This document shows, piece by piece, positions 1 to 64,000 of a DNA stretch of 64,000 bases. The position numbers and the translations under genes are program-made. Positions within the stretch are counted from its first letter, which is position 1. The number at the start of each line of letters is the position of its first letter. This DNA comes from Deltaproteobacteria bacterium. GTDB taxonomy: Bacteria > Myxococcota_A > UBA9042 > PHBI01. The stretch spans positions 15-64,014 of the forward strand of contig WYBB01000133.1 of the NCBI GenBank assembly GCA_011526585.1. The letters are read 5' to 3'. The notes under the pieces are model-generated. The model saw only the letters and a program-made list of their open reading frames with translations, made no database searches and was not told where the DNA came from.

Positions 1-1098
1 AAGCCGATCCGTGCGGTCTACCGCTCGCCGATCGAGCCGCGGCTCATCGTGGTCGACAAGGACAACGGCGGCAAGGCCGACGCGCTCAACGCCGGCATCA
101 ACGTAGCGCGCACCCCGCTCGTCTGCTGCGTCGACGCCGACTCGCTCATCGATCGCCGCGCGCTCCTGCGCATGGTCGAGCCCTTCATCTACGACCCGGT
201 CCAGACGGTCGCCGTCGGTGGCACCATCCGCCTCGCCAACGGCGCCTCGGTGCGCGACGGCCGCGTCACCGCCATCGCCTTGCCGCGCTCGTGGCTCGCG
301 CGCTTCCAGATCATCGAGTACCTGCGCGCCTTCCTCTTCGCTCGCCTCGGCCTGAACCGCCTCGGCGGCAACCTCATCATCTCGGGCGCGCTCGGCCTCT
401 TCCGTCGCGACATCGTCGTCGAGCTCGGCGGCTACGCGCGCGACACCGTCGGCGAGGACATGGAGCTCGTCGTGCGCATGCACAAGCACATGCGCAGGAA
501 GCGCACCGCCTACCGCATCTGCTACGTGCCCGATCCGGTCTGCTACACCGAGGCGCCCGAGGACATGAAGGTGCTCGGTCGCCAACGCCATCGCTGGCAG
601 CGCGGCCTCTTCGACAGCCTCCTCCGCCACCGCGACATGTTCCTGAACCCGCGCTACGGCGCGATCGGCCTCGTCGCCTTTCCGATGTTCGTGCTCTTCG
701 AGCTCTTCGCTCCGCTCATCGAGCTCTTCGGCTACCTCTATATGATCGTCGCGTCGCTCACCGGCGGTTTCGATCCGCTGGTGCTCGGGCTCTTCGTCCT
801 GCTCGCCTGGCTCGTCGGCTTCCTGATGTCGCTCCAGGCGATGGCCCTCGACGACCTCGGCTTCAACTCCTATCGCGGTCTCGCGACGCGCGCCAAGCTC
901 GTGCTCGCCGCCGCGCTCGAGAGCCTCGGCTATCGCCAGATCCTCCTCTGGCATCGTTTCAAGGGCATGTACGACTTCCTGCGCGGCGGGCACCTCTGGG
1001 GAGAGATGAAGCGCAAGGGCTTCGCCACGCCGCCGCCCGCCATCCCTTCACCCACCGCGCATGGCACCCGGCCGGCCGCATCGAAGAGCAGCCCATGA
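1..1098 (+). CDS. Family-2 glycosyltransferase, processive PgaC/IcaA/cellulose-synthase-like. The 5' end lies outside the window.
   Basis: The frame of ORF 49..1098 stays open back to base 1. Motifs seen: GGKADALNAG, CVDADS (DxD), GEDMEL, and QRHRWQRG (QxxRW of processive GT2). Hydrophobic helices follow at the C-terminus. Confidence 0.8.
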   Translation, partial: KPIRAVYRSPIEPRLIVVDKDNGGKADALNAGINVARTPLVCCVDADSLIDRRALLRMVEPFIYDPVQTVAVGGTIRLANGASVRDGRVTAIALPRSWLARFQIIEYLRAFLFARLGLNRLGGNLIISGALGLFRRDIVVELGGYARDTVGEDMELVVRMHKHMRRKRTAYRICYVPDPVCYTEAPEDMKVLGRQRHRWQRGLFDSLLRHRDMFLNPRYGAIGLVAFPMFVLFELFAPLIELFGYLYMIVASLTGGFDPLVLGLFVLLAWLVGFLMSLQAMALDDLGFNSYRGLATRAKLVLAAALESLGYRQILLWHRFKGMYDFLRGGHLWGEMKRKGFATPPPAIPSPTAHGTRPAASKSSP

Positions 1099-1157
1099 GG
1101 TCCGCGCTCACCGAGCTCGTCCACCCGCGTTTCTCACCGCGCTGGCGCCAGTGCCGT

Positions 1158-1187
1158 GTTGCCAACGTAGTGAACTACGTTGGCAAC
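1158..1187. terminator. Perfect 13-bp stem / 4-nt loop hairpin between convergent genes; candidate bidirectional terminator
   Basis: gttgccaacgtag-tgaa-ctacgttggcaac read directly. It lies between the stop at 1098 (+) and the stop at 1294 (-). There is no clear U-tract. Confidence 0.4.
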
Positions 1188-1293
1188 GCCATCGCGCCCG
1201 AGCCTCGGCGATCTGCGGAGGCACGAGGCGATGGGCCAGCACACGATGATCCGTCACGCGCCGAGCCTCGCCTGGAGGTTCAGGCGCTGATGC

Positions 1294-3399
1294 TCACCAG
1301 AAGCCCCACGAGGTCCACGACGGCTCACCCGCCGCGAAGCGGACGTACCAGGCGCCGTCGGCGGCCTTGTCGGGCAGCGGCATCTGGCCCGGCGTCACCA
1401 CGACGCCGTTGACCTCGATCGTGCGCGCCCACACCTCGGAGGCCTGCCAGCCCCAGAGCGCCCCGCTGACCTTGAACCAGCGCTCGCCCGTGCCGAGACC
1501 GCCGCTGTTCTGGTAGGGCCCGAGCGCGGTCGCGCCGAGGCACGCACCATCGCACACGAAGGCGGTTCCGGTGCCGCCGGTCGAGACGCCGCCCTCCTCA
1601 CCGCCGTCATCGTCGCCGCCCTCGTCGCCGTCGTCGCTCGGCGCCGGACAGGTGAGCCCGGCGAAGCGGAAGTCGTGCCACTCGGCGCTCGACGGCGCGT
1701 GGATGTGGTGCGCGAAGGTCTGGCCTTCGATGTTGCCGTTGGCGAAGTAGAGGTCGGTGCGCGGCGCGAGGATGCTGCCCTGGAGCGAGATGTTCTCGAC
1801 GTGCAGCGCGGCGGTGTCGACGTTGAAGAGCACGCGCGTCCTGTCGAGCCCGTTGAGGCCGATGTAGCTGCGGATCCACGCCTCGGCGCCCGAGACGTTG
1901 ACCAGCGCCGTCGAGCCGGCCGGCACGTTGAAGACGACGCCGTTGTTGCCCGAGCCGAGCAGGCTCGCGTCGACCGCGAAGACGTTGAGCGCCGGGTCCT
2001 GGCCGCTGAGGTGCAGCGTGCCCCACTGGTCCTGGGCCGTGCCGTTGGGGCTGAGCGCCATCAGCCGATCCTGCAGGTTGGCGAGCGCGCCGCACTGTCC
2101 CTGGAACCACGCCTGGAGCCCATCGTCCACCGCGACCTCGCCGCAGACATTGGCGTTGTCGGCCACGCCGAAGCTCGGCCCGACGACCGCGTCGCCGCGC
2201 ACCTCGCCGTTTTCGATCCCGCCGGCGACCGCCATCAGCGAGATCTCGCCGTTCTGGCCACACCAGTACCGGGTGTCGATGCCGACCGCGGCGAGCGACG
2301 CGACGCCGCCCACGCCCGCGGGGCCCTGCGTGTCCGCGCCGAGCACGAAGTCACCGCAGCTCATCACGTTGAACCAGCCGACCTCGCCGAAGTCGAGCGT
2401 CGCGCCCGCGGGGCAGCTCTCGCACGCCTCGGGATCGGTCGCCGAGCCGCCGCAGACGCCGCAGGCGTCCTCGACGTTGCCTTCGCAGTCGCACGCGTTA
2501 TCGGGCATCTCGCTGCAGCCGCAGGCGTAGATCGCGCCCGGCCCGCCGCACTCGCCGCACTCGTCGAGCACGTTGCCTTCGCAGTCGCACGCGTTATCGG
2601 GCATCTCGCTGCAGCCGCAGGCGAGGACCGCGCCCGGCCCACCGCACACGCCACACTCGTCCTTCACGTTGCCGGCGCAGTCGCAGGCCCCATCGGGGAT
2701 CCCGCCGCCGAAGCACTCCCCGCAGACGTCGCGGTCCGCCGCGAGGCACTCCACGCACTCCCCGGTGACTGGATCGCAGACGCCGCTCTCGCACTGACAC
2801 GCGCCGCAGCTCGGGTCGTCCTTGACGCACTCGGCGCCCTCGGCGCCGCAGACCCAGGTGCCTTCGCAGCCGTCGACGGTGCAGCCGGCGTCCTGTCCGC
2901 AGGTCGGCCCATCGACCCCGATCGTCGGTGCGCAGCTCGGCCCGCCCTTGACGTCGAAGGTGACGTTGCCGTCGCCGATCGGCAGGATCCCGGCGAAGGT
3001 CATGCACAGTCGGCGCACTTCGCCGTCGGCGAATCCGTCATCGAACTTGATGCCGTAGACCTGACAGGTCGGGTCGTAGGCGTCGTCGAGATCGTCGGCG
3101 TCGTAGCTCTTCGTGCCGCCACCGTGCGTGAGCGAGGTGACGGTCGCCGAGAGCGGCTCACAGGTGCCGAGCCCGACGACGAAGTGCGAGATCGCCTGGC
3201 GCGAGGGCGAGGTCACGTCCCAGCACGCGGTCGTCTGGCAGGCTCCGTCGTTGGTCGCATAGCTGGTGAGCGCGACGTCGTAGCCAGCGGCGGGATCCAC
3301 TTCGATGGCGTGCGCCATGGAGGTGAAGCCGCCGATCATGGCGGCGGTCAAGGACATACGAGGCAGGATCACGGCGAGGTGACGGTTGACAGAGCCCAT
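1294..3399 (-). CDS. Secreted multidomain protein: signal peptide, Cys-rich CDCxGNxxDxCGxCGG repeats, choice-of-anchor-A-like domain, C-terminal Trp-rich (carbohydrate-binding-like) domain
   Basis: Internal ATG at 3399 gives MGSVNRHLAVILPRMSLTAAMIGGFTSMAHA, a signal peptide. The longer ORF extending to 3714 has an Arg/Ser-rich, non-coding-looking N-terminus. The segment NVSGAEAWI...VLFNV...LQGSILAPRTDLYFANGNIEGQTFAH matches my recollection of the choice-of-anchor A family. Confidence 0.8.
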   Translation of the reverse strand: MGSVNRHLAVILPRMSLTAAMIGGFTSMAHAIEVDPAAGYDVALTSYATNDGACQTTACWDVTSPSRQAISHFVVGLGTCEPLSATVTSLTHGGGTKSYDADDLDDAYDPTCQVYGIKFDDGFADGEVRRLCMTFAGILPIGDGNVTFDVKGGPSCAPTIGVDGPTCGQDAGCTVDGCEGTWVCGAEGAECVKDDPSCGACQCESGVCDPVTGECVECLAADRDVCGECFGGGIPDGACDCAGNVKDECGVCGGPGAVLACGCSEMPDNACDCEGNVLDECGECGGPGAIYACGCSEMPDNACDCEGNVEDACGVCGGSATDPEACESCPAGATLDFGEVGWFNVMSCGDFVLGADTQGPAGVGGVASLAAVGIDTRYWCGQNGEISLMAVAGGIENGEVRGDAVVGPSFGVADNANVCGEVAVDDGLQAWFQGQCGALANLQDRLMALSPNGTAQDQWGTLHLSGQDPALNVFAVDASLLGSGNNGVVFNVPAGSTALVNVSGAEAWIRSYIGLNGLDRTRVLFNVDTAALHVENISLQGSILAPRTDLYFANGNIEGQTFAHHIHAPSSAEWHDFRFAGLTCPAPSDDGDEGGDDDGGEEGGVSTGGTGTAFVCDGACLGATALGPYQNSGGLGTGERWFKVSGALWGWQASEVWARTIEVNGVVVTPGQMPLPDKAADGAWYVRFAAGEPSWTSWGFW
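2475..2700. repeat. In-frame 96-bp tandem repeats (about 2.5 copies) encoding the 32-aa Cys-rich unit CGCSEMPDNACDCEGNVxDxCGxCGGPGA
   Basis: cgttgccttcgcagtcgcacgcgttatcgggcatctcgctgcagccgcaggcg occurs at 2475 and again at 2571. A degenerate copy starts at 2667. Confidence 0.8.
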
Positions 3400-3887
3400 G
3401 GGGCGCTCCTGGCGCTGACGCGCGAAGTGTCGGGGTGTGACGATGTGAGGATGTGGGAGTGTCGAGAAGTCAGACGCGGAAGGAGGGACACAGCGCGCGC
3501 AAGCGTGCCGCGACCTGGTCCAAGACAGGTCGGCGGCGACGTGCGCGCACGTCTCCGGGGATCGGATGTCGTTCGTGCTGAGGTCGAACGGGTCGACCAC
3601 GTAGCCGAGGTCGCGCCACCACGCATCGGCGCGAATGGAAGATGTCGGGAAGGAATGGGAAATGTCGCGCGAGCCGTCCGCAAGACGCATCGCCCGCTGC
3701 GATGGGCGAAGCATTCACAGAGCGTCGTGGTTTGTCAACCGTTGCGAAGCGCGACCTCGCGCACTCGCGTCGAGGCGCATGACGATCGCGCCTGCACGCG
3801 CCCTCCCCGGGGCCTCGTCCTGGCTCCCGGTGACGCCCGCGCGCGCAAACCCGGATTAGTTGCCAGCATTTCGTCGCGCTTTGAGGT

Positions 3888-5786
3888 ATGGAACGCGCCC
3901 AGGAGGCAGAGAAACTCATGGGCGAGACAGCATCGGTCGTGAAACCCCAGCGCGAGGAGCTCAGCGGGGTCACGATCCGCATCGCCGGCGACTCGGGCGA
4001 CGGCATCCAAGTCACCGGCTCACAGTTCACCAGCAACACGGCCTACGCCGGCTACGACCTCGCGACGCTGCCCGACTTCCCCGCGGAGATCCGGGCGCCC
4101 GCCGGCACGATGGCCGGGGTCTCGGCGTTCCAGATCCAGTTCGGCTCGACCGAGATCCTCACGCCGGGTGACGAGCCCGACGTGCTGGTCGCGATGAACC
4201 CGGCCGCGCTCAAGGCGAACCTCAAGGGGCTCCGCCGCGGCGCCGCCATCATCCTGAACCAGGACGCCATGGAAGAGCGCGCGATGGCGAAGGTCGGCTT
4301 CAAGACCGACCCGCGCGGCGACGGCACGCTCGACAGCTACCGCGTCATCGAGGTGCCGATCACCTCGCTCACGATGAAGGCGCTCGAGGGCTCGCCGCTG
4401 TCCAACCGCGAGAAGGAGCGCTGCAAGAACTTCTTCGCGCTCGGTCTCATGTTCTGGATGTTCGGCCGCTCGCCCGAGCGCACGAGCAAGTGGATCGAGG
4501 CCAAGTTCAAGTCCGAGCCGACGCTGGCCGAGGCCAACCAGGCCGCGCTCAAGGCCGGCCTGCACTTCGGCGACACCACCGACCTCTTCCACACGACCTA
4601 CACCGTGCCGCCGGCGCGCCTGGCCCCCGGCCTCTACCGGCAGATCACCGGCAACCAGGCGACCGCCTACGGCTTCATCGCCGGCGCGCAGCGCGCGGGG
4701 CTCACGCTCTTTCTCGGCAGCTACCCCATCACGCCGGCCAGCGACGTCCTGCACGAGCTGGCGTCGCTCAAGCACTTCGGCGTGCGCACCTTCCAGGCCG
4801 AGGACGAGATCGCCGCGGTCGCCTCGGCCATCGGCGCCTCCTTCGGCGGCGAGCTCGGGCTGACCACCACCAGCGGGCCAGGCCTGGCCCTCAAGTCCGA
4901 GGCGATCAACCTCGCGCTCATGGTCGAGCTGCCGCTGGTGATCGCCAACATCCAGCGCGGCGGTCCGAGCACCGGTCTGCCGACCAAGACCGAGCAGGCC
5001 GATCTGCTGCAGGCGCTCTTCGCGCGCAACGGCGAGAGCCCGGTCGCCGTCGTCGCCGCCGCCACGCCGTCGGACTGCTTCGCGATGGCGATCGAGGCGG
5101 TGCGCCTGGCGACGAAGTACATGACGCCGGTCATCTTCCTGTCCGACGGCTACATCGCCAACGGCGCCGAGCCGTGGCGCGTGCCCGAGGTCGACACGCT
5201 GCCCGACCTGCGCGTGCGCTTCGAGGCCGACCCCGCCGGCTTCACGCCCTATCGGCGCGACCCGGTGACGCTGGCCCGACCCTGGGTGCGCCCCGGCACG
5301 CCCGGGCTCGAGCACCGCATCGGCGGCCTCGAGAAGGAGGACGGCAGCGGCAACGTCTCGTACGACCCGGCCAACCACGAGCACATGGTGCGCCGCCGCG
5401 CCGACAAGATCGCCCGCATCGCCGACGACATCGTCGACGCCGAGCTCGACGGTCCCGACTCGGGCGAGCTCCTGCTCGTCGGCTGGGGCGGCACCTTCGG
5501 CGCGATCCGCCGCGCCACCATCGTGCTGCGCGAGCGCGGGATCGCCGCGAGCCACCTGCACCTGAGGCATCTGGCGCCGATGGCGAAGAACGTCGGGCCG
5601 ACGCTGTCGCGCTTCAAGACGGTGATCTGCTGCGAGCTCAACCTCGGCCAGCTACAGATGCTCCTGCGCGCGAAGCACCTCGTCGACGTCAAGGGGATCC
5701 ACAAGGTACAGGGCCAGCCCTTCCGCGTGTCGGAGCTGGTCGAGCGCGCGCTGGCGGTGCACGCCGGCGCCGCCGGGGAGGCGTGA
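3888..5786 (+). CDS. korA: 2-oxoglutarate/2-oxoacid:ferredoxin oxidoreductase subunit alpha
   Basis: N-terminus TIRIAGDSGDGIQVTGSQFT...PDFPAEIRAPAGT is typical of KorA. The beta subunit follows 1 nt downstream. An alternative ATG at 3918 is preceded by AGGAGG. Confidence 0.9.
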   Translation: MERAQEAEKLMGETASVVKPQREELSGVTIRIAGDSGDGIQVTGSQFTSNTAYAGYDLATLPDFPAEIRAPAGTMAGVSAFQIQFGSTEILTPGDEPDVLVAMNPAALKANLKGLRRGAAIILNQDAMEERAMAKVGFKTDPRGDGTLDSYRVIEVPITSLTMKALEGSPLSNREKERCKNFFALGLMFWMFGRSPERTSKWIEAKFKSEPTLAEANQAALKAGLHFGDTTDLFHTTYTVPPARLAPGLYRQITGNQATAYGFIAGAQRAGLTLFLGSYPITPASDVLHELASLKHFGVRTFQAEDEIAAVASAIGASFGGELGLTTTSGPGLALKSEAINLALMVELPLVIANIQRGGPSTGLPTKTEQADLLQALFARNGESPVAVVAAATPSDCFAMAIEAVRLATKYMTPVIFLSDGYIANGAEPWRVPEVDTLPDLRVRFEADPAGFTPYRRDPVTLARPWVRPGTPGLEHRIGGLEKEDGSGNVSYDPANHEHMVRRRADKIARIADDIVDAELDGPDSGELLLVGWGGTFGAIRRATIVLRERGIAASHLHLRHLAPMAKNVGPTLSRFKTVICCELNLGQLQMLLRAKHLVDVKGIHKVQGQPFRVSELVERALAVHAGAAGEA

Positions 5787-5787
5787 G

Positions 5788-6786
<999 letters not shown>

Positions 6787-6858
6787 CCGGCGCGCGCGTG
6801 GTCAAAGTCGCCAAGCGAGCGGCAATGGGATTAGAATGATGCGCACTGGAGGTGTTCC

Positions 6859-8217
6859 TTGCGCGTCACGACCGTCTCCCTCGCCCTGATCTCGATCGTC
6901 TCCTTCGGTCTCGCTTGCGGTGACGACGCGCTCGATCCGATCGCGCGCGACACGAGCCCCGAGGTGCTCCTGCCCGAGACGATCGTCGGGGACACGACGC
7001 CGGTCGACACGACCCCGGTCGATACGATGCCACCGCAGGACACGACCCCGGTCGACACGCGGCCGGCCGACACGACGCCGCCGCAGGACACGGTGCCGCC
7101 GCAGGACACGATGCCGGCGGACACGACGCCGCCGCAGGACACGACGCCGGCGGACACGACGCCGCCGCAGGACACGACGCCGGCGGACACGACGCCGCCG
7201 CAGGACACGACGCCGGCGGACACGACACCGCCGCAGGACACGACGCCGGCCGACACGACACCGGCCGACACGACGCCGGCCGACACGACGCCGGCCGACA
7301 CGACGCCGGCCGACACGACGCCGGCCGACACGGCCGACACCGACACCGGGCCGCAGGCCTGTCCCGATCCTTCGCGCGAGACCGTGGTCACACACTCGAG
7401 CATCTTCCGGCAGGTCAACTTCTCCGGCGCGCGGAACGACGTGCGCTTCGAGAGCGAGATGTGCGGCGATCCGCCCGACTCGGCCGAGCGCACCTATCGC
7501 TTCGAGCTCACGCAGCCGACCGAGATCTACACCGCCACCGACTGCGGCTGGGACTGCGAGCTCGTGCTCACGCGCGACGGCTGCGACGACCTCGACATCA
7601 TGGCGTGCGAGGCGACTATCGGCGAAGAGGCCTTCGGCCAGGTCTACAACGCCGGCACCTACCGCCTCTTCGTCGAGGGCGACGACCCCGAGGACGTCGC
7701 GCCCTTCGATCTCATGCTCAACATCCATCGCACCGCCGGCCAGAGCCCGTGTCAGGCGCAGGCCCTCGACGTCGTCACGGCGGGCAACTGCGTCGATCCC
7801 TTCGCCGGTAGTCCGCGCTACGAGCTCGGCGTCAGCGGACAGACCCAGGCGAGCGACGTCGACGACTTCTTCGTGCAGGACGTAGACGGCTGCACCCACG
7901 ACGGTGACCACATCGGCGGTGCCCCCGACCGCGTCTATTCGTTCACCCTGCCCGGCACGCGCGAGGTCGAGGTCACGCTCTCCCCCGATGGCTGGGACGC
8001 GCTCCTCTACGTGACCGGCTCGCCCTGCGGCGCGCGCAGCCAGGTCGAGGCCTGCTCGGACAGCCTCATCGGCTCGAGCGAGACGGTCTCGCTGACCTTG
8101 CCCGCCGGCACCTGGTACATCGTCGTCGACGGCTTCGGGGAAGAGACCTTCTCGGGCGGCGCCTCCGGGCCCTTCGACCTGTCGATCCTCGTCTTCGACG
8201 ACGCCTGCGACGAGTGA
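6859..8217 (+). CDS. Lipoprotein with a long Pro/Thr-rich tandem-repeat linker and two Cys-containing beta-sandwich (PPC-like) domains
   Basis: TTG start sits 4-5 nt after GGAGGTG. The lipobox is SFGLAC-GDD. The stop overlaps the next gene's start (GTGA at 8214-8217). Confidence 0.75.
   Translation: MRVTTVSLALISIVSFGLACGDDALDPIARDTSPEVLLPETIVGDTTPVDTTPVDTMPPQDTTPVDTRPADTTPPQDTVPPQDTMPADTTPPQDTTPADTTPPQDTTPADTTPPQDTTPADTTPPQDTTPADTTPADTTPADTTPADTTPADTTPADTADTDTGPQACPDPSRETVVTHSSIFRQVNFSGARNDVRFESEMCGDPPDSAERTYRFELTQPTEIYTATDCGWDCELVLTRDGCDDLDIMACEATIGEEAFGQVYNAGTYRLFVEGDDPEDVAPFDLMLNIHRTAGQSPCQAQALDVVTAGNCVDPFAGSPRYELGVSGQTQASDVDDFFVQDVDGCTHDGDHIGGAPDRVYSFTLPGTREVEVTLSPDGWDALLYVTGSPCGARSQVEACSDSLIGSSETVSLTLPAGTWYIVVDGFGEETFSGGASGPFDLSILVFDDACDE
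6991..7347. repeat. Coding tandem repeats: 33-bp units (DTTPPQDTTPA, about 4 copies) followed by 15-bp units (DTTPA, about 6 copies)
   Basis: Read directly: repeated gacacgacgccgccgcaggacacgacgccggcg, then ccggccgacacgacg. Confidence 0.9.
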
Positions 8218-9053
8218 GCGCCGGTCCGCCCGCCCCAGGCGATCGTCGCGCCGCGCTCGAGGCGCTGTGGCGTCAGGGCCGCAGTGCGTGGCCCGCGCTC
8301 GAGCTCGGGCTCGATGCGTTCATCGCCTGGGTGGAGTCGCGCTTGCCCGCCGCTCAGGATCCGAGCCAGCTCGTCGCCGCCGACCTCTACCTGAGCGTCG
8401 CCTGCCTCTGCGGTGTACCCGGTGCGGCCGCGGCCTTCGTCGACGGGCCGCTCGCCGCGACCGAGCGGCATCTCGACACGATCCTCCGGAGCCCGGAGGC
8501 GCGCCAGGAGCACCTCCAGGCGCTCGCGGTCTTCCTGCTCGCCCCCGACCCGACGGGCGCCGAGCCGCGGCTGGCCCAGTACAGCGGCCGCGGCGCGCTC
8601 GCGGTGTGGCTGCGCATGACCGCCACCCGCCGCGCGCTCAACCTCGAGCGCGGCAAGAAGAAGGTCGTCAGCCTCGACGACACCGCTCCCGATCGACTCG
8701 CCCAGATCGCCGACTCCGACCCCGAGCTCTCCGTCTTGCGGCGTCGTCACAAGGACGAGATCGCCGCGATCTTCCGCGAGGCCACCGCCGCCACCCCGGC
8801 CGACGAGCGCGTGCTCTTGCGCCTGCACTACGTGCAGGGCTCGACCCTCAACGAGCTCGCCGCGCTCTACCACACGAGCCGCTCATCGCTGCATCGCCGC
8901 ATCGAGGCGGCGCGCGAGGCGCTGATGGCGCGGATCGCCAGCCTGGTCAAAGCGCGCATGCGCATCGATCAAAGCCAGCAGGGCAGCATGCTGCAGATCT
9001 TCCAGAGCGACCTGCGCGAACAGTTGCGCCTCATGCTCCGCGACGAGGCCTGA
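8214..9053 (+). CDS. Sigma-70 family, ECF-like sigma factor of the kinase-associated type
   Basis: Region-4-like HTH: RVLLRLHYVQGSTLNELAALYHTSRSSLHRRIEAAREAL. Region-2-like segment: GRGALAVWLRMTATRRALN. A Ser/Thr kinase lies downstream in place of a classical anti-sigma factor. Confidence 0.7.
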   Translation: MSAGPPAPGDRRAALEALWRQGRSAWPALELGLDAFIAWVESRLPAAQDPSQLVAADLYLSVACLCGVPGAAAAFVDGPLAATERHLDTILRSPEARQEHLQALAVFLLAPDPTGAEPRLAQYSGRGALAVWLRMTATRRALNLERGKKKVVSLDDTAPDRLAQIADSDPELSVLRRRHKDEIAAIFREATAATPADERVLLRLHYVQGSTLNELAALYHTSRSSLHRRIEAAREALMARIASLVKARMRIDQSQQGSMLQIFQSDLREQLRLMLRDEA

Positions 9054-9147
9054 AAAAAAATCGTCGGCCGCCTGGGACGGTGTGGCCTCGTCGTGTCCCC
9101 CCACTGAACGCGACGGAAGTCGCTCACGAACCAAGCGAGGACAGGAC

Positions 9148-9339
9148 ATGCTCAAGGTGAAGTCGAACGTGAAGGCGGGCGGGCTCAGCGTGATCAACCA
9201 CGGCCAGAAGCTCAAGGTGAAGTCGAATGTGAAGGCGGGCGGGCTCCGCGCGCACAACCACGGCCAGAAGCTCAAGGTGAAGTCGAACGTGAAGGCGGGC
9301 GGGCTCAGCGTGATCAACCACGGCCAGCGCCTCGCCTGA
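9148..9339 (+). CDS. 63-aa Lys-rich peptide built of three 20-aa tandem units (KLKVKSNVKAGGLxxxNHGQ)
   Basis: The ATG at 9148 is preceded by GAGGA. GC3 is high. One repeat copy differs by a synonymous AAC/AAT change plus a 3-codon substitution. The longer ORF from 9082 adds a non-coding-looking N-terminus. Confidence 0.55.
   Translation: MLKVKSNVKAGGLSVINHGQKLKVKSNVKAGGLRAHNHGQKLKVKSNVKAGGLSVINHGQRLA
9151..9330. repeat. Three near-perfect 60-bp direct repeats (in-frame, coding)
   Basis: ctcaaggtgaagtcgaaYgtgaaggcgggcgggctc... starts at 9151, 9211 and 9271. Confidence 0.95.
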
Positions 9340-9405
9340 GGCGGCGTCGCATCGGCGTGGCGGCCGGGTACGAGGCCCGCCCCTACCGAGCCATGGTGTC
9401 TCGTA

Positions 9406-9426
9406 GGGCGGCCCTCGTGGCCGCCC
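9406..9426. terminator. GC hairpin gggcggcc-ctcgt-ggccgccc downstream of the repeat-peptide gene; copy A of a REP-like element
   Basis: An 8-bp perfect stem read directly. The 19-mer cggccctcgtggccgcccg recurs at 39339-39357. Confidence 0.4.
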
Positions 9427-9519
9427 GGGCGCCATCCGGCGCGCTCGTATTGATCCGCGGCGCGCTCCCATTCATGCTCGGCTCGTCTCGATGATGCGTC
9501 CAGCCGTCACCCCAGCTCC

Positions 9520-12654
<3,135 letters not shown>

Positions 12655-12728
12655 CCCTGAGCGGCCGTCCTCCGAGGTGCCTTCGCGATCTCCCAGGCGC
12701 GCGCCGCGCTGTGCCTCACCATCTCAGG

Positions 12729-14465
12729 CTATTGGCAGGTCGGCAGCGGCAGGTTGAGCAACTGAGACCACGTCCAGCTCGCGCTCGTCGGTGGGCTGCC
12801 GCCGCTCCAATCGTACTCGGTCACGCGCATCGCGCCGTGCACGAACCCCAGCGCCTGCCGCACTTGGCCGTCGTCGTCGCTCCACAGGTGCAGACGATAC
12901 GGCACCACCATGCAGGTGTGCTCCAGCATCGCGAGCACATGCCCGTCCATGGCGTCCACCACGTGGATCGTCAGCGGTGCCGGCGTTTCCGACACCGGGA
13001 GCTTCTCGCCCAGCCCGGTGTGGTAGAGCCACTGTGCGCTCAGCGCACCGAGCGGTGCTCCGTACAGCGTCGTCGGCTCGAAGTCGGCCCTGCCCGAGCC
13101 CGCGCCTCCGCCCGACGAGCCCAGCGCCAGGAGGTTCTCGAGCCCGTGCTCGAGCCGCGTCAGCGCCACCGATCCGGGCACGGCCGTGCCCGCCGGGTCC
13201 CCCAGCGAAAAGGCCAGCGGCCCGGTCACGAGCGCACCGCTGCCCTGGTTCTGCACGCGGTCCCACGTCGCCGCCGTGCCAGCCACCGGTGTGATGGTGA
13301 GCGCCCCGAACTCGATCACGAGCCGCAGCCGGTCCACCTGCTGCGCGTGTCGCGCCGGTTCGATCCGCAGCCCCGTCGCCACCACCGTCGTGAACACGAG
13401 CGACGAGATCCCCTCGACCTCGTACGGCGTGAACGTGGCCGTGCTCCAATGACCCCCGGTGGTCAGCGTGCGCGTCACCGCCTTGAGCCCGACCCCGAGC
13501 TCCACCTCCAGCACCAACGGGTCGAAGTCCAAGCTGCCCCCCCCTGCGCCGCCGCTCTCCGAGCCCACGGCGCTCGGCATCTCCGCGGACACCTCGAGGC
13601 GCCGCACGATCAGCACCGCCGACTCGCTCTCGACCCCACCGGTCGCGTCCAGCACGAGCTCGCCGATCGCGGGCGGCGTCGGCTCTTCGCCCGGGCCCCA
13701 CGCCTCGGGTCCCATGGGCCCCACCGGGCCCGGCGCGCCCGGTGCTCCGGGCGCCCCCGGCGTGCCCGGCGTGCCCGGTGCCCCCGGCGTGCCCGGAGCG
13801 CCCGCCGGTCCTTGCGGACCCTGCGGTCCCTGCGGACCCTGTGCGCCCTGCGCGCCCGCCACCCCCTGCGGACCCGGTTCCCCTTGCGGGCCCGCCGGGC
13901 CCGTCGCGCCGGCGGGACCGGGGAGGCCCGTGTCTCCGCGATCGCCTTTGGGACCCTCGGGGCCCGCCGGCCCGCGCTGGCCGGTCGCGCCCGCCGGGCC
14001 GATGTCGCCGCGTGGGCCCTCGGGACCCGCCGGACCACGCGCGCCGGTCTGGCCGGCGACCCCCGGCGGACCGACCGGACCCACCGCGCCGGGCGGGCCC
14101 GTGAGCCCACGCTCCCCGCGGATCCCCGGCTCACCCATCGCGCCGCGCGGCCCCTCCGGCCCCGCGGGCCCCATCGGACCCAGCGCGCCGACCATACCGT
14201 CTTCGCCCTGCGGACCGCGCGGGCCCGCCGGTCCGATCGGACCCATCGCGCCTTCGGGTCCACGCGGCCCGACCGCCCCATCGGGCCCGACCGGTCCGGG
14301 TCGGCCCGCGGTCCCTTCGAGCCCTTGAATACGCGTCTTGAGCGACTCGACCTGCGCCTGCAGCGCGGCGACCTCCGTCGGCGCGTCACCGCGATCCTCT
14401 TGCGTACAGCCCGACAAGAGGAAGGTGAGGAAGGTCGCGCATGCGATCCACGGCGTAGCGTTCAT
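12729..14465 (-). CDS. Lipoprotein with coiled-coil, about 67 collagen G-X-Y triplets and two tandem Hcp/tube-protein-like beta-barrel domains
   Basis: The ATG at 14465 sits 4 nt after GGAGGAG. The lipobox is FLLSGC. The uninterrupted GXY run spans about 13707-14315. The C-terminal halves each carry an ...S/GGGAGxG-(S/R)xDF(D/E)P... pattern resembling Hcp. Confidence 0.8.
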
Positions 14466-14687
14466 GAGCTCCTCCATGACGAGTCCGACATCATGCAGCC
14501 GATCGACGGTCTGGCGCAACCTGGCGTCGCAATTCGCGAACATACGCGCTCGCCGTGCCCGACTCGATCAGATCCGTCCTCGACGCTCGCGTCGCGCAGC
14601 ACGAAGTGCGCGCGCTCGGCCCGCTTGCCCAGCCGCGTCAGGACGTGGTGCATGCGGCTCGCCGCATCCGGACACCGGGCAACGCGA

Positions 14688-15473
14688 TCACGCGGCGAGC
14701 AGGACGACCAGGCGCAGGTTGCGCAGCGTCATCGCCATCGGCGTGCCGAGCGTCGTCGTCAAGACGTCGAGCTCGTGGTGCAGGTCGTCCTTTTTCACCG
14801 CGAGCCTGACGAGCAGCGGGTGCGGTGTGCGCCGGTCGAGCGCCTGGTCGTCGCGGTCACTCGCCGCGAGGCGCTCGAAGAGCGCGACCATCGCGGGTGG
14901 GGGTGTGCCGTGGCCGCGCAGGAGCGCGTCGCGCACGCGGCGCACGTAATGCGCGCGGAGGCCGGTGGGGCCGTCATCGATCATATAGGGGCTCAGCGCG
15001 GCGACGAGCCCGTGGCCGCCGTGCTTCTCGCCGAGGAAGCGGTCGAGCTCGCCGATGAACGGGCGGCAGAGCGCGCGCAGCGGCTCGTTGACCGCGAGAA
15101 GCGTGCCGTGCAGGTCGTGCACCAGGGCGGGGTGCGGCGAAAGCCCGGTCAGCGTGCGCTCGATCTGCGCGCCGAGCGCGGCGTCGAGGCGCGCCTCCTC
15201 CGGCTCGGCGAGGTAGCCGGCGGCTTCGAGGAAGGCGAGCTCCTCGACCTCGGGGACTTTCAACGCGCGCGCCAGCCAGATCACCGCGTCGCGGCTCGGC
15301 TGCGCCTTGCCGTTTTCGACGAAGGCGAGGTGGCGCGTCGAGACGCCGGCGCGCTCCGCGAGGTCGCGCTGCGAGACGCCGCGGATCGCGCGCCAGTGGC
15401 GCAGGAGCTCGCCGATGCGGACCTTCACCGCGTCACCGGGAGGGGGCCTCGCCGGCGATGAGCGCGCGTGCAC
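14688..15473 (-). CDS. XRE-family HTH regulator with MmyB-like C-terminal domain
   Basis: IGELLRHWRAIRGVSQRDLAERAGVSTRHLAFVENGKAQPS. A more likely GTG start at 15428 lies just after the upstream gene's stop (15433-15435). Confidence 0.8.
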   Translation of the reverse strand: MHARSSPARPPPGDAVKVRIGELLRHWRAIRGVSQRDLAERAGVSTRHLAFVENGKAQPSRDAVIWLARALKVPEVEELAFLEAAGYLAEPEEARLDAALGAQIERTLTGLSPHPALVHDLHGTLLAVNEPLRALCRPFIGELDRFLGEKHGGHGLVAALSPYMIDDGPTGLRAHYVRRVRDALLRGHGTPPPAMVALFERLAASDRDDQALDRRTPHPLLVRLAVKKDDLHHELDVLTTTLGTPMAMTLRNLRLVVLLAA

Positions 15474-18288
15474 GGGCCGCCGCGGCCAGGCCGACGCGCG
15501 AGCCGTTGATGCGCCCGATGGTGTCGTCGGGCCAGATGTGGATCCCGCCCCACAGACGCGACTGGCCGGCCTGGTCGGCGGCGTCGTAGTAGCTCGCCCA
15601 CTGCAGGCGCACTTCGACGCTCGGGCCGTTCTCGAAGATCAGGTACTCGTCCTGGTAGGCGACGTACTCGTGAAGTCCGCCGGGGAAGTAGGGGCTGCCG
15701 GTGTACTCGGTCAGCGCCTCCGCCGCCGCGCGCGAGAACGTGCTGTGCCCGGAGATGAAGCCGGGGAAGGCGGGCGTGACGAAGGTGCGGCGCTGGTAGG
15801 GGATCCACTCCCTGGCGCGCATCCAGCCGATCGGCGTGTGCGTGTTCTTGCGATCGCCGGGCTCGCCGCGCCAGCCGCGCACGGCGATCTCGCCGAGGTA
15901 CCAGCGCAGGTGGTGATGGCGCTCACCCGGGGCCGCGCTCGCTTCGGTGATCTCCTCGATGAGGCCTTCGATGAGCGGCAAGCCGTCCTCGTGATAGCTC
16001 GCGCGCGACGGGTCGGTGCGCTGGCCGTTTTGCGCCATCCAGCGCACGAGGGTGATCGGGCGCGGGCCGAGGCTCTCGCGCTTGAGCTCCCAGGCGACGA
16101 TCGCCGCGTCGTGGGTGGCGCCGGTGACGACGAGGTAGAGGCCGAGGTCCCAGGCCAGCCCGTCGACCGGCGCCTCCGCGCCGTACGGGCGGCGCGCGTC
16201 GGGGCCGAGGCGATCGCTCACCTGGTTGGCGAGCGAGAGCCAGTGCCCGGGCGGGGTCTCCGAGCTCGGCCCGTCGGCCCACATCTCGGCGACGACGCGC
16301 GTGAAGTCGCCGCGCGGCACGAGGTTTTCGGCGTAGGGCTCGCCGGTCACGGGGTTTTGCGCGTAACCCTGTCCGTCGTTGGTGCCGAGGGGGTTGTTGC
16401 CGCGCCCGTTCGGGCCGATGTCCCACATGACGCCGTCGTCGGGATCGAGCTCGGATTCCTTGCGGATCATGTCGACGACCCAGTCGACCATCTCGGCGTC
16501 GGCGATGCTCGGGTAGCCGCCCATCGGATCGCCGTAGAGGCCGCTCTCGGGGTCGCGGCTGATGGCGAAGGGCTCGACCTCGCGCCAGTGCGCGCCGATG
16601 TAGGGCTGCACCGAGCTCTCGAGCACGATGCCGTTCTGCGTCTCGGCGGTGCCGAGGTTGAGCTGTTGCCACACGTCGGGATCGACGACGTTGGTGCCGA
16701 GGCGATCGACGATCATCACCGGGTTGTCGGCGGTCCACCCGGTGGTGTCCACGTAGCCGTTGGCCTCGTTGGCGCCGTCGTCGGCGAAGCGCTCGATCAC
16801 CGCGAAGCCGACGCGGTTGCCGACCGCGACCGGGTCGTCGCCGCTGACGTGCTCGTCGGCGGGATCGAGGCCGATCTTGGCCATGAACCGATCGTAGCAG
16901 TCGAGCGAGATCGCGCCGCCGATCGCGGTCTCGTAGCGGTGGCGCAGGACGCGCAAGGCCGCATACGCGATGGCGGTGTCGATGTCGTCCGCGCTCTGGG
17001 CCGTGAGCTCCTCGTCGACGACGACGCCGCGCGCGACCGGCTGGTAGATCGCCCAGGCGTCGTACATCGCGACCGCGACGTGGTGGAGGTTGCGCGCGTG
17101 CTTGGGCGGGTGCGGGATGTCGCGGCGGATCGAGTCGAGCAGGAGCTCGCTCCAGCGGCGCGCCATGCTGCCGTCGGGCTTCGGATCGATGCGCGCCTCC
17201 GGGCACATCGCGGCCGGCGGCGTGACCGTGGTCGGTGCCCAGGTGCCGACGGCCTTGTCCGAGGAGCAGGCGACGCCCTTGTCGAGGCGCGGCGAGAGCA
17301 CGCCGCCGCCGACCGCCCACACCGCGCCGCTCGCGCTCGTGCGATCGGCCCAGAGCGCGTGCATCGACTGCGGGGTCGAGGCGAGATCGACCGCCTGCCA
17401 CGCACCGCGCGAGCCCTTCTTCATGCTGAAGCCGTCGGCGCCGGCGATCCAGATCGCGCCGTCGCCGTCGACCGTCACGCCCTGGATGAGCGGCGCGTCC
17501 GCGGGCGTGTCGAGCGAGAAGCCGGCGAGACCGCCGCGCAGCACGATCCCGCTGTTGCCGCCGCCGACGGCGATCACCTCGTCGTCGGTGCCGGTCACGG
17601 TGAAGAGGGTCTCGGTGGTGCCCGAGGTCACGACCTTCAGGGAGGTACCGTCGAAGTGCAGGATGGTGCCGACGCCACCGACGATCCAGACGTCGTCGGC
17701 CGCGCGCCCCCACACCTTGAAGAGCGCGGGGATCTCGCCGTCGGCCGCGCGCGGCAGGTCGGCGGGCAACGCGACCTCGCTCCAGGTCTGGCCGTCCCAA
17801 CGCCACACGAAGCCGTCGCGCCCGGCGAAGCCGCCGACCGCCCAGAGATCGTCGGGGCTCGGGCCCCAGATCCCGTAGATCGTGTTGCCGAAGAACGGCG
17901 GGGTCGGCAGGCGCTCGATGGACGCCCCCCCGCTCTCCCGGTCGATGCGCACGACGCTGGCGCCGCCGCCGGCCATGAAGACCGGCCCGCCGGGAAACGC
18001 GTGCACCCACCAAAGATCATGAAGGATCTTGGTGTCGACGGCGGTCCAGCCGGCGCCGTCCCAGTGCAGCGCCAGCGGCGGCGAGGTGGGGGTGGGCTGC
18101 GCGCCGACGAGCCAGACGTCGTCGGGACCCGTGCCGCCGACCGAGAGGAAGGCGGCGGCCTCGTGCTGCGCGGTCGCCCCGAAGGTCGGTGTCGGTCGCG
18201 GGTCGTCGTCGGGATCGGGGCAGGCGGCGAGCGCGAGCGCGAGCGCGGTCGCGGCAAAGCGGCTCGGGGGCAGGGAGCGTGGGCGCAT
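15433..18288 (-). CDS. Lipoprotein fusing an N-terminal beta-propeller-like repeat region to a vanadium-haloperoxidase/PAP2-like C-terminal domain
   Basis: The ATG at 18288 gives MRPRSLPPSRFAATALALALAAC (lipobox). D(V/L)W(A/I/L)VGG...W(D/R)G..W units repeat. PAP2-type motifs are present: PAFPGFISGHSTFS and SRLWGGIHIWPDD. Confidence 0.75.
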   Translation of the reverse strand: MRPRSLPPSRFAATALALALAACPDPDDDPRPTPTFGATAQHEAAAFLSVGGTGPDDVWLVGAQPTPTSPPLALHWDGAGWTAVDTKILHDLWWVHAFPGGPVFMAGGGASVVRIDRESGGASIERLPTPPFFGNTIYGIWGPSPDDLWAVGGFAGRDGFVWRWDGQTWSEVALPADLPRAADGEIPALFKVWGRAADDVWIVGGVGTILHFDGTSLKVVTSGTTETLFTVTGTDDEVIAVGGGNSGIVLRGGLAGFSLDTPADAPLIQGVTVDGDGAIWIAGADGFSMKKGSRGAWQAVDLASTPQSMHALWADRTSASGAVWAVGGGVLSPRLDKGVACSSDKAVGTWAPTTVTPPAAMCPEARIDPKPDGSMARRWSELLLDSIRRDIPHPPKHARNLHHVAVAMYDAWAIYQPVARGVVVDEELTAQSADDIDTAIAYAALRVLRHRYETAIGGAISLDCYDRFMAKIGLDPADEHVSGDDPVAVGNRVGFAVIERFADDGANEANGYVDTTGWTADNPVMIVDRLGTNVVDPDVWQQLNLGTAETQNGIVLESSVQPYIGAHWREVEPFAISRDPESGLYGDPMGGYPSIADAEMVDWVVDMIRKESELDPDDGVMWDIGPNGRGNNPLGTNDGQGYAQNPVTGEPYAENLVPRGDFTRVVAEMWADGPSSETPPGHWLSLANQVSDRLGPDARRPYGAEAPVDGLAWDLGLYLVVTGATHDAAIVAWELKRESLGPRPITLVRWMAQNGQRTDPSRASYHEDGLPLIEGLIEEITEASAAPGERHHHLRWYLGEIAVRGWRGEPGDRKNTHTPIGWMRAREWIPYQRRTFVTPAFPGFISGHSTFSRAAAEALTEYTGSPYFPGGLHEYVAYQDEYLIFENGPSVEVRLQWASYYDAADQAGQSRLWGGIHIWPDDTIGRINGSRVGLAAAARARALIAGEAPSR

Positions 18289-18383
18289 CGGCTTTGGACC
18301 TCGTTGGGGGTGGCTCAGGGCAAGCCCTACCAGAACGCGACGGATCGGTTCAACTCCTGGCATCCAACCGGTATGGTGGGGCG

Positions 18384-19361
18384 ATGTTGCAGCGACACGT
18401 GCCCGAGGACGCGCCGATCGACGCGACGAGCAACGTGCTCGTGCGCCTGGGCGAGCACTGCAACCACGCCTGCCCGATGTGCTCCAACACCGGCCTGCCC
18501 GAGCTCGAGCACGTGGCGACGGCCGAGGCGCTGCGCCGCATCGACACGGTCTACGGCTGGGGCTTCCGCCGGGTCGTGCTGACCGGCGGCGAGCCGACGA
18601 TCCACCCCGGGTTCTTCGCGGTGGTCGAGCGGCTCGCGGCGCTCGGCGTGCCCTGGGACATCAACACCCACGGCCGGAGCTTCCACCGACGCGACTTCGC
18701 GGAGCGCGCGCGCCAGGGAGGGCTTCTGCGCGCCGTGGTCTCGCTGCACGGCGACACGGCGGAGATCGCCAACGCGATGAGCGGCGCGCCACCGGTCGCC
18801 TTCGAGCAGACGCTCGCCGGCATCGACCACCTGCTCGCGGTCGGGGTCGAGGTCACGTGCAACCTCGTGCTCTCGACGCTCAACCTGGAGCGGCTGGATC
18901 GGTGGCTCGAGCTCCTCGCCGCGCGCTTCGGCGACCGCGTGATCGCGAAGATCTGTTTCCCGTCGCTCCACTCGCACGGCGAGGCGTGGGGGCCGATCCA
19001 ACTCCGGCTCGAGACCGCCCGTCCTTTCTTGCGCGCGGCCCGCTCGCACGCGGCGGATCTCGGCCTGCGCCTGCAATGGGAGTCGATGCCGAACTGCGTC
19101 ACCGGCGACCCGGCGCACATCAGCGTAGGTCGCCTCGGCTTTGGCGAGACCCACTACCTCGATGATTTCGGCGGCGCGAAGGTCTATGCGATCGCGGCGG
19201 CCGAAGCCGCCATCGCGCGCTATCACGAGGACTGCGCGCGCTGCGCCGCGTTCGCGCGCTGCCCCGGGGTCTCGCGCCGCTACGCGGAGCGCTTCGGCCT
19301 GGCCGAGCTCGTGCCGTTCCCCATGGGGCGCACCGACTGGTGGGCCGCCTCGCGCGAGTGA
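18384..19361 (+). CDS. Radical SAM enzyme with C-terminal Cys cluster (partial SPASM/twitch-like)
   Basis: CNHACPMC (CX3CX2C) lies near the N-terminus. GGEPTIHP follows. CARCAAFARC (CX2CX5C) lies near the C-terminus. The gene is divergent from 15433..18288. Confidence 0.85.
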   Translation: MLQRHVPEDAPIDATSNVLVRLGEHCNHACPMCSNTGLPELEHVATAEALRRIDTVYGWGFRRVVLTGGEPTIHPGFFAVVERLAALGVPWDINTHGRSFHRRDFAERARQGGLLRAVVSLHGDTAEIANAMSGAPPVAFEQTLAGIDHLLAVGVEVTCNLVLSTLNLERLDRWLELLAARFGDRVIAKICFPSLHSHGEAWGPIQLRLETARPFLRAARSHAADLGLRLQWESMPNCVTGDPAHISVGRLGFGETHYLDDFGGAKVYAIAAAEAAIARYHEDCARCAAFARCPGVSRRYAERFGLAELVPFPMGRTDWWAASRE

Positions 19362-19390
19362 GGTCGTCAATCAGGACACAGGGTTTCCAA

Positions 19391-19422
19391 GAGCTTGTGT
19401 CGACACATCGGGACACAAGCTC
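19391..19422. promoter_or_regulatory. Perfect 11-bp inverted repeat with 10-nt spacer in the lower-GC leader upstream of the DUF4157 operon; candidate operator
   Basis: gagcttgtgtc-gacacatcgg-gacacaagctc read directly. Confidence 0.35.
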
Positions 19423-19440
19423 CGGGCATGGGACCACGGC

Positions 19441-19469
19441 TTGACACATGGGGCGCGGCTGGCTATGCC
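19441..19469 (+). promoter_or_regulatory. Sigma-70-like promoter candidate TTGACA-N17-TATGCC
   Basis: ttgaca at 19441-19446 and tatgcc at 19464-19469, about 130 nt upstream of the ATG at 19599. Confidence 0.3.
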
Positions 19470-19598
19470 TTTTGGCACAGGCAGCACGCCAGCACGTCGC
19501 GGAGTGTTGTGGTCGGTCCCCAGGCAGGCTCGCAGGCACACAACCATGGCCGGGCGTGAGCCACGCAACGGATCCCCCCAACGAGAGCGAGGTCGAAG

Positions 19599-21008
19599 AT
19601 GGGCATGATGGCAGGTGTGCGCGCGGATCGCGCCCCAGCGAGGAAGGCGGTCGCGCTCTCTGGCGGGAGCTCGTTGCAGTTCAACGGCGGTGGGCTCTCG
19701 CAGCTCGATCAGGACGTCGGCGTGGTGCAGCGCTCGGCCGCCGAGATCGGTGAGTCCGGCTTCAAGGGCGGCGGCGGCGAGATCCCGCACCGCGCCGCGA
19801 TGGAGCAGTCCTTCGGCCGCGACTTCGGCAACGTGCAGGCCTACTCCGGCAGCGCCGCGGTGCAGGCCAACGAGGACCTCGGCTCCAACGCGTACGCGAT
19901 GGGCAACCAGATCGCGTTCAAGTCCGCCAACCCGAGCGAGGCGCTGGTCGCGCACGAGCTGACGCACGTCGTGCAGCAGACCGAGGGCCCGGCCGGCAGC
20001 GGCTCGAGCCACGGCGGCGTCGACACCTCCGGCGAGGCCCAGGCCGAGGCGGTCGAGTCGGCCGTCGCTTCCGGGCGCACGGCGAGCTCGGTGCTCGGTG
20101 GGCCGGCGCTCAAGGCCGACGGCTCGGCCAACAAGGGCGGGCCGCGTCTGTCACCCGCGGGCGGCGCCGCGAAGAAGGGCGACAACAAGGCCAAGGGCGA
20201 CGGCAGCGACGAGAAGAAGAAGGCCGACGAGACCAAGAAGGAAGAGGAGGAGGCCAAGTCCAAGGCCAGCGAGGCCAAGGACGCCGGCGGCGGCAAGGAC
20301 GCCGGCGGCGACAAGAAGAAGGGCCCGGCGACCAAGCTCGACCCGGCGACGAAGAAGCACGACCCCGCGCTCGACTTCGGCATGGGCACGACCTTCTCGA
20401 CCGAGGGGCTCGAGAAGTCCTACGAGTGGACCTTCTGGGACAAGTCCTACTCGTGGCCGATCGCGACCGGCATCAACTTCATCCTCAAGCCGTCGGTGAA
20501 GGCCGCGGTCAAGGGCAAGGTCAACTACGCCGGTGAGGACAAGGGCGACGCCTCCGCCGCGCTCGAGGTCGCGGGCTCGATGGGCATCGGGATCTCCGGC
20601 GGCATCGCCAACGTCGCCGAGCTCTACGCCGTGCTCGAGCCGGGGATCTCCGGCTCCGGTGAGTTCACCAAGAAGAAGGACGGCGGCTCCGAGGTGAAGC
20701 TCGGCGCCTTCGTCAAGGTCGCCGGCAAGGTCGGCGTCTCGCTCGGAGGCGGCATCGTCGACTACGCCTTTCAGCTCTTCGAGGCCGAGCTCCTGCAGAT
20801 CGCCGGCGTGTCCTGGAAGGACGGCAAGCTCGCGTCGAGCGGCGTCTTCAAGCCGGGCAAGGACATCAAGCCGATCTGCGACGCCATCACGAAGATCATC
20901 GACAAGGCGAAGTCCGTCGGCGCGTCCCTCTACAATGGCGCGGTGAGCGCGGGCAACTACATCGCCGACAAGGCCTCGGCGGCCTACGACTGGGTCACCT
21001 CCTGGTGA
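19599..21008 (+). CDS. DUF4157-type (HExxH zincin-like) N-terminal domain protein with Lys/Glu-rich linker and Gly-rich C-terminal domain
   Basis: MEQSFGRDFGNVQAYSG...NAYAMGNQIAF...VAHELTHVVQQ, with HELTH at 19953-19967. GAGG lies 6 nt upstream of the ATG. Confidence 0.8.
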   Translation: MGMMAGVRADRAPARKAVALSGGSSLQFNGGGLSQLDQDVGVVQRSAAEIGESGFKGGGGEIPHRAAMEQSFGRDFGNVQAYSGSAAVQANEDLGSNAYAMGNQIAFKSANPSEALVAHELTHVVQQTEGPAGSGSSHGGVDTSGEAQAEAVESAVASGRTASSVLGGPALKADGSANKGGPRLSPAGGAAKKGDNKAKGDGSDEKKKADETKKEEEEAKSKASEAKDAGGGKDAGGDKKKGPATKLDPATKKHDPALDFGMGTTFSTEGLEKSYEWTFWDKSYSWPIATGINFILKPSVKAAVKGKVNYAGEDKGDASAALEVAGSMGIGISGGIANVAELYAVLEPGISGSGEFTKKKDGGSEVKLGAFVKVAGKVGVSLGGGIVDYAFQLFEAELLQIAGVSWKDGKLASSGVFKPGKDIKPICDAITKIIDKAKSVGASLYNGAVSAGNYIADKASAAYDWVTSW

Positions 21009-21040
21009 CATTTCCGCGCCGGCTCCGGTAGGTTCGGAGC

Positions 21041-23143
21041 ATGTCCCAGTCCGAAGCCGCGGAATCAGCCCAGCAGTACTTCGAGGACGGCGTGAGCCTC
21101 GCGGTCGCCAGGCTCCATCGCAGGCGCCTCGCGCAGAAGGACGAGTCCGAGGAGCTGCTGGTCGAGCTCGATCGCAAGATCGGCGCGCTCCGCCAGCGCA
21201 TGCTGCGGCTCGAGCGCGAGCGCGACGATCTGCCGGTGCGTCGTTTGCGGCGTTTCGCGGGGCTCTCGGACTTCGAGCTCGAGGTGCTCTGGCTCGCGCT
21301 CGCCGGTCGCGTCGAGCCGATGGTGAGCGAGCTCGCCGCGGCGATCGCCGACGACAAGCAGCGCTTCTGGGTCTCGCCGGCGCTGTGCCTCGACGTGCTC
21401 CTCGACACGCGCCGCGATCGTTACCAGGCGCTCGAGGTCTTCGCCGACGACGCGCCGCTCGTGCGCCACGGGCTCGTCTCGGTCCTGCCGCGCGCCCCCG
21501 GCGCCCCGCGCGGGCTCTTCGACATGCTCGCGCCGGCGGGCTTCCTCGCCGGCTGGATGCAGCGGCGGCGGGTGGTCTCGGAGGCGGCGGCGCCGTTCAC
21601 GACGCGCGTGCCGCCGGCGATGACCCTCGACTTCGTCGCGCTCGGCGCCGATCATCGCCAGAGCCTGCGCGCCGCCATGCGCATGGTGCCGTGGGACGAG
21701 ACCCTGGCCGACCCGCGCCTGGGCGAGGCGGGCTTCGACTTCCAGCGCGGCGCCCTGGTCGTCTTGACCGGCCCGCGCGGCACCGGCAAGACGCTCGTCG
21801 CGCGGGCGCTGGCGGGCGAGGCCCGGCGTTTCGCCCTGGTCTGCGACGCGCAGGAGCTGGCGGCGCGCTCGGCCGACGAGATCGAGGCGGCGCTCGAGGC
21901 GCTGTGCGTCGAGGCCGGGCTGACCGGCGAGTGGCTCGTGCTCGACGGCGCCGATCGCCTCCTGTCCGAGCGCGCGGCCGGTGAGGCGAGCGGGCCCGAG
22001 CGGGCGATCTGGGCGCGTGTCAGGGCGCTCCTGCAGCGCCTGCCGATCGTGTGCATCGTCACGGCCGACAACCCCGGGCAGATCGCGGCGCCGCTGCGCG
22101 ATCGATCGTTCTTCCAGTTCGAGCTGCCGCCGCTCGGGCGCGAGCAGGCGGTGACCGCGTGGGCGATGAACCGGCCCGACCGCTTCGTGCCGAACGACGC
22201 GATCGACTTCCGCGCCGTCGCGCAGCGCCACGCGCTGACCGGCCGCGGCATCCAGGCGGCGGTCAACATGGTGCTGCGCGCGCGTGAGGGCATCGTCGCG
22301 CCCGAGACGCTCGAGGCCGCCTGCCTCGCGCAGCAGACCAGCGGCATGAGCGACGTCGCCCGCCGCGCCTGGGTGCATCGCAAGCGCTCGGATCTACAGC
22401 TCTCGCCGAACCTCGGGCGTCAGATCGACGAGATCATCCAGACCGAGAAGATCCGCGATCGCGTGCTCGACGAGTGGGGCCTCGCCCGGCGCATGGGCAA
22501 GGGCCTCGGCCTGGTCTGCCTCTTCGACGGCGAGCCGGGCACCGGCAAGACGCTCGCCTCCGAGGTGATCGCCTCCGAGCTCGGCCTGCCGCTCTTCGCC
22601 GTCAACGTCGCCAACGTCGTGTCGAAGTGGATCGGCGAGACCGAAAAGAACCTGCAGCGGATCTTCGACGACGCCTCGCGCAACCGCTGCGTGCTCCTCT
22701 TCGACGAGGCCGACGCGCTCTTCTCCAAGCGCATGAACGTCGAGCGCTCGGTCGATCGCCACGCCAACATGGAGGTCGGCCTCCTGCTCCAGCTCGTCGA
22801 GAACCACCGCGGGCTGGTCTTGCTCACGACCAACCTCAAGGACTCGATCGACCCGGCCTTCGCGCGCCGCTTCGCCTTCAAGCTCACCTTCGAGTTCCCC
22901 GACTCGGCGGTGCGCGCGCGCGTGTGGGAGACGCTCCTGCCGCCGGCGCAGCTCGCGGACGACGTCGACGTCGAGGAGCTCGGCGAGGAGTACGAGCTCT
23001 CCGGCGGCGCCATCCGCAACGTCGTCCTGCGCGCGGCCTATCGCGCGGCCGTCGACAACAAGCGCATCGATCAGCGCATCCTGTCCGAGTGCGCCTTGGC
23101 GGAATGCCGGGCCTTGGGCAAGCTCGTGCGCGAAGCGCGCTGA
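21041..23143 (+). CDS. Double AAA+ ATPase (degenerate first module, classical CDC48/FtsH-type second module)
   Basis: First module: LTGPRGTGKTLVARALA. Second module: FDGEPGTGKTLASEVIA...VLLFDEADALFSKR...LLTTN...FARRF. Confidence 0.9.
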   Translation: MSQSEAAESAQQYFEDGVSLAVARLHRRRLAQKDESEELLVELDRKIGALRQRMLRLERERDDLPVRRLRRFAGLSDFELEVLWLALAGRVEPMVSELAAAIADDKQRFWVSPALCLDVLLDTRRDRYQALEVFADDAPLVRHGLVSVLPRAPGAPRGLFDMLAPAGFLAGWMQRRRVVSEAAAPFTTRVPPAMTLDFVALGADHRQSLRAAMRMVPWDETLADPRLGEAGFDFQRGALVVLTGPRGTGKTLVARALAGEARRFALVCDAQELAARSADEIEAALEALCVEAGLTGEWLVLDGADRLLSERAAGEASGPERAIWARVRALLQRLPIVCIVTADNPGQIAAPLRDRSFFQFELPPLGREQAVTAWAMNRPDRFVPNDAIDFRAVAQRHALTGRGIQAAVNMVLRAREGIVAPETLEAACLAQQTSGMSDVARRAWVHRKRSDLQLSPNLGRQIDEIIQTEKIRDRVLDEWGLARRMGKGLGLVCLFDGEPGTGKTLASEVIASELGLPLFAVNVANVVSKWIGETEKNLQRIFDDASRNRCVLLFDEADALFSKRMNVERSVDRHANMEVGLLLQLVENHRGLVLLTTNLKDSIDPAFARRFAFKLTFEFPDSAVRARVWETLLPPAQLADDVDVEELGEEYELSGGAIRNVVLRAAYRAAVDNKRIDQRILSECALAECRALGKLVREAR

Positions 23144-23184
23144 GCGCCGCGCTCGCACCGAACCCGAACCAAGGTGTCCGCGCC

Positions 23185-24408
23185 ATGACCACCGCACCCC
23201 TGGAAGACCAGCTCGATCACCTCGCCCACCTCGCCGCGCAGGGTCACCTCGACCACGCACGCGCGCTGGCGGCCGAACGGCACGCGAGCACACCGCTCGA
23301 CCATCACCTCGCGCTCGCCTCGATCGCCGCCGCGCGCAACGATCTGGCCGGCCTCACCGAGCACGCGCTCGCGGCCAGCGCGATCGACCCCGAGCACCCG
23401 TTGGTCCTGCAGGCCCTGGCGATGCGCGCGCTGCTCGCCGGTGACGGCGAGACCGCCGAGCGCGAGGCGCGGCGCGCGCTCAACCGCGACGACTCGGTGC
23501 GCGCGAAGCGCGGCCTGGCCAACATCCTCCTGCGCGTGGGCAAGCTCGAGGACGCCGAGCGGCAGCTGCGCGAGGTGATCGCGCGCGTGCCCTCCGACGG
23601 GTATGCGCTCAAGCAGCTCGGCCGGATCCGGAGCCTGCGCGGCGACGAGGCGACGGCGCTCGCGTACTTCGGCAAGGCCTTCGCGGCGGCGCCCTGGGAC
23701 AAGGAGCCGGTCGATCTGGCGATCCAGCTCTACAAGGATGCGGGCTGGGCGATCGGCGCGCTCACGCTCTCGCGCGTCACGCGTGAGGGGGTGCACCCGC
23801 CCGAGGTCAAGGTGCTGCTCGACCTGATCGCGCTGATCCTGATGAACCGGATCGCGCCCGATCTGCCGGGGCGTGAGGCCTTCGACGCGACGCTGCCGGC
23901 GGTGCGCGGCCTGGTCGAGGAGTCGGAGGCGCTCTCGCCGCTGGCGCAATTGCGCGTGGCGCGCGCGCTCATCGACACCGAGCGGGCCGACCTGGCGCTG
24001 GCGATCCTCAAGCGTGTCGCCGGCGACGTCGCCAGCGTGCGCGAGCAGGCGGAATGGGGCTACGTCAAGGGGCTGGCCGAGGAGGCGCGCGGCGAGGAGA
24101 TGGCGGCGCTGGCGGCGTACGAGTCGGCGGTCGCGGCCGACGCGAGCGCGTGGGAGGCGGCGTGCAACGCGACCCACCTGGCGATGAAGTTCGGGCTGAT
24201 GGACCGCGCGGCGGCGGTGCTCAACCGCGTGCCGCCCGAGCTCAAGCGCGCGCGCCCGCAGCTCCTCTACAACGAGGCGGTCTTCTTCAAGAACATGGCG
24301 CGCTACGAGGAGGTGCGCACCTACGCGGCGTACCTGCGCGAGCACGCGGGCGGCATGATGGACGAGCTCATCGAAGAGCTCGAGCGCGACATTCCGGAGG
24401 GGTTCTGA
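23185..24408 (+). CDS. TPR-repeat protein
   Basis: The ATG at 23185 lies within the long ORF 22474..24408. Upstream of it that frame overlaps the AAA+ gene and looks non-coding. Helical Ala/Leu-rich repeats are present. Confidence 0.75.
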   Translation: MTTAPLEDQLDHLAHLAAQGHLDHARALAAERHASTPLDHHLALASIAAARNDLAGLTEHALAASAIDPEHPLVLQALAMRALLAGDGETAEREARRALNRDDSVRAKRGLANILLRVGKLEDAERQLREVIARVPSDGYALKQLGRIRSLRGDEATALAYFGKAFAAAPWDKEPVDLAIQLYKDAGWAIGALTLSRVTREGVHPPEVKVLLDLIALILMNRIAPDLPGREAFDATLPAVRGLVEESEALSPLAQLRVARALIDTERADLALAILKRVAGDVASVREQAEWGYVKGLAEEARGEEMAALAAYESAVAADASAWEAACNATHLAMKFGLMDRAAAVLNRVPPELKRARPQLLYNEAVFFKNMARYEEVRTYAAYLREHAGGMMDELIEELERDIPEGF

Positions 24409-24701
24409 TGGGCACGCGGGTCGAGCTCTCGTGGTACGAGAGCGCCTCGCTCGGCGAGGCGAAGGTGACGTTCGCGGGCAGCGCGCCCGTGCACTTCGGC
24501 AAGGACATCCCGCCCGAGGGCAGCGTGCTCTTCGACGTGACGCGCGGCGAGGCGAGCGAGCGCCTGACGCTGGTCGGCGAGGGTGACTTCGCGGCGACGC
24601 ACGAGGCGCTCGGGGTGCGCCTGCGTGTGCTCTCGCCCTACGCGCTCAAGCTGGCGACGGTCGAGCTCGAGCTCGACGAGATCGGCGAGGGGCACGGGTG
24701 A
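24408..24701 (+). CDS. Small hypothetical protein (97 aa), translationally coupled on both sides
   Basis: TGATG overlap with the TPR gene at 24406-24410. GTGA overlap with the next gene at 24698-24701. GC3 is high. Confidence 0.55.
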   Translation: MGTRVELSWYESASLGEAKVTFAGSAPVHFGKDIPPEGSVLFDVTRGEASERLTLVGEGDFAATHEALGVRLRVLSPYALKLATVELELDEIGEGHG

Positions 24702-25162
24702 GCGAAGCGACGGCCCAGGGCCGGGGAGGCAAGCGCGGCGTGGCGGTCTTCATGCTCGTGATCGGTCTGGTGGCGATCGGCGCGGCGTTCTTGCTCGGCA
24801 AGCGCGTGATCGCGATCGGCGGCTGGCCGACCGCCGACGCGACGGTGATCGAGCGCGGCGTCGGTCAGCCGGAGGGGCCGACCGGCGGCTCGCGCAACGC
24901 GCGCTTCGTGCCCAAGCTCAAGGTCGCCTTCGAGGTCGACGGAAAACGCTACGAGTCGACGGGGCGCGGGCCGGTGCAGGAGACGATGACCGCCGAGGAC
25001 GCCCGGGCCTGGGTCGACGCGGTGCCCGAGCACCCGACCGTGCACTACAACCCCGAAGATCCGAGCGAGGCCTACCTCGAGCCGGGCAGCCTGACCCTCG
25101 CGATCATCGCCGCGATCTTCGGGGTGCTCTTCGTCATCGGCGCCATCGCCTCCTGGCGCTGA
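24698..25162 (+). CDS. DUF3592-like membrane protein (TM, beta-rich loop, TM)
   Basis: N-terminal helix VAVFMLVIGLVAIGAAFLL and C-terminal helix LTLAIIAAIFGVLFVIGAIA flank ...KLKVAFEVDGKRYES... Confidence 0.7.
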   Translation: MSEATAQGRGGKRGVAVFMLVIGLVAIGAAFLLGKRVIAIGGWPTADATVIERGVGQPEGPTGGSRNARFVPKLKVAFEVDGKRYESTGRGPVQETMTAEDARAWVDAVPEHPTVHYNPEDPSEAYLEPGSLTLAIIAAIFGVLFVIGAIASWR

Positions 25163-25245
25163 GGGCCTTGTCGGGACCGCGGGCACGACTCGCCGTGCCG
25201 CTCCTCCCGGTTGACCCGAGCGAGGCACGGCGCCAAGCTCCCGCC

Positions 25246-26292
25246 ATGGCTCGATCGCACGCACCCCGCATCGTCTTCCTCGTGGGTCTCATCGTCGCGT
25301 TCGGCGCGTGCACCGACTCCAACGCGCCGCCCGCGGACACGCAGACGCCCGACACGCAAACGCCCGACACGACGACGCCCGACGCCGCGCCGGACGACGG
25401 CGAAGACGACACGAGCCCCGACACCGTGTCGGACACGGTCGACACCAGCGGGCCCGAGGTCGTCGTGCCATACGCGACCTACACGCTCGAGCTCGGCGGC
25501 TGGACGATGCAGCCCGGCGAGGAGACGACGCGCTGCATCATCACGCGCCTCGGCAACGCCGAGCGGATCTTCGTGCCGCGGATCCGCACGAACCTCGCGC
25601 GCGGCTCGCATCACTTCGTGATCTACCGCGCGTCGGATCAGGTCGAGCGCAAGGAGCCGTTCGAGTGCACGCCGTTCTCGGAGACGCTCGGCGGCCAGAC
25701 CGTGCCGCTCATGATCACGCAGACGCGCGAAGAGACCCTCGCGCTGCCGCCCGACGTCGCCTTCGAGCTCGAGGCCGATCAGATGATCCGCCTCGAGGCG
25801 CACTACCTCAACTACTACACCGAGCCGATCACCGCCGAGGCCGTCATCACGTTCGAGGCGCTGCCGCCGGACGCGACGCCGCTCGTCGCCGACTTCCTCT
25901 TCTACGGCATGACCTCGTTCTTCATCCCGGAGGGCCAGTCGGTGACGACGAACTGGCGCTACTACCCGGTGCCCGACGGCCTCCAGGTCTTCGCGCTCAC
26001 GGGTCACACCCACGCGCTCGGCACCAACGTCGAGGTCGAGGTCGCGAGCAACGCCTCGTCATCGACGGAGGTGGTCTACCCGCCACCGGGTGAGCCGTTC
26101 AAGTGGTCCGAGGCGCCGGTCGCGTTCTTCGATCCGCCGCTGTCCTTCTCCACCGGCGAGGGCTTCCGCTTCCGCTGCAGCTGGACCAATACGACCGATA
26201 GCGGCGTGGGCTTCGGCGAGAGCGCGCGCTCCGAGATGTGCTTCTTCTGGGCCTACTACTTCCCGTCGCGCGGCTTCATCTCCCGCTTCTGA
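25246..26292 (+). CDS. Lipoprotein with copper type-II ascorbate-dependent monooxygenase (PHM/DBH)-like domain
   Basis: The lipobox is VAFGAC. Motifs seen: GSHHFVIY (HH), LTGHTHALG (HxH), and SEMCFFWAYYFP, which resembles the PHM DEMCNLYIMYY Met ligand segment. Confidence 0.75.
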   Translation: MARSHAPRIVFLVGLIVAFGACTDSNAPPADTQTPDTQTPDTTTPDAAPDDGEDDTSPDTVSDTVDTSGPEVVVPYATYTLELGGWTMQPGEETTRCIITRLGNAERIFVPRIRTNLARGSHHFVIYRASDQVERKEPFECTPFSETLGGQTVPLMITQTREETLALPPDVAFELEADQMIRLEAHYLNYYTEPITAEAVITFEALPPDATPLVADFLFYGMTSFFIPEGQSVTTNWRYYPVPDGLQVFALTGHTHALGTNVEVEVASNASSSTEVVYPPPGEPFKWSEAPVAFFDPPLSFSTGEGFRFRCSWTNTTDSGVGFGESARSEMCFFWAYYFPSRGFISRF

Positions 26293-26356
26293 CTCAAGGG
26301 CGCCCCCGAGCCCCGCGCTGACCGAGCGAACTGACGCCGGCCCCGCGCGTTGCAGC

Positions 26357-26392
26357 CGCGAACTCAAGGCGTGTAGAACAATCGAGTTCGCG
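26357..26392. terminator. 9-bp inverted repeat (cgcgaactc...gagttcgcg) between convergent genes
   Basis: Read directly. The 18-nt loop is long and there is no U-tract. Confidence 0.3.
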
Positions 26393-26439
26393 AGCGAAAC
26401 GCGCGCGGCCAAGTCGGCTCTCGCCGAGGTGGGCGCTCG

Positions 26440-27105
26440 TCAGCCCTCCGGCGCGGCGCTCGGGCAGAGGTCGGCGAGGGTGCAGCGCGCGCACTCGGGG
26501 GAGCGGGCCTTGCAAACGTAGCGGCCGTGCAGGACGAGGCGGTGGCTGAGGTCGATCCAGCTCGAGCGCGGGAAGAGCTTCATGAGATCCTGCTCGATCT
26601 CGGTCGGATCGGTGGCGCGCGAGAGGTCGAGGCGGCCGGCGACGCGCGTGACGTGCGTGTCGACGACGACGCCGCTGGGGATGCGGTAGGCGGCGCCGAG
26701 CACGACGTTGGCGGTCTTGCGGCCGACGCCCGGCACGGTGACGAGGAGGTCGATCTCGGTCGGCACGACGCCGCCGAGCTCATCGTCGATCTTCCGGGCG
26801 GCGGCGACGATGGTCTTGGCCTTCTGACGGTAGAAGCCGCTGGACTTGACGACCTCCTCGACGTCGGCGAGGTCGGCGCGGGCGAGGTCGCGCGGCTCGG
26901 GCCAGCGGCTGAAGAGCACCGGCGTGATCGTGTTGATCATCTTGTCGGTGCTCTGCGCGGCGAGGATGGTCGCGACAAGGAGCTGCCAGGCCGAGGTGAA
27001 GTCGAGCTCGACGACCGGGTGGGGAATGGAGGCGGCGAGGCGCTGGTCGACGAGCGCGGCTCGGGCCTTGGCTCCGCGGGGAAGACGGGTGGGGGTTCGC
27101 GCCAT
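26440..27105 (-). CDS. nth: Endonuclease III (DNA glycosylase/AP lyase)
   Basis: HhH-GPD motif LVTVPGVGRKTANVVL and C-terminal 4Fe-4S cluster CKARSPECARCTLADLC. Confidence 0.95.
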   Translation of the reverse strand: MARTPTRLPRGAKARAALVDQRLAASIPHPVVELDFTSAWQLLVATILAAQSTDKMINTITPVLFSRWPEPRDLARADLADVEEVVKSSGFYRQKAKTIVAAARKIDDELGGVVPTEIDLLVTVPGVGRKTANVVLGAAYRIPSGVVVDTHVTRVAGRLDLSRATDPTEIEQDLMKLFPRSSWIDLSHRLVLHGRYVCKARSPECARCTLADLCPSAAPEG

Positions 27106-27212
27106 GGCGACCTTGTCGCGCGGTCGGAGCGCGGAGGCAAGCGCTCTGGCTCCGACCGCGGCAGGACCCGCGGGGATTCGCGCGCGTGCGGGCGCGCGCG
27201 GTGCGGGGCGGC

Positions 27213-28670
27213 TCAGGGACCCGAGCAGGTCTGGAGGGGCTCACCGAGACCGGCGCTCTCCATGCAGATGTCGGCGCTGATCATGCCGAGGCCGGTGATC
27301 TGCGCCGGCGCGAGGTAGAAGGTCTGCACCCCCTGGCCGTCATCGCTGTCGAGCGCGTGCTGGGTGCAGACGAGGCCGGCGTCGGAGGTCCAGAGCGGGA
27401 CGAGCTGGATGATCGACGGATAGACGGTGGCGTCGGCGGGGATGCCGGCGTCGGACGCGGTGAACTGCGCGACGAGCGTGCACCAGTTCCAGCAGGGTGC
27501 GCCGCTTCCGTCGTCGTTGCAGCCGCCGAGCTCCTGCTGCAGGGCGACGATCTGCGAGTAGTCGAAGCCGATCGCCTCGTTGAGGTAGACCTTGTTGTAG
27601 GAGTTGCCGAGCTCGTCGGTCAGCGCCTCGGTGCCGGAGTAGTTGGCGTTCTGGAAGAAGACGGCGCTGACGTCGGGCGCCGGGTCGAGCACCTCGAGCG
27701 TTCCGCCGGTGCCCGGGCCCCAGACGGTGAGGTTGTCCTGGTCCTGGTTGCCGTCGCCCGAGGCGGGGTCGAACTGCACGACGAGCTGGGTGTTGCCGCC
27801 GGAGCCGAGGGCGGCGAGGATGCTCAGGTACTCGACCAGGGTCGCGCCTTCGATCGGGGCGGTCTCGCCGTTGTGGCCGCAGACGATGGCGGTCTGCGAG
27901 ACGTGCAGGAAGGTCGCCGTGGCGTCGGCGCCCGCGGTGCAGGCGCGGCCGACGACGACGGTCTGGTCGCGACCGTTGCCGGCGCCCGGGTTGTGCAGGA
28001 GCTCGATCGGATCGGCGCCGGCCTCGTCGTAGGTGCAGTCGACCTTGGACGAGCAGAAGATGTCCTCGAAGTTCACGGCGATGTCGAAGAAGCCCTGGTT
28101 GGCGTCGCGCATGATCGTGAGGTTGAACTCGACGAGCACGTCCTCGTTCTCGAGGCACTCGTAGACGAGCTGGCAGGGGCCGTGGCCGTCGGCGTTGGGG
28201 CCGGCGACGTCGTCGCTGTCGGGGTCGACGGGCGAGCCGTCGAAGTAGCCGCCGCAGGGGTTGTCCCACTCGTCGTCGGCGATGGCGCCGGCGGTGAGGT
28301 CGGCCGGGTCGGCGGTCTGGGTGTAGAGGTTCTCGAGGGCGAGGGTGACGGTGTTGTGGGTGCCGGCGGTCTCGTCGTTGTCGGTGGCGTCGCAGGGCCC
28401 GATGTAGGTGATGGCGCCGAGGCCGTTGCCGAACTGGCTCGAGCAGACGTGCTCCTGGGACCAGACGAGGGCGCCGGCGTCGTTGTGGACTTCGAGGGTG
28501 TAGCAGGCGTCGAGGACGTTCGGGAGCGTCAAGGGTGAGACCGAGATCTCCATCTTGCGCCCGGGTTCGTCGGGGGTGGCCGAGTCGGCGCACGCGCCGA
28601 GGAGGCCGGCTGCGAGCGCGGCGCCTGTCAGACACGCGACGGCGGTCGCGCTGAACGAACGAATCTTCAT
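27213..28670 (-). CDS. Hypothetical Cys-containing lipoprotein
   Basis: MKIRSFSATAVACLTGAALAAGLLGAC lipobox. GC3 is high. No recognisable catalytic motif. Confidence 0.7.
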   Translation of the reverse strand: MKIRSFSATAVACLTGAALAAGLLGACADSATPDEPGRKMEISVSPLTLPNVLDACYTLEVHNDAGALVWSQEHVCSSQFGNGLGAITYIGPCDATDNDETAGTHNTVTLALENLYTQTADPADLTAGAIADDEWDNPCGGYFDGSPVDPDSDDVAGPNADGHGPCQLVYECLENEDVLVEFNLTIMRDANQGFFDIAVNFEDIFCSSKVDCTYDEAGADPIELLHNPGAGNGRDQTVVVGRACTAGADATATFLHVSQTAIVCGHNGETAPIEGATLVEYLSILAALGSGGNTQLVVQFDPASGDGNQDQDNLTVWGPGTGGTLEVLDPAPDVSAVFFQNANYSGTEALTDELGNSYNKVYLNEAIGFDYSQIVALQQELGGCNDDGSGAPCWNWCTLVAQFTASDAGIPADATVYPSIIQLVPLWTSDAGLVCTQHALDSDDGQGVQTFYLAPAQITGLGMISADICMESAGLGEPLQTCSGP

Positions 28671-28848
28671 CTCTTGTCCTCCGCAATGGACGGTGTGTGA
28701 ACGAGTGTCGTCGACATCGAGTGACGTGCGAGCCGCTCCGCAAGCGGCTGTGACACGACGCTAGTCCGTTCGGATCGGACGCTCAAGCGAACGACCGAAG
28801 AATGATCCTACACGGCGGCATGTGGTGGGGTGGCGCGCTGGCGGGGCG

Positions 28849-29424
28849 TCACGGACCGCCGGAGGCGACGAGGTAGACGACCGGGATGGCGAAGCCGGCG
28901 ACGACGTAGAGGCCGCGCCAACCGAGCACGCCCTGGCGCCCCTTGAGCATGAAGAGGCCGGAGACGGCGAGGAAGACGAGGCCGCCGGCGAAGAGGTCGG
29001 CGAAGATCGTCCAGGCGGCCTTGCCGCGGTTGAGGTGCAGCCAGTTCATCGCGCGAAGCAGCGGGCGCGGGCGCTGGCCCTCTTCGGCGATGGCGCCGGT
29101 GAGCGGGTTGACGTGCACGGTCGCGTGCTCGAGCGTGATGTCGAGGCGCTTGTCGCTGACGCGGTAGACGTCGGACGGGGTCTCGGAGATGCCGAGCTCG
29201 GCGAGGGCGCGGGCGGTGAGCGCCTGTTCGTCGCCGGTGAGCGCGGCGGGGTCGATGGTGATCGTGCGCGTGAACTGTTCGAAGCTCGGGTCCCAGGTGG
29301 CGACGTGGTTCACGGCGATCCCGGAGATCGCGTAGACTAGGGTGAGGCCGACGGCGAAGTAGCCGACGTCACGGTGGATGGCGCGCAGGATGCGGCGCCA
29401 GGGGAAGGCGCGGCCGTCGTTCAT
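28849..29424 (-). CDS. PepSY-associated TM helix protein
   Basis: The ATG at 29424 overlaps the upstream stop (ATGA). WRRILRAIHRDVGYFAVGLTLVYAISGIAVNH and the C-terminal helices are typical. The longer ORF extending to 30039 overlaps the neighbouring gene. Confidence 0.75.
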   Translation of the reverse strand: MNDGRAFPWRRILRAIHRDVGYFAVGLTLVYAISGIAVNHVATWDPSFEQFTRTITIDPAALTGDEQALTARALAELGISETPSDVYRVSDKRLDITLEHATVHVNPLTGAIAEEGQRPRPLLRAMNWLHLNRGKAAWTIFADLFAGGLVFLAVSGLFMLKGRQGVLGWRGLYVVAGFAIPVVYLVASGGP

Positions 29425-30191
29425 GAGTAGCGCTCTTCCTTCCAGGGATCGGCGTGGTTGTTGTACCCGCGCACCTCCCAGTAGCCGGGGGCGTCGCGCT
29501 CGACGAAGCGGATCCCGGTGAGCCACTTGGCGGACTTCCAGAAGTAGAGATCGGGCACGAGCGCGCGCACGGGGGCGCCGTGGGCGCGGGCGAGCGGCTG
29601 GCCGTCGAGCTCCCAGACGACCATGACGTTGGGGGCGAGGGCTTCGTCGAGGCGCACGTTGGCGGTGTAGCCGTGGGCGGCTTCGAAGATGACGTGGCGC
29701 GCGGTGGGTTTGGGGCGGGCGCGGGCGGCGAGATCGGCGAGGCCGACGCCGGTGAAGCGCGCGCCGAGGACCGACCAGGCCGTGACGCAGTGCACGTCGC
29801 TGAGCTGCTCGCGCACGCCGGGATGGGAGACGAGCTCCCGGAAGTCGAGGGTGTAAGGCGAGTCGACGGCGCCATGCACACGCAGCGTGAAGTTGCGCGG
29901 GGCGGGGTCGCCTTCTTCGCCACCCATCGGGCGCAGGCGCTCGATGACGCGTTGGCCGGGGGGCAGGCGCGGGCGGCCGTCGGGGCGGGTCTGGGCGCGG
30001 GCGGCGCGCGTGAGGGAGTTGTCGGAGAGGAGGTACCAACCGCCGAGCGCGGCGACGGCGGTGCCGGCGGCGGCGGTGAGGATGAAGCGGCGGCGGTCTT
30101 CGACCCTGGCTCGTTCGTCTTTGTCGATGGGCACGGCGGGGCTCCTCCTCTCGGGGTGCGGGTCGGGTGCGGCGATGGGACCGTGTGTCAC
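29421..30191 (-). CDS. Molybdopterin-dependent oxidoreductase (sulfite-oxidase/MsrP-like catalytic subunit) with Tat signal
   Basis: RRRFILTAAAGTAVAA twin-arginine motif, HCVTAWS, and YFWKSAKWLTGIRF. Confidence 0.85.
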   Translation of the reverse strand: MTHGPIAAPDPHPERRSPAVPIDKDERARVEDRRRFILTAAAGTAVAALGGWYLLSDNSLTRAARAQTRPDGRPRLPPGQRVIERLRPMGGEEGDPAPRNFTLRVHGAVDSPYTLDFRELVSHPGVREQLSDVHCVTAWSVLGARFTGVGLADLAARARPKPTARHVIFEAAHGYTANVRLDEALAPNVMVVWELDGQPLARAHGAPVRALVPDLYFWKSAKWLTGIRFVERDAPGYWEVRGYNNHADPWKEERYS

Positions 30192-30276
30192 CGATCGGCT
30201 ACGCGTGTCGGGTGCGAGCGGTTACCCTGGTGGCGCGAGGCTTGACGGTCCGGGCGGCAGCGGGCATGTCGCGGGC

Positions 30277-31089
30277 ATGAGCACATCGCGGATCTTCATC
30301 ACGGGTGGGGCCTCGGGCCTCGGGCGCGCGCTGGCCGAGCGATACGCGCGCGCGGGGTGGCGCGTGCTGATCGGGGACGTCAACGAAGAGCGCGCCGAGG
30401 AGACGCTGGCGGCGCTCGTCGGAGCGGGCGCGACGGCCGGGCGGATCGCGTGCGACGTGCGGCGCGAGGAGGACCTGGCGGCGGCGGCGGCGTGGCTCGA
30501 GCGTGAGTGGGGCGGGGTCGACGTGGTCGTCAACAACGCGGGCGTGGCGATGGCCGGCGGGATCGCCGAGATGTCGCTCGACGACTGGCAGTGGATCGTC
30601 GACATCAACCTGCTGGGGGTCGTGCGCGGGTGCAAGGTCTTCACGCCGATGCTTCGACGACAGGGCGGCGGGCACTTCGTCAACGTGGCGTCGATGGCCG
30701 GGCTCATCCACTTGCCGCACATGAGCGCGTACAACGCGACGAAGGCGGCGGTGGTGGCGGTGTCGGAGTCGCTGGCGTTGGAGCTGGCCGATGACGGGAT
30801 CGCGGTCTCGGTGGTGTGTCCGGCGTTCTTCCGGACGAACCTGCACGAGACGATGCGCGCGTCGAACGCGAGCTTCTCGGGCATGACGCGCGCCCTCTTG
30901 ACGAAGGCGCGGCTCGGCGCGGACGAGATCGCGCAGCTGGTCTACGACGCGGTGGCGAAGCGGGAGTTCCACATCCTGACGCACCCGGAGGGGCGCGCGG
31001 TGTGGATGCTGAAGCGCCTGGCGCCGTTTGCGGCGTACCGGCGGGTGATGCGACGCTCGGCGAGCGTGCTCATGTCGAAGCACCGGTGA
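30277..31089 (+). CDS. Short-chain dehydrogenase/reductase
   Basis: TGGASGLG, NNAG, and the YxxxK motif (SAYNATK). Confidence 0.9.
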   Translation: MSTSRIFITGGASGLGRALAERYARAGWRVLIGDVNEERAEETLAALVGAGATAGRIACDVRREEDLAAAAAWLEREWGGVDVVVNNAGVAMAGGIAEMSLDDWQWIVDINLLGVVRGCKVFTPMLRRQGGGHFVNVASMAGLIHLPHMSAYNATKAAVVAVSESLALELADDGIAVSVVCPAFFRTNLHETMRASNASFSGMTRALLTKARLGADEIAQLVYDAVAKREFHILTHPEGRAVWMLKRLAPFAAYRRVMRRSASVLMSKHR

Positions 31090-32038
31090 CGAGCCAGCGG
31101 GCGCGCGCGAGGTCGGGCAGGAGGCGCTGCCAGAAGCGCGGCGCGCGCACGAGGCGAGCCCAGGCGGAGAGGGCCTCGGGCAGGCGCTGGGGGTCGGGCG
31201 GCGTCGCGGTCGTGGGGGGCTCGGACCAGGCGGCTGCGAGCACGCCGAGGAGGATGAGGAGCGCCTGAACGAACGGGGGCACGGCGGGGTCGCCGAGGCG
31301 CAGGAAGAGCTGACGGCGGACGACCTCGAGGGCGAAGGCGTCGTGCTCGGGCGTGAGGGCGAGCGGCGGGGGCGCGGCGGGGTCGAGCGTCGGCAGGCGC
31401 GGCACGAGGTGGGCGACGCGGGAGGCGACGTCGGGTCCCTGGAGCGAGGCGACGGAGGCGAGGTCGAGCGCGCCGAGGAGGGTGCAGGCGCGCGCGGAAA
31501 ACGGCGGGGGCAGCGCGGGGAGGTGGCGCGGGTCGCCGATGAAGTGGCCGACGAAGAAGGGGATGGTGGCGCCGGGGGCGCGGGTGAGGCGGATGAGGCC
31601 CTGCTCGGAGGCGGCGACGTCAGCGGGCAGGCGGCGCTCCTCCTGCATGGCGGGCAGCGGGTCGACCTCGGGGCCGGCGCGCCAGGAGCGGTGGGTGCTG
31701 GTGCAGGCGGGGTCGAGGCCGACGCGGTAGCCGTCCTCGGCGAGGGTGGCGCGGCGCGGGAACTGCTGGCAAACCTTGGGTTTCTGGTCGGCGCCGAGGG
31801 TGGCGTGGATCGCGCAGAGGCGGTCGTCGGTGAGGAAGACGCAGCGGCCGTCGTCGCGCTGGCGCAGGGCGCCGTCGACGATGGGGTCGGCGATGCCGAG
31901 GTGTCTGGCGGCGCGCTGGATGCGGGCGCGTTCGAGCTGGTCGACGAGGGCGACGCGCCAGCCCTGGCAGCAGGTTCCGCAGGCGTGGCAAGCGTGGCGG
32001 AGGGGGCCCAGGGCGAGGAGACGAGGCTCGGTCTTCAT
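31070..32038 (-). CDS. YkgJ-family Cys-cluster (CxxCxxCC) protein with about 200-aa C-terminal extension
   Basis: CHACGTCCQGW...CVFL...RLCAIH...CQQFP. The 3' end overlaps the convergent SDR gene by 20 nt. Confidence 0.75.
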   Translation of the reverse strand: MKTEPRLLALGPLRHACHACGTCCQGWRVALVDQLERARIQRAARHLGIADPIVDGALRQRDDGRCVFLTDDRLCAIHATLGADQKPKVCQQFPRRATLAEDGYRVGLDPACTSTHRSWRAGPEVDPLPAMQEERRLPADVAASEQGLIRLTRAPGATIPFFVGHFIGDPRHLPALPPPFSARACTLLGALDLASVASLQGPDVASRVAHLVPRLPTLDPAAPPPLALTPEHDAFALEVVRRQLFLRLGDPAVPPFVQALLILLGVLAAAWSEPPTTATPPDPQRLPEALSAWARLVRAPRFWQRLLPDLARARWLVTGAST

Positions 32039-32068
32039 GGTGTGGGGACGGGGTTGGTGGTCGGTCGG

Positions 32069-33073
32069 TCAGTCGTCGCGCTCGCCGGTGGCGACCCAGC
32101 GGGCGGTGGCGGTGTCGGGGGCGAAGCGGGCCCAGAAGCCGTCGAGCCGGGAGACGCGCGAGAAGGCGGACAACGCCGGGCCGTAGCGGGCGGGGTCGGG
32201 GGTGGCGAGGGCGGCGCCGAGCGCGCCGGCGAGTACGACGAGGGCCTGGGCGCTGGGCGGGAGCACGTGGCCGCCGAGACGCAGGAAGAGGGTGCGCTGG
32301 AGGAGGTCGAGGGTGAAGGCGTCGAGCGCGGCGGGGAAGACGAGGGGCGGGAGGCGCTCGGGGGCGAGGCGGTTGGGCTCGGGCGGGAGCAGGCGCAGGA
32401 GGTCGATGAGCGGGGTGAGATCGGCGATGAGGCGCGGGCCGTTGTCGCGGTGGGCGAGGAGCTCGATGGTGCCGCGCAGGCGGTCGAGCAGGCGCGTGCC
32501 GAGGCCGAGGGGGAAGCGCTCGGGGGCGGGCAGGTCCTCGTCCGAGAGCAGCGCGGCGAAGCGCGGCAGGGTCATGTCCGGGCGGCGCGCGAGCGAGATG
32601 AGGTGGCGCTCGACGCGGGCGGGGCCGGGCTGGCGGTGCTCGTCGTGCTCGGTCGGGATGTACCAGAGGCTCACCTCGGGGCCGTCCGCGAAGGTGCGCC
32701 AGGTGGTCGTGCAGCCGGGGTCGACCCCGAAGCGCACGCCGTCCTCGGCGCGCAGGGAGCGGCGCGGGAAGAGCTGGCAACTCAAGGGCTTTTCGGCCTC
32801 GCCGAAGCGCGCGTGGATCCGGCAGAGGCGGTCGGGGCCGAGGAAGACGCAGGTGGCGTCGACCTGGCGGAGCTCGCCGTCGATGATCGGATCGGCCACG
32901 CCGAGGAGGGCGGCCTGCACGCGCACGCGCTCGCGCTCGGACTCGTCGGCGAGGCGCACGCGCCAGCCGCTGCAGCACACGCCGCAAGCGTGACAGGCGT
33001 GGCGTGGCGGGCCGAGGGTCGAAACCTGCCGTTCGGCGGCAGGTGGGCTTGGCGCGGAGGCGGGGTCGGGCAT
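32069..33073 (-). CDS. YkgJ-family Cys-cluster protein, tandem paralog of 31070..32038
   Basis: CHACGVCCSGW...CVFL...RLCRIH...CQLFP. About 60% identity by eye over the N-terminal 110 aa. Start ATG at 33073, with an alternative at 33109. Confidence 0.7.
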   Translation of the reverse strand: MPDPASAPSPPAAERQVSTLGPPRHACHACGVCCSGWRVRLADESERERVRVQAALLGVADPIIDGELRQVDATCVFLGPDRLCRIHARFGEAEKPLSCQLFPRRSLRAEDGVRFGVDPGCTTTWRTFADGPEVSLWYIPTEHDEHRQPGPARVERHLISLARRPDMTLPRFAALLSDEDLPAPERFPLGLGTRLLDRLRGTIELLAHRDNGPRLIADLTPLIDLLRLLPPEPNRLAPERLPPLVFPAALDAFTLDLLQRTLFLRLGGHVLPPSAQALVVLAGALGAALATPDPARYGPALSAFSRVSRLDGFWARFAPDTATARWVATGERDD

Positions 33074-33275
33074 CGAGCGTCCTCGGGGCGAGAGCGGATC
33101 GGCGTGCATCGGAGCACGGTGCGCGGTCGGCCGCAAGGACGCGGCGGGGGGCGCGTCTCGGGGATGGACTGCGGACCGCAGTGACCGGCGGCTTCTTCGT
33201 CCGGATCGCGCACGTTTGACGAGGCGTGCGTTCCGGGTGACGGTGCTCGGCGTGCAGGCCCCTTTCGAACGCACG

Positions 33276-34412
33276 ATGCGCGCGTTGTCGGCCGAGCGGC
33301 GACGGCGGCCCTATCTCCTCCTCACGGCGCTCCTCGGGATCGTCGCCTGGGTCGTGTGGGCCGCGATCGCCGAGGTCGGCGTACACCTGACCTCGGTCGC
33401 CGGCCGCATCGAGGCGCGCGAACCGGTCAACGTGCTGCGCGCCGAGGTCGACGGCCGCCTCGTCGCGGTGCACGCGGCGCTCGGGCAGCCGGTGCGCGTC
33501 GGCGACGTGCTCTACGAGATCGACGACGCCGAGGCGGCGATTCGCCGCGCCGAGGCCGCCGCCCGCATCGAGGCGATCATCGCCGAGCGCGAGGTCCTGA
33601 TGGCCGCGCTCGCCGCCGCCAACCAGGCCCGCGACGGTGGACAGGACGTGCTGCTCGCGGCGCTGGCCGAGGCCAGGGCCCAGCTCGCGCAGGCGCGCGC
33701 GGCCCTCACGCAGGCCGAGCGCGAGGTCACGCGCCTGGGCGGCCTCGTGCAGCAGGGCGGTGTCTCGCCCCAGGAGCTCGAGCGCGCGCGCGTCGCCGCG
33801 TCCCTCCGGCGCGCCGAGATCGGCGCCGCGCAGGCGCTCGCCGATCGTCTCTCCGCCGAGTCGGCCCGCGACACCTCCGATCGCACCGCCGCCGTCGAGC
33901 GCATGCGCCAGGAGCTCCTCCGCCTCGAGGCCGAGCAAGCCACCGCCGAGGCCGACCAGCGCTCTGCCGAGCTCGCCCGCGAGCGCCGGCGCGTGCGCGT
34001 GCCCATCGCGGGCCGCCTCGGCGAGCTCCCACTCCTGCGCCCCGGCGACTACGTGCAGACCGGCCAGGCCCTCGGCACCATCGTGCCCGACGGCGACCTG
34101 CACGTCGTCGCCTTCTTCGGCGCCGATCGCGCGCTCGGCTGGATCCGCCCCGGCGCCTCCGCGCGCGTGCGCCTCGACGCCTTCCCGTGGACCTGGTTCG
34201 GCCAGGTCTCCGCCACCGTCGAAGACGTCGCTCTCGAGCCGAAGGATGGTCTCCTGCGCGTCGAGCTCGCCCTCGCCGACGGACCCGCCGACGTGCCGCT
34301 CGGCCACGGCCTCACCGGCGAGGTCGAGATCGAGATCGAGCAGGCGAGCCCGCTCTCGCTCCTCCTGCGCGCCGCCGGCCGCCAGACCCGCCCGGAGACG
34401 CAAACCCCGTGA
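33276..34412 (+). CDS. HlyD-family membrane fusion protein (bacteriocin/type I secretion adaptor)
   Basis: N-terminal TM segment, long Ala/Glu/Arg coiled coil, then VRVPIAGRLGEL...GQALGTIVP lipoyl/beta-barrel motifs. The stop overlaps the next start (GTGA at 34409-34412). Confidence 0.85.
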   Translation: MRALSAERRRRPYLLLTALLGIVAWVVWAAIAEVGVHLTSVAGRIEAREPVNVLRAEVDGRLVAVHAALGQPVRVGDVLYEIDDAEAAIRRAEAAARIEAIIAEREVLMAALAAANQARDGGQDVLLAALAEARAQLAQARAALTQAEREVTRLGGLVQQGGVSPQELERARVAASLRRAEIGAAQALADRLSAESARDTSDRTAAVERMRQELLRLEAEQATAEADQRSAELARERRRVRVPIAGRLGELPLLRPGDYVQTGQALGTIVPDGDLHVVAFFGADRALGWIRPGASARVRLDAFPWTWFGQVSATVEDVALEPKDGLLRVELALADGPADVPLGHGLTGEVEIEIEQASPLSLLLRAAGRQTRPETQTP

Positions 34413-37138
34413 CGCGCCGCCGCCTGCTCGCGCCCGAGGTCGTGCAGACCTCGGCGATGGACTGCGGCCCCGCCGCGCTCAAGAGCCTGCTCGCCGGCCA
34501 CGGCATCGACGTCTCCTACGGCCGCCTGCGCGAGGCCTGCCAGACCGACGTCGACGGCACCAGCATCGACGTGCTCGAAGCGGTCGCCGGCCAGCTCGGC
34601 CTCGACGCCGAGCAGGTCCTCGTCCCCGTCGACCACGTGCTCCTCCCCGAGGCCAAGGCCCTCCCTGCCATCGCCGTCATCGTGCACCCCGACGGCCTCA
34701 CCCACTTCGTCGTCATCTGGGCCCGCCGCGGCCGCTGGGTCCAGGTCATGGACCCGGCCATCGGGCGCCGCTGGATGCGCATCGACGACTTCCTCCAGAC
34801 CCTCTATCGCCACACCATGGCCGTCCCCGAGGCCGCCTGGCGCGAGTGGGCCGCCGGCGACGAAGCCCGCGCCTCCTTCACCGCCCGCCTCGCCCGCCTC
34901 GGCCTCGGCGCCGCCGCCATCGACGACCACCTCGCCCGCGCCCAGGCCGACCCCGGCTGGCGCTCGCTCGGCGCCCTCGACGCTGCCTCGCGCTACCTCG
35001 AGCGCATGCTCGCCGCCGGCGCCATCCGCCGCGGCACCGAGGCCCGCGCCGCCCTCACCCGCCTCCTCGACGCCCCCTCGCCGGCCGCCCTCGAAGACCG
35101 CATCCCCGCCGCCTGGTGGACCGTGCGCGCCGCCCCGCCCGACCCCGACGACGGCTCCGCCCAGGTCCAGGTCACCGGCGCCGTGCTCGTCTCGGCGCGC
35201 GGCGTGCGCTCCGCCGCCGACCGCGCCGCCGCGCGCGACGCCCTCCCGCGCGAGCTCGCCGCCGCCCTCGCCGAGCCCCGCGAGCGCCCCTTCGTCGCCA
35301 TCGCCAACGCGCTCGCCGCCGACGGCTGGCTCGCGCCCGCCATGCTCGCGCTCACCGTCACGATCGCCGCCCTGCTCACCGTGCTCGAGGGCCTCCTCTT
35401 CCGCGGCCTCGTCGACGCCGATCGCATCCTCACCTCCCCGGAGGAGGTCTGGGGCGGCTGGGCCCTCGCCATCGCGCTCGTCGTCGCCCTCGCCACCCTC
35501 GAATGGCAGAACGCCCGCGTCTCCCGCCGCATCGGCCGCCACCTGGAGACCCGCTTCCGCGCCGCATTCCACGCCAAGATCCCGCGCCTGCCCGACCGCT
35601 ACTTCCAGAGCCGCCCCATCTCCGACATGGCCGAGCGCGGCCACATGCTCCACGTCATCCGCAGCGTGCCCGCGCTCGGCGCCCTGCTCGTGCAGTCCGC
35701 CGCCGGCCTCGCCGCCACCGTCGTCGGCGTCGTCTGGCTCGACCCCGCCTCGGCGGTCATCGTCATCCCCGGCGCCCTCCTCGCCCTGCTCATCCCGATC
35801 GTCGCCCACCCCGCCCTCGCCGAGCGCGACCTCCGCCGCCGCACCTACGCCGGCACCCTCTTCCGCCTCACCCTCGACGCGCTCCTCGGCCTCTCCGCCG
35901 TGCGCACCCACACCGCCGAGCGCGCCATCCTGCGCGAGCACGAAGGCCTCCTCGCCGACTGGCTGCGCGCCGGCGAGTCCGCCCAGCGCGTCGCCGTCCA
36001 GGTCGAGGTCGCCCAGTCCGCGCTCGGCGCCGCCCTCGCCGTCACCCTCGTGCTCGGCCACCTCGACCGCGAAGGCGCCACCGGCACGGCGCTGCTCCTC
36101 ACCTGGTGGGGCCTCCAGGTCCCGAGCTTCGCCCAGACGCTCGCCCTCACCGCGCGCCAGTACCCGCTCCTGCGCAACGCCCTCCTGCGCGTGCTCGAGC
36201 CCCTCGGCGCCCCGACCGACGACGACGCGCCCACGCCCGCCGCGCCCACCGCGCCCTCCAAAGAGAAATTGTCCACACCGCCCGCCACCACGCAAGCCCC
36301 CGTCGCCCCGATCGCCGTCACCCTCGAAGGGGTCAGCGTCGTCGCCGGCGGCCACACCATCCTCGCGTCGATCGACCTCACGCTCGCCCCCGGCGAGCAC
36401 GTCGCCGTCGTCGGCCCCTCCGGCGCCGGCAAGTCCAGCCTCGTCGGCCTCCTCCTCGGTTGGCACCGCCCCGCCGCCGGCCGCGTGCTCGTCGACGGCC
36501 ACCCGCTCGACCCCCGCACCCTCGCGGCCCTGCGCCGGCGCATCGCCTGGGTCGATCCCGAGGTGCAGCTCTGGAACCGCACCCTCCTCGACAACCTCCG
36601 CTACGGCGCCCCCGACGTGCCGCTCGCCGGCGCCGCCTCCCAGCTCCCCGCGGTCATGGCCTCCGCCGACCTCGCCGGCGTCGTCGAGGCCTTGCCCGAC
36701 GGCCTGCAGACCCGCCTCGGCGAAGGCGGCCTCTTCCTCTCCGGCGGCCAGGGCCAGCGCGTGCGCCTCGCCCGCGGCGAGCTCCGCCCCGACGTCGGCC
36801 TCGTCATCCTCGACGAGGCCCTGCGCGGCCTCGACCGCGACCAGCGCCACGACCTCCTCGCGCGCGCCCGCCGGCACTGGCACTCCGCGACCCTCATCTG
36901 CATCACCCACGACGTCGCCGAGACGCTCACCTTCCCGCGCGTCATCGTCATCGACAAGGGCCACCTCGTCGAGGACGGCGCGCCCTCCGACCTCGTCACC
37001 CGCGACACCCTCTACAAGCACCTCATCGACACCGAGCGCCAAAACCGCGATCACCTCTGGCGAAACCCCGTCTGGCGCCGCGCCCGCGTCGCCGATGGCC
37101 AACTGCACACCGCGCCACCCGGCGAGGTCGCCCCATGA
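34409..37138 (+). CDS. ABC transporter with N-terminal C39 cysteine peptidase domain (bacteriocin-processing exporter, permease plus ATPase)
   Basis: C39 catalytic motifs: QTSAMDCGPAAL, THFVVIW and VMDPAIG. NBD motifs: GPSGAGKSS, LSGGQGQRV and LVILDEA. Confidence 0.9.
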   Translation: MTRRRLLAPEVVQTSAMDCGPAALKSLLAGHGIDVSYGRLREACQTDVDGTSIDVLEAVAGQLGLDAEQVLVPVDHVLLPEAKALPAIAVIVHPDGLTHFVVIWARRGRWVQVMDPAIGRRWMRIDDFLQTLYRHTMAVPEAAWREWAAGDEARASFTARLARLGLGAAAIDDHLARAQADPGWRSLGALDAASRYLERMLAAGAIRRGTEARAALTRLLDAPSPAALEDRIPAAWWTVRAAPPDPDDGSAQVQVTGAVLVSARGVRSAADRAAARDALPRELAAALAEPRERPFVAIANALAADGWLAPAMLALTVTIAALLTVLEGLLFRGLVDADRILTSPEEVWGGWALAIALVVALATLEWQNARVSRRIGRHLETRFRAAFHAKIPRLPDRYFQSRPISDMAERGHMLHVIRSVPALGALLVQSAAGLAATVVGVVWLDPASAVIVIPGALLALLIPIVAHPALAERDLRRRTYAGTLFRLTLDALLGLSAVRTHTAERAILREHEGLLADWLRAGESAQRVAVQVEVAQSALGAALAVTLVLGHLDREGATGTALLLTWWGLQVPSFAQTLALTARQYPLLRNALLRVLEPLGAPTDDDAPTPAAPTAPSKEKLSTPPATTQAPVAPIAVTLEGVSVVAGGHTILASIDLTLAPGEHVAVVGPSGAGKSSLVGLLLGWHRPAAGRVLVDGHPLDPRTLAALRRRIAWVDPEVQLWNRTLLDNLRYGAPDVPLAGAASQLPAVMASADLAGVVEALPDGLQTRLGEGGLFLSGGQGQRVRLARGELRPDVGLVILDEALRGLDRDQRHDLLARARRHWHSATLICITHDVAETLTFPRVIVIDKGHLVEDGAPSDLVTRDTLYKHLIDTERQNRDHLWRNPVWRRARVADGQLHTAPPGEVAP

Positions 37139-39321
37139 CCGCGCCCACGCCGCCGCCGCCAGACGCCTCGCCGCTCGCCGCCTACGCCTGGCCCAGCGCC
37201 CACGTCGCCGACGCTCTGCGCGCGCTCGCCACCGTGAGCGGCCTCGGCCTCGCCCCCGACGCCTCGCTCCGCGACGACACCCCGCACGACGAAGAGTCCC
37301 TGCGCGCGCTCGGCCTCTCGCTCGGCCTCTCCCTCGACCCGGTGCAGGCGCCCTGGCGCGGCGCGACCGCGCTCGTCTCCGGCGGCCCCATGCTCGCCCG
37401 CCTGCCGGACGGCACGGGCTTCTTCCTCCTGCTCGCCGCCCGCCGCGGCCGCGCCCGCCTGCTCACCCCCGCGCTCACCGTCGTCGACGTGCCGGCCACC
37501 CTCGTGCGCGACGCTCTGCGCGCGCCCCACGTCAGCGCCGCCCTCACCCAGGTCGACGCCGATCTCGACCTCATCGGCGTGCCCGCCCCACGCCGCGCCA
37601 AGGCCCGCACCCTCCTCCTCGACGAGCGCCTCGGCCTGCGCCCGGCCGTCGTCGCCTTCGTCGTGCGCGCCGCCGGCTCGCGCTCGATCATCTCGCACCT
37701 GCGCGAGGTCGGCCTCTTCTCCGCGCTCGGCGCGCTCCTCGCCGCGCTCGTCACCCACTACGCGCTCGGCCTGTTCGCCTGGATCTTCCTCGCCTGGGGC
37801 GCGCTCGCCGGCCGCGTCGACCCGGGCTGGCTCATCGCCTGGACCCTCGCGCTCGCCTCCCAGGTCGCGCTGCGCGGCGTGCTCCTCGACGCCACCGGCA
37901 AGCTCGCCCTGCGCGGCGGCGCCGCCGTCAAGCGCCTGCTCCTCATCGGCGCCCTGCGCGGCGATCTCGATCAGATGCGCGCGCACGGCATGGGCGGCAT
38001 CATCGGGCGCACCGTCGAGAGCGAGGCCTTCGAGCAGCTCGCCCTCAACGGCGGCATGCGCCTCGTCATCGGCACCTGGGAGCTCGTCGTGGCGCTCGTC
38101 ATCGCCTCGCAGGGCGCCGGCGGCACGCTGCTCGTCCTGCTCGGCCTGCTCGCGCTCGTCGCCGCCGCGCTCACCGGCCTGCGCTTCCTTCGCAAGAAGG
38201 ACGAGTGGACGCGCGCGCGCCTCGCCATCACCGGCGACCTCATCGAGCGCATGGTCGGCCACCGCACCCGCCTCGCCCAGGAGTCCCCGAGCACCTGGCA
38301 CAGCGGCGAGGACCAGGCCCTCTCGGACTACGTGCAGCGCTCGGCCGCGCCCGACGAGCTCGAGGCCGCCCTCACCGTCTGGCCGCGCCGCGCCTTCATG
38401 GCGCTCGGCATGCTCATCGTCGCGCTCGCCGCCGGTACCGCGCCCGATCCGCTCGGCATCGGCCTCGGCCTCGCCGGCCTGCTGCTCGGCGCGCAGGCCC
38501 TCGACGCCACCGCCGGCGGGGTCGCCGCCATCGCCGGCGCCGTCGTCGCGCGCCGCGTGATCCGCGACCTCATCGACGCCGCCCGCCGCCCCGAGCGCAT
38601 CGGCGCGATCTTCCCCGCCGCCCCCGCACCCGCACCCGCGCCCGCCGCGCCCACGACGACAACCTCCACGGCCGCGTCCTCCGTGCCCGCGACGTCCCAC
38701 ACCCCGCCCACGCCGGTGCTCACCCTGAGCCGCGTCGGCTACACCTACCCGGGCCGCGCGCGTCCCGTCCTGCGCGACGTCGATCTCGAGCTCGCCGACG
38801 GCGAGCGCCTGCTCCTCGAGGGCGGCTCCGGCAGCGGCAAGTCCACCCTCGCCGCGATCATGGCCGGCCTGCGCCTGCCGAGCGAGGGGCTCGTGCTCTT
38901 GCGCGGCCTCGACCCCGCCACCTGGGGCGAAGCCTCATGGCGTCGCCGCGCCGTCGCCTCGCCACAGTTCCACGACAACCGCGTCATCGCCGGCACCTTC
39001 GCCTTCAACCTCCTGCTCGGCCGCGGCGGCCTGCCCGAGCCGTCCGCGCTGTCCGAGGCCGAGGCGCTCTGCCGCGAGCTCGGCCTCGGCCCCCTCATCG
39101 AGCGCATGCCCGCCGGCCTCCTCCAGCAGGTCGGCGAGTCCGGCTGGCAGCTCTCGCACGGCGAGCGAAGCCGCCTCTACCTCGCGCGCGCGCTCTTGCA
39201 GAACGCCGACCTGGTGCTCCTCGACGAGAGCTTCGGCGCCCTCGACCCCGAAAACCAGGGCAAGGCGCTCGCCTGCGCGCTCTCACGCGCACGCACGCTC
39301 GTCGTCATCGCCCACCCCTGA
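37135..39321 (+). CDS. Second ABC transporter permease/ATPase with degenerate (Cys-less) peptidase-like N-domain
   Basis: ATGA overlap at 37135-37138. NBD motifs: GGSGSGKST, LSHGERSRL and LVLLDES. The N-terminal 150 aa lack a catalytic Cys. Confidence 0.9.
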   Translation: MTAPTPPPPDASPLAAYAWPSAHVADALRALATVSGLGLAPDASLRDDTPHDEESLRALGLSLGLSLDPVQAPWRGATALVSGGPMLARLPDGTGFFLLLAARRGRARLLTPALTVVDVPATLVRDALRAPHVSAALTQVDADLDLIGVPAPRRAKARTLLLDERLGLRPAVVAFVVRAAGSRSIISHLREVGLFSALGALLAALVTHYALGLFAWIFLAWGALAGRVDPGWLIAWTLALASQVALRGVLLDATGKLALRGGAAVKRLLLIGALRGDLDQMRAHGMGGIIGRTVESEAFEQLALNGGMRLVIGTWELVVALVIASQGAGGTLLVLLGLLALVAAALTGLRFLRKKDEWTRARLAITGDLIERMVGHRTRLAQESPSTWHSGEDQALSDYVQRSAAPDELEAALTVWPRRAFMALGMLIVALAAGTAPDPLGIGLGLAGLLLGAQALDATAGGVAAIAGAVVARRVIRDLIDAARRPERIGAIFPAAPAPAPAPAAPTTTTSTAASSVPATSHTPPTPVLTLSRVGYTYPGRARPVLRDVDLELADGERLLLEGGSGSGKSTLAAIMAGLRLPSEGLVLLRGLDPATWGEASWRRRAVASPQFHDNRVIAGTFAFNLLLGRGGLPEPSALSEAEALCRELGLGPLIERMPAGLLQQVGESGWQLSHGERSRLYLARALLQNADLVLLDESFGALDPENQGKALACALSRARTLVVIAHP

Positions 39322-39335
39322 ACACCGCGCTGTGG

Positions 39336-39356
39336 GGACGGCCCTCGTGGCCGCCC
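39336..39356. terminator. Copy B of the GC hairpin/REP-like element, 15 nt after the ABC operon stop
   Basis: ggacggcc-ctcgt-ggccgccc, with one stem mismatch. It shares the 19-mer cggccctcgtggccgcccg with 9409-9427. Confidence 0.4.
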
Positions 39357-39368
39357 GCGTCGCCACCC

Positions 39369-40097
39369 TCAATCGCGGTGACGCAGCTCGCCGGCGCCCT
39401 CGATCGCGATCCCTTCACGCACCACGACGAAGAACACCAGGTCCGGACCGCCCCCCGCGGCCGCGTAGCTGTGCGTGTCGCCCGCCTTCATCACCAGCGT
39501 CTCGCCGGGACGCACCACCGCCCCGCCCGACTCGATCATCGCGCCCTCGAGGACCAGCGTCGTCTCCTCGCCGAGGTGCGTGTGCACCGGGAACGCCGTC
39601 CCGGCGGCGAGCCGCACGAACCCGCGGACGCACCCGGCCACCGCCGGCCCGCCCTCGACCCACAGCGCGTCGAGCCCCGGCACCAGGTCGCGCTCCCACA
39701 GGCTCGCGTCGGCCGCGCGATCGAGCAGCTCCTTGGCCTTGTCGATCGTCACGTCGATCATCGCCGCCAGCTTGTCCGCGAAGCGTGCGAGCCTCCCCGG
39801 CGCGCGCGCGCTGGCCATCACCCGCTCGCGCAAGGTTGCGCTCGGCGCCAGCGGCTCGAGCCCCTCGAGCAGCGCCGCCACCAGCAGGTCGTCGTCGAGG
39901 GCGGATCGCGCGCCCGCCTCGCGAGAGGCGAAGCCGGATCGGGCGCCCGCCTCGCGAGAGGCGGAGCTGGACCGGGCGCCCGCCTCGCGAGAGGCGGAGC
40001 TGGACCGGGCGCCCGACAGCTCGCCCAGGATCGGGTCGTGCTCGTCGTCAGGCGCGCTCTGCGCTCCTCCGCTACCCTTGCCGACTGCGCCCGTCAT
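39369..40097 (-). CDS. ChrR-like cupin-domain putative anti-sigma factor lacking the zinc motif; N-terminus is a tandem 11-aa repeat
   Basis: Cupin core GTAFPVHTHLGEETTLVLEGAM...GDTHSY. The start overlaps the stop of the ECF sigma gene (ATGA at 40094-40097). Confidence 0.75.
   Translation of the reverse strand: MTGAVGKGSGGAQSAPDDEHDPILGELSGARSSSASREAGARSSSASREAGARSGFASREAGARSALDDDLLVAALLEGLEPLAPSATLRERVMASARAPGRLARFADKLAAMIDVTIDKAKELLDRAADASLWERDLVPGLDALWVEGGPAVAGCVRGFVRLAAGTAFPVHTHLGEETTLVLEGAMIESGGAVVRPGETLVMKAGDTHSYAAAGGGPDLVFFVVVREGIAIEGAGELRHRD
39910..40017. repeat. 33-bp tandem repeat, about 3.3 copies, coding for (S)SSASREAGAR units
   Basis: gcgcccgcctcgcgagaggcgRagcYggaYcgg starts at 39910, 39943 and 39976. 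Confidence 0.85.
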
Positions 40098-40678
40098 TCG
40101 GTGGCCACCCCCAGGGCCTGTCTCAGCTTGATCATCGCCGATCTTACGCGCGACTTCACCGTTCCGATCGGAATCCCGAGCTCATCCGCGATTTCACTCG
40201 ACGAGAGCCCGTCGAAGAAGCCGAGCACGATCACCTGGCGCTGCTCGAGCGGCAGCTCCGCCAGGACGCCCCGCAGCCGTCCGGCATCGGCGCGCGCATC
40301 CATGGCACCGTCGCCGGCGAGCATGTCGGGACGCGCTCGCGCCATCGTCTCGTCGGGGTCGTCACCCAGGCTCTGTCGTCGCGCCCGCGGCGCCGCGCGC
40401 AGCCGATCCAGGCAACGCGAGCGCATGCGCAGCGCGATCCAGGTACGCACGGTCGCGCGTTTCGGATCGAAGTCACCCGCGTGCCGCCACACCTCGACCA
40501 GCACGTCGTGCACGACGTCCTCGGCCTCCTCGCGGTCGCCGAGGATCCGCACCCCGAGCGCCATCAGTAGCGGCGCGTAGCGGTCGTAGATCCGCCCGAG
40601 CGCCAGGGTGTCACCGCGCGCGACGGCGGCGATCTCCACGGCGTCGAGCGCGTGGTCGTGGGGCGGTGTTGCGGTCAT
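40094..40678 (-). CDS. ECF-type RNA polymerase sigma factor
   Basis: ATG at 40678. Region 2: YAPLLMALGVRILGDREEAEDVVHDVLVEVW. Region 4: LPLEQRQVIVLGFFDGLSSSEIADELGIPIGTVKSRV. Confidence 0.9.
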   Translation of the reverse strand: MTATPPHDHALDAVEIAAVARGDTLALGRIYDRYAPLLMALGVRILGDREEAEDVVHDVLVEVWRHAGDFDPKRATVRTWIALRMRSRCLDRLRAAPRARRQSLGDDPDETMARARPDMLAGDGAMDARADAGRLRGVLAELPLEQRQVIVLGFFDGLSSSEIADELGIPIGTVKSRVRSAMIKLRQALGVATE

Positions 40679-40927
40679 CCAGGCCGAGCTCAGGGGGACG
40701 CGACCGCCGATCGGTCGCCGCTGGGCGAATACTAACAGCCTCGCCGGGCCGTGGCGAGACCCCGCGAGCCCTTCCGGGCACGGCCGATGCAACGGTCCCA
40801 GGCGCGAACGACCACTTTCGAACCGGGGTCATCATGGACTTCACAAGACTTCGGCACATCGCGCTCCAGAGCCCGATCTCGCCGTGCCGGCCCTGCGTCT
40901 TACGACCCGCGAGGCCTCGCACAACGT

Positions 40928-40960
40928 TTGACAGCAACCCAGGAAAACAGCATCCTGGGT
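40928..40960 (+). promoter_or_regulatory. TTGACA-N17-CATCCT promoter candidate overlapped by an 8-bp inverted repeat (acccagga...tcctgggt); likely autoregulated TA promoter/operator
   Basis: Read directly. It ends 2 nt before the antitoxin ATG at 40963, which leaves little room for an RBS, so the transcript may be leaderless or the call may be wrong. Confidence 0.3.
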
Positions 40961-40962
40961 GC

Positions 40963-41181
40963 ATGTCGACACGGCTCTCCACAGACCTGGGAGACCCCCG
41001 TCTGATGAAGCTCCTCAAGGCCGAGGCCCTCGAGCGGGACACCAGCATCAAGGACGTGCTCACGCGCGCGCTCGAGGCCTACTTCGCCGAGCGTCTCGAG
41101 GCCAAGACGATCGCGCGCATGGCCGACTCGGCCTTCGAGGAGTGGGAGGACCCCCGCGACGCGGACTACGATCGATTGTGA
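40963..41181 (+). CDS. Ribbon-helix-helix (CopG-like) antitoxin
   Basis: 72 aa. STRLSTDLGDPRLMKLLKAEALERDTSIKDVLTRALEAYF. The stop overlaps the toxin start (GTGA). Confidence 0.7.
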   Translation: MSTRLSTDLGDPRLMKLLKAEALERDTSIKDVLTRALEAYFAERLEAKTIARMADSAFEEWEDPRDADYDRL

Positions 41182-41522
41182 CCGCCGGCGACGTCATCCT
41201 CGTTCGATTCCCCTTCTCGGACATCGAGACGACCAAGAAGCGTCCCGCGCTGGTCCTGACGGAGTCGATGCGCTCGCCTCGCAACCTCCTGGTCACGGTG
41301 GCCATGATCACGAGCCAGATCGAGGCTCTGAGGCTGGAGGGGGACGTGCTGCTCGGCAACTGGCAGGAGGCTGGCTTGCTGCATCCGAGCCTCCTTCGCA
41401 TGGCCAAGGTGGCTACCGTTGATGGCGATCTCGTCGACAGGGTCATCGGCGCGCTGACGCCGAGTGACATGCGCGCGGCAAAGCTGGCCTTCCGCCGCGT
41501 CTTCGCGTCCTGGGTGCGGTGA
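41178..41522 (+). CDS. PemK/MazF-family type II toxin
   Basis: GDVILVRFPFSDIETTKKRPALVL is the typical N-terminal strand motif. 114 aa, GTG start. Confidence 0.8.
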   Translation: MTAGDVILVRFPFSDIETTKKRPALVLTESMRSPRNLLVTVAMITSQIEALRLEGDVLLGNWQEAGLLHPSLLRMAKVATVDGDLVDRVIGALTPSDMRAAKLAFRRVFASWVR

Positions 41523-41547
41523 TGGCGTCCGGCGCGTGCGGGTTCGC

Positions 41548-42636
41548 TCACGCCGTGCGCGCGGCGCGCCACGCCTGCGGCGTCATCCCGGTCCAGCGCT
41601 TGAACGCGCGGAAGAAGGGCGCGGTCTCCGCGTAGCCGAGCAGGAACGCGATCTCCGAGCACGACAGGTGGCGGTCCTCGAGCAGCAGGGTCGCGCGCTC
41701 GCGGCGCGCCTCGTCGACGAGCGCGGCGAAGGAGGTGCCTTCGTCCGCGAGGCGCCGGTGCAGGGTGCGCTCGGAGGTGCCGAGGCGCTGCGCGACGATC
41801 GGCAGGCGCGCGTCGCCGCTCGCGAGCAGCTCGCCGACCTCGCGCCGCGCGTGATCCGCGTGACTCGCCGCCGAGGGGAGCTGCGCCTCGAGCTGATCGG
41901 CCCGGCGGGCGAGGTAGCTGAAGAGGTGTGGATCGCTGCGCGGCACCTGCAGGTCGAGGAGCGACGCGTCGAATGCGACTTCGAAGAGCGGCCCCGCCCA
42001 CGCCACCGGGCACGCGAAGAAGCGCTCGTGCCGCTCGGGATCGGGCGGTCGCGGCAGCGGGAAGGTCACGTGGCGCGCACGCACGTCCCGCCCGCTGAGG
42101 GCACGCATCACCGACACGAGCGCCGCGGCCTGGGCCTCGACCGGCTCGCGCAGGCGCGCGAACGCGGGGTGCGCGGGGCGCGAGAAGACGACCCGCTCGC
42201 CCGCCGGCTCGCGGCGCCGCTCGTGGCGAGGGACCACGTCGGGGTGCACGACGGCGCGATAGCGCTGCAGCCAGTCGAGCGCCTCACCCACGGTGCGGCC
42301 GTGGCTCATGGCGTAGCCGACGACGCCCATGCCGGAGAGGCCGAGGCGCTCGCCGAGCTGAAGGCCGATCGGGCGGCGTGACAGGATCTGCCACAGCCGG
42401 ATGTCGAGCTCGAGCGGCACGCGCGCGTCGGGATCGCTCAAGAGCACGGGATCGATGCCGGCCTCTTCCAGGATCGCGTCGCTGTCGAGCCCGATGGCGC
42501 GCGCGGCGTCGATGACGCCGATGACCAGCGCGGCCAGGACCGAGTGGGAGCTCACGAGCCGAGAGCATGTCACCTGGCGGCGAGGGTCGCAACGCTGGCG
42601 GACAGGGTCACTGACCAGGCCGCCCCGCCGCGCCAT
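41548..42636 (-). CDS. AraC-family transcriptional regulator
   Basis: C-terminal HTH pair IVAQRLGTSERTLHRRL...SEIAFLLGYAETAPFFRAFKRWTGMTP. An alternative GTG start lies at 42555. Confidence 0.85.
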   Translation of the reverse strand: MARRGGLVSDPVRQRCDPRRQVTCSRLVSSHSVLAALVIGVIDAARAIGLDSDAILEEAGIDPVLLSDPDARVPLELDIRLWQILSRRPIGLQLGERLGLSGMGVVGYAMSHGRTVGEALDWLQRYRAVVHPDVVPRHERRREPAGERVVFSRPAHPAFARLREPVEAQAAALVSVMRALSGRDVRARHVTFPLPRPPDPERHERFFACPVAWAGPLFEVAFDASLLDLQVPRSDPHLFSYLARRADQLEAQLPSAASHADHARREVGELLASGDARLPIVAQRLGTSERTLHRRLADEGTSFAALVDEARRERATLLLEDRHLSCSEIAFLLGYAETAPFFRAFKRWTGMTPQAWRAARTA

Positions 42637-42677
42637 GCTATGTCCATCGGCTCACACACGAGCCGGGAGGTGAACCC

Positions 42678-43838
42678 ATGGACATGCACGAGCTCGACGT
42701 CATCGTGATCGGCGGCGCGACCGGCGGCGCCGCCACCGCCCTCCTCCTCGCGCGCGCCGGGGCGCGCGTGACGCTCCTCGAGAAGGTCGCCGAGCCGCGC
42801 GCCGTCGGCGCCGGGATCGCCATCGCCGACAACGGCCTCGCGGTGCTCGAGTCCCTCGGCCTGGGCCCCGCGCTCATGCGCACGGCGTGCCCGCTGTACG
42901 GGGCCGCCGTCGTCGACGCGCGCGGGCGCACGCTCTTTTCACCGCCCGAGCCGCGGCCGCGTCTGATGATGCTCCGCCGCGCCGCGCTCCAGGGCGTGCT
43001 GCTCGACGCGCTCGCGGGCGAGCCGCGCATCCGGACCCGGTTCGGCGCCGAGGTGGTCGCGACCTCGCGCGACGGCACGGTGGTCGTGGAGAGCGCCGGC
43101 CACCGCGAGGAGCTCCACGCCGAGCTCGTGGTCGGGGCGGACGGCGTGCACTCACGCGTGCGCGCCAGCGGGGACTTCGGCGCCCGCCAGCGCCCTCCCG
43201 GCATCGCCTACCTGCGCGCGCTCGTCCCGGGCGTCGAAGCCGAAAACGTCGAGGCCTGGACCTCGGCCGGCCTCTTCGGGACCTTCGACGTCGAGGGCGG
43301 CACCTACCTCTATGCCTCGGCGAGCTCGCGCGCCACGCGCGCCGCGGTCGAGGCCCGCGATCTCGTCTCGCTCAGGCGCGTCTGGCGCGACGCCTACCCC
43401 GCCTCCGAGCGCTTCCTGTCGTCGCTGTCGAGCTTCGACGAGCTGCTCGTCAACCGCGTGCTGCGCGTCGACTGCCGCCGCTGGCACGACGGCCGCGTGG
43501 TCCTCGTCGGCGACGCCGCACACGCGATGGCGCCGAACCTCGGCCAGGGCGCCAACAGCGCGCTCGTCGACGCCGCCGTGCTGCTCGACGAGCTGCGCCG
43601 GCACCCGAGCCCGCCCGAGGCGCTGGCCGCCTATGAGGCACGTCGCCGGCCGGCGGTGCGCCGCGTCGCCACCACCGCCGCGCGCCTCGGCCGCCTCGCC
43701 GAGCTCTCCAACCCGCTCTCGCGCTTCCTGCGCGACCGCGTGCTCATGCCGCTCGCGCGCCGCTTCGCGAGCCCCGCGACCAACGACACCGTGATGCAGG
43801 AGCCGCCCGCCACGCTGCTCGCCATCGGGCGGGCCTGA
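42678..43838 (+). CDS. FAD-dependent aromatic-ring monooxygenase (UbiH/salicylate hydroxylase-like)
   Basis: DVIVIGGATGGAATALLLARAG, ADGVHSRVR and GDAAHAMAPNLGQGAN. Confidence 0.9.
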   Translation: MDMHELDVIVIGGATGGAATALLLARAGARVTLLEKVAEPRAVGAGIAIADNGLAVLESLGLGPALMRTACPLYGAAVVDARGRTLFSPPEPRPRLMMLRRAALQGVLLDALAGEPRIRTRFGAEVVATSRDGTVVVESAGHREELHAELVVGADGVHSRVRASGDFGARQRPPGIAYLRALVPGVEAENVEAWTSAGLFGTFDVEGGTYLYASASSRATRAAVEARDLVSLRRVWRDAYPASERFLSSLSSFDELLVNRVLRVDCRRWHDGRVVLVGDAAHAMAPNLGQGANSALVDAAVLLDELRRHPSPPEALAAYEARRRPAVRRVATTAARLGRLAELSNPLSRFLRDRVLMPLARRFASPATNDTVMQEPPATLLAIGRA

Positions 43839-43876
43839 TCGCCCCGGCCACCCCGACCGTCATCGGACGTGATCGC

Positions 43877-46800
43877 TCACGGCACCTGCTCGTCGTCCGC
43901 ATCCACGGCCCGGACTTCATCGGGACGAAGGACCTCGAGCAGCGTCGCGATGGCGGTCGTCTCGGCGCTCGCCGGGAAGCTCGGGCGCTCCGGGTTGTCC
44001 GATCGCAGGATCCACCCGGGACCCGTGCGCACGATGCGCTTGAGCTGCCAGCCGAAGCCGTCGACGGGATCGGGCACCTGCACGAGCGCGACCTTGCCCT
44101 CGAGCGCTCCGAGGCCGACGCCGCGCGCCCAGCGCAGGGCGACCCAGTCGCCATCGTGGATCGGACGCAGGCCTCCCTGCATCGAGTCGCCCGACGCGCG
44201 CACGAGGAAGACGTCATCCTCTCCGGCCCACGCGACCTCACGCGTCAGCTCGACCCAGGTGGCCTCGATGGAGCTCGGCTCATCGGGCCGGTCGATCGCC
44301 CCGGCCGCCGCGCGGAGCGTCGCATAGGCGCGCACCCGGCGGCTCGCGAGATCGATCACGACCGCGCCCCCGGCACCGGCGACCGCGCCGACCGGCGCGG
44401 CCCACCACATCCCGGATGAGCGGACGAAACGAACGGCACCCTTCGATCCCGTCCCCCGTTGCCCGGCCGTCGGGCCGAACCAGCGCCGCAACAAGTCGGG
44501 GAGCGCGTTCTTCCGTCGCCCCAGTCCCGCCGGCGCCGCCTCCGCGCAGCCGGTCGCGGTGAAGCGGAAGTCCCACGGCACGCTCTCGATCCGCACCGTC
44601 ACGGCGCCGACGCCCGGACCCACCCCCGGCTCGAAGCCCAGAACCGGGTCGCGGCCCGACCAGCCGAGCCGTGCCTCGAAGGCGACCTCACCCGCATCCG
44701 GCGTCGGGGCGATCCTTCGCCGATATTGCGCCAGGCGATAGTCCACCAGCTCGCGCGTGAGCTCGGCCAGCGTCGCCTCGAGGCCTACGGGCGCCGCGAA
44801 GCGCGGCACGAGGTGCTGCTCCGCGGCACGCGCCTCGAGCGCGAAGTGAGCGCCCGCAGTCCACGCCGCGATCGGGTTCTTGCGCCAGTACCGCCGCCAC
44901 ACCTCGGGGTCGGGCCGCCGCGGGTCCGGCAGCTCCTTGATGCCCTGAAGGTCGCGCATCAGCTCGGGCGATCGGGCGATCACCCGGTGACTCGCCTCGG
45001 CCAGCGCGCCGAGCTCCATGCCCGTGCCCAGCGCCTCGTGCTCGAGCAGGACCTCGATGACGATGGCCTTGAAACACTTGCTCATCGCGCTGCTCTCGAG
45101 CTCGCGCAGCCACGGCCCGCACGCCGCGACCACCGCGACCTCGTCGGGGCTCAGGTCGCCCTCGTCGCGCACGAGGTCGAACCAGCTCCGCCCGCTCGGA
45201 CGGAGCGCCTGCGGCGAGAGCCCGAGCCGGAAGAGCTCCCCGAGCCGGGGTCGCTCGTCGCGCAGCGCCCGCAGCTCGCGGTAGGTCCGCTCGAGCTCGG
45301 TCCGACCGGCGGGCAGGAGGCGGCGAAGGAGATCGACGGCCTCGAGCTCGATCTCGATCGAGCAGCCGGGCGGCAAGGCCGGCGCCTCGCCGTCGAGGAA
45401 GGCCCGGAGCGCGTCGCGATCCCGCGCACCGAGCGAGACGAGGCGGCCGATCCGATCGAGGAAGACCTTGTGGTTGCCGACGAAGTCCAAGACGGTCACG
45501 CGCTCTTTTCCGGGCGCGACGCGCAGACCCCGGCCGAGCTGCTGCAGGAACACGATGGGGGACTCGGTCGGGCGCAACATCGCCACCCGATCGACCGCCG
45601 GCACGTCGACGCCCTCGTTGAACAGGTCGACCGTCGCGAGCGCGTCGAGCTCACCGACGCGCAGGCGCGCCAACGCCAGATCCCGCTCGGCCGAGCCCGG
45701 GCCACTGTGAACCGCCTCGATCCGCACGCCGCGCGCGGCGAGCCACCGCGTCGCGAAGGTCGCGTGTCGTATCGACGCGCAGAACACCAGCGTGCGAGAG
45801 CCCGGGTGCGCTTGCCACGCCTCCCAGAGCCGCTCCATGCGCGCCTCGGTCTCGACCGCCAGCGCCAGCGCCTCGGGATCGAAGCGGCGGTTGCGCCACG
45901 GGATCGGCGCAAAGTCGGTCGTGTCGCGCAGCCCGAAATAGGCAAACGGCGCGAGCAGGCCCTCGCCGATCCCCCGGCCCAGATCGGCCCGATAGACCAG
46001 ATGGTCGTCGAAGAGCCCGAGCAGGTCGGCCTCGTCCTGGCGCTCGGGCGTGGCCGTGAGCCCCAGTACGAAGCCCGTCTCCACGCGGTCGAGCACCCGC
46101 CGATAGGTCGGCGCCGTGGCGTGGTGCACCTCGTCGACGATGACGTAGTCCCAGCGCGCCGCGGCGAGCCGCGCGAGCCAGGGGTCGCGCGAGACCTTCT
46201 GCACCGAGGCCAGCACGAGGTCCGCATCCAGGCCACCGGAGGCGCCGGCGCAGAAGTCGATCCGCGCCTCGGGCCACCTCGCCGTGAGCGCGCCACCCAG
46301 GGTGTGGGCGGCCTGGTCGAGCAGCTCGCCGCGGTGCGCGAGGAAGAGCACGCGCGGCGCCCGCTCGCGATCACCGAAGGCGGCGATCAGATCGAACGCC
46401 GCCAGCCAGGTCTTGCCGAGCCCGGTCGCGAGCACCAGGAGCGCCCGACCGCGACCCTCGGCGCGGGCTCGTGCCAGCGCGGCCAGCCCCTCCTGCTGCA
46501 CCGCGTGCGGCGTCGGCATCGCAAACGGTGGCTCGACCTCCGCCCGCGCGAGCTCATCCGCCGCGCGGGTCCCGGCCTCTTCCGGTCGTCGGCGCCTCGC
46601 GTAGGCCGCGATCCACTCGGCGTCGAGCGCGTGGGCTTCGAGCCACAGCGCCTCGAAGCCCGAGACCAGCCGGCCCCAGCCTTCGCGATCCTCGTCGCGA
46701 TCGATGCGCAGGTTCCACTCGATGCCGTGGTTCAGCGCCGACTCGGAGATGTTCGACGAGCCGACGAAGGCGACACCCCGCTCCGGCCACTCGAAACGCC

Positions 46801-47476
46801 ACGCCTTCGGGTGGAAGGCGCGGCGGCCTCGCGTCTCGAACACGCGGGCGGCCAGGTTCGGGCCGACCCAGCCGAGCAGCGTCATGAGCGCTTCGGGCGC
46901 GGTGATCTCGAGGTAGTCGCCGGTGAGCACCCGGATGGTGGCGCCGCGCTCGCGCGCGTCCAGGAGCTCGCGTTGCAGCTGCAGGAGCCCGGAGCGCTGG
47001 ATGAACGCCGCGATGATGTCGATGCGTGTGGCCGTCCCGAAGAGCGTGCCCAGGTGCGCCTTGAAAGGGTCGTCGCCGCCCCTGGCGAGCCGTGTCATCG
47101 GGTCGCGCTTGTAGTTGCCCTTCCACGGGATGACGTGGCGCACGCCGCCGCGCGGGTCGTCCATGTCGCCGCGATAGCGCGGGATGAGGTGCACGTGCAG
47201 GTGGGCGACGGTCTGACCGCCGGCCTCGCCGACGTTGATCCCGATGTTGTAGCCGTCGGGTCGATACTCGCGCTCGAGCCGCGCCTTGACGACGGCGACG
47301 AGGTCCATGAGCGCGCGCTGCTCTTCGACGCTCGCCTCGAACCACGTCGCCACGAGCCGCTTCGGGATGATCAGCGCGTGGCCCGGACTCACCGGGAAGC
47401 CGTCGAAGATCGCGAAGGCCAGCGCGTTGCTCGCGATCCACTCGGACTCGGAGCGCTCGAGGAACGGTGAGCTCAC
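43877..47476 (-). CDS. 1199-aa fusion: HIT domain, PLD-family (HKD) nuclease, SF2 DEAD/DEAH-type helicase, DUF3427-like region, S24 LexA-like peptidase
   Basis: HIT: HLHVHLIP. PLD: FHPKAWRF...GSSNIS. Helicase: ATGLGKT, IVDEVHH, LGLTATP and QQLGRGLR. S24: AAAG...ASGDSMQ...WQLKRI. Confidence 0.9.
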   Translation of the reverse strand: MSSPFLERSESEWIASNALAFAIFDGFPVSPGHALIIPKRLVATWFEASVEEQRALMDLVAVVKARLEREYRPDGYNIGINVGEAGGQTVAHLHVHLIPRYRGDMDDPRGGVRHVIPWKGNYKRDPMTRLARGGDDPFKAHLGTLFGTATRIDIIAAFIQRSGLLQLQRELLDARERGATIRVLTGDYLEITAPEALMTLLGWVGPNLAARVFETRGRRAFHPKAWRFEWPERGVAFVGSSNISESALNHGIEWNLRIDRDEDREGWGRLVSGFEALWLEAHALDAEWIAAYARRRRPEEAGTRAADELARAEVEPPFAMPTPHAVQQEGLAALARARAEGRGRALLVLATGLGKTWLAAFDLIAAFGDRERAPRVLFLAHRGELLDQAAHTLGGALTARWPEARIDFCAGASGGLDADLVLASVQKVSRDPWLARLAAARWDYVIVDEVHHATAPTYRRVLDRVETGFVLGLTATPERQDEADLLGLFDDHLVYRADLGRGIGEGLLAPFAYFGLRDTTDFAPIPWRNRRFDPEALALAVETEARMERLWEAWQAHPGSRTLVFCASIRHATFATRWLAARGVRIEAVHSGPGSAERDLALARLRVGELDALATVDLFNEGVDVPAVDRVAMLRPTESPIVFLQQLGRGLRVAPGKERVTVLDFVGNHKVFLDRIGRLVSLGARDRDALRAFLDGEAPALPPGCSIEIELEAVDLLRRLLPAGRTELERTYRELRALRDERPRLGELFRLGLSPQALRPSGRSWFDLVRDEGDLSPDEVAVVAACGPWLRELESSAMSKCFKAIVIEVLLEHEALGTGMELGALAEASHRVIARSPELMRDLQGIKELPDPRRPDPEVWRRYWRKNPIAAWTAGAHFALEARAAEQHLVPRFAAPVGLEATLAELTRELVDYRLAQYRRRIAPTPDAGEVAFEARLGWSGRDPVLGFEPGVGPGVGAVTVRIESVPWDFRFTATGCAEAAPAGLGRRKNALPDLLRRWFGPTAGQRGTGSKGAVRFVRSSGMWWAAPVGAVAGAGGAVVIDLASRRVRAYATLRAAAGAIDRPDEPSSIEATWVELTREVAWAGEDDVFLVRASGDSMQGGLRPIHDGDWVALRWARGVGLGALEGKVALVQVPDPVDGFGWQLKRIVRTGPGWILRSDNPERPSFPASAETTAIATLLEVLRPDEVRAVDADDEQVP

Positions 47477-47537
47477 CTGGTGGATCTATCACCGCGCCCC
47501 AGGGCGGTCACCCGGGGGAGCCCCTCGCCGCGTCCGC

Positions 47538-49013
47538 CTACAGGAGCCCGAAGAGCGGCAGCCACACGGTGACGAGCAGCACGATCGCGGCGAAGCCGAC
47601 CAGGTGCAGCAGGATCCCGCGCGTGGCGACCTCGCGCGGGCGATAGAAGCCGAGCGACCAGCCGACGGCGGTGGCGGGCGTCGACATCGGGAACATGAAC
47701 GCGAAGTTCGACGGCAGGACGATCATCATCGCGGCGGCGCGCGGATCGATCCCCATGCTCTGCGAAAAGGCCAGGGTCGGCGGCAGCAGCATCGCCACCA
47801 CCGCGGCGTTGCTCATGAACTCGGTCATCAGCGCGGCGGCGAAGCCGATGCTGATCAGGAGCACCGTCGGCGAGGTGAAGCCCTCGTCGAAGAGCGCGCC
47901 GGTGAGCCACCGCGCCGCGCCCGACTCGGTCATCGCCGCCGACAGGCAGAGCGCGCCGCCGTACATCAGGATGATGCCCCAGTGCACGTTGTCCTCGATC
48001 TCCTGCCAGCTCACGAGGCGCAGGACGAAGAGCAGGGTCGTCGCCAGGATGGCGATGACGTCGAGGCCGAGCTCGCGCCCGTAGGCGGCCCATGAGAAGA
48101 CCGTGAGCAGCATGATCACGCCGACGAGCTGCTCGCGCACGGTGGTCTTGCCCATCTCCTCGAGCTTCGACCTGAGGAGCCGCCGCGCCGAGTCGGTGCT
48201 CGGGACCTCGGAACGATAGCGCCCGAGCAGCACGAGCCCGACGACGAAGAGCGTCACCACCAGCGGCGCCGAGTAGCCCATGTACTCGACGAAGCCGATC
48301 GTCGAGCGGCCGTCGGTCGCCTCCTCGAGCAGACCGATCGTCAGCGGCGCGCGGTTGCCGCCGAGGATGGTCAGCGTGCCGCCGATGATGCAGCCCCACG
48401 CCAGCGCGAAGGAGAGCTGGCGGCCGAGCTGCGAGCGCGCCTTGTCGAGCTCGAGCGCGCGGGTGATGTCGGTGACGATCGGCAGCAGCATCACCGCGAC
48501 GGCGTGCTCGCTCATCAGCGTCGAGGCGACCGCCGAGAGCGTGTAGACCGCGACGACCAGGCGCCAGGGGGTCTTGCCGAAGCGCTCGACCACCAGCGTG
48601 GCGAGGCGCTTGGAGAGCCCGCTCTTGATCAGCGCCGCCGAGAGCATGAGCGATCCGATCAAGAAGAAGACGACCTTCGAGCCGAAGTGGCGGTAGGTCT
48701 CCTCGGGCGGCAGGATCCCCGCGAGCGGCACGAGCGCCATCGCGCACAGGCTGGTGATCGGCGGCGGCAGGAGCGCGGTCGCCCACAGGATCGCGCACAG
48801 GCCGAAGATGCAGATCGTGCGCCAGCCGGCGACCGCGAGGCCCTCGGGCGGCTCGAGGTTCAGCGCGAGGACGAGCAGCGCGAAGAGCGCGACCAGCGTG
48901 AGCTGACGCCACAGGCGTGAGGCCAGGACCTGCGACAGCGGTCGCCGATCGATCTCGAAGCGGCGCAGGTGCAGCGGCCGCTCGCTCGAGTCGTGGTCCT
49001 CGCCTTTGGACAT
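47538..49013 (-). CDS. DASS/SLC13-type anion:sodium symporter (ArsB/NhaD permease superfamily)
   Basis: About 12 predicted hydrophobic segments. Repeated (S/T)NxA(V/A) hairpin-like motifs are present, for example FMSNAAVVAMLLP. Confidence 0.8.
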   Translation of the reverse strand: MSKGEDHDSSERPLHLRRFEIDRRPLSQVLASRLWRQLTLVALFALLVLALNLEPPEGLAVAGWRTICIFGLCAILWATALLPPPITSLCAMALVPLAGILPPEETYRHFGSKVVFFLIGSLMLSAALIKSGLSKRLATLVVERFGKTPWRLVVAVYTLSAVASTLMSEHAVAVMLLPIVTDITRALELDKARSQLGRQLSFALAWGCIIGGTLTILGGNRAPLTIGLLEEATDGRSTIGFVEYMGYSAPLVVTLFVVGLVLLGRYRSEVPSTDSARRLLRSKLEEMGKTTVREQLVGVIMLLTVFSWAAYGRELGLDVIAILATTLLFVLRLVSWQEIEDNVHWGIILMYGGALCLSAAMTESGAARWLTGALFDEGFTSPTVLLISIGFAAALMTEFMSNAAVVAMLLPPTLAFSQSMGIDPRAAAMMIVLPSNFAFMFPMSTPATAVGWSLGFYRPREVATRGILLHLVGFAAIVLLVTVWLPLFGLL

Positions 49014-49049
49014 CCGCGCTGCTCTCGGGATCTCGGGGGAGGAGGTCGC

Positions 49050-50342
49050 TCAGGGATCGGTGAGGCTCACGTCGCGCACGCGCAGCGCGCGCCTGAGATC
49101 GGAGAGGCGCGCCGAGGTCTTGCGCCCGAGGCGCGAGCCGGCGAAGGCGTCGGCCATGCGCGACCAGACACCGCGGCGCTCGGTCTCGAAGAAGCGGCTC
49201 TCGATCGGGGTCGTCACGGTGGCGATGTCGCGCACGAGGCCGAGCGGCAGGCGGCGCTTGCGCGCGCGACGCCACAGCTCGGCGTAGAGCTCGGAGAGCT
49301 CGGCGAGCGTCGGCTCGAAGCGCTCGACGTCCGGATCGGCGCGCAGGTCGCGGCCCTTGAACGGGCGATAGACCGGCAGGACCGGCACCACGCCGGCGTC
49401 GATCAGCGTGCGCACGCCGTCGAGCGTCGAGGCGAGCGGCTCGAGCCCGACGATGAGGTGACAGGCGATCGCGCCCGCCGGGAAGACGGTGGTGGCGTAG
49501 CCGAGCGCGTCGAGGAAGCGCTGGCGGCCGACGATGCGCGCCGGGCCCTTGCAGATCCGCTCGAAGCGCGCGGGGTCGAAGATCTCGAGGTTGTACGAGA
49601 CGAGATCGGCGCCCATGCCGTAGGTGCGATCGATCCAGCCGTCGGTCGCCGGCGGCAGCGCGTCGACGGCGACGAGCACGTCGAAGTGCTTCTTGAGCGC
49701 GTGCACGTACGGCTCGAGCAGTCGCACCCCGCCGTCTTCGCCGCCGATGTGGCCGATCGAGAGGTGCACCATGTCGACCCGGTGCTCGGCGCGCGCGACG
49801 CGCACCGCCTCGACGATGTCGGCGACCGGCACGAGGTCGTGCAGGCCGTGCTCGCCGACGCCGCAGAAGCGGCAGCGATCGTCGGAGGCGAGGAACTGGC
49901 AGCGGTTGGTCGGCGAGAGCGCGAGGTAGGGGCCGTGCACGGTGCCGATCCGGCCGTAGGGCACGCCGCCCGAGGTCGCGCCTGCGAAGAACGCCGACGG
50001 CGCGCGCGCCTTGACCGGCACCGCGAGGTCGGGCGCCTCGCGCGTGGTGATCGTCAGCGCGGCGGCGTCGCCCTCGAGCGCGTAGGGTGAGCTCTGCACG
50101 AGGCGCGGGTGCACCGGCACCGCGGCCCAGACCTGGCCCGGCAGGACGAGGTCGAGGTCCCAGGCGTTGCCGAAGACGGCGTGCGAGGCGAACTTGCCGT
50201 CGCGCGCCTCGGGGCGCAACCGCTCGAGCGTGGCCGGCGGAACGCGCAGACCCCGCCGCATCAGCTCGAGCTTCAGCAGGCCGGGGTTGTGCAGGATCTC
50301 GGCGGCATCCACCATGAGCGGCACGCTAGCCAAAGGTGACAT
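49050..50342 (-). CDS. Radical-SAM-like protein with non-canonical CX8CX2C cluster motif
   Basis: NRCQFLASDDRCRFCG, followed by IGHIGGEDGG and TIM-barrel-like alternating strands. An alternative ATG lies at 50315. Confidence 0.6.
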   Translation of the reverse strand: MSPLASVPLMVDAAEILHNPGLLKLELMRRGLRVPPATLERLRPEARDGKFASHAVFGNAWDLDLVLPGQVWAAVPVHPRLVQSSPYALEGDAAALTITTREAPDLAVPVKARAPSAFFAGATSGGVPYGRIGTVHGPYLALSPTNRCQFLASDDRCRFCGVGEHGLHDLVPVADIVEAVRVARAEHRVDMVHLSIGHIGGEDGGVRLLEPYVHALKKHFDVLVAVDALPPATDGWIDRTYGMGADLVSYNLEIFDPARFERICKGPARIVGRQRFLDALGYATTVFPAGAIACHLIVGLEPLASTLDGVRTLIDAGVVPVLPVYRPFKGRDLRADPDVERFEPTLAELSELYAELWRRARKRRLPLGLVRDIATVTTPIESRFFETERRGVWSRMADAFAGSRLGRKTSARLSDLRRALRVRDVSLTDP

Positions 50343-50358
50343 TGTTAGTCAACAATGT
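50339..50358. promoter_or_regulatory. AT-rich 8-bp perfect palindrome acattgtt-agtc-aacaatgt overlapping the start codon of 49050..50342
   Basis: Read directly. It is conspicuous in a sequence of about 70% GC. It could be an operator or the peroxiredoxin terminator. Confidence 0.35.
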
Positions 50359-50435
50359 CCTGAATCTTTCTTGCGCCCCCGAGGAAGGGGGCGAAGCGGC
50401 GCCAAGGATGCGCGCCGCGGCCGTCGAGACATCGG

Positions 50436-51095
50436 TCAGCTCGGCTGCTTGACCACCCGCAGATAGGGGCGAAGCGTCTTCCAGCCCTCGGGGAAGCGCG
50501 CCTTGGCCGCCTCGTCCGAGACCGAGGGCGGGATGATGACGTCGTCGCCCGGCCGCCAGTTGACCGGCGTCGCCACGGTGTGGCGCACGGTGAGCTGGCA
50601 CGAGTCGAGCAGGCGCAGCACCTCGTCGAAGTTGCGGCCCGAGCTCATCGGGTAGGTCAGCATCGCCTTGACCTTCTTGTCGGGCCCGATGACGAAGACC
50701 GAGCGCACGGTCTGGTTGTCGACGGCGGTGCGGCCGGTCGAGCTCTCGCCGTCGTCCTCGGGCAGCATGTCGTAGGCCTTGGCGACCTTCAGATCGGTGT
50801 CGCCGATGATCGGGTAGTTCACCGCGGCGCCCTGCGTCTCCTCGATGTCCTTGGCCCAGCGCGCGTGATCGTCGACCGGGTCGACCGACAGGCCGATCAC
50901 CTTGGTGTTGCGCTTGTCGAACTCCGGCTTGAGCTTGGCGAGGTAGCCGAGCTCGGTCGTGCACACCGGCGTGAAGTCCTTCGGGTGCGAGAACAGGATC
51001 GCCCAGCCATCGCCGATCCAGTCGTGGAACTTGATCGAGCCTTCGGTGGTCTGGGCCTCGAAGTCGGGGGCGACGGAGTTGATGCGAAGCGACAT
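50436..51095 (-). CDS. 1-Cys peroxiredoxin (Prx6 type)
   Basis: FSHPKDFTPVCTTEL active-site motif. Length and C-terminal domain are typical of Prx6. Confidence 0.95.
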   Translation of the reverse strand: MSLRINSVAPDFEAQTTEGSIKFHDWIGDGWAILFSHPKDFTPVCTTELGYLAKLKPEFDKRNTKVIGLSVDPVDDHARWAKDIEETQGAAVNYPIIGDTDLKVAKAYDMLPEDDGESSTGRTAVDNQTVRSVFVIGPDKKVKAMLTYPMSSGRNFDEVLRLLDSCQLTVRHTVATPVNWRPGDDVIIPPSVSDEAAKARFPEGWKTLRPYLRVVKQPS

Positions 51096-51135
51096 GACGA
51101 TCCTCCTGGTTGTGGTCCGGGCACGTTGAACGGCG

Positions 51136-51572
51136 TCAACGGGTATGCCCCACGTGCAGGGGTGTCAAGAGCGCGTCGCCGTGGCGGAGCCCGATGGCGC
51201 TGCCGGTCTCGACCGCCGCGCTCATGAGCGCGTGCGCGTGCTCGGGCAGGAGCGAGCCGTCAGGCTCGACGGCGAACGCGCGACCGGCGGCCTCGAAGGC
51301 GACGTCGGCGGGGCAGCGCTGGGCGAGGACCTCGTGCGGCGCTTCGATCGAGACGTCGCGGTAGTGGGTGTCGGGGATCAGGAAGGCGAGCGCGAGCGAG
51401 GTGAGGCCGTCGAGCCCGAAGAAGATCGCGCCGACGTCGCAGCCGATGCAGGCGTCGCCCTCGGCGCGCGGGATGAACGCGAGCGCGGCGGCGATCCCGA
51501 GGAGGTCGCGCAGGCGCTCTCGAGGCAGAGCGTGGCGACGAGCGCGGCGCGCATGGAGGTGGTCATCGGCAT
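51136..51572 (-). pseudogene. Coding-like region without an in-frame canonical start; possible frameshifted gene
   Basis: A high-GC3 frame ends at TGA 51136-51138: ...DLLGIAAALAFIPRAEGDACIGCDVGAIFFGLDG...LTPLHVGHTR. It has no ATG/GTG/TTG until 27 codons from the end. An ATG at 51572 (MPMTTSMRAALVATLCLES) lies in a different frame. Confidence 0.3.
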
Positions 51573-51666
51573 GGCGCCCCTCGACGAGGTCCGCCGCGGA
51601 ATATTCTCGGGGCGTGTGAACGCGACGGCTTGTCGGCCCACGCGCGGGTGCCTATGCAAGGTCCTC

Positions 51667-52362
51667 ATGCAGGTCTGGGACGACAGGACCCTCGATATGC
51701 GGGTCCGCGCGACGCCGCCCGACGACGACGCGTTGGCCGACGGCGTGATCGACGAGGGCGCGCCCGACGCGAGCGCAAGCATCCTCCTCTTGAGCAGCGA
51801 TCCGCTTGCGCGCCGCGCGCTCGCCTCGGCGCTCGGCTTCGCCGGTCTCGGCGAGGCGATCGTCGGCGAGCCGTCGCTCGCGCGCGAGCGCGTCATCGAT
51901 CTCGTTCTCTACGACGATGGGCCGACGCCGCTGTCCGGCGCGCTCCGGGCCGAGCCCGAGGCCGAGGAGCCGTGGCTCGCCCTGGTGGCCAGCGGTGCAC
52001 GCGCGAAGGCCGCGCTCGCCGGAGGTTTTCGCGGCGCGCTCGGGCGCGACGTGCCACCCGAGGTGCTCGCCGCCGCAGTCGGCGCGCTCAGGCAAGGGCT
52101 CGTCGCGATCGACCCGCGCTTCTCCGCCGAGGTCCTGCCCGCGCCCGCGCCGATTGGGCCGCCGCTGGCCTTGACCCCGCGTGAGCAGCAGGTGCTCGAG
52201 CTCGTGGCCGAGGGGCTGTCCAACAAGGAGATCGGCGCGCAGCTCGGCGTCTCGCCGCACACCGCCAAGTTCCACGTGACGGCGCTCCTCGACAAGCTCG
52301 GCGCGGAGACGCGCACCGAAGCGGTCGTGCTCGCGGCGCGCTCGGGGCTGCTCGACCTCTGA
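51667..52362 (+). CDS. LuxR/FixJ-type regulator (atypical receiver-like domain plus LuxR HTH)
   Basis: LTPREQQVLELVAEGLSNKEIGAQLGVSPHTAKFHVTALLDKLG. The upstream part of ORF 51145..52362 looks like antisense of the minus-strand coding-like region. Confidence 0.8.
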   Translation: MQVWDDRTLDMRVRATPPDDDALADGVIDEGAPDASASILLLSSDPLARRALASALGFAGLGEAIVGEPSLARERVIDLVLYDDGPTPLSGALRAEPEAEEPWLALVASGARAKAALAGGFRGALGRDVPPEVLAAAVGALRQGLVAIDPRFSAEVLPAPAPIGPPLALTPREQQVLELVAEGLSNKEIGAQLGVSPHTAKFHVTALLDKLGAETRTEAVVLAARSGLLDL

Positions 52363-52448
52363 GCCCTCGGCACGGGCTATCCGATCGGGCAGGGCGCACC
52401 GACGATCGGTCGATGGGCGTCGCGCACGAGGGTGGGCATCATGCCTCC

Positions 52449-53465
52449 ATGAGCAACACCAACTTCGATGCAGCACAGGTAGGTTCGGCGCTGGCGGATG
52501 CCGTCGCAGCGGTCGGCGGCGCGGTCGTGCACGTCAGCGCCGGCGGGCGCCTCGCCAGCGGGGTGGTCTTCGCCGCGAGCGAGCGGCGGATCGTGACGAC
52601 CTCACGCCTCTTTCACGGCGAACGCGATCAAGCGGTGAGCGTGCGCTTCGGCGACGGCACCTCCCGCGCGGCGCGGCTCGTCGGCGCCGACGAGGCGACC
52701 GAGCTCGCCCTGATCGAGCTCGATCCCGGCGACGGCCCGCCGCTGCCCGAGGTGCGCTGGGCCGACGGCGCGCGTGTCGGGCTCTTCGTCGCGCCGGTCG
52801 CGCGCACCGAGTCCGGCCTGCGCACGACGCTCGGCGTGGTGACGCGCGTCGGGCCCGCGTGGGTGACCGCGCGCGGCGGCACGGTCGACCGCTACATCGA
52901 CGTCGACGGCACCCTGCCGCCGGGGTTCTCCGGCGGGCCGCTCATCGACTTCTCCGGCGCCGTGCTCGGCGTGAACACCCGCGGCCTCGTGCCCGGTGGG
53001 GTCACGCTGCCGAGCGCGACCGTACGCCGCGTCATCGGCCTCCTCGCCAGCGGCGGCTCGACCGCGCCCGGCCACCTCGGCGTGGCGATCCAGGCGGTCG
53101 AGCTGCCCGAGGCGCTGCGCGTCGACCCGAGCGCTGCGCGCGGGCTCCTGGTCACCGGCGTCGGCCAGGGCTCGGCCGCGGAGCGCGCGGCGATCCAGGT
53201 CGGCGACGTGATCGTCGCCATCGACGGCCAGGCGACCACCGATCACGCCCACCTCCTGGCCGCGCTCGCGGGCAAGGTCGGAAAGCCGGTCACCGTGCGC
53301 GTCGCGCGCCACGGCCAGGCGATCGATCTCAGCGCGACCCCGGGCGCGCGCGCCGAGCGCCGTCACCACGGCCCACACGGTCCGCAAGGTCAGCATGGGC
53401 CTCACGGTCACCACGGCACGCACGGGCAGGGTCGCGGTCGTCGCGGCTTCTGGGGCTGCCGCTGA
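52449..53465 (+). CDS. HtrA/DegP-like S1C serine protease with PDZ domain and His/Gly-rich C-terminal tail
   Basis: TLPPGFSGGPLID (GxSGGP). PDZ: RGLLVTGVGQGSAAERAAIQVGDVIVAIDG. Tail: HHGPHGPQGQHGPHGHHGTHG. Confidence 0.85.
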   Translation: MSNTNFDAAQVGSALADAVAAVGGAVVHVSAGGRLASGVVFAASERRIVTTSRLFHGERDQAVSVRFGDGTSRAARLVGADEATELALIELDPGDGPPLPEVRWADGARVGLFVAPVARTESGLRTTLGVVTRVGPAWVTARGGTVDRYIDVDGTLPPGFSGGPLIDFSGAVLGVNTRGLVPGGVTLPSATVRRVIGLLASGGSTAPGHLGVAIQAVELPEALRVDPSAARGLLVTGVGQGSAAERAAIQVGDVIVAIDGQATTDHAHLLAALAGKVGKPVTVRVARHGQAIDLSATPGARAERRHHGPHGPQGQHGPHGHHGTHGQGRGRRGFWGCR

Positions 53466-53729
53466 GCCGAAGAGCGCGTCGCCATCGACCCGCGGCGCCC
53501 CTCCCGGCGAGCGTGGCGGTCGGGTACGACACGCGTGCCCGACCAGCGCGTTGACGACGCGGCCCGGCGCTGTGGAGAACTTGCTCACGCGGCCGTGTCC
53601 GAGCGCGGTCACAGGCGGCTGGCACAGCCGGGTTCGGTGCTGGCATCACGCTTGCTTCGCCACACCGCGGACACCGCTCGGGGGCCACGCACCGTGGCCA
53701 GGCCGAGACGGCAGCGTCGGAGGATATCG

Positions 53730-54218
53730 ATGATTCGCAACGGGCTCTCCATCCTGATTCTGTTCCTCGTCGTGGCCGGCTGCGACGACGACGCGTCGCA
53801 GCGCGGCGCCGACCGCGTGACCGTGACGGAGGTCGAGAGCGAGCACGCGACCTGCGGCAACCTCGAGTACTCCGCGCTCGAGCTCACCCTCCGCAACGAC
53901 GGCGACGAGCCCATCACGCCCGAGCGGATCGAGCTGTCGATCGGCACCGCGCGCATGGTCAGCGCGTTCGCCCCCGCGATCGTCGTGCCGCCCGGCGCGA
54001 CCGTGAGGTTCGAGTGCCACGGCGACTTCACCGGCGAGGCCAGAGCGTCCGACCCGGTGCCGTCCGAGGTCGTCGTGCACTACGCGATCGCCGGCGAAGC
54101 GAAGACCGCCGAGGCCGATGGCACGCACCAGAGCTGGCTCGCATTCGATTTCTGTGACACCGCGTTTCCCGAGATCGAGACCCCGGACTGCGTCGTCGTG
54201 GAGACGACCGGGTCGTAG
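53730..54218 (+). CDS. Small hypothetical lipoprotein
   Basis: GGAGGA lies upstream of the ATG at 53730. The lipobox is LVVAGC. Confidence 0.65.
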   Translation: MIRNGLSILILFLVVAGCDDDASQRGADRVTVTEVESEHATCGNLEYSALELTLRNDGDEPITPERIELSIGTARMVSAFAPAIVVPPGATVRFECHGDFTGEARASDPVPSEVVVHYAIAGEAKTAEADGTHQSWLAFDFCDTAFPEIETPDCVVVETTGS

Positions 54219-54239
54219 GGATCGCCGCCGAGCCGCGAT

Positions 54240-56579
54240 TCAGCGTGCGGAGAGATCGAAGCGGAGCGCGTCGCCGTCGAGGCGCGCGATCACCGCGGCG
54301 TCGCGTAGCCCGGGGTCTCTGGCGATCAGCGCGGCCAGCGGCACGACCAGGCGATCCTCGAGCACGCGCCGCAGCGCGCGCGCGCCGTAGTCGGGGTGAT
54401 ACCCGTCGGCGGCGAGGCGCGTGAGCAGCTCGGGGCTCACGACGAGGTGCAGGCCGCGCCGGTCGAGACCCTCGCGCGCCGCGATCTTGTCGACCTCGAG
54501 CGCGACGATGCGCTCGATCGCCTCCCGCGCCAGCGGCGAGAACGGGATCACGTGATCGATGCGGTTCAGGAGCTCGGGCCGGAAGTGGCGCCGCGCCGCG
54601 CCGAAGTGATCGGCGCCCGCGGCCAGGCCCATGCCGCTCGCGAACCCGGTCGGCTTCGGACCGCCGGCGCCGAGGTTCGAGGTCATCACGATGAGCGTCG
54701 TGCGGAAGTCGACGGTCTCGCCGCGCTCGTCGGTGAAGCGACCCTCGTCGAGCACCGCCATGAGGTTGTCGAAGATCGCCGGGTGGGCCTTCTCGATCTC
54801 GTCGAGCAGCACCAGCGCGATCGGGCGCTGGCGCACGCGCTCGGCCAGGCTCGCGCCGCTGTCGCCCAGGCGCCCGATCGAGAAGAGGCGCGCGGCCGAC
54901 CAGGGCAGGTGGTACTCGCTCATGTCGAGGCGGATCAGCGCGTCGTCGCTGCCGAACATGCGCTGGCACATCGCCTTGGCGAGCTCGGTCTTGCCGACGC
55001 CGGTCGGCCCGACGAAGAGCAGGGTCGCGATCGGGCGCTGCGGATCGGAGAGTCCTGCCTGGAAGCGCGCGATCACCCGGGCGGCGAGCGCGGCGGCCGC
55101 GGGCTGCCCGACGACGCGCGCCTCGAGCGCGGTCTGGATCGCCTCGGCGCTCATGGCGGCGCGCTCACTGATCATGTCGACCGGCAGCCCCGAATAGCGC
55201 GCGTAGCTCGCGGTGATCGCCTCGCCGTCCAGCGCGCTCGGCGCCTCACCCATCGAGCCGGTGCGCACCCACCACTGGATGAAGCGCACCGCCGCGCCCG
55301 GCTGCGCCTGCGCCGGCTCGAAGCGCGCCTGCAGCTGCACGAGGCGTCGCAGCGCGCTCCGCTCCCAGGGGGTCGCGCGCGGGCGCTCGTGCGCGAGCTC
55401 GACCGACTCCGAGAACGAGGGGATCCACGCGGTCAGGGTCGCGTCGTCGGGTGGGTGCACCCAGGCGAGCGAGAGTGCATCCCACCAGCGCGGGTGCTTG
55501 CGCAGGAGGCGATCGGCCTCGTCCTGCGTCGCCTCGGCGATGAGGTAGAGCTCGCGGTTCTCGATCGCCGGCAGGAGCAGCTCGCCGATCGAGCCGCCCG
55601 AGGCGCCGACGGGCTCCAGCAGATCGGCGAGGCGCTCGACGTAGAGCCAGTCGCCGCCTTCGCCGAGCTCGTCGATCATCTTGAGCACGCGCTCTTCCCA
55701 CATGCCGAGATAGACCATGCCGGCGAGGATCCGATCGCGCGAGGTGTGCCAGATGTGGCGCTCGTGCTCGAGGCGGTTCCGCTTCTTCTGCGCCAGCATG
55801 CGCGCGAATTGCCGCACGCGCGCCGACTTGCCGACGCCGCGCGGCCCGACGAGCAGCGTCGACCAGGGGTGCGCCAGGCGATGCTCGAAGGGGCTCCGCC
55901 AGGTGCCGTGGGTGCCGGTGATCTTGCGCTCGCGCGCGCGTGAGACCAGCTCGTCGGCGACCTGCGTCAGGACCGGGTAGCGCTCGGCGAGCGGGACCTC
56001 GCGCTCGTCGTCCTCGTCGTCGAGATCGGCCAGGCGTGAGGTCCACTCACGCACGTGCTCGCGGCCCTCGCGGCGGAACTCGAAGACGAGCTTCTCGTGC
56101 TCGCCGAGGAGCGCGGCGCCGATGGCCGTCTCGAGCGCGGCGCCGGCGAGCTCGAGCGACTCGAGCACCATCCACCAGCCGAAGCGCGGCAGGCCGACGC
56201 GCCAGGCGCCGCCCTCGAGGCGGCAGGCCGCGTACGCGATCGTCAGCGGGAAGGAGCGCGCGCCGATCACCGGGCGTTTGTGCACGAAGGTCTGCGGGTG
56301 CACCTCGATGGTGACGGCGTGCATCGCGAAGCTCTCGCTCCAGAGGTAGCGCTCGAGCGACTCGTCGCCGCGAGCGGCGCGCTCGACGAGCTGCAGATCG
56401 ATCGCGTCCAGCACCTGGTCGAGGTCGCCGCCGTAGGCCGCCGGCGGTGGCTTGTCGAAGAAGAGCTCCCAGCGCCGCATGAGGATCGCGGTGAAGGCGC
56501 CGTGCTCGTGCTGGATCACGTAGACGCGGCAGCTCTTCTTCTTGCGCGCCGCGCCGGGCTCGTGGGGCTCGCCGTTCAT
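54240..56579 (-). CDS. ClpA/B-like AAA+ ATPase paralog 3 of 3 (unique N-domain, degenerate D1, canonical D2, no C-terminal extension)
   Basis: The ATG at 56579 sits 7 nt after GAGGAGG and overlaps the upstream stop (ATGA). D1: GPRGVGKS. D2: GPTGVGKTELA, LLDEIEKAH, TSNLG and YGARALRR. Confidence 0.85.
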   Translation of the reverse strand: MNGEPHEPGAARKKKSCRVYVIQHEHGAFTAILMRRWELFFDKPPPAAYGGDLDQVLDAIDLQLVERAARGDESLERYLWSESFAMHAVTIEVHPQTFVHKRPVIGARSFPLTIAYAACRLEGGAWRVGLPRFGWWMVLESLELAGAALETAIGAALLGEHEKLVFEFRREGREHVREWTSRLADLDDEDDEREVPLAERYPVLTQVADELVSRARERKITGTHGTWRSPFEHRLAHPWSTLLVGPRGVGKSARVRQFARMLAQKKRNRLEHERHIWHTSRDRILAGMVYLGMWEERVLKMIDELGEGGDWLYVERLADLLEPVGASGGSIGELLLPAIENRELYLIAEATQDEADRLLRKHPRWWDALSLAWVHPPDDATLTAWIPSFSESVELAHERPRATPWERSALRRLVQLQARFEPAQAQPGAAVRFIQWWVRTGSMGEAPSALDGEAITASYARYSGLPVDMISERAAMSAEAIQTALEARVVGQPAAAALAARVIARFQAGLSDPQRPIATLLFVGPTGVGKTELAKAMCQRMFGSDDALIRLDMSEYHLPWSAARLFSIGRLGDSGASLAERVRQRPIALVLLDEIEKAHPAIFDNLMAVLDEGRFTDERGETVDFRTTLIVMTSNLGAGGPKPTGFASGMGLAAGADHFGAARRHFRPELLNRIDHVIPFSPLAREAIERIVALEVDKIAAREGLDRRGLHLVVSPELLTRLAADGYHPDYGARALRRVLEDRLVVPLAALIARDPGLRDAAVIARLDGDALRFDLSAR

Positions 56580-59500
56580 GCCCCGGCCTCCTCTGCCCTG
56601 GCGATCGGCGTGGCCGAGCGCGACAGGCTCAGGCACCACGCGACGAGGCCCGGCAGATCGGCGATGTGCCCGGTCTCGTGATGGCCAAGGCGGTGATCGA
56701 GCACGGCGTAGGGGCGCGCTTCGTTCCTGCCGCCGCCCGACTCGTGGCGCAGCGTGCGCACCTGCTCGCGCGCGGTGGCGACCTGCTGGACGAGCTCGCC
56801 GAGCGGGACGGCGTCGGCCTCGGGGGGCAGGAGCTCGAAGGTGACGACCTCGAGCCCGTCGCCGAGGGTGTCGAGCACGTGCGCGCCGACCTCGATCGCC
56901 AGCGCCGCGCGCACGCCGAGCCCGCTCAGGCGCAGCACGACGCGCTCGGCGTCGTCGAGCGGGGCGGCGGGATCGCGGACGAGCTGGCCGCCGGCGGTGA
57001 GCTTCGCGAGCTCCTCGAGCTCGAAGGGTGGCTTGCGCAAGGCGTCTGCGAGCGCGGGCAGGAGCCGTCGGAGCGCGCTCTTCGTGGGGCGCGAGAGGCG
57101 GACGGTGGCGCGGTGCAGCGGCGCGTCGACGCGCGGCGCGATCGCCAGGAGGAAGCTCGCCTGGCTGAGCGCGGCGACGATCTCGCGTTGGGAGCTCTGG
57201 TGGAGGTTGCGCATGCGGCGCATCGTCTTGAGGTTGTGCGCGATGGCGCCTTGGAGGCGCTCGCGCCAGTAGAAGCGATCGGCCTCGTCGGGATCGGTGG
57301 GCGCGACGACGAGGCGCTCGTCGGGCGCGTCGTGGTCGGGGCGGGTGACGAGCGCGGCGAGCGCGTCGCAGGTGCGGTCGAGCACGCGGTCGGCGTCGGC
57401 GCGCGTGCCGGCGAGCAGGTGCGAGTACGGCAGGGTGTGGGAGGGGCGCGCCGGCGTGAGCGTGTCGACGCTGATGACGATCCCGCGCTCGTCTCCGTCT
57501 CCGTGGGTGTCGACGTGCACGCGCTTGAACCCGTCGGCCGGGACGCGCGAGAGCTCGACGGCGATCGGATCGGTCACCTGCGACTCGATCCAGCGCTTGA
57601 CGGTGCGCGCGCCGTACTCGGGATCGAAGCCGCGGGCGACGACGTGATCGACCGCGGCGTCGCTGAAGGTGAGCGAGGCGAAGCGATCGCGCAGGCCGTG
57701 GCGGTCGGCGAGGCGTGTGAGCAGTCGTGTGGTGATCGCGTGCGCGGCCTCGCTCGAGAGCGGGCCGAACGGGATCACGGCGTCGAGGCGGTTGAAGAGC
57801 TCGGGCGGCAGGGCGGCGGCGACGGCGCGTGTGGTCTCGGCGCCGCGCGTGCTCGCGTCGGGCGCGGCGGCGAAGCCGAGCGACGGGCGCGGGTGGGCGC
57901 CGAGGTTCGAGGTGATCAGGATCACCGCGCGACGGAAGTCGGCGGTGCGCCCGGCGGCGTCGGTGAGGCGGCCTTCGTCGAGGAGCTGGAGCAGGAGGTA
58001 GAGGACCGAGGGGTGGGCCTTGTCGAGCTCGTCGAGCAGCACGACCTGAAACGGCGTGTCGAGGAGCGGGCTGGTGAGGAGGCCGTCGGGATCGTCACTG
58101 GTGCCGATGAGTCGGCCCACCGCGTCGGCGGTGGTGAGCTGGTTCATGTCGACGCGCAGGAGGCGTGCGCCGTCACCGTAGAGGTGGGTGGCCAGGCCCT
58201 TGGCGAGCTCGGTCTTGCCGGTGCCGGTCGGACCGGTGAAGAGGAAGACGCCCCAGGGGCGGCTCGGATCGGTGAGACCCGTGCGCACGCGCTGCGCGAG
58301 ATCGATCATCGCCGCGCTCGCCTCGGGCTGGCCGACGACGTGCGCGCCGAGCGCGCGGATCTCGTGCGGCACGTAGCCCGCGTTGCTGGCGCGGTGATCG
58401 ATCAGCTCGGGCGGCACGCCGGCGCGCGTGGTGATGGCGTCGGCGAGCTCGTCGCTCGTGACGTAGTCGTCGAGCTTGGCGGCCTCGTCGACGAGCGCCA
58501 GCGAGCGCCCGGGCTCGGCGCGGCCGGGGTAGAGCACGCGCGCCCAGGTGCGCACGCCCGCGAGCGCGTCGGGATCGAAGACGATCCCGCCGTCCTCGCG
58601 CTTGCGCGCGGCGGCGAGCACCATGCGCACGACCTCGTCGTCGTCGGGCTCGGGCACGAGCAGGCGCTGGAACTGCGCGGCGAAGGCGGGCGCGTCCTCC
58701 TCGAGGCGCTGCCAGGCTTCGGCGGTCGCCTCGCCGAGGATGCGCACTTCGCGGCGCTCGAGCGGTCCGCGCATGACCTCGGCGAGGTTGCGCTGGCTGT
58801 CGCGCGAGCGCCCGAGCAGGGACCACGCCGGCAGATCGGGCACGACCAGGAAGCCGCGGCGGCGGGTGAGCTCGTCGATGAGGCGGGCGATGCGCGCCTC
58901 CCAGTCGCCGTGGTGCTTCATGCCGGCGAGCACGCGGCGCCCGCTGAGCTGCCAGACGCGGCGCACGCGATCGAGGCTCTTGTGCAGAGCGTAGCCATCG
59001 TCGCCGAGGCGCGCGGTGACCCAGCGGTGGATCAGCGTGGTCTTGCCGACGCCGGGCGGCCCGATGAGCACGAGCGAGCCGCGCTCCGACAGCGTCGCGA
59101 GCAGCGTGTCGAGGCCGGGGCGGGGCAGGCCGAGCGCGAGCGCGGACTCGGTGGCGCGCTCGCTGAGATCGGTCGCGATCGCGTCGAGCTCGGAGCGGTC
59201 CTGGGTGTCGTCGGGCTGGCCGGCGCCGGGTGGTCTGGTCTCGGGGCGGAGGTCGGCCCACCAGGAGCCGCGCTTGCGGTTGCCGACGCGCTCGAGGAGC
59301 GAGGGCACCTCGACGTCGAAGACCAGGGTGCGCAGGCGATCCTTGCGCGCCTCGAGCTCGGCGAGGTCGTCGGGATCGGTGACGTCGCGCAGGAGATGCT
59401 CGAGGAAGACGCGGTACTGGGTGGCCCGCGGGCGCTCGGGGTCGACGACGAAGAAGTCGCGCTGGGCGTCGGGGTGATAGGCGATGAACAGTGGTTCACC

Positions 59501-64000: not shown

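Follow-up and report, generated by a model that had tools for sequence, protein, structure and literature searches.

The DNA analysed here (the window) is a stretch of 64,000 nucleotides with a GC content of 72.6%; all features described below are on its + strand. A 63-aa peptide is encoded at 9148..9339, from an ATG at 9148 to a TGA at 9337-9339. After the initiator Met, it is made of three 20-aa modules, each consisting of LKVKSNVKAG(G), a variable tail and NHGQ. The modules are encoded by three 60-bp tandem units (9151-9210, 9211-9270 and 9271-9330; 9151..9330 in all). Tandem Repeats Finder delimited the repeat at 9150..9327 (period 60, 3.0 copies, 91% matches, no indels, score 321), and it is far beyond chance. 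The Lys-rich peptide of three 20-aa, 60-bp units described in an earlier sequence-only reading is thus exact. Units 1 and 3 share 57 nt unchanged, the last codon of unit 3 being CGC (Arg) in place of AAG (Lys). Because of this identity, recent duplication or conversion of the units, also proposed earlier, is supported. Unit 2 differs from the other two by a synonymous change (AAC to AAT) and by four substitutions within a 9-nt block (AGC GTG ATC to CGC GCG CAC, i.e. SVI to RAH). Of the residues of the peptide, 12 are Lys, 2 are Arg, none is acidic and none is Cys.

A GAGGA ribosome-binding site, read from the sequence and already pointed out in the first reading, is located at 9136..9140, 7 nt 5' of the ATG; purine-rich sites are likewise found 5' of homologous peptide genes. 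The GC content of the ORF by codon position is 0.60/0.33/0.98, and the flanking genes have the same pattern. A GC3 of 0.98 with a GC2 of 0.33 is confined to the ORF's own frame. Compared with the orthologue at the syntenic locus L151, the conserved residues differ only at synonymous third codon positions. All three units match the unit profile of a family of homologues described below, with 33-34 bits each. Codon-position GC, homologues and third-position differences bear out the claim of a translated gene under selection. One could still suppose that the ORF is not a gene, that the 60-bp repeats act at the DNA or RNA level (as regulator binding sites or as a structured leader of the downstream kinase mRNA) and that the ORF is a high-GC accident: the repeats are intergenic, with a regulatory gene on either side, and spurious ORFs are numerous in high-GC genomes. 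Set against this are the codon-position pattern in the peptide frame only, the ribosome-binding site, an amino-acid motif kept across genomes of 50%-75% GC in several phyla while the DNA diverges, and an Rfam search that gave no meaningful match. The probability of a non-gene is practically nil and this reading is effectively refuted; the ORF is almost certainly a real gene and a member of the family. Transcription is hinted at by a metatranscriptome contig that matches 9215-9408 exactly; the depth is low and the match, at contig level, may include DNA.

The structure of the peptide was predicted with AlphaFold2 from an alignment of 30 sequences. The model had no secondary structure and a pLDDT of 45.6, and the beta-hairpins that had been predicted from the alternation of residues were not recovered. 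A functional-amyloid or beta-solenoid peptide was also considered and was dropped, having no structural support and no signal peptide.

The peptide gene lies between a sigma factor gene and a kinase gene, in the order first noticed from the sequence. The upstream gene (8214..9053), whose start overlaps the stop of the preceding gene, encodes an ECF sigma factor of TIGR03001 (Myxococcales family 1; 159 bits, cut-off 154.6). The sigma factor encoded 5' of the repeat peptide in L151 shares 68% identity with it. A pattern-based search for relatives of this sigma factor returned none; they were missed because the pattern method is limited, L151 holding one. The downstream gene (9520..12654) encodes a receptor kinase, according to domain scans. 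Its N-terminus contains a zinc anti-sigma motif (H-x3-C-x2-C; ChrR anti-sigma, E 1.6e-4; zf-HC2, 19.6 bits, under the cut-off of 22.2). This is followed by a Ser/Thr kinase domain (Pkinase, E 1e-38), one transmembrane helix at residues 368-386 (hydropathy scan) and about 650 aa with TPR repeats, predicted to be periplasmic. Over 740-880 aa, the protein shares 33% identity with the kinases that flank the repeat peptide of locus L008, and the kinase of L226 likewise has an anti-sigma-like N-terminus.

Scanning for sigma70 promoters and terminators gave nothing useful. A bipartite motif, TGGGACG-N12-CGTGTCCCC, is found at 9073..9100, once in the window, and with equal spacing upstream of the orthologous peptide gene of L151. 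It is a candidate ECF-type promoter, to be taken as a hint because it is based on two sequences only. Downstream of the peptide gene, a GC-rich inverted repeat with 22-nt arms, 82% complementary, is present at 9361..9427. Folding of 9337-9520 gave z = -2.1 and the metatranscriptome contig ends at 9408, inside the repeat, which might weakly suggest a terminator or attenuator.

A word-index homology search with the single peptide gave nothing. The family surfaced only with an exhaustive phmmer search, which returned 295 representative homologues, and with a profile search, which returned at least 1,647 unannotated proteins made of the same unit, all labelled hypothetical. The family is encoded in many soil and sludge bacteria and, by sequence comparison, the peptide is conserved in other phyla. 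It lies outside all Pfam and NCBIfam models: scanning the peptide (MelC1, DAP) and its relatives (for NCBIfam, the window peptide and nine relatives, with E up to 1) gave only noise. KGG-repeat stress proteins of the GsiB/YciG type (PF10685) were considered because of the 20-aa Lys/Gly repeats; the model did not match the window peptide or six relatives with E up to 1. A looser DNA pattern, K-A-G-G-L-x3-N-H, matched mostly by chance, family peptides being present at only 11 of the 119 loci matched.

The consensus of the family unit is [LM]-K-V-K-[ST]-x-V-K-A-G-(G)-x3-5-N-H-N-[QER]. Over 534 units, the His is conserved at 100%, G10 at 96%, A9 at 90%, K8 at 86% and Ser/Thr at position 5 at 96%. 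Along the conserved strand of the unit, hydrophobic and basic side chains alternate. In many members, the decapeptide (MKVKxNVKAG) opens a single-copy peptide with a short, variable tail. It directly follows the initiator Met in 173 of 198 distinct ORFs, and in 154 of these it leads into a single diverse tail with a median length of 9 aa. One database protein (P0149) consists of repeats fused to a TPR domain. The sequence-only reading had placed a double glycine in each unit. K-A-G-G is indeed present in the three modules of the window peptide; in the family, conservation extends to K-A-G only. The residue after G10 is Gly in 70% of the repeat units, and a second Gly is present in 44% of the leader ORFs, a set enriched in Gly since the scan required GG; the family motif is therefore not a strict double glycine. 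After K-A-G, 61% of the 198 leader ORFs have G, A or S and 39% another residue, so that the position of a cut can be predicted only loosely. Upstream of G-G, read towards the N-terminus, come A, K, V, N, S, K, V, K and L, which places Lys at -4 and Ser/Thr at -7; the canonical hydrophobic pattern at -4/-7/-12/-15 (LSxxELxxIxGG) is absent from the K-A-G leader. The conserved N-terminal element is 10-11 aa long, whereas canonical double-glycine leaders have about 15-30 aa and end with G-G, G-A or G-S. The short length and the non-canonical pattern are points against the mechanism proposed below.

The window contains one operon for a peptidase exporter, about 24-25 kb downstream of the peptide gene. 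It encodes an HlyD-type membrane fusion protein (33276..34412; 37% identical to the HlyD of L028), a 909-aa C39-peptidase ABC transporter (34409..37138) and a second ABC subunit devoid of peptidase domain (37135..39321), whose nucleotide-binding domain is 61% identical to that of the second ABC of L028. With exporters that adjoin family peptides, the C39-ABC shares 47-48% identity over about 917 aa, and it is the candidate processing exporter of the peptide. Its residues Gln13, Cys19, His99 and Asp115 correspond, in an alignment that also included ComA, to the catalytic residues of PCAT1. The repeat or leader motif was found in no other ORF of the window, which holds no other candidate substrate. 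The statement that an intact C39-ABC lies about 24 kb downstream with no precursor of its own is upheld. In NCBIfam, the best match of the C39-ABC is TIGR03796 (206 bits for a cut-off of 853.3); TIGR03797 and TIGR03794 also score against the operon, the latter reaching 27.5 bits for the HlyD (cut-off 156.2). The candidate promoter motif of the peptide gene is absent upstream of the exporter operon (33276..39321); distance and unshared motif are further points against the mechanism.

The neighbours that recur beside family peptides are C39-ABC, second ABC and HlyD proteins, single-pass receptor Ser/Thr kinases, kinase-type ECF sigma factors or FHA-sigma54 activators, and a conserved TPR protein. 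The exporters near family peptides belong to one HlyD/C39-peptidase ABC/second-ABC clade, and in L028, L046, L050, L053 and L159 the peptides are directly beside the exporter. In the reverse test, 45 of 80 loci of the exporter clade were found to contain leader peptides, 1 to 15 each. The link to the exporter, initially called speculative, is strongly supported at the comparative level by this two-way association. Repeat peptides, which it had been suggested to search for next to sigma/kinase pairs, were found in the syntenic loci L151, L226, L052, L042, L035, L012, L243 and L206. In L151, from a Myxococcota relative, the order is orthologous sigma factor, repeat peptide, TPR protein; in L226 and L052, a sigma factor gene then a peptide gene stand beside a kinase gene. 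Among 47 loci selected by their peptide (about 7.5 kb each), a kinase was present in 13, a kinase-type ECF sigma factor in 12 and the orthologous TPR protein in 12; the sigma/kinase pairing of the window thus recurs in 12-13 of the 47. Because Ser/Thr kinases are abundant in these phyla, such loose co-occurrence is weak, and the argument is carried by tight cassettes. In L046, eight peptide genes are interleaved on one strand with three paralogous receptor kinase genes. The sensor domains of these paralogues are 77-82% identical and their kinase domains 89-91%; a sensor only moderately more divergent than the kinase speaks against the mechanism. In every peptide-associated kinase, the kinase domain is followed by a single transmembrane helix, and the TPR or beta-propeller domains are placed outside the membrane. 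The standalone 360-aa conserved TPR partners have no detected signal peptide or transmembrane helix, which indicates a cytoplasmic interaction in some systems. At other family loci, the sigma factors are of PF07638/TIGR02999. In other lineages, FHA-sigma54 activators are present at 13 of the 80 exporter loci, and sigma54-type -24/-12 motifs were found 5' of 9 of 204 peptide genes (0.33 expected).

Neighbours were clustered over 80 exporter loci and 38 peptide loci. The clusters contained only transporters, kinases, sigma factors or activators, TPR proteins and histidine kinases; neither a conserved modifying enzyme beside the precursor nor a dedicated conserved immunity gene was found among them. 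MacB/FtsX-type permeases recur at four loci. Graspetide, lanthipeptide and triceptide-type precursors were rejected: the peptide lacks Cys, and genes for ATP-grasp, lanthionine synthetase or radical SAM proteins are not conserved in the neighbourhood.

Since the family adjoins both a peptidase exporter and sensor kinase/sigma pairs, the peptide is probably secreted and tied to a signalling circuit. Three roles had been offered for it at the outset: the secreted multi-module peptide is the best supported, a kinase ligand is plausible, and an intracellular sigma regulator has nothing specific in its support. The mechanism we propose starts from a precursor of three modules, each comprising a 10-residue leader-like segment (L/M-K-V-K-S/T-x-V-K-A-G), a short variable segment and an invariant N-H. 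In a first step, the flanking ECF sigma factor would transcribe the peptide gene from its own promoter, as suggested by the conserved sigma-then-peptide order and by the promoter-like motif common to one orthologue; control by the sigma/kinase pair is somewhat probable. In a second step, the HlyD/C39-ABC/ABC2 exporter would recognize the K-A-G(G) leader, cut at or next to the glycine(s) and secrete the product(s). The two-way neighbourhood association across phyla and the intact C39 active site point to this step, and the peptide is a likely substrate of the window exporter. A cytoplasmic C39 domain normally cuts a single N-terminal leader; several internal cuts would be unusual. In a third step, the adjacent single-pass kinase would sense the secreted peptide with its extracytoplasmic TPR domain; through its anti-sigma domain and kinase activity, it would then release or activate the sigma factor and so close an autoinduction loop. 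Support is weakest for this step, which draws on the repeated kinase-peptide cassettes, the sensors outside the membrane and the analogy with Gram-positive pheromones, and that the peptide is the ligand of its adjacent kinase is to us rather doubtful. An exported precursor of repeated leader-plus-tail modules, with its production wired to the flanking sigma/kinase pair, is the reading that we tentatively prefer from these comparisons, and as a whole it falls a little short of probable.

The associations with the exporter and with sigma/kinase genes would equally fit a secreted effector that is not a signal, the sigma/kinase pair sensing another cue (envelope stress, competitors or predators). 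The exported peptide might then be a cationic antimicrobial, a bacteriocin-like product or a component of the surface or matrix. Its strongly cationic composition and the alternating side chains of the strand suit such a role, as do the MacB/FtsX-type permeases, often immunity or efflux pumps, and the occurrence of as many as 15 slightly varying peptides behind a single exporter, like a diversity of bacteriocin or prochlorosin type. Characterized kinase-controlled ECF sigma factors reportedly turn on defence functions. However, many members would keep a tail of only 3-7 residues after loss of the leader, less than a classical bacteriocin, an immunity gene is not conserved, and one kinase per peptide cassette, as in L046, is hard to fit. 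An effector is thus a minority possibility. The peptide could also stay in the cell, either as a multi-site kinase substrate or pseudosubstrate acting through the conserved Ser/Thr of its units, or as a binder of TPR or anti-sigma domains that tunes the sigma factor. The Ser/Thr at position 5 of the unit, flanked by basic residues, the TPR partners lacking export signals, the fusion in P0149 and the place of the window gene, inside the sigma/kinase unit and distant from the exporter, would agree with a partner of this kind. It would leave unexplained the two-way tie to a dedicated peptidase exporter and the identical N-terminal decapeptide on unrelated short tails, and the kinase-associated TPR and beta-propeller domains are on the other side of the membrane; we consider it quite improbable.

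To return to the secreted peptide, neither the motif nor the combined peptide/exporter/kinase system was found described in the literature searched. K-A-G-leader peptides, the C39 exporter clade and receptor Ser/Thr kinases with ECF sigma factors or FHA-sigma54 activators might together form a widespread, undescribed peptide-pheromone (quorum-sensing-like) system, a proposal that we regard as speculative. Equally speculatively, its hosts would be diderm Acidobacteriota, Myxococcota, Chloroflexota, Planctomycetota and others, and its signals would be read by eukaryote-like kinases, not histidine kinases. In that case, tandem-module precursors would deliver several copies of a ligand or a multivalent ligand. 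Peptide signalling via dedicated processing exporters is textbook knowledge in Firmicutes and is scarcely documented in soil diderms. To our knowledge, ligands have been described for almost none of the numerous receptor Ser/Thr kinases and kinase-linked ECF sigma factors of soil diderms. In this family, hundreds of receptor kinases have genetically encoded candidates for a ligand or an output, and the 10-residue leader with one exporter clade gives a simple handle to search for such peptides. The proteins of the family, now hypothetical or uncalled, could receive a name. A short, basic, non-canonical leader would widen the substrate rules known for C39 exporters. For this organism, the orphan exporter would gain a likely substrate and the sigma/kinase pair a likely target gene.

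Several known systems resemble the one proposed. In the Gram-positive ComC/ComAB/ComDE and BlpC/BlpAB/BlpHR systems, the N-terminal leader of a small ribosomal peptide ends in glycine(s), and the peptide gene is clustered with those of a membrane sensor and a dedicated transcription factor; as in pheromone and class II bacteriocin systems, the exporter is a C39-peptidase ABC transporter with the same catalytic residues. Here, by contrast, the leader is 10-11 aa long, lysine-rich and strand-like, does not follow LSxxELxxIxGG and can dispense with the second Gly, and the module is repeated within one polypeptide. Unlike ComAB and BlpAB, the exporter comprises a second ABC subunit and an HlyD protein, as well as about 180 aa of additional conserved sequence. 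The part of the histidine kinase and response regulator of ComDE and BlpHR is taken by a Hanks-type Ser/Thr kinase together with either an ECF sigma factor or an FHA-sigma54 activator, and the hosts belong to diderm phyla.

Haft and colleagues reportedly described NHLP/Nif11 precursors with a three-gene exporter (TIGR03794 HlyD, TIGR03796 C39-ABC and TIGR03797 ABC). The architecture of this exporter is the same, and many divergent precursors with one leader are likewise found beside one exporter. The window exporter is however far under the family cut-offs (206 vs 853 bits for the C39-ABC), the leader has no homology to nitrile hydratase alpha or Nif11 in the NCBIfam scan of the peptide and nine relatives, and modifying enzymes are not conserved near the family loci. 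In cyanobacteria, the small double-glycine proteins of the EbfG/PteB and PatS/HetC systems are exported by C39 transporters, and they are examples of the secretion of very small peptides or matrix proteins via C39-ABC in diderms. They have no sequence relationship with the present family, and they are not known to be made of tandem modules or to be linked with Ser/Thr kinases or ECF sigma factors. RRNPP receptors of Firmicutes (Rap-Phr) are cytoplasmic, and their peptides are exported by Sec and re-imported by Opp. Cassettes of a receptor and a small peptide in tandem duplicates, as in L046, and TPR as a recurrent partner are common points; differences are the dedicated C39 exporter and the location of most TPR or propeller domains, on the extracytoplasmic side of kinases.

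The pairing of an ECF sigma factor with a transmembrane Hanks-type kinase is established (PMC7826278). The window pair resembles the ECF43-type pair EcfP/PknT of Vibrio parahaemolyticus and the pair EcfK/PknS of Xanthomonas citri in this respect; these are not known to have an associated peptide or exporter, and the window sigma factor is of TIGR03001. Kinase-associated ECF groups typically lack anti-sigma factors (PMC7826278), whereas the window kinase carries a zinc anti-sigma motif at its N-terminus.

The peptide gene at 9148..9339 is real and conserved. The 63-residue translation of this plus-strand ORF matches exactly the sequence quoted in an earlier sequence-only reading, which had described a three-unit, 60-bp repeat gene preceded by GAGGA; translation, Tandem Repeats Finder and unit alignment bore out every detail. 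The repeats were located at 9150..9327 (60-bp period, 3.0 copies, 91% matches, zero indels). Units 1 and 3 are identical over 57 nt, unit 2 carries one synonymous change (AAC>AAT) and four substitutions within nine bases (SVI>RAH), and Arg replaces Lys at the final codon of unit 3. The GAGGA lies 7 nt 5' of the ATG. GC content at codon positions 1/2/3 is 0.60/0.33/0.98, a pattern typical of true genes in the window (72.6% GC). All three units match the family unit profile at 33-34 bits each and, terminal Lys/Arg aside, their amino-acid differences are confined to the G-G..N-H segment that is hypervariable in the family. An Rfam scan of the region gave no match, and a non-coding explanation of the repeats is effectively excluded. 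One metatranscriptome contig matches 9215-9408 exactly and others cover stretches of the sigma and kinase genes, all at similarly low depth, which hints that the sigma/peptide/kinase unit is transcribed in the source organism, present in many wastewater and sludge metagenomes. The beta-hairpins proposed earlier found no support in AlphaFold2, which predicted no stable structure (pLDDT 45.6); such a result would fit a leader or precursor peptide.

A word-index homology search with the peptide returned zero matches. With phmmer, 1.84 billion representative proteins yielded 295 matches at E <= 1e-3, of which 20 reached E <= 1e-10, and a profile made from 40 members retrieved at least 1,647 proteins. 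All source names among the profile matches listed were 'hypothetical protein', except for one evident mis-annotation. No Pfam or NCBIfam model fits the window peptide or nine relatives, and no description of the family was found in the literature searched. The unit profile, built from 534 units, reads L/M at position 1, K/R at 2, V/I at 3, K/R at 4, T/S at 5 (96%), variable at 6, V/I/L at 7, K at 8 (86%), A at 9 (90%), G at 10 (96%), G at 11 (70%), hydrophobic at 12, variable at 13-14, N at 15 (87%), H at 16 (100%), N/S at 17 and Q/E/R at 18. Repeat periods range from 18 to 25 residues and copy numbers from 1 to 11.

Species-representative genomes were scanned with a degenerate DNA pattern for K-V-K-x-N-V-K-A-G-G, and 38 of the 45 loci obtained passed as members of the family (Acidobacteriota, Planctomycetota, Chloroflexota, Myxococcota and others). 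Two architectures were seen there: repeat proteins, and very short ORFs consisting of M-K-V-K-T-N-V-K-A-G and one diverse tail. Across all fetched loci, 198 distinct leader ORFs were collected, with the motif directly after the initiator Met in 173; 154 are single-leader ORFs, their tails 3-82 residues long (median 9), and 44 are of the repeat type. The window peptide is a member of this leader-bearing family. The double-glycine motif of the sequence-only reading is not strict in the family: K-A-G is followed by Gly in 44% of the 198 ORFs (a share biased upward since the first scan demanded G-G), by Ala or Ser in 17% and by another residue in 39%, so that the conserved element stops at K-A-G. 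This leader also lacks the canonical hydrophobic pattern of double-glycine leaders. Each 20-residue window unit looks like one leader plus one 10-residue tail, and the whole peptide like three concatenated precursors. Arrays of 5 to 15 tandem single-leader genes were found at exporter-clade loci from other genomes (L082, L090, L086, L125, L106 and L112), with family-specific tails such as ...KAGSALWGS, ...KAGLRIA, ...KAGSYRVRGTSGGF and ...GxGxDPNG. Some array ORFs total only 13-14 residues and are probably missed by standard gene callers.

The peptide gene lies between an ECF sigma factor and a kinase, as the earlier reading had placed it. The sigma gene (8214..9053, +, GTG start) matches TIGR03001 'Myxococcales family 1' above cut-off (159 bits). 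In the 1,044-aa kinase (9520..12654, +), a zinc anti-sigma-like motif (H-x3-C-x2-C) in the N-terminal part is followed by a Hanks-type kinase domain, a single hydrophobic helix at residues 368-386 and about 650 residues with TPR repeats; this layout marks a receptor kinase, its TPR part expected on the periplasmic side. A predicted 452-aa lipoprotein (6859..8217, +) combines a long repeat rich in Thr, Pro and Asp (DTTP/ADTTP units) with a PPC pre-peptidase domain at the C-terminus. Because its stop codon and the sigma GTG overlap, co-transcription with sigma, peptide and kinase is possible. In L151, a Myxococcota MAG locus, no such gene is conserved 5' of the orthologous sigma factor. Inverted repeats flank the peptide gene, one at 9041..9093 (perfect 10-nt arms, spanning the sigma stop codon) and one at 9361..9427 (22-nt arms, 82% complementary, directly 3' of the peptide stop codon). 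They could serve as terminators or attenuators and thereby set the peptide:kinase mRNA ratio. Converging on the kinase gene, 12729..14543 (-) encodes a 604-aa collagen-like protein with Gly-X-Y triple-helix repeats (Pfam Collagen, E 3e-32) that resembles Lcl/Scl adhesins.

The window exporter, about 24-25 kb 3' of the peptide gene, consists of HlyD (33276..34412, +), a 909-aa C39-peptidase ABC transporter (34409..37138, +) and a second ABC protein (37135..39321, +), whose genes overlap end to end. In an alignment with PCAT1, the peptidase domain retains the active-site Gln, Cys, His and Asp. The exporter has, as previously remarked, no precursor of its own: no substrate-like gene was found nearby, and the motif occurs in no other window ORF. 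Directly 5' of and divergent from the operon lie two tandem paralogous genes (31070..32980, -; about 300-320 aa) with N-termini alike by eye, only 31070..32038 having a CxxCxxCC zinc/iron-chelating domain in Pfam. Further along, 41005..41522 (+) holds two small overlapping ORFs (58 and 114 aa), antitoxin/toxin-like by eye (ribbon-helix-helix-like, then PemK/MazF-like), and 43877..47476 (-) encodes a 1,198-aa protein with an unusual combination of HIT, PLD-like nuclease, ResIII/DEAD helicase and C-terminal S24 (LexA-like) peptidase domains.

When the genes around the 38 family loci were clustered, the recurrent neighbours were Ser/Thr kinases (up to 13 loci), a C39-ABC of about 910 aa with a second ABC (10), HlyD (6), ECF sigma PF07638/TIGR02999 (5) and MacB/FtsX permeases (4). 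Over about 917 residues, the window C39-ABC shares 47-48% identity with its counterparts in L028 (Acidobacteria) and L002 (Anaerolineae), two loci with peptide genes directly next to the exporter. In L046, C39-ABC and ABC2 are followed on one strand by eight family peptides, with three paralogous receptor kinases and TPR proteins interspersed among them; L050 has eight small ORFs 3' of the exporter, L053 (actinomycete MAG) the order peptide, TPR protein, C39-ABC, ABC, and in L159 (Polyangia) the exporter adjoins a repeat peptide. In the reverse test, an alignment of six exporters was used as query and the best 80 of at least 594 exporter-clade loci were fetched; 45 of the 80 have 1 to 15 leader peptides within 10 kb, and the chance presence of the motif there is negligible. 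These neighbourhoods show a genomic coupling of the family to one C39 exporter clade. The clade's best NCBIfam match, for the window protein, is the NHLP-type TIGR03796 at a score far below cut-off, which makes the clade related yet separate. Between its peptidase and membrane domains the clade has some 180 extra conserved residues (residues ~135-315 of 34409..37138) that have no Pfam match and are missing from the NHLP-type model and from PCAT1; they may form an additional domain for substrate recognition. We infer that the window exporter processes and secretes the window peptide.

The sigma/kinase census covered 47 peptide-selected loci (mean 7.5 kb). A kinase was present in 13, a kinase-type ECF sigma factor in 12, an orthologue of a 360-aa TPR protein in 12 and exporter parts in 11, with at least one of these in 25. 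Operon-like arrangements recur: gene order is sigma, kinase, peptide(s) in L012, L035 and L042, and kinase, sigma, peptide in L052; in L243, sigma and kinase lie 1.2 kb beyond the peptide. In L226 a one-unit peptide accompanies a zinc-motif kinase and a TIGR03001-like sigma factor. L028 reads peptide, sigma, HlyD, C39-ABC, ABC2, peptide, and L034 and L040 hold all components within one cluster. The closest relative of the window arrangement is L151 (75% GC, activated sludge). Its sigma factor is 68% identical to that of the window, the next gene encodes a 122-aa peptide with six units of 20 residues at a 60-nt period, the gene of an orthologous TPR protein follows and a kinase gene converges on the cluster. 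Between the two peptides, codons for conserved residues differ at third positions only, in contrast to free variation in the variable segment. In all associated kinases one transmembrane helix follows the kinase domain, which places their TPR or PD40/Tricorn propeller domains outside the membrane. The paralogous kinases of L046 share 89-91% identity in their kinase domains and 77-82% in their sensor domains, values compatible with diverging specificity but no proof of it. As far as gene order tells, the family is coupled to receptor kinase and sigma or activator modules, and the window holds both partner sets, exporter and kinase/sigma.

The TPR_10/TPR_12 protein of about 360 aa that adjoins family peptides (L046 14235-15326; L053 5227-6303; L080 8066-9256; L026 99-1250; L151 4600-5679) has neither signal peptide nor transmembrane helix. 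Its orthologues, at 35-45% identity, span Acidobacteria, Actinobacteria and Myxococcota, and it seems to be a fifth conserved component. In the database protein P0149 (517 aa), family repeats are fused to a TPR domain. These cytoplasmic orthologues, and the conserved Ser/Thr of the peptide units, would suit an intracellular role of the peptide as kinase substrate or TPR partner, which we regard as improbable.

At 9073-9100, 5' of the window peptide gene, TGGGACG-N12-CGTGTCCCC recurs with identical spacing 5' of the L151 peptide and nowhere else in the window; with two sequences this hints at what may be a sigma-dependent promoter. The flanking sigma factor probably transcribes the peptide gene. 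In other lineages an FHA-GAF-sigma54 activator takes the place of the ECF sigma factor in 13 of 80 exporter loci (e.g. L072 12647-14587). Sigma54-type -24/-12 elements precede 9 of 204 peptide genes vs 0.33 expected, which shows that in these lineages the signalling output acts on the peptide genes directly; TGGCAC-N5-TTGCA-type promoters lie in the upstream regions of L203, L086, L125 and L215. An effector made under kinase/sigma control, as a cationic antimicrobial or a surface/matrix peptide, is the main rival, and we consider it rather unlikely. The full mechanism that we tentatively hold most likely is a peptide transcribed by the sigma factor, processed and secreted, whose product would, speculatively, be the ligand of the periplasmic TPR domain of the kinase and so close an autoinduction loop.

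The family, the exporter clade and the link to kinase-controlled sigma factors are apparently undescribed, and their interest is therefore high. The window system would work like the double-glycine pheromone/bacteriocin systems of Firmicutes and the NHLP/Nif11 exporter systems; its leader sequence places it outside both, and model cut-offs also separate it from the latter. Unlike in either, modules are repeated inside one polypeptide, the leader is short and basic, the hosts are diderm and the read-out would be by a Ser/Thr kinase.

Follow-up and report, generated by a model that had tools for sequence, protein, structure and literature searches.

The gene at 43877..47476 (minus strand) of the window, by which we mean the whole analysed stretch of 64,000 nucleotides, encodes a protein of 1199 residues in which a HIT domain, a PLD-family nuclease domain, an SF2 ATPase, a helical coupler, a beta-rich domain and an S24 peptidase module follow each other in a single chain. 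Sequence comparison shows its PLD-SF2 core to be a homologue of SauUSI, a type IV restriction enzyme, and the S24 domain occupies the position of the reader. The best explanation, to which we give about an even chance of being right, is an ATP-driven, restriction-type nuclease that is built on the SauUSI chassis and switched by its S24 domain. DNA cutting would then probably be tied to a DNA-damage signal, and we infer a role of the protein in defence.

The SF2 helicase-like ATPase (aa 323-672, 45461..46510, minus strand) is supported by Pfam (ResIII, aa 323-479, 95.6 bits; Helicase_C, aa 548-653, 55 bits), by alignment to SauUSI and by its motifs I (ATGLGKT), II (DEVHH), III (LTATP) and VI (QQLGRGLR). 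The nuclease domain (aa 151-262, 46691..47026, minus strand) matches Pfam PLDc_2 over the same residues with 24.4 bits, below the cut-off of 27, but the PLD assignment can be upheld because the domain aligns to the nuclease domain of SauUSI. Its single HKD motif (H222, K224 and G239-S-S-N242, at 46751-46813) is invariant in 120 homologues. As a single sequence, the protein finds the SauUSI structure (PDB 7clg) with phmmer at E 7.5e-73; with the family profile, SauUSI residues 15-673 are matched at E 2.5e-125, and the last of these lies within the SauUSI coupler. The alignments to 7clg begin at residue 15 or 57. The homology extends over about 650 residues, from just past the HIT head into the first coupler subdomain. 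The PADLOC model mREase_IV (PDLC03659) is matched at E 5e-84 over positions 40-626 of 945, and its reader part is left unmatched. The SauUSI and PADLOC matches bear out an earlier, sequence-only reading of this DNA, which had suggested a PLD-helicase core of the kind found in defence systems.

[quoted passage not shown] At its C-terminus, SauUSI reads methylated cytosine with an SRA/DUF3427 domain; the window protein has an S24 domain there, an extra HIT domain at its N-terminus, and a beta domain without detectable counterpart in SauUSI. As the SRA/DUF3427 domain is missing, specificity for modified DNA is not expected.

Between motor and S24 domain, the helical coupler region (aa 711-923, 44708..45346, minus strand), delimited by AlphaFold secondary structure and by BLASTP to the DUF3427 protein P0175, is common to the DUF3427-type SauUSI-like proteins, and its tblastn matches include plasmid genes with a DUF3427 annotation. 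The beta-rich domain (aa 932-1030, 44387..44683, minus strand), seen in the AlphaFold model and marked by the motif LPDLLRxWFGPxAG, gave no significant PDB match in the fold search; it is conserved in relatives with any C-terminal module and with none. Residues 711-1030 align at 31% identity (E 3e-32, BLASTP) to the part of P0175 that precedes the DUF3427 core, and the homology to DUF3427 proteins ends where their core starts. The 1199-residue protein has no DUF3427 match even at E<=1, and the fold search of its AlphaFold model returned no match to the SRA fold. The region of about 350 residues that had been called DUF3427-like corresponds to the coupler and beta region in front of a DUF3427 core, but the core itself is absent.

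The S24 catalytic core (aa 1075-1190, 43907..44254, minus strand) is recognized by Pfam, Foldseek and residue conservation. The Pfam match (Peptidase_S24, aa 1075-1171) scores 24.3 bits, barely over the cut-off of 23.3. Queried with an AlphaFold model that spans aa 690-1199 (pLDDT 88), Foldseek finds lambda cI and LexA by their C-terminal domains (target TM 0.6-0.82, E to 7e-6), and the best match, 2hnf, is a fragment of lambda cI in which the region of the cleavage site is included. Ser1098 in GDSM (44183-44185) and Lys1146 in LKR (44039-44041) align with LexA Ser119 and Lys156; each is present in 119 of 120 sequences, with a gap in the remaining one. A LexA-like cleavage-site region, RVRAYATLRAAAGA (aa 1047-1060, 44297..44338, minus strand), is predicted from conservation and from the LexA alignment, in which VAA/G (the slash marking the bond), GxSM and VKR are matched. 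The predicted scissile bond, Ala1058-Gly1059 (codons 44300-44305), aligns with LexA A84-G85, and the AAG of the site (context L-R-A-A-A1058/G1059) is invariant in 120 homologues.

With LexA, UmuD and lambda cI, the module thus shares the S24 fold, the Ser-Lys dyad, the motif spacing and an Ala-Gly site that lies about 40 residues before the serine, within a conserved xRAAAG context. It differs from them in its partner, which is a DNA-binding HTH in LexA and cI and a short arm in UmuD, but an enzyme of 1050 residues in the window protein; cleavage would regulate this enzyme directly, whereas in LexA-type proteins it regulates transcription. A transcription factor of the LexA or phage-repressor type was considered and rejected, since the first 1050 residues are taken up by the HIT, PLD, SF2, coupler and beta domains and include no HTH or winged-helix domain. 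That the S24 domain acts as a switch, as had been proposed from the bare sequence, is plausible, and residue conservation strengthens the idea.

At the other end of the protein, a HIT domain of the nucleotide hydrolase/transferase kind (aa 10-102, 47171..47449, minus strand; Pfam HIT, 78.5 bits) carries the histidine triad H92-x-H94-x-H96 (47189-47203), with all three histidines invariant in 120 homologues, and is followed by a clade-specific tail, GDMDDPRGGVRHVIPWKGNY, that reaches to about aa 122. The HxHxHxx motif and a full-length HIT match are shared with Ap4A phosphorylase (Rv2613c), HINT and FHIT, but the window HIT belongs to a separate clade with an SPFL N-terminus and a DPRGGVRHVIPxKGNY tail. 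Small genes that encode a HIT domain of this clade alone also exist, and several adjoin HNH restriction-type nucleases: the stand-alone copies abut genes for SBD-HNH nucleases, other HNH nucleases, or a split PLD-SF2 gene. The SBD-HNH genes, which lie directly downstream of the HIT gene, recall the ScoMcrA-type SBD/SRA-HNH type IV enzymes, from which the window protein differs by lacking SBD, SRA and HNH domains. Long homologues, but not the window protein, have a C-terminal extension with best fold matches to ScoMcrA that are below significance (E 0.02-0.07).

The modules combine freely. Among 171 proteins, HIT, S24 and C-terminal reader (DUF3427, another domain of 230 residues, or none) occur in all combinations, the window protein being of the type with HIT and S24 and without reader. 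In P0175 and P0265, a DUF3427 core stands where the window protein has its S24 domain, P0262 has an S24 domain inserted between body and DUF3427, P0233 has the alternative 230-residue reader and no S24, and P0209 is a complete natural gene that ends directly after the beta domain, without any C-terminal module. The HIT head and S24 tail, which the sequence-only reading had described as additions, are indeed present; they are not one-off, however, but recurrent modules of a wider family. We found no description, in the searchable literature, of a SauUSI-like architecture with S24 at the place of the reader and a HIT head. Matches to the stretch from coupler to S24 (aa 690-1199) at E<=1e-30 make this a large family, of 102 clusters at 50% identity.

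We suggest the following model for the S24-switched nuclease. Because there is only one HKD motif per chain, two copies would have to pair to complete the PLD active site, and the SF2 ATPase would drive translocation along DNA. Intramolecular S24 cleavage via Ser1098 and Lys1146 would take 141 residues off the C-terminus. Most probably, the stimulus would be a RecA-ssDNA filament on damaged or invading DNA; RecA dependence of the cleavage is not guaranteed. As to direction, our best guess is that the S24 tail keeps the dimer inactive and that cleavage activates it, but the P0209 body, which lacks a C-terminal module, fits activation by cleavage no better than inactivation. The S24 tail would be a sensor that replaces the missing DNA reader, and the HIT head may contribute an accessory activity that accompanies restriction-type nucleases more widely. 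The most far-reaching version, namely that the nuclease senses the DNA-damage or ssDNA alarm of the cell directly and that RecA-stimulated, LexA-style autoproteolysis unleashes or disarms a single-protein immune or suicide effector, with the HIT clade as a general accessory of restriction nucleases, is tentative, and we would sooner doubt than accept it.

Genomic context speaks on both sides. In the window, the gene stands alone between a FAD monooxygenase gene (42678-43838, plus strand) and a DASS-type transporter gene (47538-49013, minus strand), as had been noted from the sequence, and it has no conserved partner within its own clade either. Its neighbourhood consists of transporter, monooxygenase and regulators, and PADLOC gave no meaningful match for 10 neighbour genes, the sole match being the HTH domain of a LuxR-type regulator; the locus is no defence island. 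This, the host-like GC content (72.7% for the gene versus 72.6% for the window), and the stable chromosomal position of the gene in Myxococcus/Pyxidicoccus and in Shewanella count against the S24-switched nuclease, as do these results: no phage copies were found, only DUF3427-type relatives are present on plasmids, and no SOS box was found upstream of the gene. In its favor are the surroundings of relatives, together with the nuclease partners of the HIT clade: a relative in Anaeromyxobacter has DUF1156 and DUF499 genes upstream and HNH nuclease and integrase genes downstream, and a planctomycete relative adjoins a canonical PLD-helicase-DUF3427 gene and DUF433/DUF5615 genes, which we take to be a toxin-antitoxin pair.

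Cleavage could also work in the opposite direction, as a built-in restriction alleviation. The enzyme would then be constitutively competent, and S24 self-cleavage on RecA filaments would inactivate it, sparing gapped or repaired host DNA in the SOS response. We regard this as unlikely, and the same holds for the proposed route, in which the enzyme would lose a module for dimerisation or targeting, and long forms the DNA reader as well. The position of S24 between motor and reader in relatives fits this idea, since the reader would be lost on cleavage, and it is the recognition of a target by this domain that stimulates the ATPase of SauUSI (PMC7913695). Moreover, SauUSI also cuts ssDNA gaps, for which no target is needed (bioRxiv 10.1101/2022.12.11.519956), and such target-independent cutting would be a hazard during repair. 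The window protein, however, has no reader to lose, and natural forms without reader and S24 exist, which, if active, suggest that the body alone works. Damage-induced alleviation is established for type I restriction. Unmodified host DNA is normally in no danger from type IV enzymes.

Somewhat less probable still is a housekeeping, damage-responsive repair enzyme, in which HIT and PLD domains would clean DNA ends blocked by adenylation or by protein or peptide adducts, with the helicase giving access and S24 coupling the activity to the SOS response. S24 modules have a classic tie to DNA damage, and the stable synteny in Myxococcaceae and Shewanella, the ordinary surroundings and host-like composition in the window, and the absence of phage or plasmid copies would all suit such an enzyme. 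The homology of the core to a restriction endonuclease along 650 residues argues against it, as do the sister architectures with DUF3427 readers, the class of domain by which SauUSI recognises modified DNA. The comparison with aprataxin and Tdp1, which the sequence-only reading had drawn, finds no backing. The best PDB match of the HIT head is Ap4A phosphorylase (3wo5, E 1.5e-16); among its 52 PDB matches at E<=1, Ap4A phosphorylase, HINT and FHIT are nearest and no chain is from aprataxin, and the Pfam scan detected no zinc finger, an aprataxin trait, so that an aprataxin-type HIT domain was rejected. Tdp1 has two HKD/HKN motifs in one chain and a monomeric active site, whereas the window protein has one HKD motif in a domain that aligns to the SauUSI nuclease, which speaks against a Tdp1-type PLD domain. 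The pairing of the same HIT clade with HNH restriction-type nucleases, the defence or integrase contexts of some relatives, and the patchy distribution across phyla at about 50% identity also speak against repair.

The S24 domain might not cleave at all, but serve as a structural dimerisation or RecA-filament-binding domain, with the conserved residues used for binding. LexA-type C-terminal domains do act as dimerisation modules as well, and a HIT-less gammaproteobacterial clade retains the S24 domain with an arginine in the catalytic lysine column, suggesting that cleavage may not be the universal role of the module. Yet the conservation of Ser, Lys and Ala-Gly over 120 sequences of the window protein's clade (50-81% identity) is hard to explain without catalysis, and we consider this reading improbable.

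Type IV restriction enzymes are not known to be controlled by anything other than what the reader domain binds. Here, an S24 autoprotease stands at the place of the reader or, in sister proteins, between motor and reader. Proteolytic control by the LexA mechanism is otherwise known for repressors and UmuD; if the S24-switched nuclease is real, this mechanism would control a nuclease directly. In the tentative, most far-reaching version, it would also feed the SOS signal, at the post-translational level, into an immune or suicide effector made of one protein, and the dedicated HIT clade would be an accessory of restriction nucleases in general that has so far gone unrecognised. The recurrence of a specific HIT clade with PLD-SF2 and HNH nucleases points to a nucleotide-level step in restriction. 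Family members are present in tractable organisms, namely Myxococcus xanthus, Sorangium, Anaeromyxobacter and Shewanella.

All of this presupposes that the 1199-residue ORF is one genuine polypeptide and no assembly fusion, and it is. The uninterrupted ORF reported before has exact bounds of 43877-47476 on the minus strand, with a GTG start, a stop codon at 43877-43879 and an in-frame GC3 of 91%, and the motifs quoted for it were found in place. More than 100 full-length homologues (50-81% identity) share the architecture, several of them in complete genomes including Sorangium and Anaeromyxobacter, and a second assembly of the same sample has the identical gene. A fusion of separate genes, which the sequence-only reading had allowed for, therefore has a negligible probability, whether genes for HIT, helicase and repressor were mis-assembled or read through, and nothing in its support was found. 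The homologues are currently annotated only as "DEAD/DEAH box helicase family protein".

The 1199-aa open reading frame occupies 43877-47476 on the minus strand, exactly where the sequence-only reading had placed it, with a GTG start and 1199 codons followed by a stop. Its in-frame GC3 is 91%, and the GC content of the gene is 72.7%, against 72.6% for the whole window. In a database search, over 100 full-length proteins at 50-81% identity had its list of HIT, helicase and S24 domains; they are mostly from Myxococcota (Sorangium, Myxococcus xanthus, Pyxidicoccus, Archangium, Polyangium and Anaeromyxobacter), with further homologues in Planctomycetota and Thermoanaerobaculia MAGs; genome loci add MAGs of Holophagaceae, Alphaproteobacteria and Bradymonadales. 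The current database label of these homologues is DEAD/DEAH helicase only. As there are so many homologues of the same architecture, several of them from finished chromosomes, and as a second assembly, made independently from the source sample, has the identical gene, the concern that separate genes had been fused in assembly is ruled out.

Long open reading frames on the opposite strand or in other frames are the shadows usual for a high-GC gene. The stop of an upstream 600-aa frame (47473-49275, minus strand) overlaps the start codon of the 1199-aa gene, which suggested operon coupling; this frame was rejected as a shadow, because it has no Pfam match and the real gene is a 491-aa transporter in another frame. 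Two overlapping frames of 1894 and 1161 aa at 33637-40580 (plus strand), the first with a C-terminal ABC_tran match only and the second without any, also look like high-GC shadow or merged frames rather than genes of that length.

Pfam places a HIT domain at residues 10-102 (78.5 bits), ResIII at 323-479 (95.6 bits), Helicase_C at 548-653 (55 bits) and Peptidase_S24 at 1075-1171 (24.3 bits, cut-off 23.3); PLDc_2 at 151-262 scores 24.4 bits, below the cut-off of 27. The HIT and helicase modules of the sequence-only reading are thus supported by Pfam, and its PLD nuclease is backed by an alignment to SauUSI that starts in the nuclease domain and by conserved HKD residues. In an alignment of 120 homologues, the histidine triad (H92, H94, H96), the HKD residues (H222, K224, G239-S-S-N242), the S24 dyad (S1098 in GDSM, K1146 in KR) and a LexA-like cleavage-site motif (L-R-A-A-A1058-G1059) vary little or not at all.

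The best solved structure for the protein is SauUSI, the type IV restriction enzyme of S. aureus (PDB 7clg; E 7.5e-73, query residues 155-694). With the family profile, the alignment to SauUSI begins in the nuclease domain (residue 15) and ends in the first coupler subdomain (residue 673), with E 2.5e-125, and the PADLOC model mREase_IV is hit at 5e-84, covering only positions 40-626 of 945. SauUSI is a homodimer in which two single-HKD nuclease domains pair and an SF2 motor translocates DNA, and its SRA-fold reader (the DUF3427 core of Pfam) recognises 5mC and 5hmC and switches on the ATPase (PMC7913695; bioRxiv 10.1101/2025.10.16.682607). Pfam gave no DUF3427 match in the window protein, even at E ≤ 1 with the isolated C-terminal half. 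In a search with residues 690-1199, residues 1-309 of the relative P0175 aligned to residues 711-1030 (31% identity, E 3e-32), and the DUF3427 domain of P0175 (residues 311-452) directly follows the aligned part; plasmid genes annotated as DUF3427 proteins matched the helical part only. The window protein therefore retains coupler and beta domain, which lie ahead of the reader in relatives, and lacks the reader, so the earlier label "DUF3427-like" is only partly right. By alignment, the S24 module begins where the reader would. The core appears to work as in SauUSI; however, the defining reader domain is missing, and because of this absence we do not count the protein among the type IV modification-dependent enzymes.

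Residues 690-1199, as modelled by AlphaFold (pLDDT 88), consist of a helical region (711-923), a beta-rich domain (932-1029), a strand that enters the cleavage site and a C-terminal beta domain. For the coupler and the beta domain that follows it, a fold search of the PDB gave no significant match; a BrxR WYL hit was dismissed as noise (E 0.4). The only significant PDB matches of the C-terminal beta domain are to the C-terminal domains of lambda cI and LexA (E to 7e-6; target TM-scores 0.6-0.82), the best being a "hyper-cleavable" cI fragment that contains the cleavage-site region, and for this reason the modelled C-terminus makes the S24 assignment solid. Together with Pfam and the conserved residues, these fold matches bear out the S24 peptidase of the first reading. 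In an alignment to E. coli LexA, VAA|G corresponds to AAA|G, GMSM to GDSM and VKR to LKR. The sequence and structural features of an S24 self-cleaving module are all present, yet the window protein is no LexA-type repressor.

Residues 690-1199 served as query for an exhaustive HMM search, in which 686 clusters (50% identity) passed E ≤ 1e-3 and 102 passed E ≤ 1e-30. Representatives scanned with Pfam and local HMMs have architectures that are modular around the PLD-SF2-body core, the body being coupler plus beta domain. P0265 is HIT-PLD-SF2-body-DUF3427 without S24; P0262 is PLD-SF2-body-S24-DUF3427, its S24 being an insertion ahead of a genuine DUF3427 (E 2e-25); P0233 lacks S24 and ends in a different 230-aa domain, which also follows HIT...S24 in long Myxococcota forms (about 1400 aa); and P0209, a complete gene inside its contig, has nothing after HIT-PLD-SF2-body. 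Among 171 PLD+SF2+body proteins, some short entries of which may be fragments, each of the 12 possible combinations of HIT (present or absent), S24 (present or absent) and C-terminal module (DUF3427, extension or none) occurs, with 16 proteins in the class of the window protein (HIT and S24, no reader) and 117 with HIT, S24 and extension. This two-subdomain extension follows S24 in most Myxococcota homologues (e.g. P0060, residues 1188-1418) and is absent from the window protein. Its model (pLDDT 94) has solely weak PDB matches, to ScoMcrA SBD and SRA domains (E 0.02-0.07), a predicted likeness that we take as a hint only. That it is a DUF3427 domain was considered and rejected, since an HMM comparison with DUF3427 proteins showed no similarity and the fold search gave weak ScoMcrA matches only.

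HIT-less PLD-SF2-body-S24 proteins with 36-38% identity occur in Shewanella, Enterovibrio and Idiomarina. In this gammaproteobacterial clade (C-termini of loci L027 and L028) and in P0262, the S24 cleavage site is Cys-Gly (IACGHF, as in UmuD), and the catalytic-lysine column holds Arg, not Lys, because of which their Ser-Lys dyad may be non-canonical or inactive. No copies of the coupler-S24 region were found in phages, and a plasmid search with it gave DUF3427-type coupler matches only. We found no description in the literature of this architecture or of HIT- or S24-bearing relatives of SauUSI. In three independent samples (L048, 6001-8551; also L049 and L050), a family member carries two frameshifts inside the PLD domain, one after GNYK and the other between FHPKSWRFEW and GVAFVGSSN, and is probably a pseudogene that has lost its nuclease.

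What the analysis shows is the identity of the domains and the conservation of residues; from SauUSI and LexA-type proteins we infer a mechanism. Two window proteins would pair as a dimer by way of their PLD domains; HIT domains, too, form dimers. ATP hydrolysis would move it along DNA, and the PLD site would cut. We argue from the invariant Ser, Lys and Ala-Gly that the S24 module may really cleave, with the Arg of the gammaproteobacterial clade as a caveat to such a role; cleavage would split off the last 141 residues and leave an enzyme of 1058. We favour the S24 module as the putative input device, because family members have it at or ahead of the position of the reader and no other sensor is present in the window protein; the natural stimulus would be RecA-ssDNA filaments. 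A substantial probability must be given to restriction alleviation, in which cleavage disarms the enzyme, particularly in forms where a reader would be detached. For the reader-less form, we lean towards activation by cleavage.

The analogy with aprataxin and Tdp1, drawn for a role in the repair of DNA ends, finds no support on the PLD side or in the HIT head, which is closest to the Ap4A phosphorylase Rv2613c (E 1.5e-16), archaeal and bacterial HINTs and FHIT, with no aprataxin chain among its 52 PDB matches. That HIT enzymes may desulfurate nucleoside phosphorothioates is an idea on which we place no reliance here. The HIT clade, with at least 573 loci, has a signature (an SPFL N-terminus and a GDxxDPRGGVRHVIPxKGNY tail) and includes stand-alone proteins of about 126 aa that are 62-76% identical to the window head (20-sequence alignment); one seeming example, the highly similar 126-aa P0321, is actually a fragment of a frameshifted family gene. 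What follows the HIT was checked in 79 new genome loci and two stand-alone loci found earlier. Many signature-bearing HITs are fused to PLD-SF2-body. Three stand-alone genes lie directly upstream of a ScoMcrA-type sulfur-binding-domain-HNH gene, overlapping it by 4 nt (L051, 101-1452; L052, 78-1429) or abutting it (L065, about 4983-6336). Five others precede a 355-420-aa protein with a C-terminal HNH (L059, L066, L067, L073 and L086, the match in L067 being weak and below the Pfam cut-off), and one precedes a split PLD-SF2-body gene with an integrase nearby (L053). Given these fusions and neighbours, restriction-type nucleases from more than one catalytic family are the recurrent partners of the clade, and the stand-alone arrangement looks like an undescribed HIT-nuclease pairing. 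In L089 and L091, the stand-alone HIT adjoins ribonucleotide-reductase-like genes, not a nuclease. P0339 (contig JGI 3300059473), a 126-aa HIT about 71% identical to the window head, sits in a phage-like series of over 30 small ORFs, all on one strand, with a Lar restriction-alleviation gene next to it, and may be a phage-borne copy; a scan of IMG/VR with stand-alone HIT gave no match.

The window gene does stand between a monooxygenase and a transporter, as first read: a convergent FAD monooxygenase (42678-43838) and a DASS/CitMHS transporter (47538-49013) on the same strand, across a 61-nt gap. Farther neighbours are AraC, a MazF-like toxin ORF, an ECF sigma factor, radical-SAM, peroxiredoxin, LuxR and HtrA, and PADLOC gave a meaningful match for 0 of 10 window neighbours. 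The toxin-domain ORF (PemK/MazF-like, 51 bits) is at 40959-41522 (plus strand), 2.4 kb from the 1199-aa gene; at 49050-51095 (minus strand), upstream of the transporter, the radical-SAM gene and a 1-Cys peroxiredoxin gene adjoin each other, with no evident link to the 1199-aa gene.

Elsewhere, Anaeromyxobacter Fw109-5 and a planctomycete have the family gene in a defence or integrase context, and Sorangium and a 79%-identical relative have it in ordinary surroundings. Myxococcus and Pyxidicoccus have the upstream flank in common; in M. xanthus, a PLDc_2 gene of its own (247 aa; L042, 9242-9985) precedes the family gene by 16 nt, and this gene is missing from the syntenic Pyxidicoccus locus (L004). 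No SOS box (CTGT-N8-ACAG) was found upstream of family genes in 10 gammaproteobacterial loci, nor, in the window and all loci, the Myxococcus SOS motif. When the ORFs of 46 loci were compared all against all, the HIT-bearing clade showed no conserved neighbour, in agreement with the first impression that the gene has no obvious partner. Only the Shewanella/Enterovibrio clade, in which Shewanella species have the whole neighbourhood in common, showed one: a small class I SAM-methyltransferase gene (about 195 aa) just upstream of the HIT-less PLD-SF2-S24 gene (L025-L031, L028). In Shewanella L027 it lies at 7369-7956, 8 nt upstream of that gene, and a convergent LPD1-domain gene lies downstream.

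Follow-up and report, generated by a model that had tools for sequence, protein, structure and literature searches.

The SOS response and prophage induction have their classic switch in the self-cleavage of S24 peptidases, and to our knowledge every S24 switch characterised so far regulates either a DNA-binding repressor or UmuD. The protein considered here, encoded in the window (the whole 64,000-nucleotide stretch of DNA that was analysed), appears to share with LexA, UmuD and lambda CI (MEROPS S24) the fold, a Ser-Lys dyad set in GxSM and (V/L)K(R/K) motifs, and an Ala-Gly bond at the end of a strand some 35-40 residues upstream of the serine; with LexA it also shares the P4 arginine and the hydrophobic residues by which RecA F203 is accommodated. 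It differs from all three in that its S24 module stands behind about 1050 residues of HIT, PLD nuclease and helicase, and in that the target of regulation by a cut would be an enzyme and neither a repressor nor a polymerase subunit. The N-terminal 1045 residues gave no HTH match, and thus the window protein is not a LexA or CI repressor. For the S24 subtype, the nearest non-helicase relatives are HTH_3/HTH_31-S24 proteins of the XRE-HTH/S24 repressor-like kind (P0319, P0320 and P0322), with which the family has in common the cut-site motif (F/Y)P.L.(A/V)AAG, the GxSM and (V/I)KR motifs and a similar P(D/E)(Q/E)LAP...FGL segment past S24. These relatives differ in being only 350-360 residues long and in carrying an N-terminal HTH, and hence look like classical cleavable regulators, not enzymes.

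From the perspective of the enzyme, the resemblance is to SauUSI, the ATP-dependent, modification-dependent type IV system of Staphylococcus aureus, which is likewise a single chain with one HKD PLD, an SF2 ATPase and a coupler-type region. Unlike SauUSI, the window protein has an extra N-terminal HIT domain and an S24 module inserted where the coupler-like region meets the reader core, and this copy is without any reader (TRD). We found no description of the architecture in the literature, and the one paper in which both S24 and DUF3427 occur names them in passages unrelated to each other. Our reading of the whole, to which we would give a probability of roughly 0.6, is that a competent S24 autoprotease, together with a cleavage-site region (CSR) of its own, was captured from the XRE-HTH/S24 lineage and acts as a conditional switch of a SauUSI-like nuclease-motor.

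Gene layout and enzyme core

The ORF at 43877..47476 on the minus strand encodes 1199 aa, with a GTG start, a stop codon at 43877-43879 and a GC3 of 0.91, and its N-terminus, MSSPFLE, is the family consensus start. Its parts, in order of the chain, are as follows.

43877..47476, minus strand: whole gene, HIT / PLD nuclease / SF2 helicase / coupler-like region / S24 (ORF list, Pfam)
47171..47449, minus strand: HIT domain, aa 10-102 (PF01230, E 6e-22)
46691..47026, minus strand: PLD/HKD nuclease domain, aa 151-262 (PF13091, 24.4 bits, slightly below the cut-off of 27 bits)
45518..46510, minus strand: SF2 helicase-like ATPase, ResIII at aa 323-479 and Helicase_C at aa 548-653 (PF04851, E 4e-27; PF00271, E 1e-14)
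44342..45439, minus strand: pre-S24 coupler-like region, aa 680-1045 (hhalign to the region preceding the DUF3427 core)
44300..44338, minus strand: candidate cleavage-site region, beta-strand aa 1047-1058 (RVRAYATLRAAA) (AF2 strand, conservation, MAFFT)
43964..44254, minus strand: peptidase S24 catalytic core, aa 1075-1171 (PF00717, hhalign, Foldseek)
43880..43963, minus strand: short C-terminal tail, aa 1172-1199 (alignment, extension classes)

The HIT domain was found in all 32 of the members scanned, and its HxHxH motif (H92/H94/H96, at 47189-47203) is invariant in 32 homologues. PF13091 matches 31 of 32 family members; the PLD motif of the window copy is H222-P-K224 (46805-46813), and H222, K224 and G239-S-S-N242 are invariant, as are the helicase Walker A G352-T356 and D448-E-x-H-H452 among the homologues. 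The PADLOC model mREase_IV covers aa 142-729 at E 5e-84, and judged by its sequence the enzyme core is of the SauUSI-like, type IV restriction kind. The pre-S24 region, helical and then beta-rich in the secondary structure of a homologue model, had no Pfam match and no meaningful PDB sequence match in a profile search; hhalign matches it to the region preceding the DUF3427 core with a probability of 100% and an E of 4.9e-83.

The S24 module and its candidate cut site

The window protein itself matches PF00717 marginally (24.3 bits, the cut-off being 23.3), and phmmer against the PDB returns LexA at E 0.058. Among full-length homologues, PF00717 matches 32 of the 32 scanned, with a best E of 4e-12; the family profile matches LexA C-domains in the PDB; and hhalign to E. 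coli LexA (E 9.5e-6) sets Ser1098 on Ser119 and Lys1146 on Lys156, in an alignment that begins at residue 110 and has the cut site outside its span. MAFFT likewise pairs S1098 and K1146 with LexA S119 and K156, and it pairs the cut-site segment with LexA RVAA-G. The window sequence here is R1055-A-A-A1058 followed, across the candidate scissile bond, by G1059-A-I-D-R-P. The bond falls at 44300-44305, with Ala1058 encoded at 44303-44305 and Gly1059 at 44300-44302; Ser1098, in GDSM, is encoded at 44183-44185 and Lys1146, in QLKRIV, at 44039-44041. The peptides and codon positions in the earlier note, from which this analysis set out, all proved correct on translation and codon arithmetic. The Ala-to-Ser spacing is 40 residues in the window protein, 35-38 in the family and 35 in LexA, and a loop insertion makes the Ser-to-Lys spacing (48 in the window protein, 47-48 in the family) longer than the 37 of LexA.

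An Ala-Gly dipeptide carries no significance by itself in so Ala/Gly-rich a sequence, where residues 1001-1100 hold 7 AG or AA dipeptides; the informative measure is conservation. In an alignment of 81 homologues taken from genome loci, mostly of Myxococcota, A1058 is kept in 81 of 81 and G1059 in 79 of 81, and S1098, M1099, K1146 and R1147 are each present in 78 of the 78 counted within that set, whereas positions +1 to +6 past Gly1059 are variable. The same motifs (AAAG, GxSM and KR) are retained in 120 further database homologues. Over roughly 200 homologues at about 40-55% identity, the nucleophile, the base and the Ala-Gly site are thus essentially invariant, and the two substitutions of the Gly, like the frameshifts, come solely from fragments or from ORFs truncated at the end of a contig.

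The AF2 model of the window segment (pLDDT 84, pTM 0.78) places a beta-strand at residues 28-39 of the modelled segment, aa 1047-1058 of the protein, which ends exactly at Ala1058, and an independent homologue model (pLDDT 87.5) has the same geometry. With the AF2 model as Foldseek query, lambda CI, LexA and UmuD' made up 36 of the first 37 matches at probability 1.0, with target-normalised TM values of 0.65-0.77; RecA-bound lambda CI, hyper-cleavable CI and LexA 1jhe were at the top. A signal-peptidase (S26) type was considered and rejected, since the first 36 true matches were all LexA, CI or UmuD', with no signal peptidase among them. The model aligned over about 139-149 columns with the docked-CSR chains 1jhe_A, 8gms_A, 8gmu_A and 2hnf and over only 98 with 1jhf and 8gms_B, chains that are non-cleavable or have a disordered CSR, where docked and undocked forms are assigned as in PMC10020695 and PMC9926225. 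(PDB 1JHC, whose assignment to the cleavable form conflicts with PMC10020695, was left out of the argument.) The longer alignments have an rmsd of 4-6 Å, and hence the CSR fits loosely; moreover, AlphaFold may just be reproducing a learnt LexA-like docked state.

To the earlier note the S24 module looked capable of autoproteolysis and not degenerate. This view is supported by the near-invariance of site and dyad in some 200 homologues and by the AF2 strand, and the conserved cut site and dyad rule out a degenerate S24 fold. In the AF2 model, as far as a prediction can tell, the AAAG segment would probably be able to reach the active site. Self-cleavage competence of the module is, on sequence and model together, well supported. 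The note's wider interpretation, by which DNA damage or phage replication would release or unmask the nuclease-helicase, is plausible at most. It omitted the SauUSI-like core, the domains behind S24 in relatives, the C-terminal truncation of this copy, and the alternative that the cut is a brake, with which the data agree as well as with activation.

Relatives, shortened copies and genomic context

With the last 479 residues as query, a protein search through a word filter gave 11 matches only; the family emerged through a genome scan and profile search. Its members come from at least 80 genomes at the species level, most of them of Myxococcota and including Myxococcus xanthus (loci L009/L010), and there is a sister group that lacks HIT. 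Some JGI records label fragments "LexA". In 80 loci no neighbouring gene is conserved: the family most widely shared among the neighbours occurs at 11 loci, in mixed orientation. In the window, no defence-island context was found, and beside the 3' end of the gene lies a convergent gene for a FAD monooxygenase, with its end at 43838. A scan with a LexA-box consensus that we take to be that of Myxococcus xanthus gave no enrichment upstream of family genes, the distribution of mismatches being the same as inside genes. The gene stands alone, and its product would thus form a defence or genome-conflict system of a single protein.

In most relatives the S24 module is internal, and 58 of 61 complete homologues have 100-390 residues after it. 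The post-S24 profile found nothing meaningful among PDB sequences, and its match to the DUF3427 core is weak but collinear (probability 12%, E 0.0025). In the longest class of the family, the last 150 or so residues resemble NEco, the 5mC reader of EcoKMcrA (Foldseek E 2.8e-5, TM 0.77), which is also the only PDB match by phmmer for the C-terminus of that class (E 0.076). This McrA NEco-like domain, which is absent from the window protein, hints at modification sensing in those relatives only. The notion that S24 was inserted inside the Pfam DUF3427 domain was rejected, as the spliced pre- and post-S24 sequence has no PF11907 match. A modified form of the idea is rescued by more distant relatives in which S24 is directly followed by a true PF11907 domain (PLD-helicase-S24-DUF3427), together with the strong match of the pre-S24 region. 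In the distant HIT-less group with this same order of domains, the general-base Lys aligns to Arg; thus, S24 modules of the superfamily can persist without the dyad.

The window protein has no match to PF11907 (DUF3427), of which it carries only the stretch upstream of the core, and its chain ends 28 residues past S24. By comparison with its relatives, this copy is a C-terminally truncated family variant with S24 intact, and its tail (aa 1172-1199) is a remnant of the linker to their post-S24 domains. An assembly artefact at the shortened 3' end is ruled out by identical contigs in three independent metagenome assemblies, all of which have the same 3' junction, and a strain variant differs by 11 substitutions with no indel over 1 kb. 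The S24-terminal architecture is also found in three other lineages and in HIT-less relatives. The post-S24 domains were lost independently, several times, with the full catalytic set kept.

Proposed switch and competing explanations

In the proposed scheme, an S24 module and its CSR would have come, as one unit, out of an XRE-HTH/S24 repressor lineage. The enzyme that took them up would have been of the SauUSI kind, a PLD nuclease / SF2 translocase that is ATP-dependent, consists of a single chain and also bears an N-terminal HIT domain. The strand ending at Ala1058 would lie across the S24 active site, where Ser1098, deprotonated by Lys1146, would attack the carbonyl of Ala1058 and cut the chain between Ala1058 and Gly1059, either within one chain or across a dimer. 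The cut would presumably be conditional, as in all characterised S24 switches, and would alter the activity state of the nuclease-motor. As the likeliest stimulus we propose stabilisation of the cleavage-site region by a RecA-ssDNA filament, and we rate this somewhat short of an even chance. In LexA the pocket that takes up RecA F203 is made of F111, L113 and V153, whose counterparts here are F1090, V1092 and W1143, all of them conserved and hydrophobic; the arginine at P4, R1055, matches LexA R81, a RecA contact. Of the acidic patch used by LexA (D150-E152) only part is retained, and an insertion of 5 residues breaks it up. Full-length LexA binds the RecA filament poorly, for steric reasons (PMC9926225), and the 1058-residue N-terminal body of the window protein may clash with the filament groove. 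In most members of the family, where S24 is internal, the cut would also sever the domains behind it, some of them DNA-modification-reader-like, from the motor. The window copy has lost those domains, and hence only a 141-residue S24 piece would come off. Since copies without a reader but with a perfect cut site and dyad recur, we suppose that the S24 piece itself restrains the enzyme: it may be a lock or dimer clamp, the removal of which would license the nuclease-helicase. We take activation as a tentative choice for the effect of the cut, at odds still against it, and inactivation as somewhat less likely.

The opposite effect would make S24 cleavage a brake, that is, a built-in form of restriction alleviation in which RecA filaments arising from damage or self-restriction uncouple recognition or dimerisation and turn the enzyme off. 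We regard this as a serious alternative, though on balance an unlikely one, and it has several facts in its favour: cleavage inactivates LexA and CI through domain separation, and the extra C-terminal domains of most relatives (weakly DUF3427-core-like or, in one class, McrA NEco-like) do sit past the cut site. Moreover, in the alleviation of type I restriction, where ClpXP acts on EcoKI HsdR, proteolysis of a restriction subunit controls a motor-nuclease and avoids autoimmunity after DNA damage or repair (PMC11109961); that protease, however, is a separate one acting in trans, with no sequence relationship, and the parallel is a functional analogy. If detaching a reader were the sole purpose of the cut, it would be hard to explain why reader-less copies, including that of the window, keep the cut site and dyad, and default activity of a nuclease-helicase without a reader would endanger the cell. 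Related enzymes, furthermore, have their specificity domain as a separate protein (PMC6765204; locus L085), so that cutting a covalent link need not inactivate. A distinct question is that of the trigger. Self-cleavage may proceed without RecA, in response to the enzyme's own engagement of DNA or to some other partner or stress signal, or as constitutive maturation, and to this we give a minority chance only. PMC7101444 reports RecA-independent processing for the LexA-like IrvR of Streptococcus mutans, and also has characterised CSR-bearing S24 switches as RecA-stimulated with few exceptions. The bulky N-terminal body, which may hinder entry into the RecA groove, the partial conservation of the acidic contact patch and the lack of an upstream SOS-box signal by the assumed consensus would all fit independence from RecA, as would model pTM values of 0.76-0.78, which suggest that S24 is packed on neighbouring domains that could exert control. 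The conservation in the family of LexA's RecA-pocket hydrophobics and P4 arginine speaks against it.

Two further explanations would deny the window copy any switch at all. The S24 domain may never cleave and serve for dimerisation or as a scaffold, with the AAAG strand kept for packing only. The S24 domains of LexA, CI and UmuD do dimerise as well, single-HKD PLD nucleases require a dimer, and the distant HIT-less subgroup retains the domain though its Lys aligns to Arg. Joint invariance of Ser, Lys, P1 Ala and P1' Gly amid variable neighbours in some 200 sequences is, however, a signature of catalysis, and the two Gly substitutions come from one fragment and one ORF cut at a contig end; we therefore consider a pure scaffold quite improbable. 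Still less credible is that the window copy is a decaying remnant, truncated and functionally dead. It is without the post-S24 residues of nearly all complete homologues, parts of its pre-S24 region depart from a strong consensus (for example, ATGCAEAAPAG in place of KEFCNVARPAG), and degraded copies are known elsewhere (such as the L001 fragments and L081). Against this, the 1199-codon frame is intact with a GC3 of the coding type, the catalytic motifs of all four enzymatic modules are kept, three independent metagenome assemblies agree and the strain variant has no indel, and the same S24-terminal architecture recurs in other lineages and in HIT-less relatives.

The conditional-switch reading makes sharp predictions, namely the sizes of the fragments, a new N-terminus at GAIDRP and the behaviour of three point mutants, and the S24 module would lend itself to engineering as a compact and portable protease tag that responds to damage. 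In its most specific form, which is doubtful though far from idle, the family would be the first LexA-type autoproteolytic switch that sits directly on an effector enzyme, with RecA-ssDNA setting a one-polypeptide immune or conflict nuclease-helicase on or off. If this is true, the RecA-ssDNA input would be phage replication, incoming ssDNA or self-inflicted breaks, and the switch would explain how a dangerous single-chain nuclease-helicase is silenced or shut down without a partner gene. An SOS sensor would then be tied post-translationally to restriction, by a direct route from RecA filaments.

A SauUSI-type core with a C-terminal S24 module

Translation and codon counting reproduced all of the residues, peptides and codon positions that the earlier note had given for a candidate scissile bond (Ala1058-Gly1059, AAA|G) and a Ser/Lys dyad in the peptidase S24 (LexA/UmuD/lambda CI-type autoprotease) region of the window's protein.

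Features of the window's protein (all on the minus strand)
43877..47476, minus: ORF of 1199 codons, GTG start; the S24 finding lies within the last 155 codons
47171-47449 (aa 10-102), minus: HIT domain (Pfam)
aa 151-262, minus: PLDc_2 (Pfam)
aa 323-480, minus: ResIII/DEAD (Pfam)
aa 548-653, minus: Helicase_C (Pfam)
aa 1075-1171, minus: Peptidase_S24 (Pfam, 24.3 bits against a 23.3 cut-off, a narrow pass)
44303-44305 and 44300-44302, minus: Ala1058 and Gly1059, in YATLRAAA-GAIDRP (translation, codon count)
44183-44185, minus: Ser1098, within VFLVRASGDSMQGG (translation, codon count)
44039-44041, minus: Lys1146, within GFGWQLKRIV (translation, codon count)

By sequence, the core is of the SauUSI type, and the top PADLOC model is mREase_IV, the type IV methyl-directed restriction enzyme (E 5e-84, aa 142-729). 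SauUSI is a single chain of dimerising PLD nuclease, SF2 ATPase, helical coupler and SRA/DUF3427 target-recognition domain, the last of which turns on the ATPase by binding (PMC7913695; PMC6765204); the window's copy shares this core but is missing the defining reader domain. Its N-terminal HIT domain, weakly matched by PADLOC to the Thoeris ThsC-type HIT, has an HxHxH motif that is invariant in all family members; neither SauUSI nor the HIT-less sister group has this domain.

A pattern scan covering a single genome for each species returned 168 loci, and the best 80 of these are mostly from Myxococcota (Sorangium, Myxococcus, Archangium, Pyxidicoccus, Nannocystis, Enhygromyxa, Minicystis), with some Acidobacteriota, Planctomycetota and other MAGs. 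The usual ORF encodes 1400-1600 residues; HIT, helicase and S24 are present in all 32 homologues scanned and a PLD match in 31, and the aligned homologues do not vary at H92/H94/H96, H222/K224, Walker A or the DExH box. A profile search added >120 full-length members, named in the databases merely as "DEAD/DEAH box helicase family protein" or by JGI domain listings. Degraded or N-terminally truncated copies also exist: L001 (8435-11335) is broken into a ResIII piece, a 112-aa piece and a 444-aa S24 piece, L002 (4113-5591) is a stand-alone C-terminal part of 492 aa with GNSM, and L081 is frameshifted.

No conserved neighbour gene was found across the family loci, and this is therefore a one-gene system. 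In the window the neighbours are ordinary, with a DASS transporter, radical SAM protein and peroxiredoxin on one flank and an FAD monooxygenase, AraC regulator, MazF pair and ECF sigma/anti-sigma pair on the other. The PemK/MazF-type toxin (41181-41519, plus strand; PF02452, E 3e-14) lies 2.4 kb from the nuclease-helicase gene and is preceded by a short antitoxin-like ORF (pair ~40966-41519, plus). The ChrR-like anti-sigma ORF (39369-40097, minus), next to the ECF sigma gene, encodes a cupin-type anti-sigma factor in whose linker the 11-residue unit SSSASREAGAR is repeated three times in tandem (~39900-40010). Elsewhere, 56579-63246 (minus) encodes two adjoining large ClpB/ClpV-like AAA+ proteins (AAA_2 plus ClpB_D2-small), the first of which (56579-60181, 1201 aa) also shows, over aa 355-434, a weak nSTAND3/AAA_16 P-loop region.

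Conservation and predicted fold of the cut site

By itself the motif is weak evidence, since the protein is Ala/Gly-rich (7 AG/AA dipeptides in residues 1001-1100), the Pfam score is marginal, and a PDB search with the window's sequence alone reached Mycobacterium tuberculosis LexA only at E 0.058. Across 81 aligned sequences, Ala1058 is kept in 81 and Gly1059 in 79, while the six positions that follow vary freely; Ser1098, Met1099, Lys1146 and Arg1147 are each present in all 78 sequences long enough to cover them. Three copies deviate: Gly is replaced by Glu in a fragment of 783 residues and by Ser in an ORF that is interrupted by the end of its contig, and a third copy is frameshifted. Nearly all of 120 further database proteins carry (L)(R/Q/K)AAAG, with an Ala-to-Ser spacing of 35-38 (40 in the window's protein, 35 in LexA) and a Ser-to-Lys spacing of 47-48 (48 and 37, respectively). 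Aligned by hhalign with E. coli LexA, the family profile matched at E 9.5e-6 and placed Ser1098 on Ser119 and Lys1146 on Lys156; MAFFT set RAAA|G onto RVAA|G.

In an AlphaFold2 model built for aa 1020-1199 from an input of 35 homologues (pLDDT 84, pTM 0.78), a beta-strand, 1047-1058, ends exactly at the P1 alanine. Foldseek against the PDB ranked first 8gmu (lambda CI on a RecA filament), then 2hnf (the hyper-cleavable CI fragment including its cleavage-site region), then LexA 1jhe, followed by other LexA/CI entries and, farther down, UmuD', all at probability 1.0. The docked or primed chains, 1jhe_A (the cleavable LexA form; PMC10020695) and 8gms_A (the inner of the LexA chains on RecA, in which A84 C lies 3.0 A from S119 O-gamma; PMC9926225), align over 139-149 columns, although loosely in the cleavage-site region (rmsd 4-6 A), against just 98 for non-cleavable 1jhf and the outer 8gms_B, whose cleavage-site region is disordered. 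The model therefore appears to set the AAAG strand as in a cleavable S24 protein, although AlphaFold could be echoing known structures; on the earlier note's check of whether this segment can reach the active site, the prediction is favorable. A second, independent model, of the C-terminal 897 residues of a homologue (pLDDT 87.5, pTM 0.76), likewise stops the strand at AAA|G. That the module is a competent autoprotease with a canonical cut site, and not a degenerate fold, as the earlier note proposed, is well supported computationally, by a near-invariant site and dyad and by the predicted docking.

Reader loss and the origin of the module

Of 61 complete homologues, 58 extend past S24, by about 100, 230 or 385 residues. 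The window's protein ends 28 residues beyond the S24 core (gene end 43877-43963), inside the linker toward the next domain of its relatives, and is without these 100-390 residues; a convergent gene lies 38 bp farther on. Assembly error was ruled out as the cause of the early stop, as contigs from three bioreactor/wastewater metagenomes, independent of one another, have the same sequence over 43500-44600. A strain variant has 11 substitutions and no indels over this interval, with the Ala, Gly, Ser and Lys codons untouched. The same part was lost independently in three further lineages (L024, L079, L082), whose nearest relatives are full-length classes, and all four copies retain AAAG (VAAG in L079), GxSM and KR.

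The region ahead of S24 (aa 680-1045) matches that ahead of the DUF3427 core in DUF3427 proteins (probability 100%, E 5e-83), up to template column 399. Immediately after S24, a stretch of ~100 residues weakly matches the DUF3427 core itself (E 0.0025, probability 12%), collinearly, from column 404. In sequence terms, the module is inserted where the coupler-like region meets the reader in a SauUSI-like enzyme. Proteins of the longest class end in ~150 residues similar to the N-terminal domain with which EcoKMcrA reads 5mC (Foldseek E 2.8e-5, TM 0.77), and this domain is also the segment's sole phmmer match in the PDB (E 0.076):

P0026 (protein of locus L048), aa ~1430-1587: EcoKMcrA-like domain, longest class; also at the ends of L032, L039, L047, L051, L059, L061, L063, L067 and L078

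A profile of cut site plus S24 found just 611 proteins among 1.84 billion representatives (E<=0.001), hence a small, distinct S24 clade. Among these 611, HTH_3/HTH_31-S24 proteins of 350-360 residues share the FP.L.(A/V)AAG motif, three HIT-less PLD-helicase-S24 proteins (P0350, P0356, P0381) continue directly into a true PF11907 domain, and in three others (P0306, P0379, P0393) S24 is the C-terminal end. These relatives therefore mark S24, together with its cut site, as a module from a cleavable XRE-type regulator lineage. In P0319 and P0320 (HTH_3/HTH_31-S24, 350-363 aa), the nearest HTH-S24 relatives, S24 is followed by a P(D/E)(Q/E)LAP...FGL segment similar to the beginning of the domain that comes after S24 in the family, and this domain may therefore have been captured along with the module. 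P0350, P0356 and P0381 have a UmuD-like Cys-Gly site (IACGHF) and, in the alignment, Arg (LRK/LRR) at the general-base Lys; in this subgroup S24 may lack activity or operate in another way.

Possible trigger and consequence of the predicted cut

RecA-ssDNA, the trigger proposed in the earlier note, is the default for S24 proteins and, by analogy, may trigger the cut here. This is favored by the P4 arginine, which aligns with LexA R81, and by F1090, V1092 and W1143, conserved hydrophobics equivalent to LexA F111, L113 and V153, which form the pocket for RecA F203 (PMC9926225). Against it stand a LexA acidic patch retained just in part, a body of 1058 residues that might collide with the filament, an exception reported among LexA-like proteins that is independent of RecA (PMC7101444), and no SOS-box signal upstream of family genes in a scan with a Myxococcus xanthus LexA-box consensus.

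As for the outcome, we favor the reading that the S24 piece would restrain the nuclease-motor and its removal would license it, because reader-less copies recur with the switch kept perfect. The cut could instead act as a brake, separating the motor from the reader or the dimer after self-inflicted damage, which is well precedented by LexA, CI and ClpXP-mediated restriction alleviation (PMC11109961). Related enzymes can function when their specificity domain is a protein of its own (PMC6765204; locus L085), and so the cut need not equal loss of function. At L085 (5178-8257), a ResIII/Helicase_C gene (607 aa) shares a single base with the beginning of a DUF3427 gene (418 aa), a pair that reads as a split SauUSI-like enzyme with a separate specificity protein.

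Fold, dyad and cut site all place the module in peptidase S24, but LexA/CI repressors have an HTH and the window's protein does not, and it is therefore not such a repressor. No description of S24 joined to PLD-helicase enzymes was found in the literature. S24, a known switch, would here have been put to a new job on a known, SauUSI-like enzyme type.
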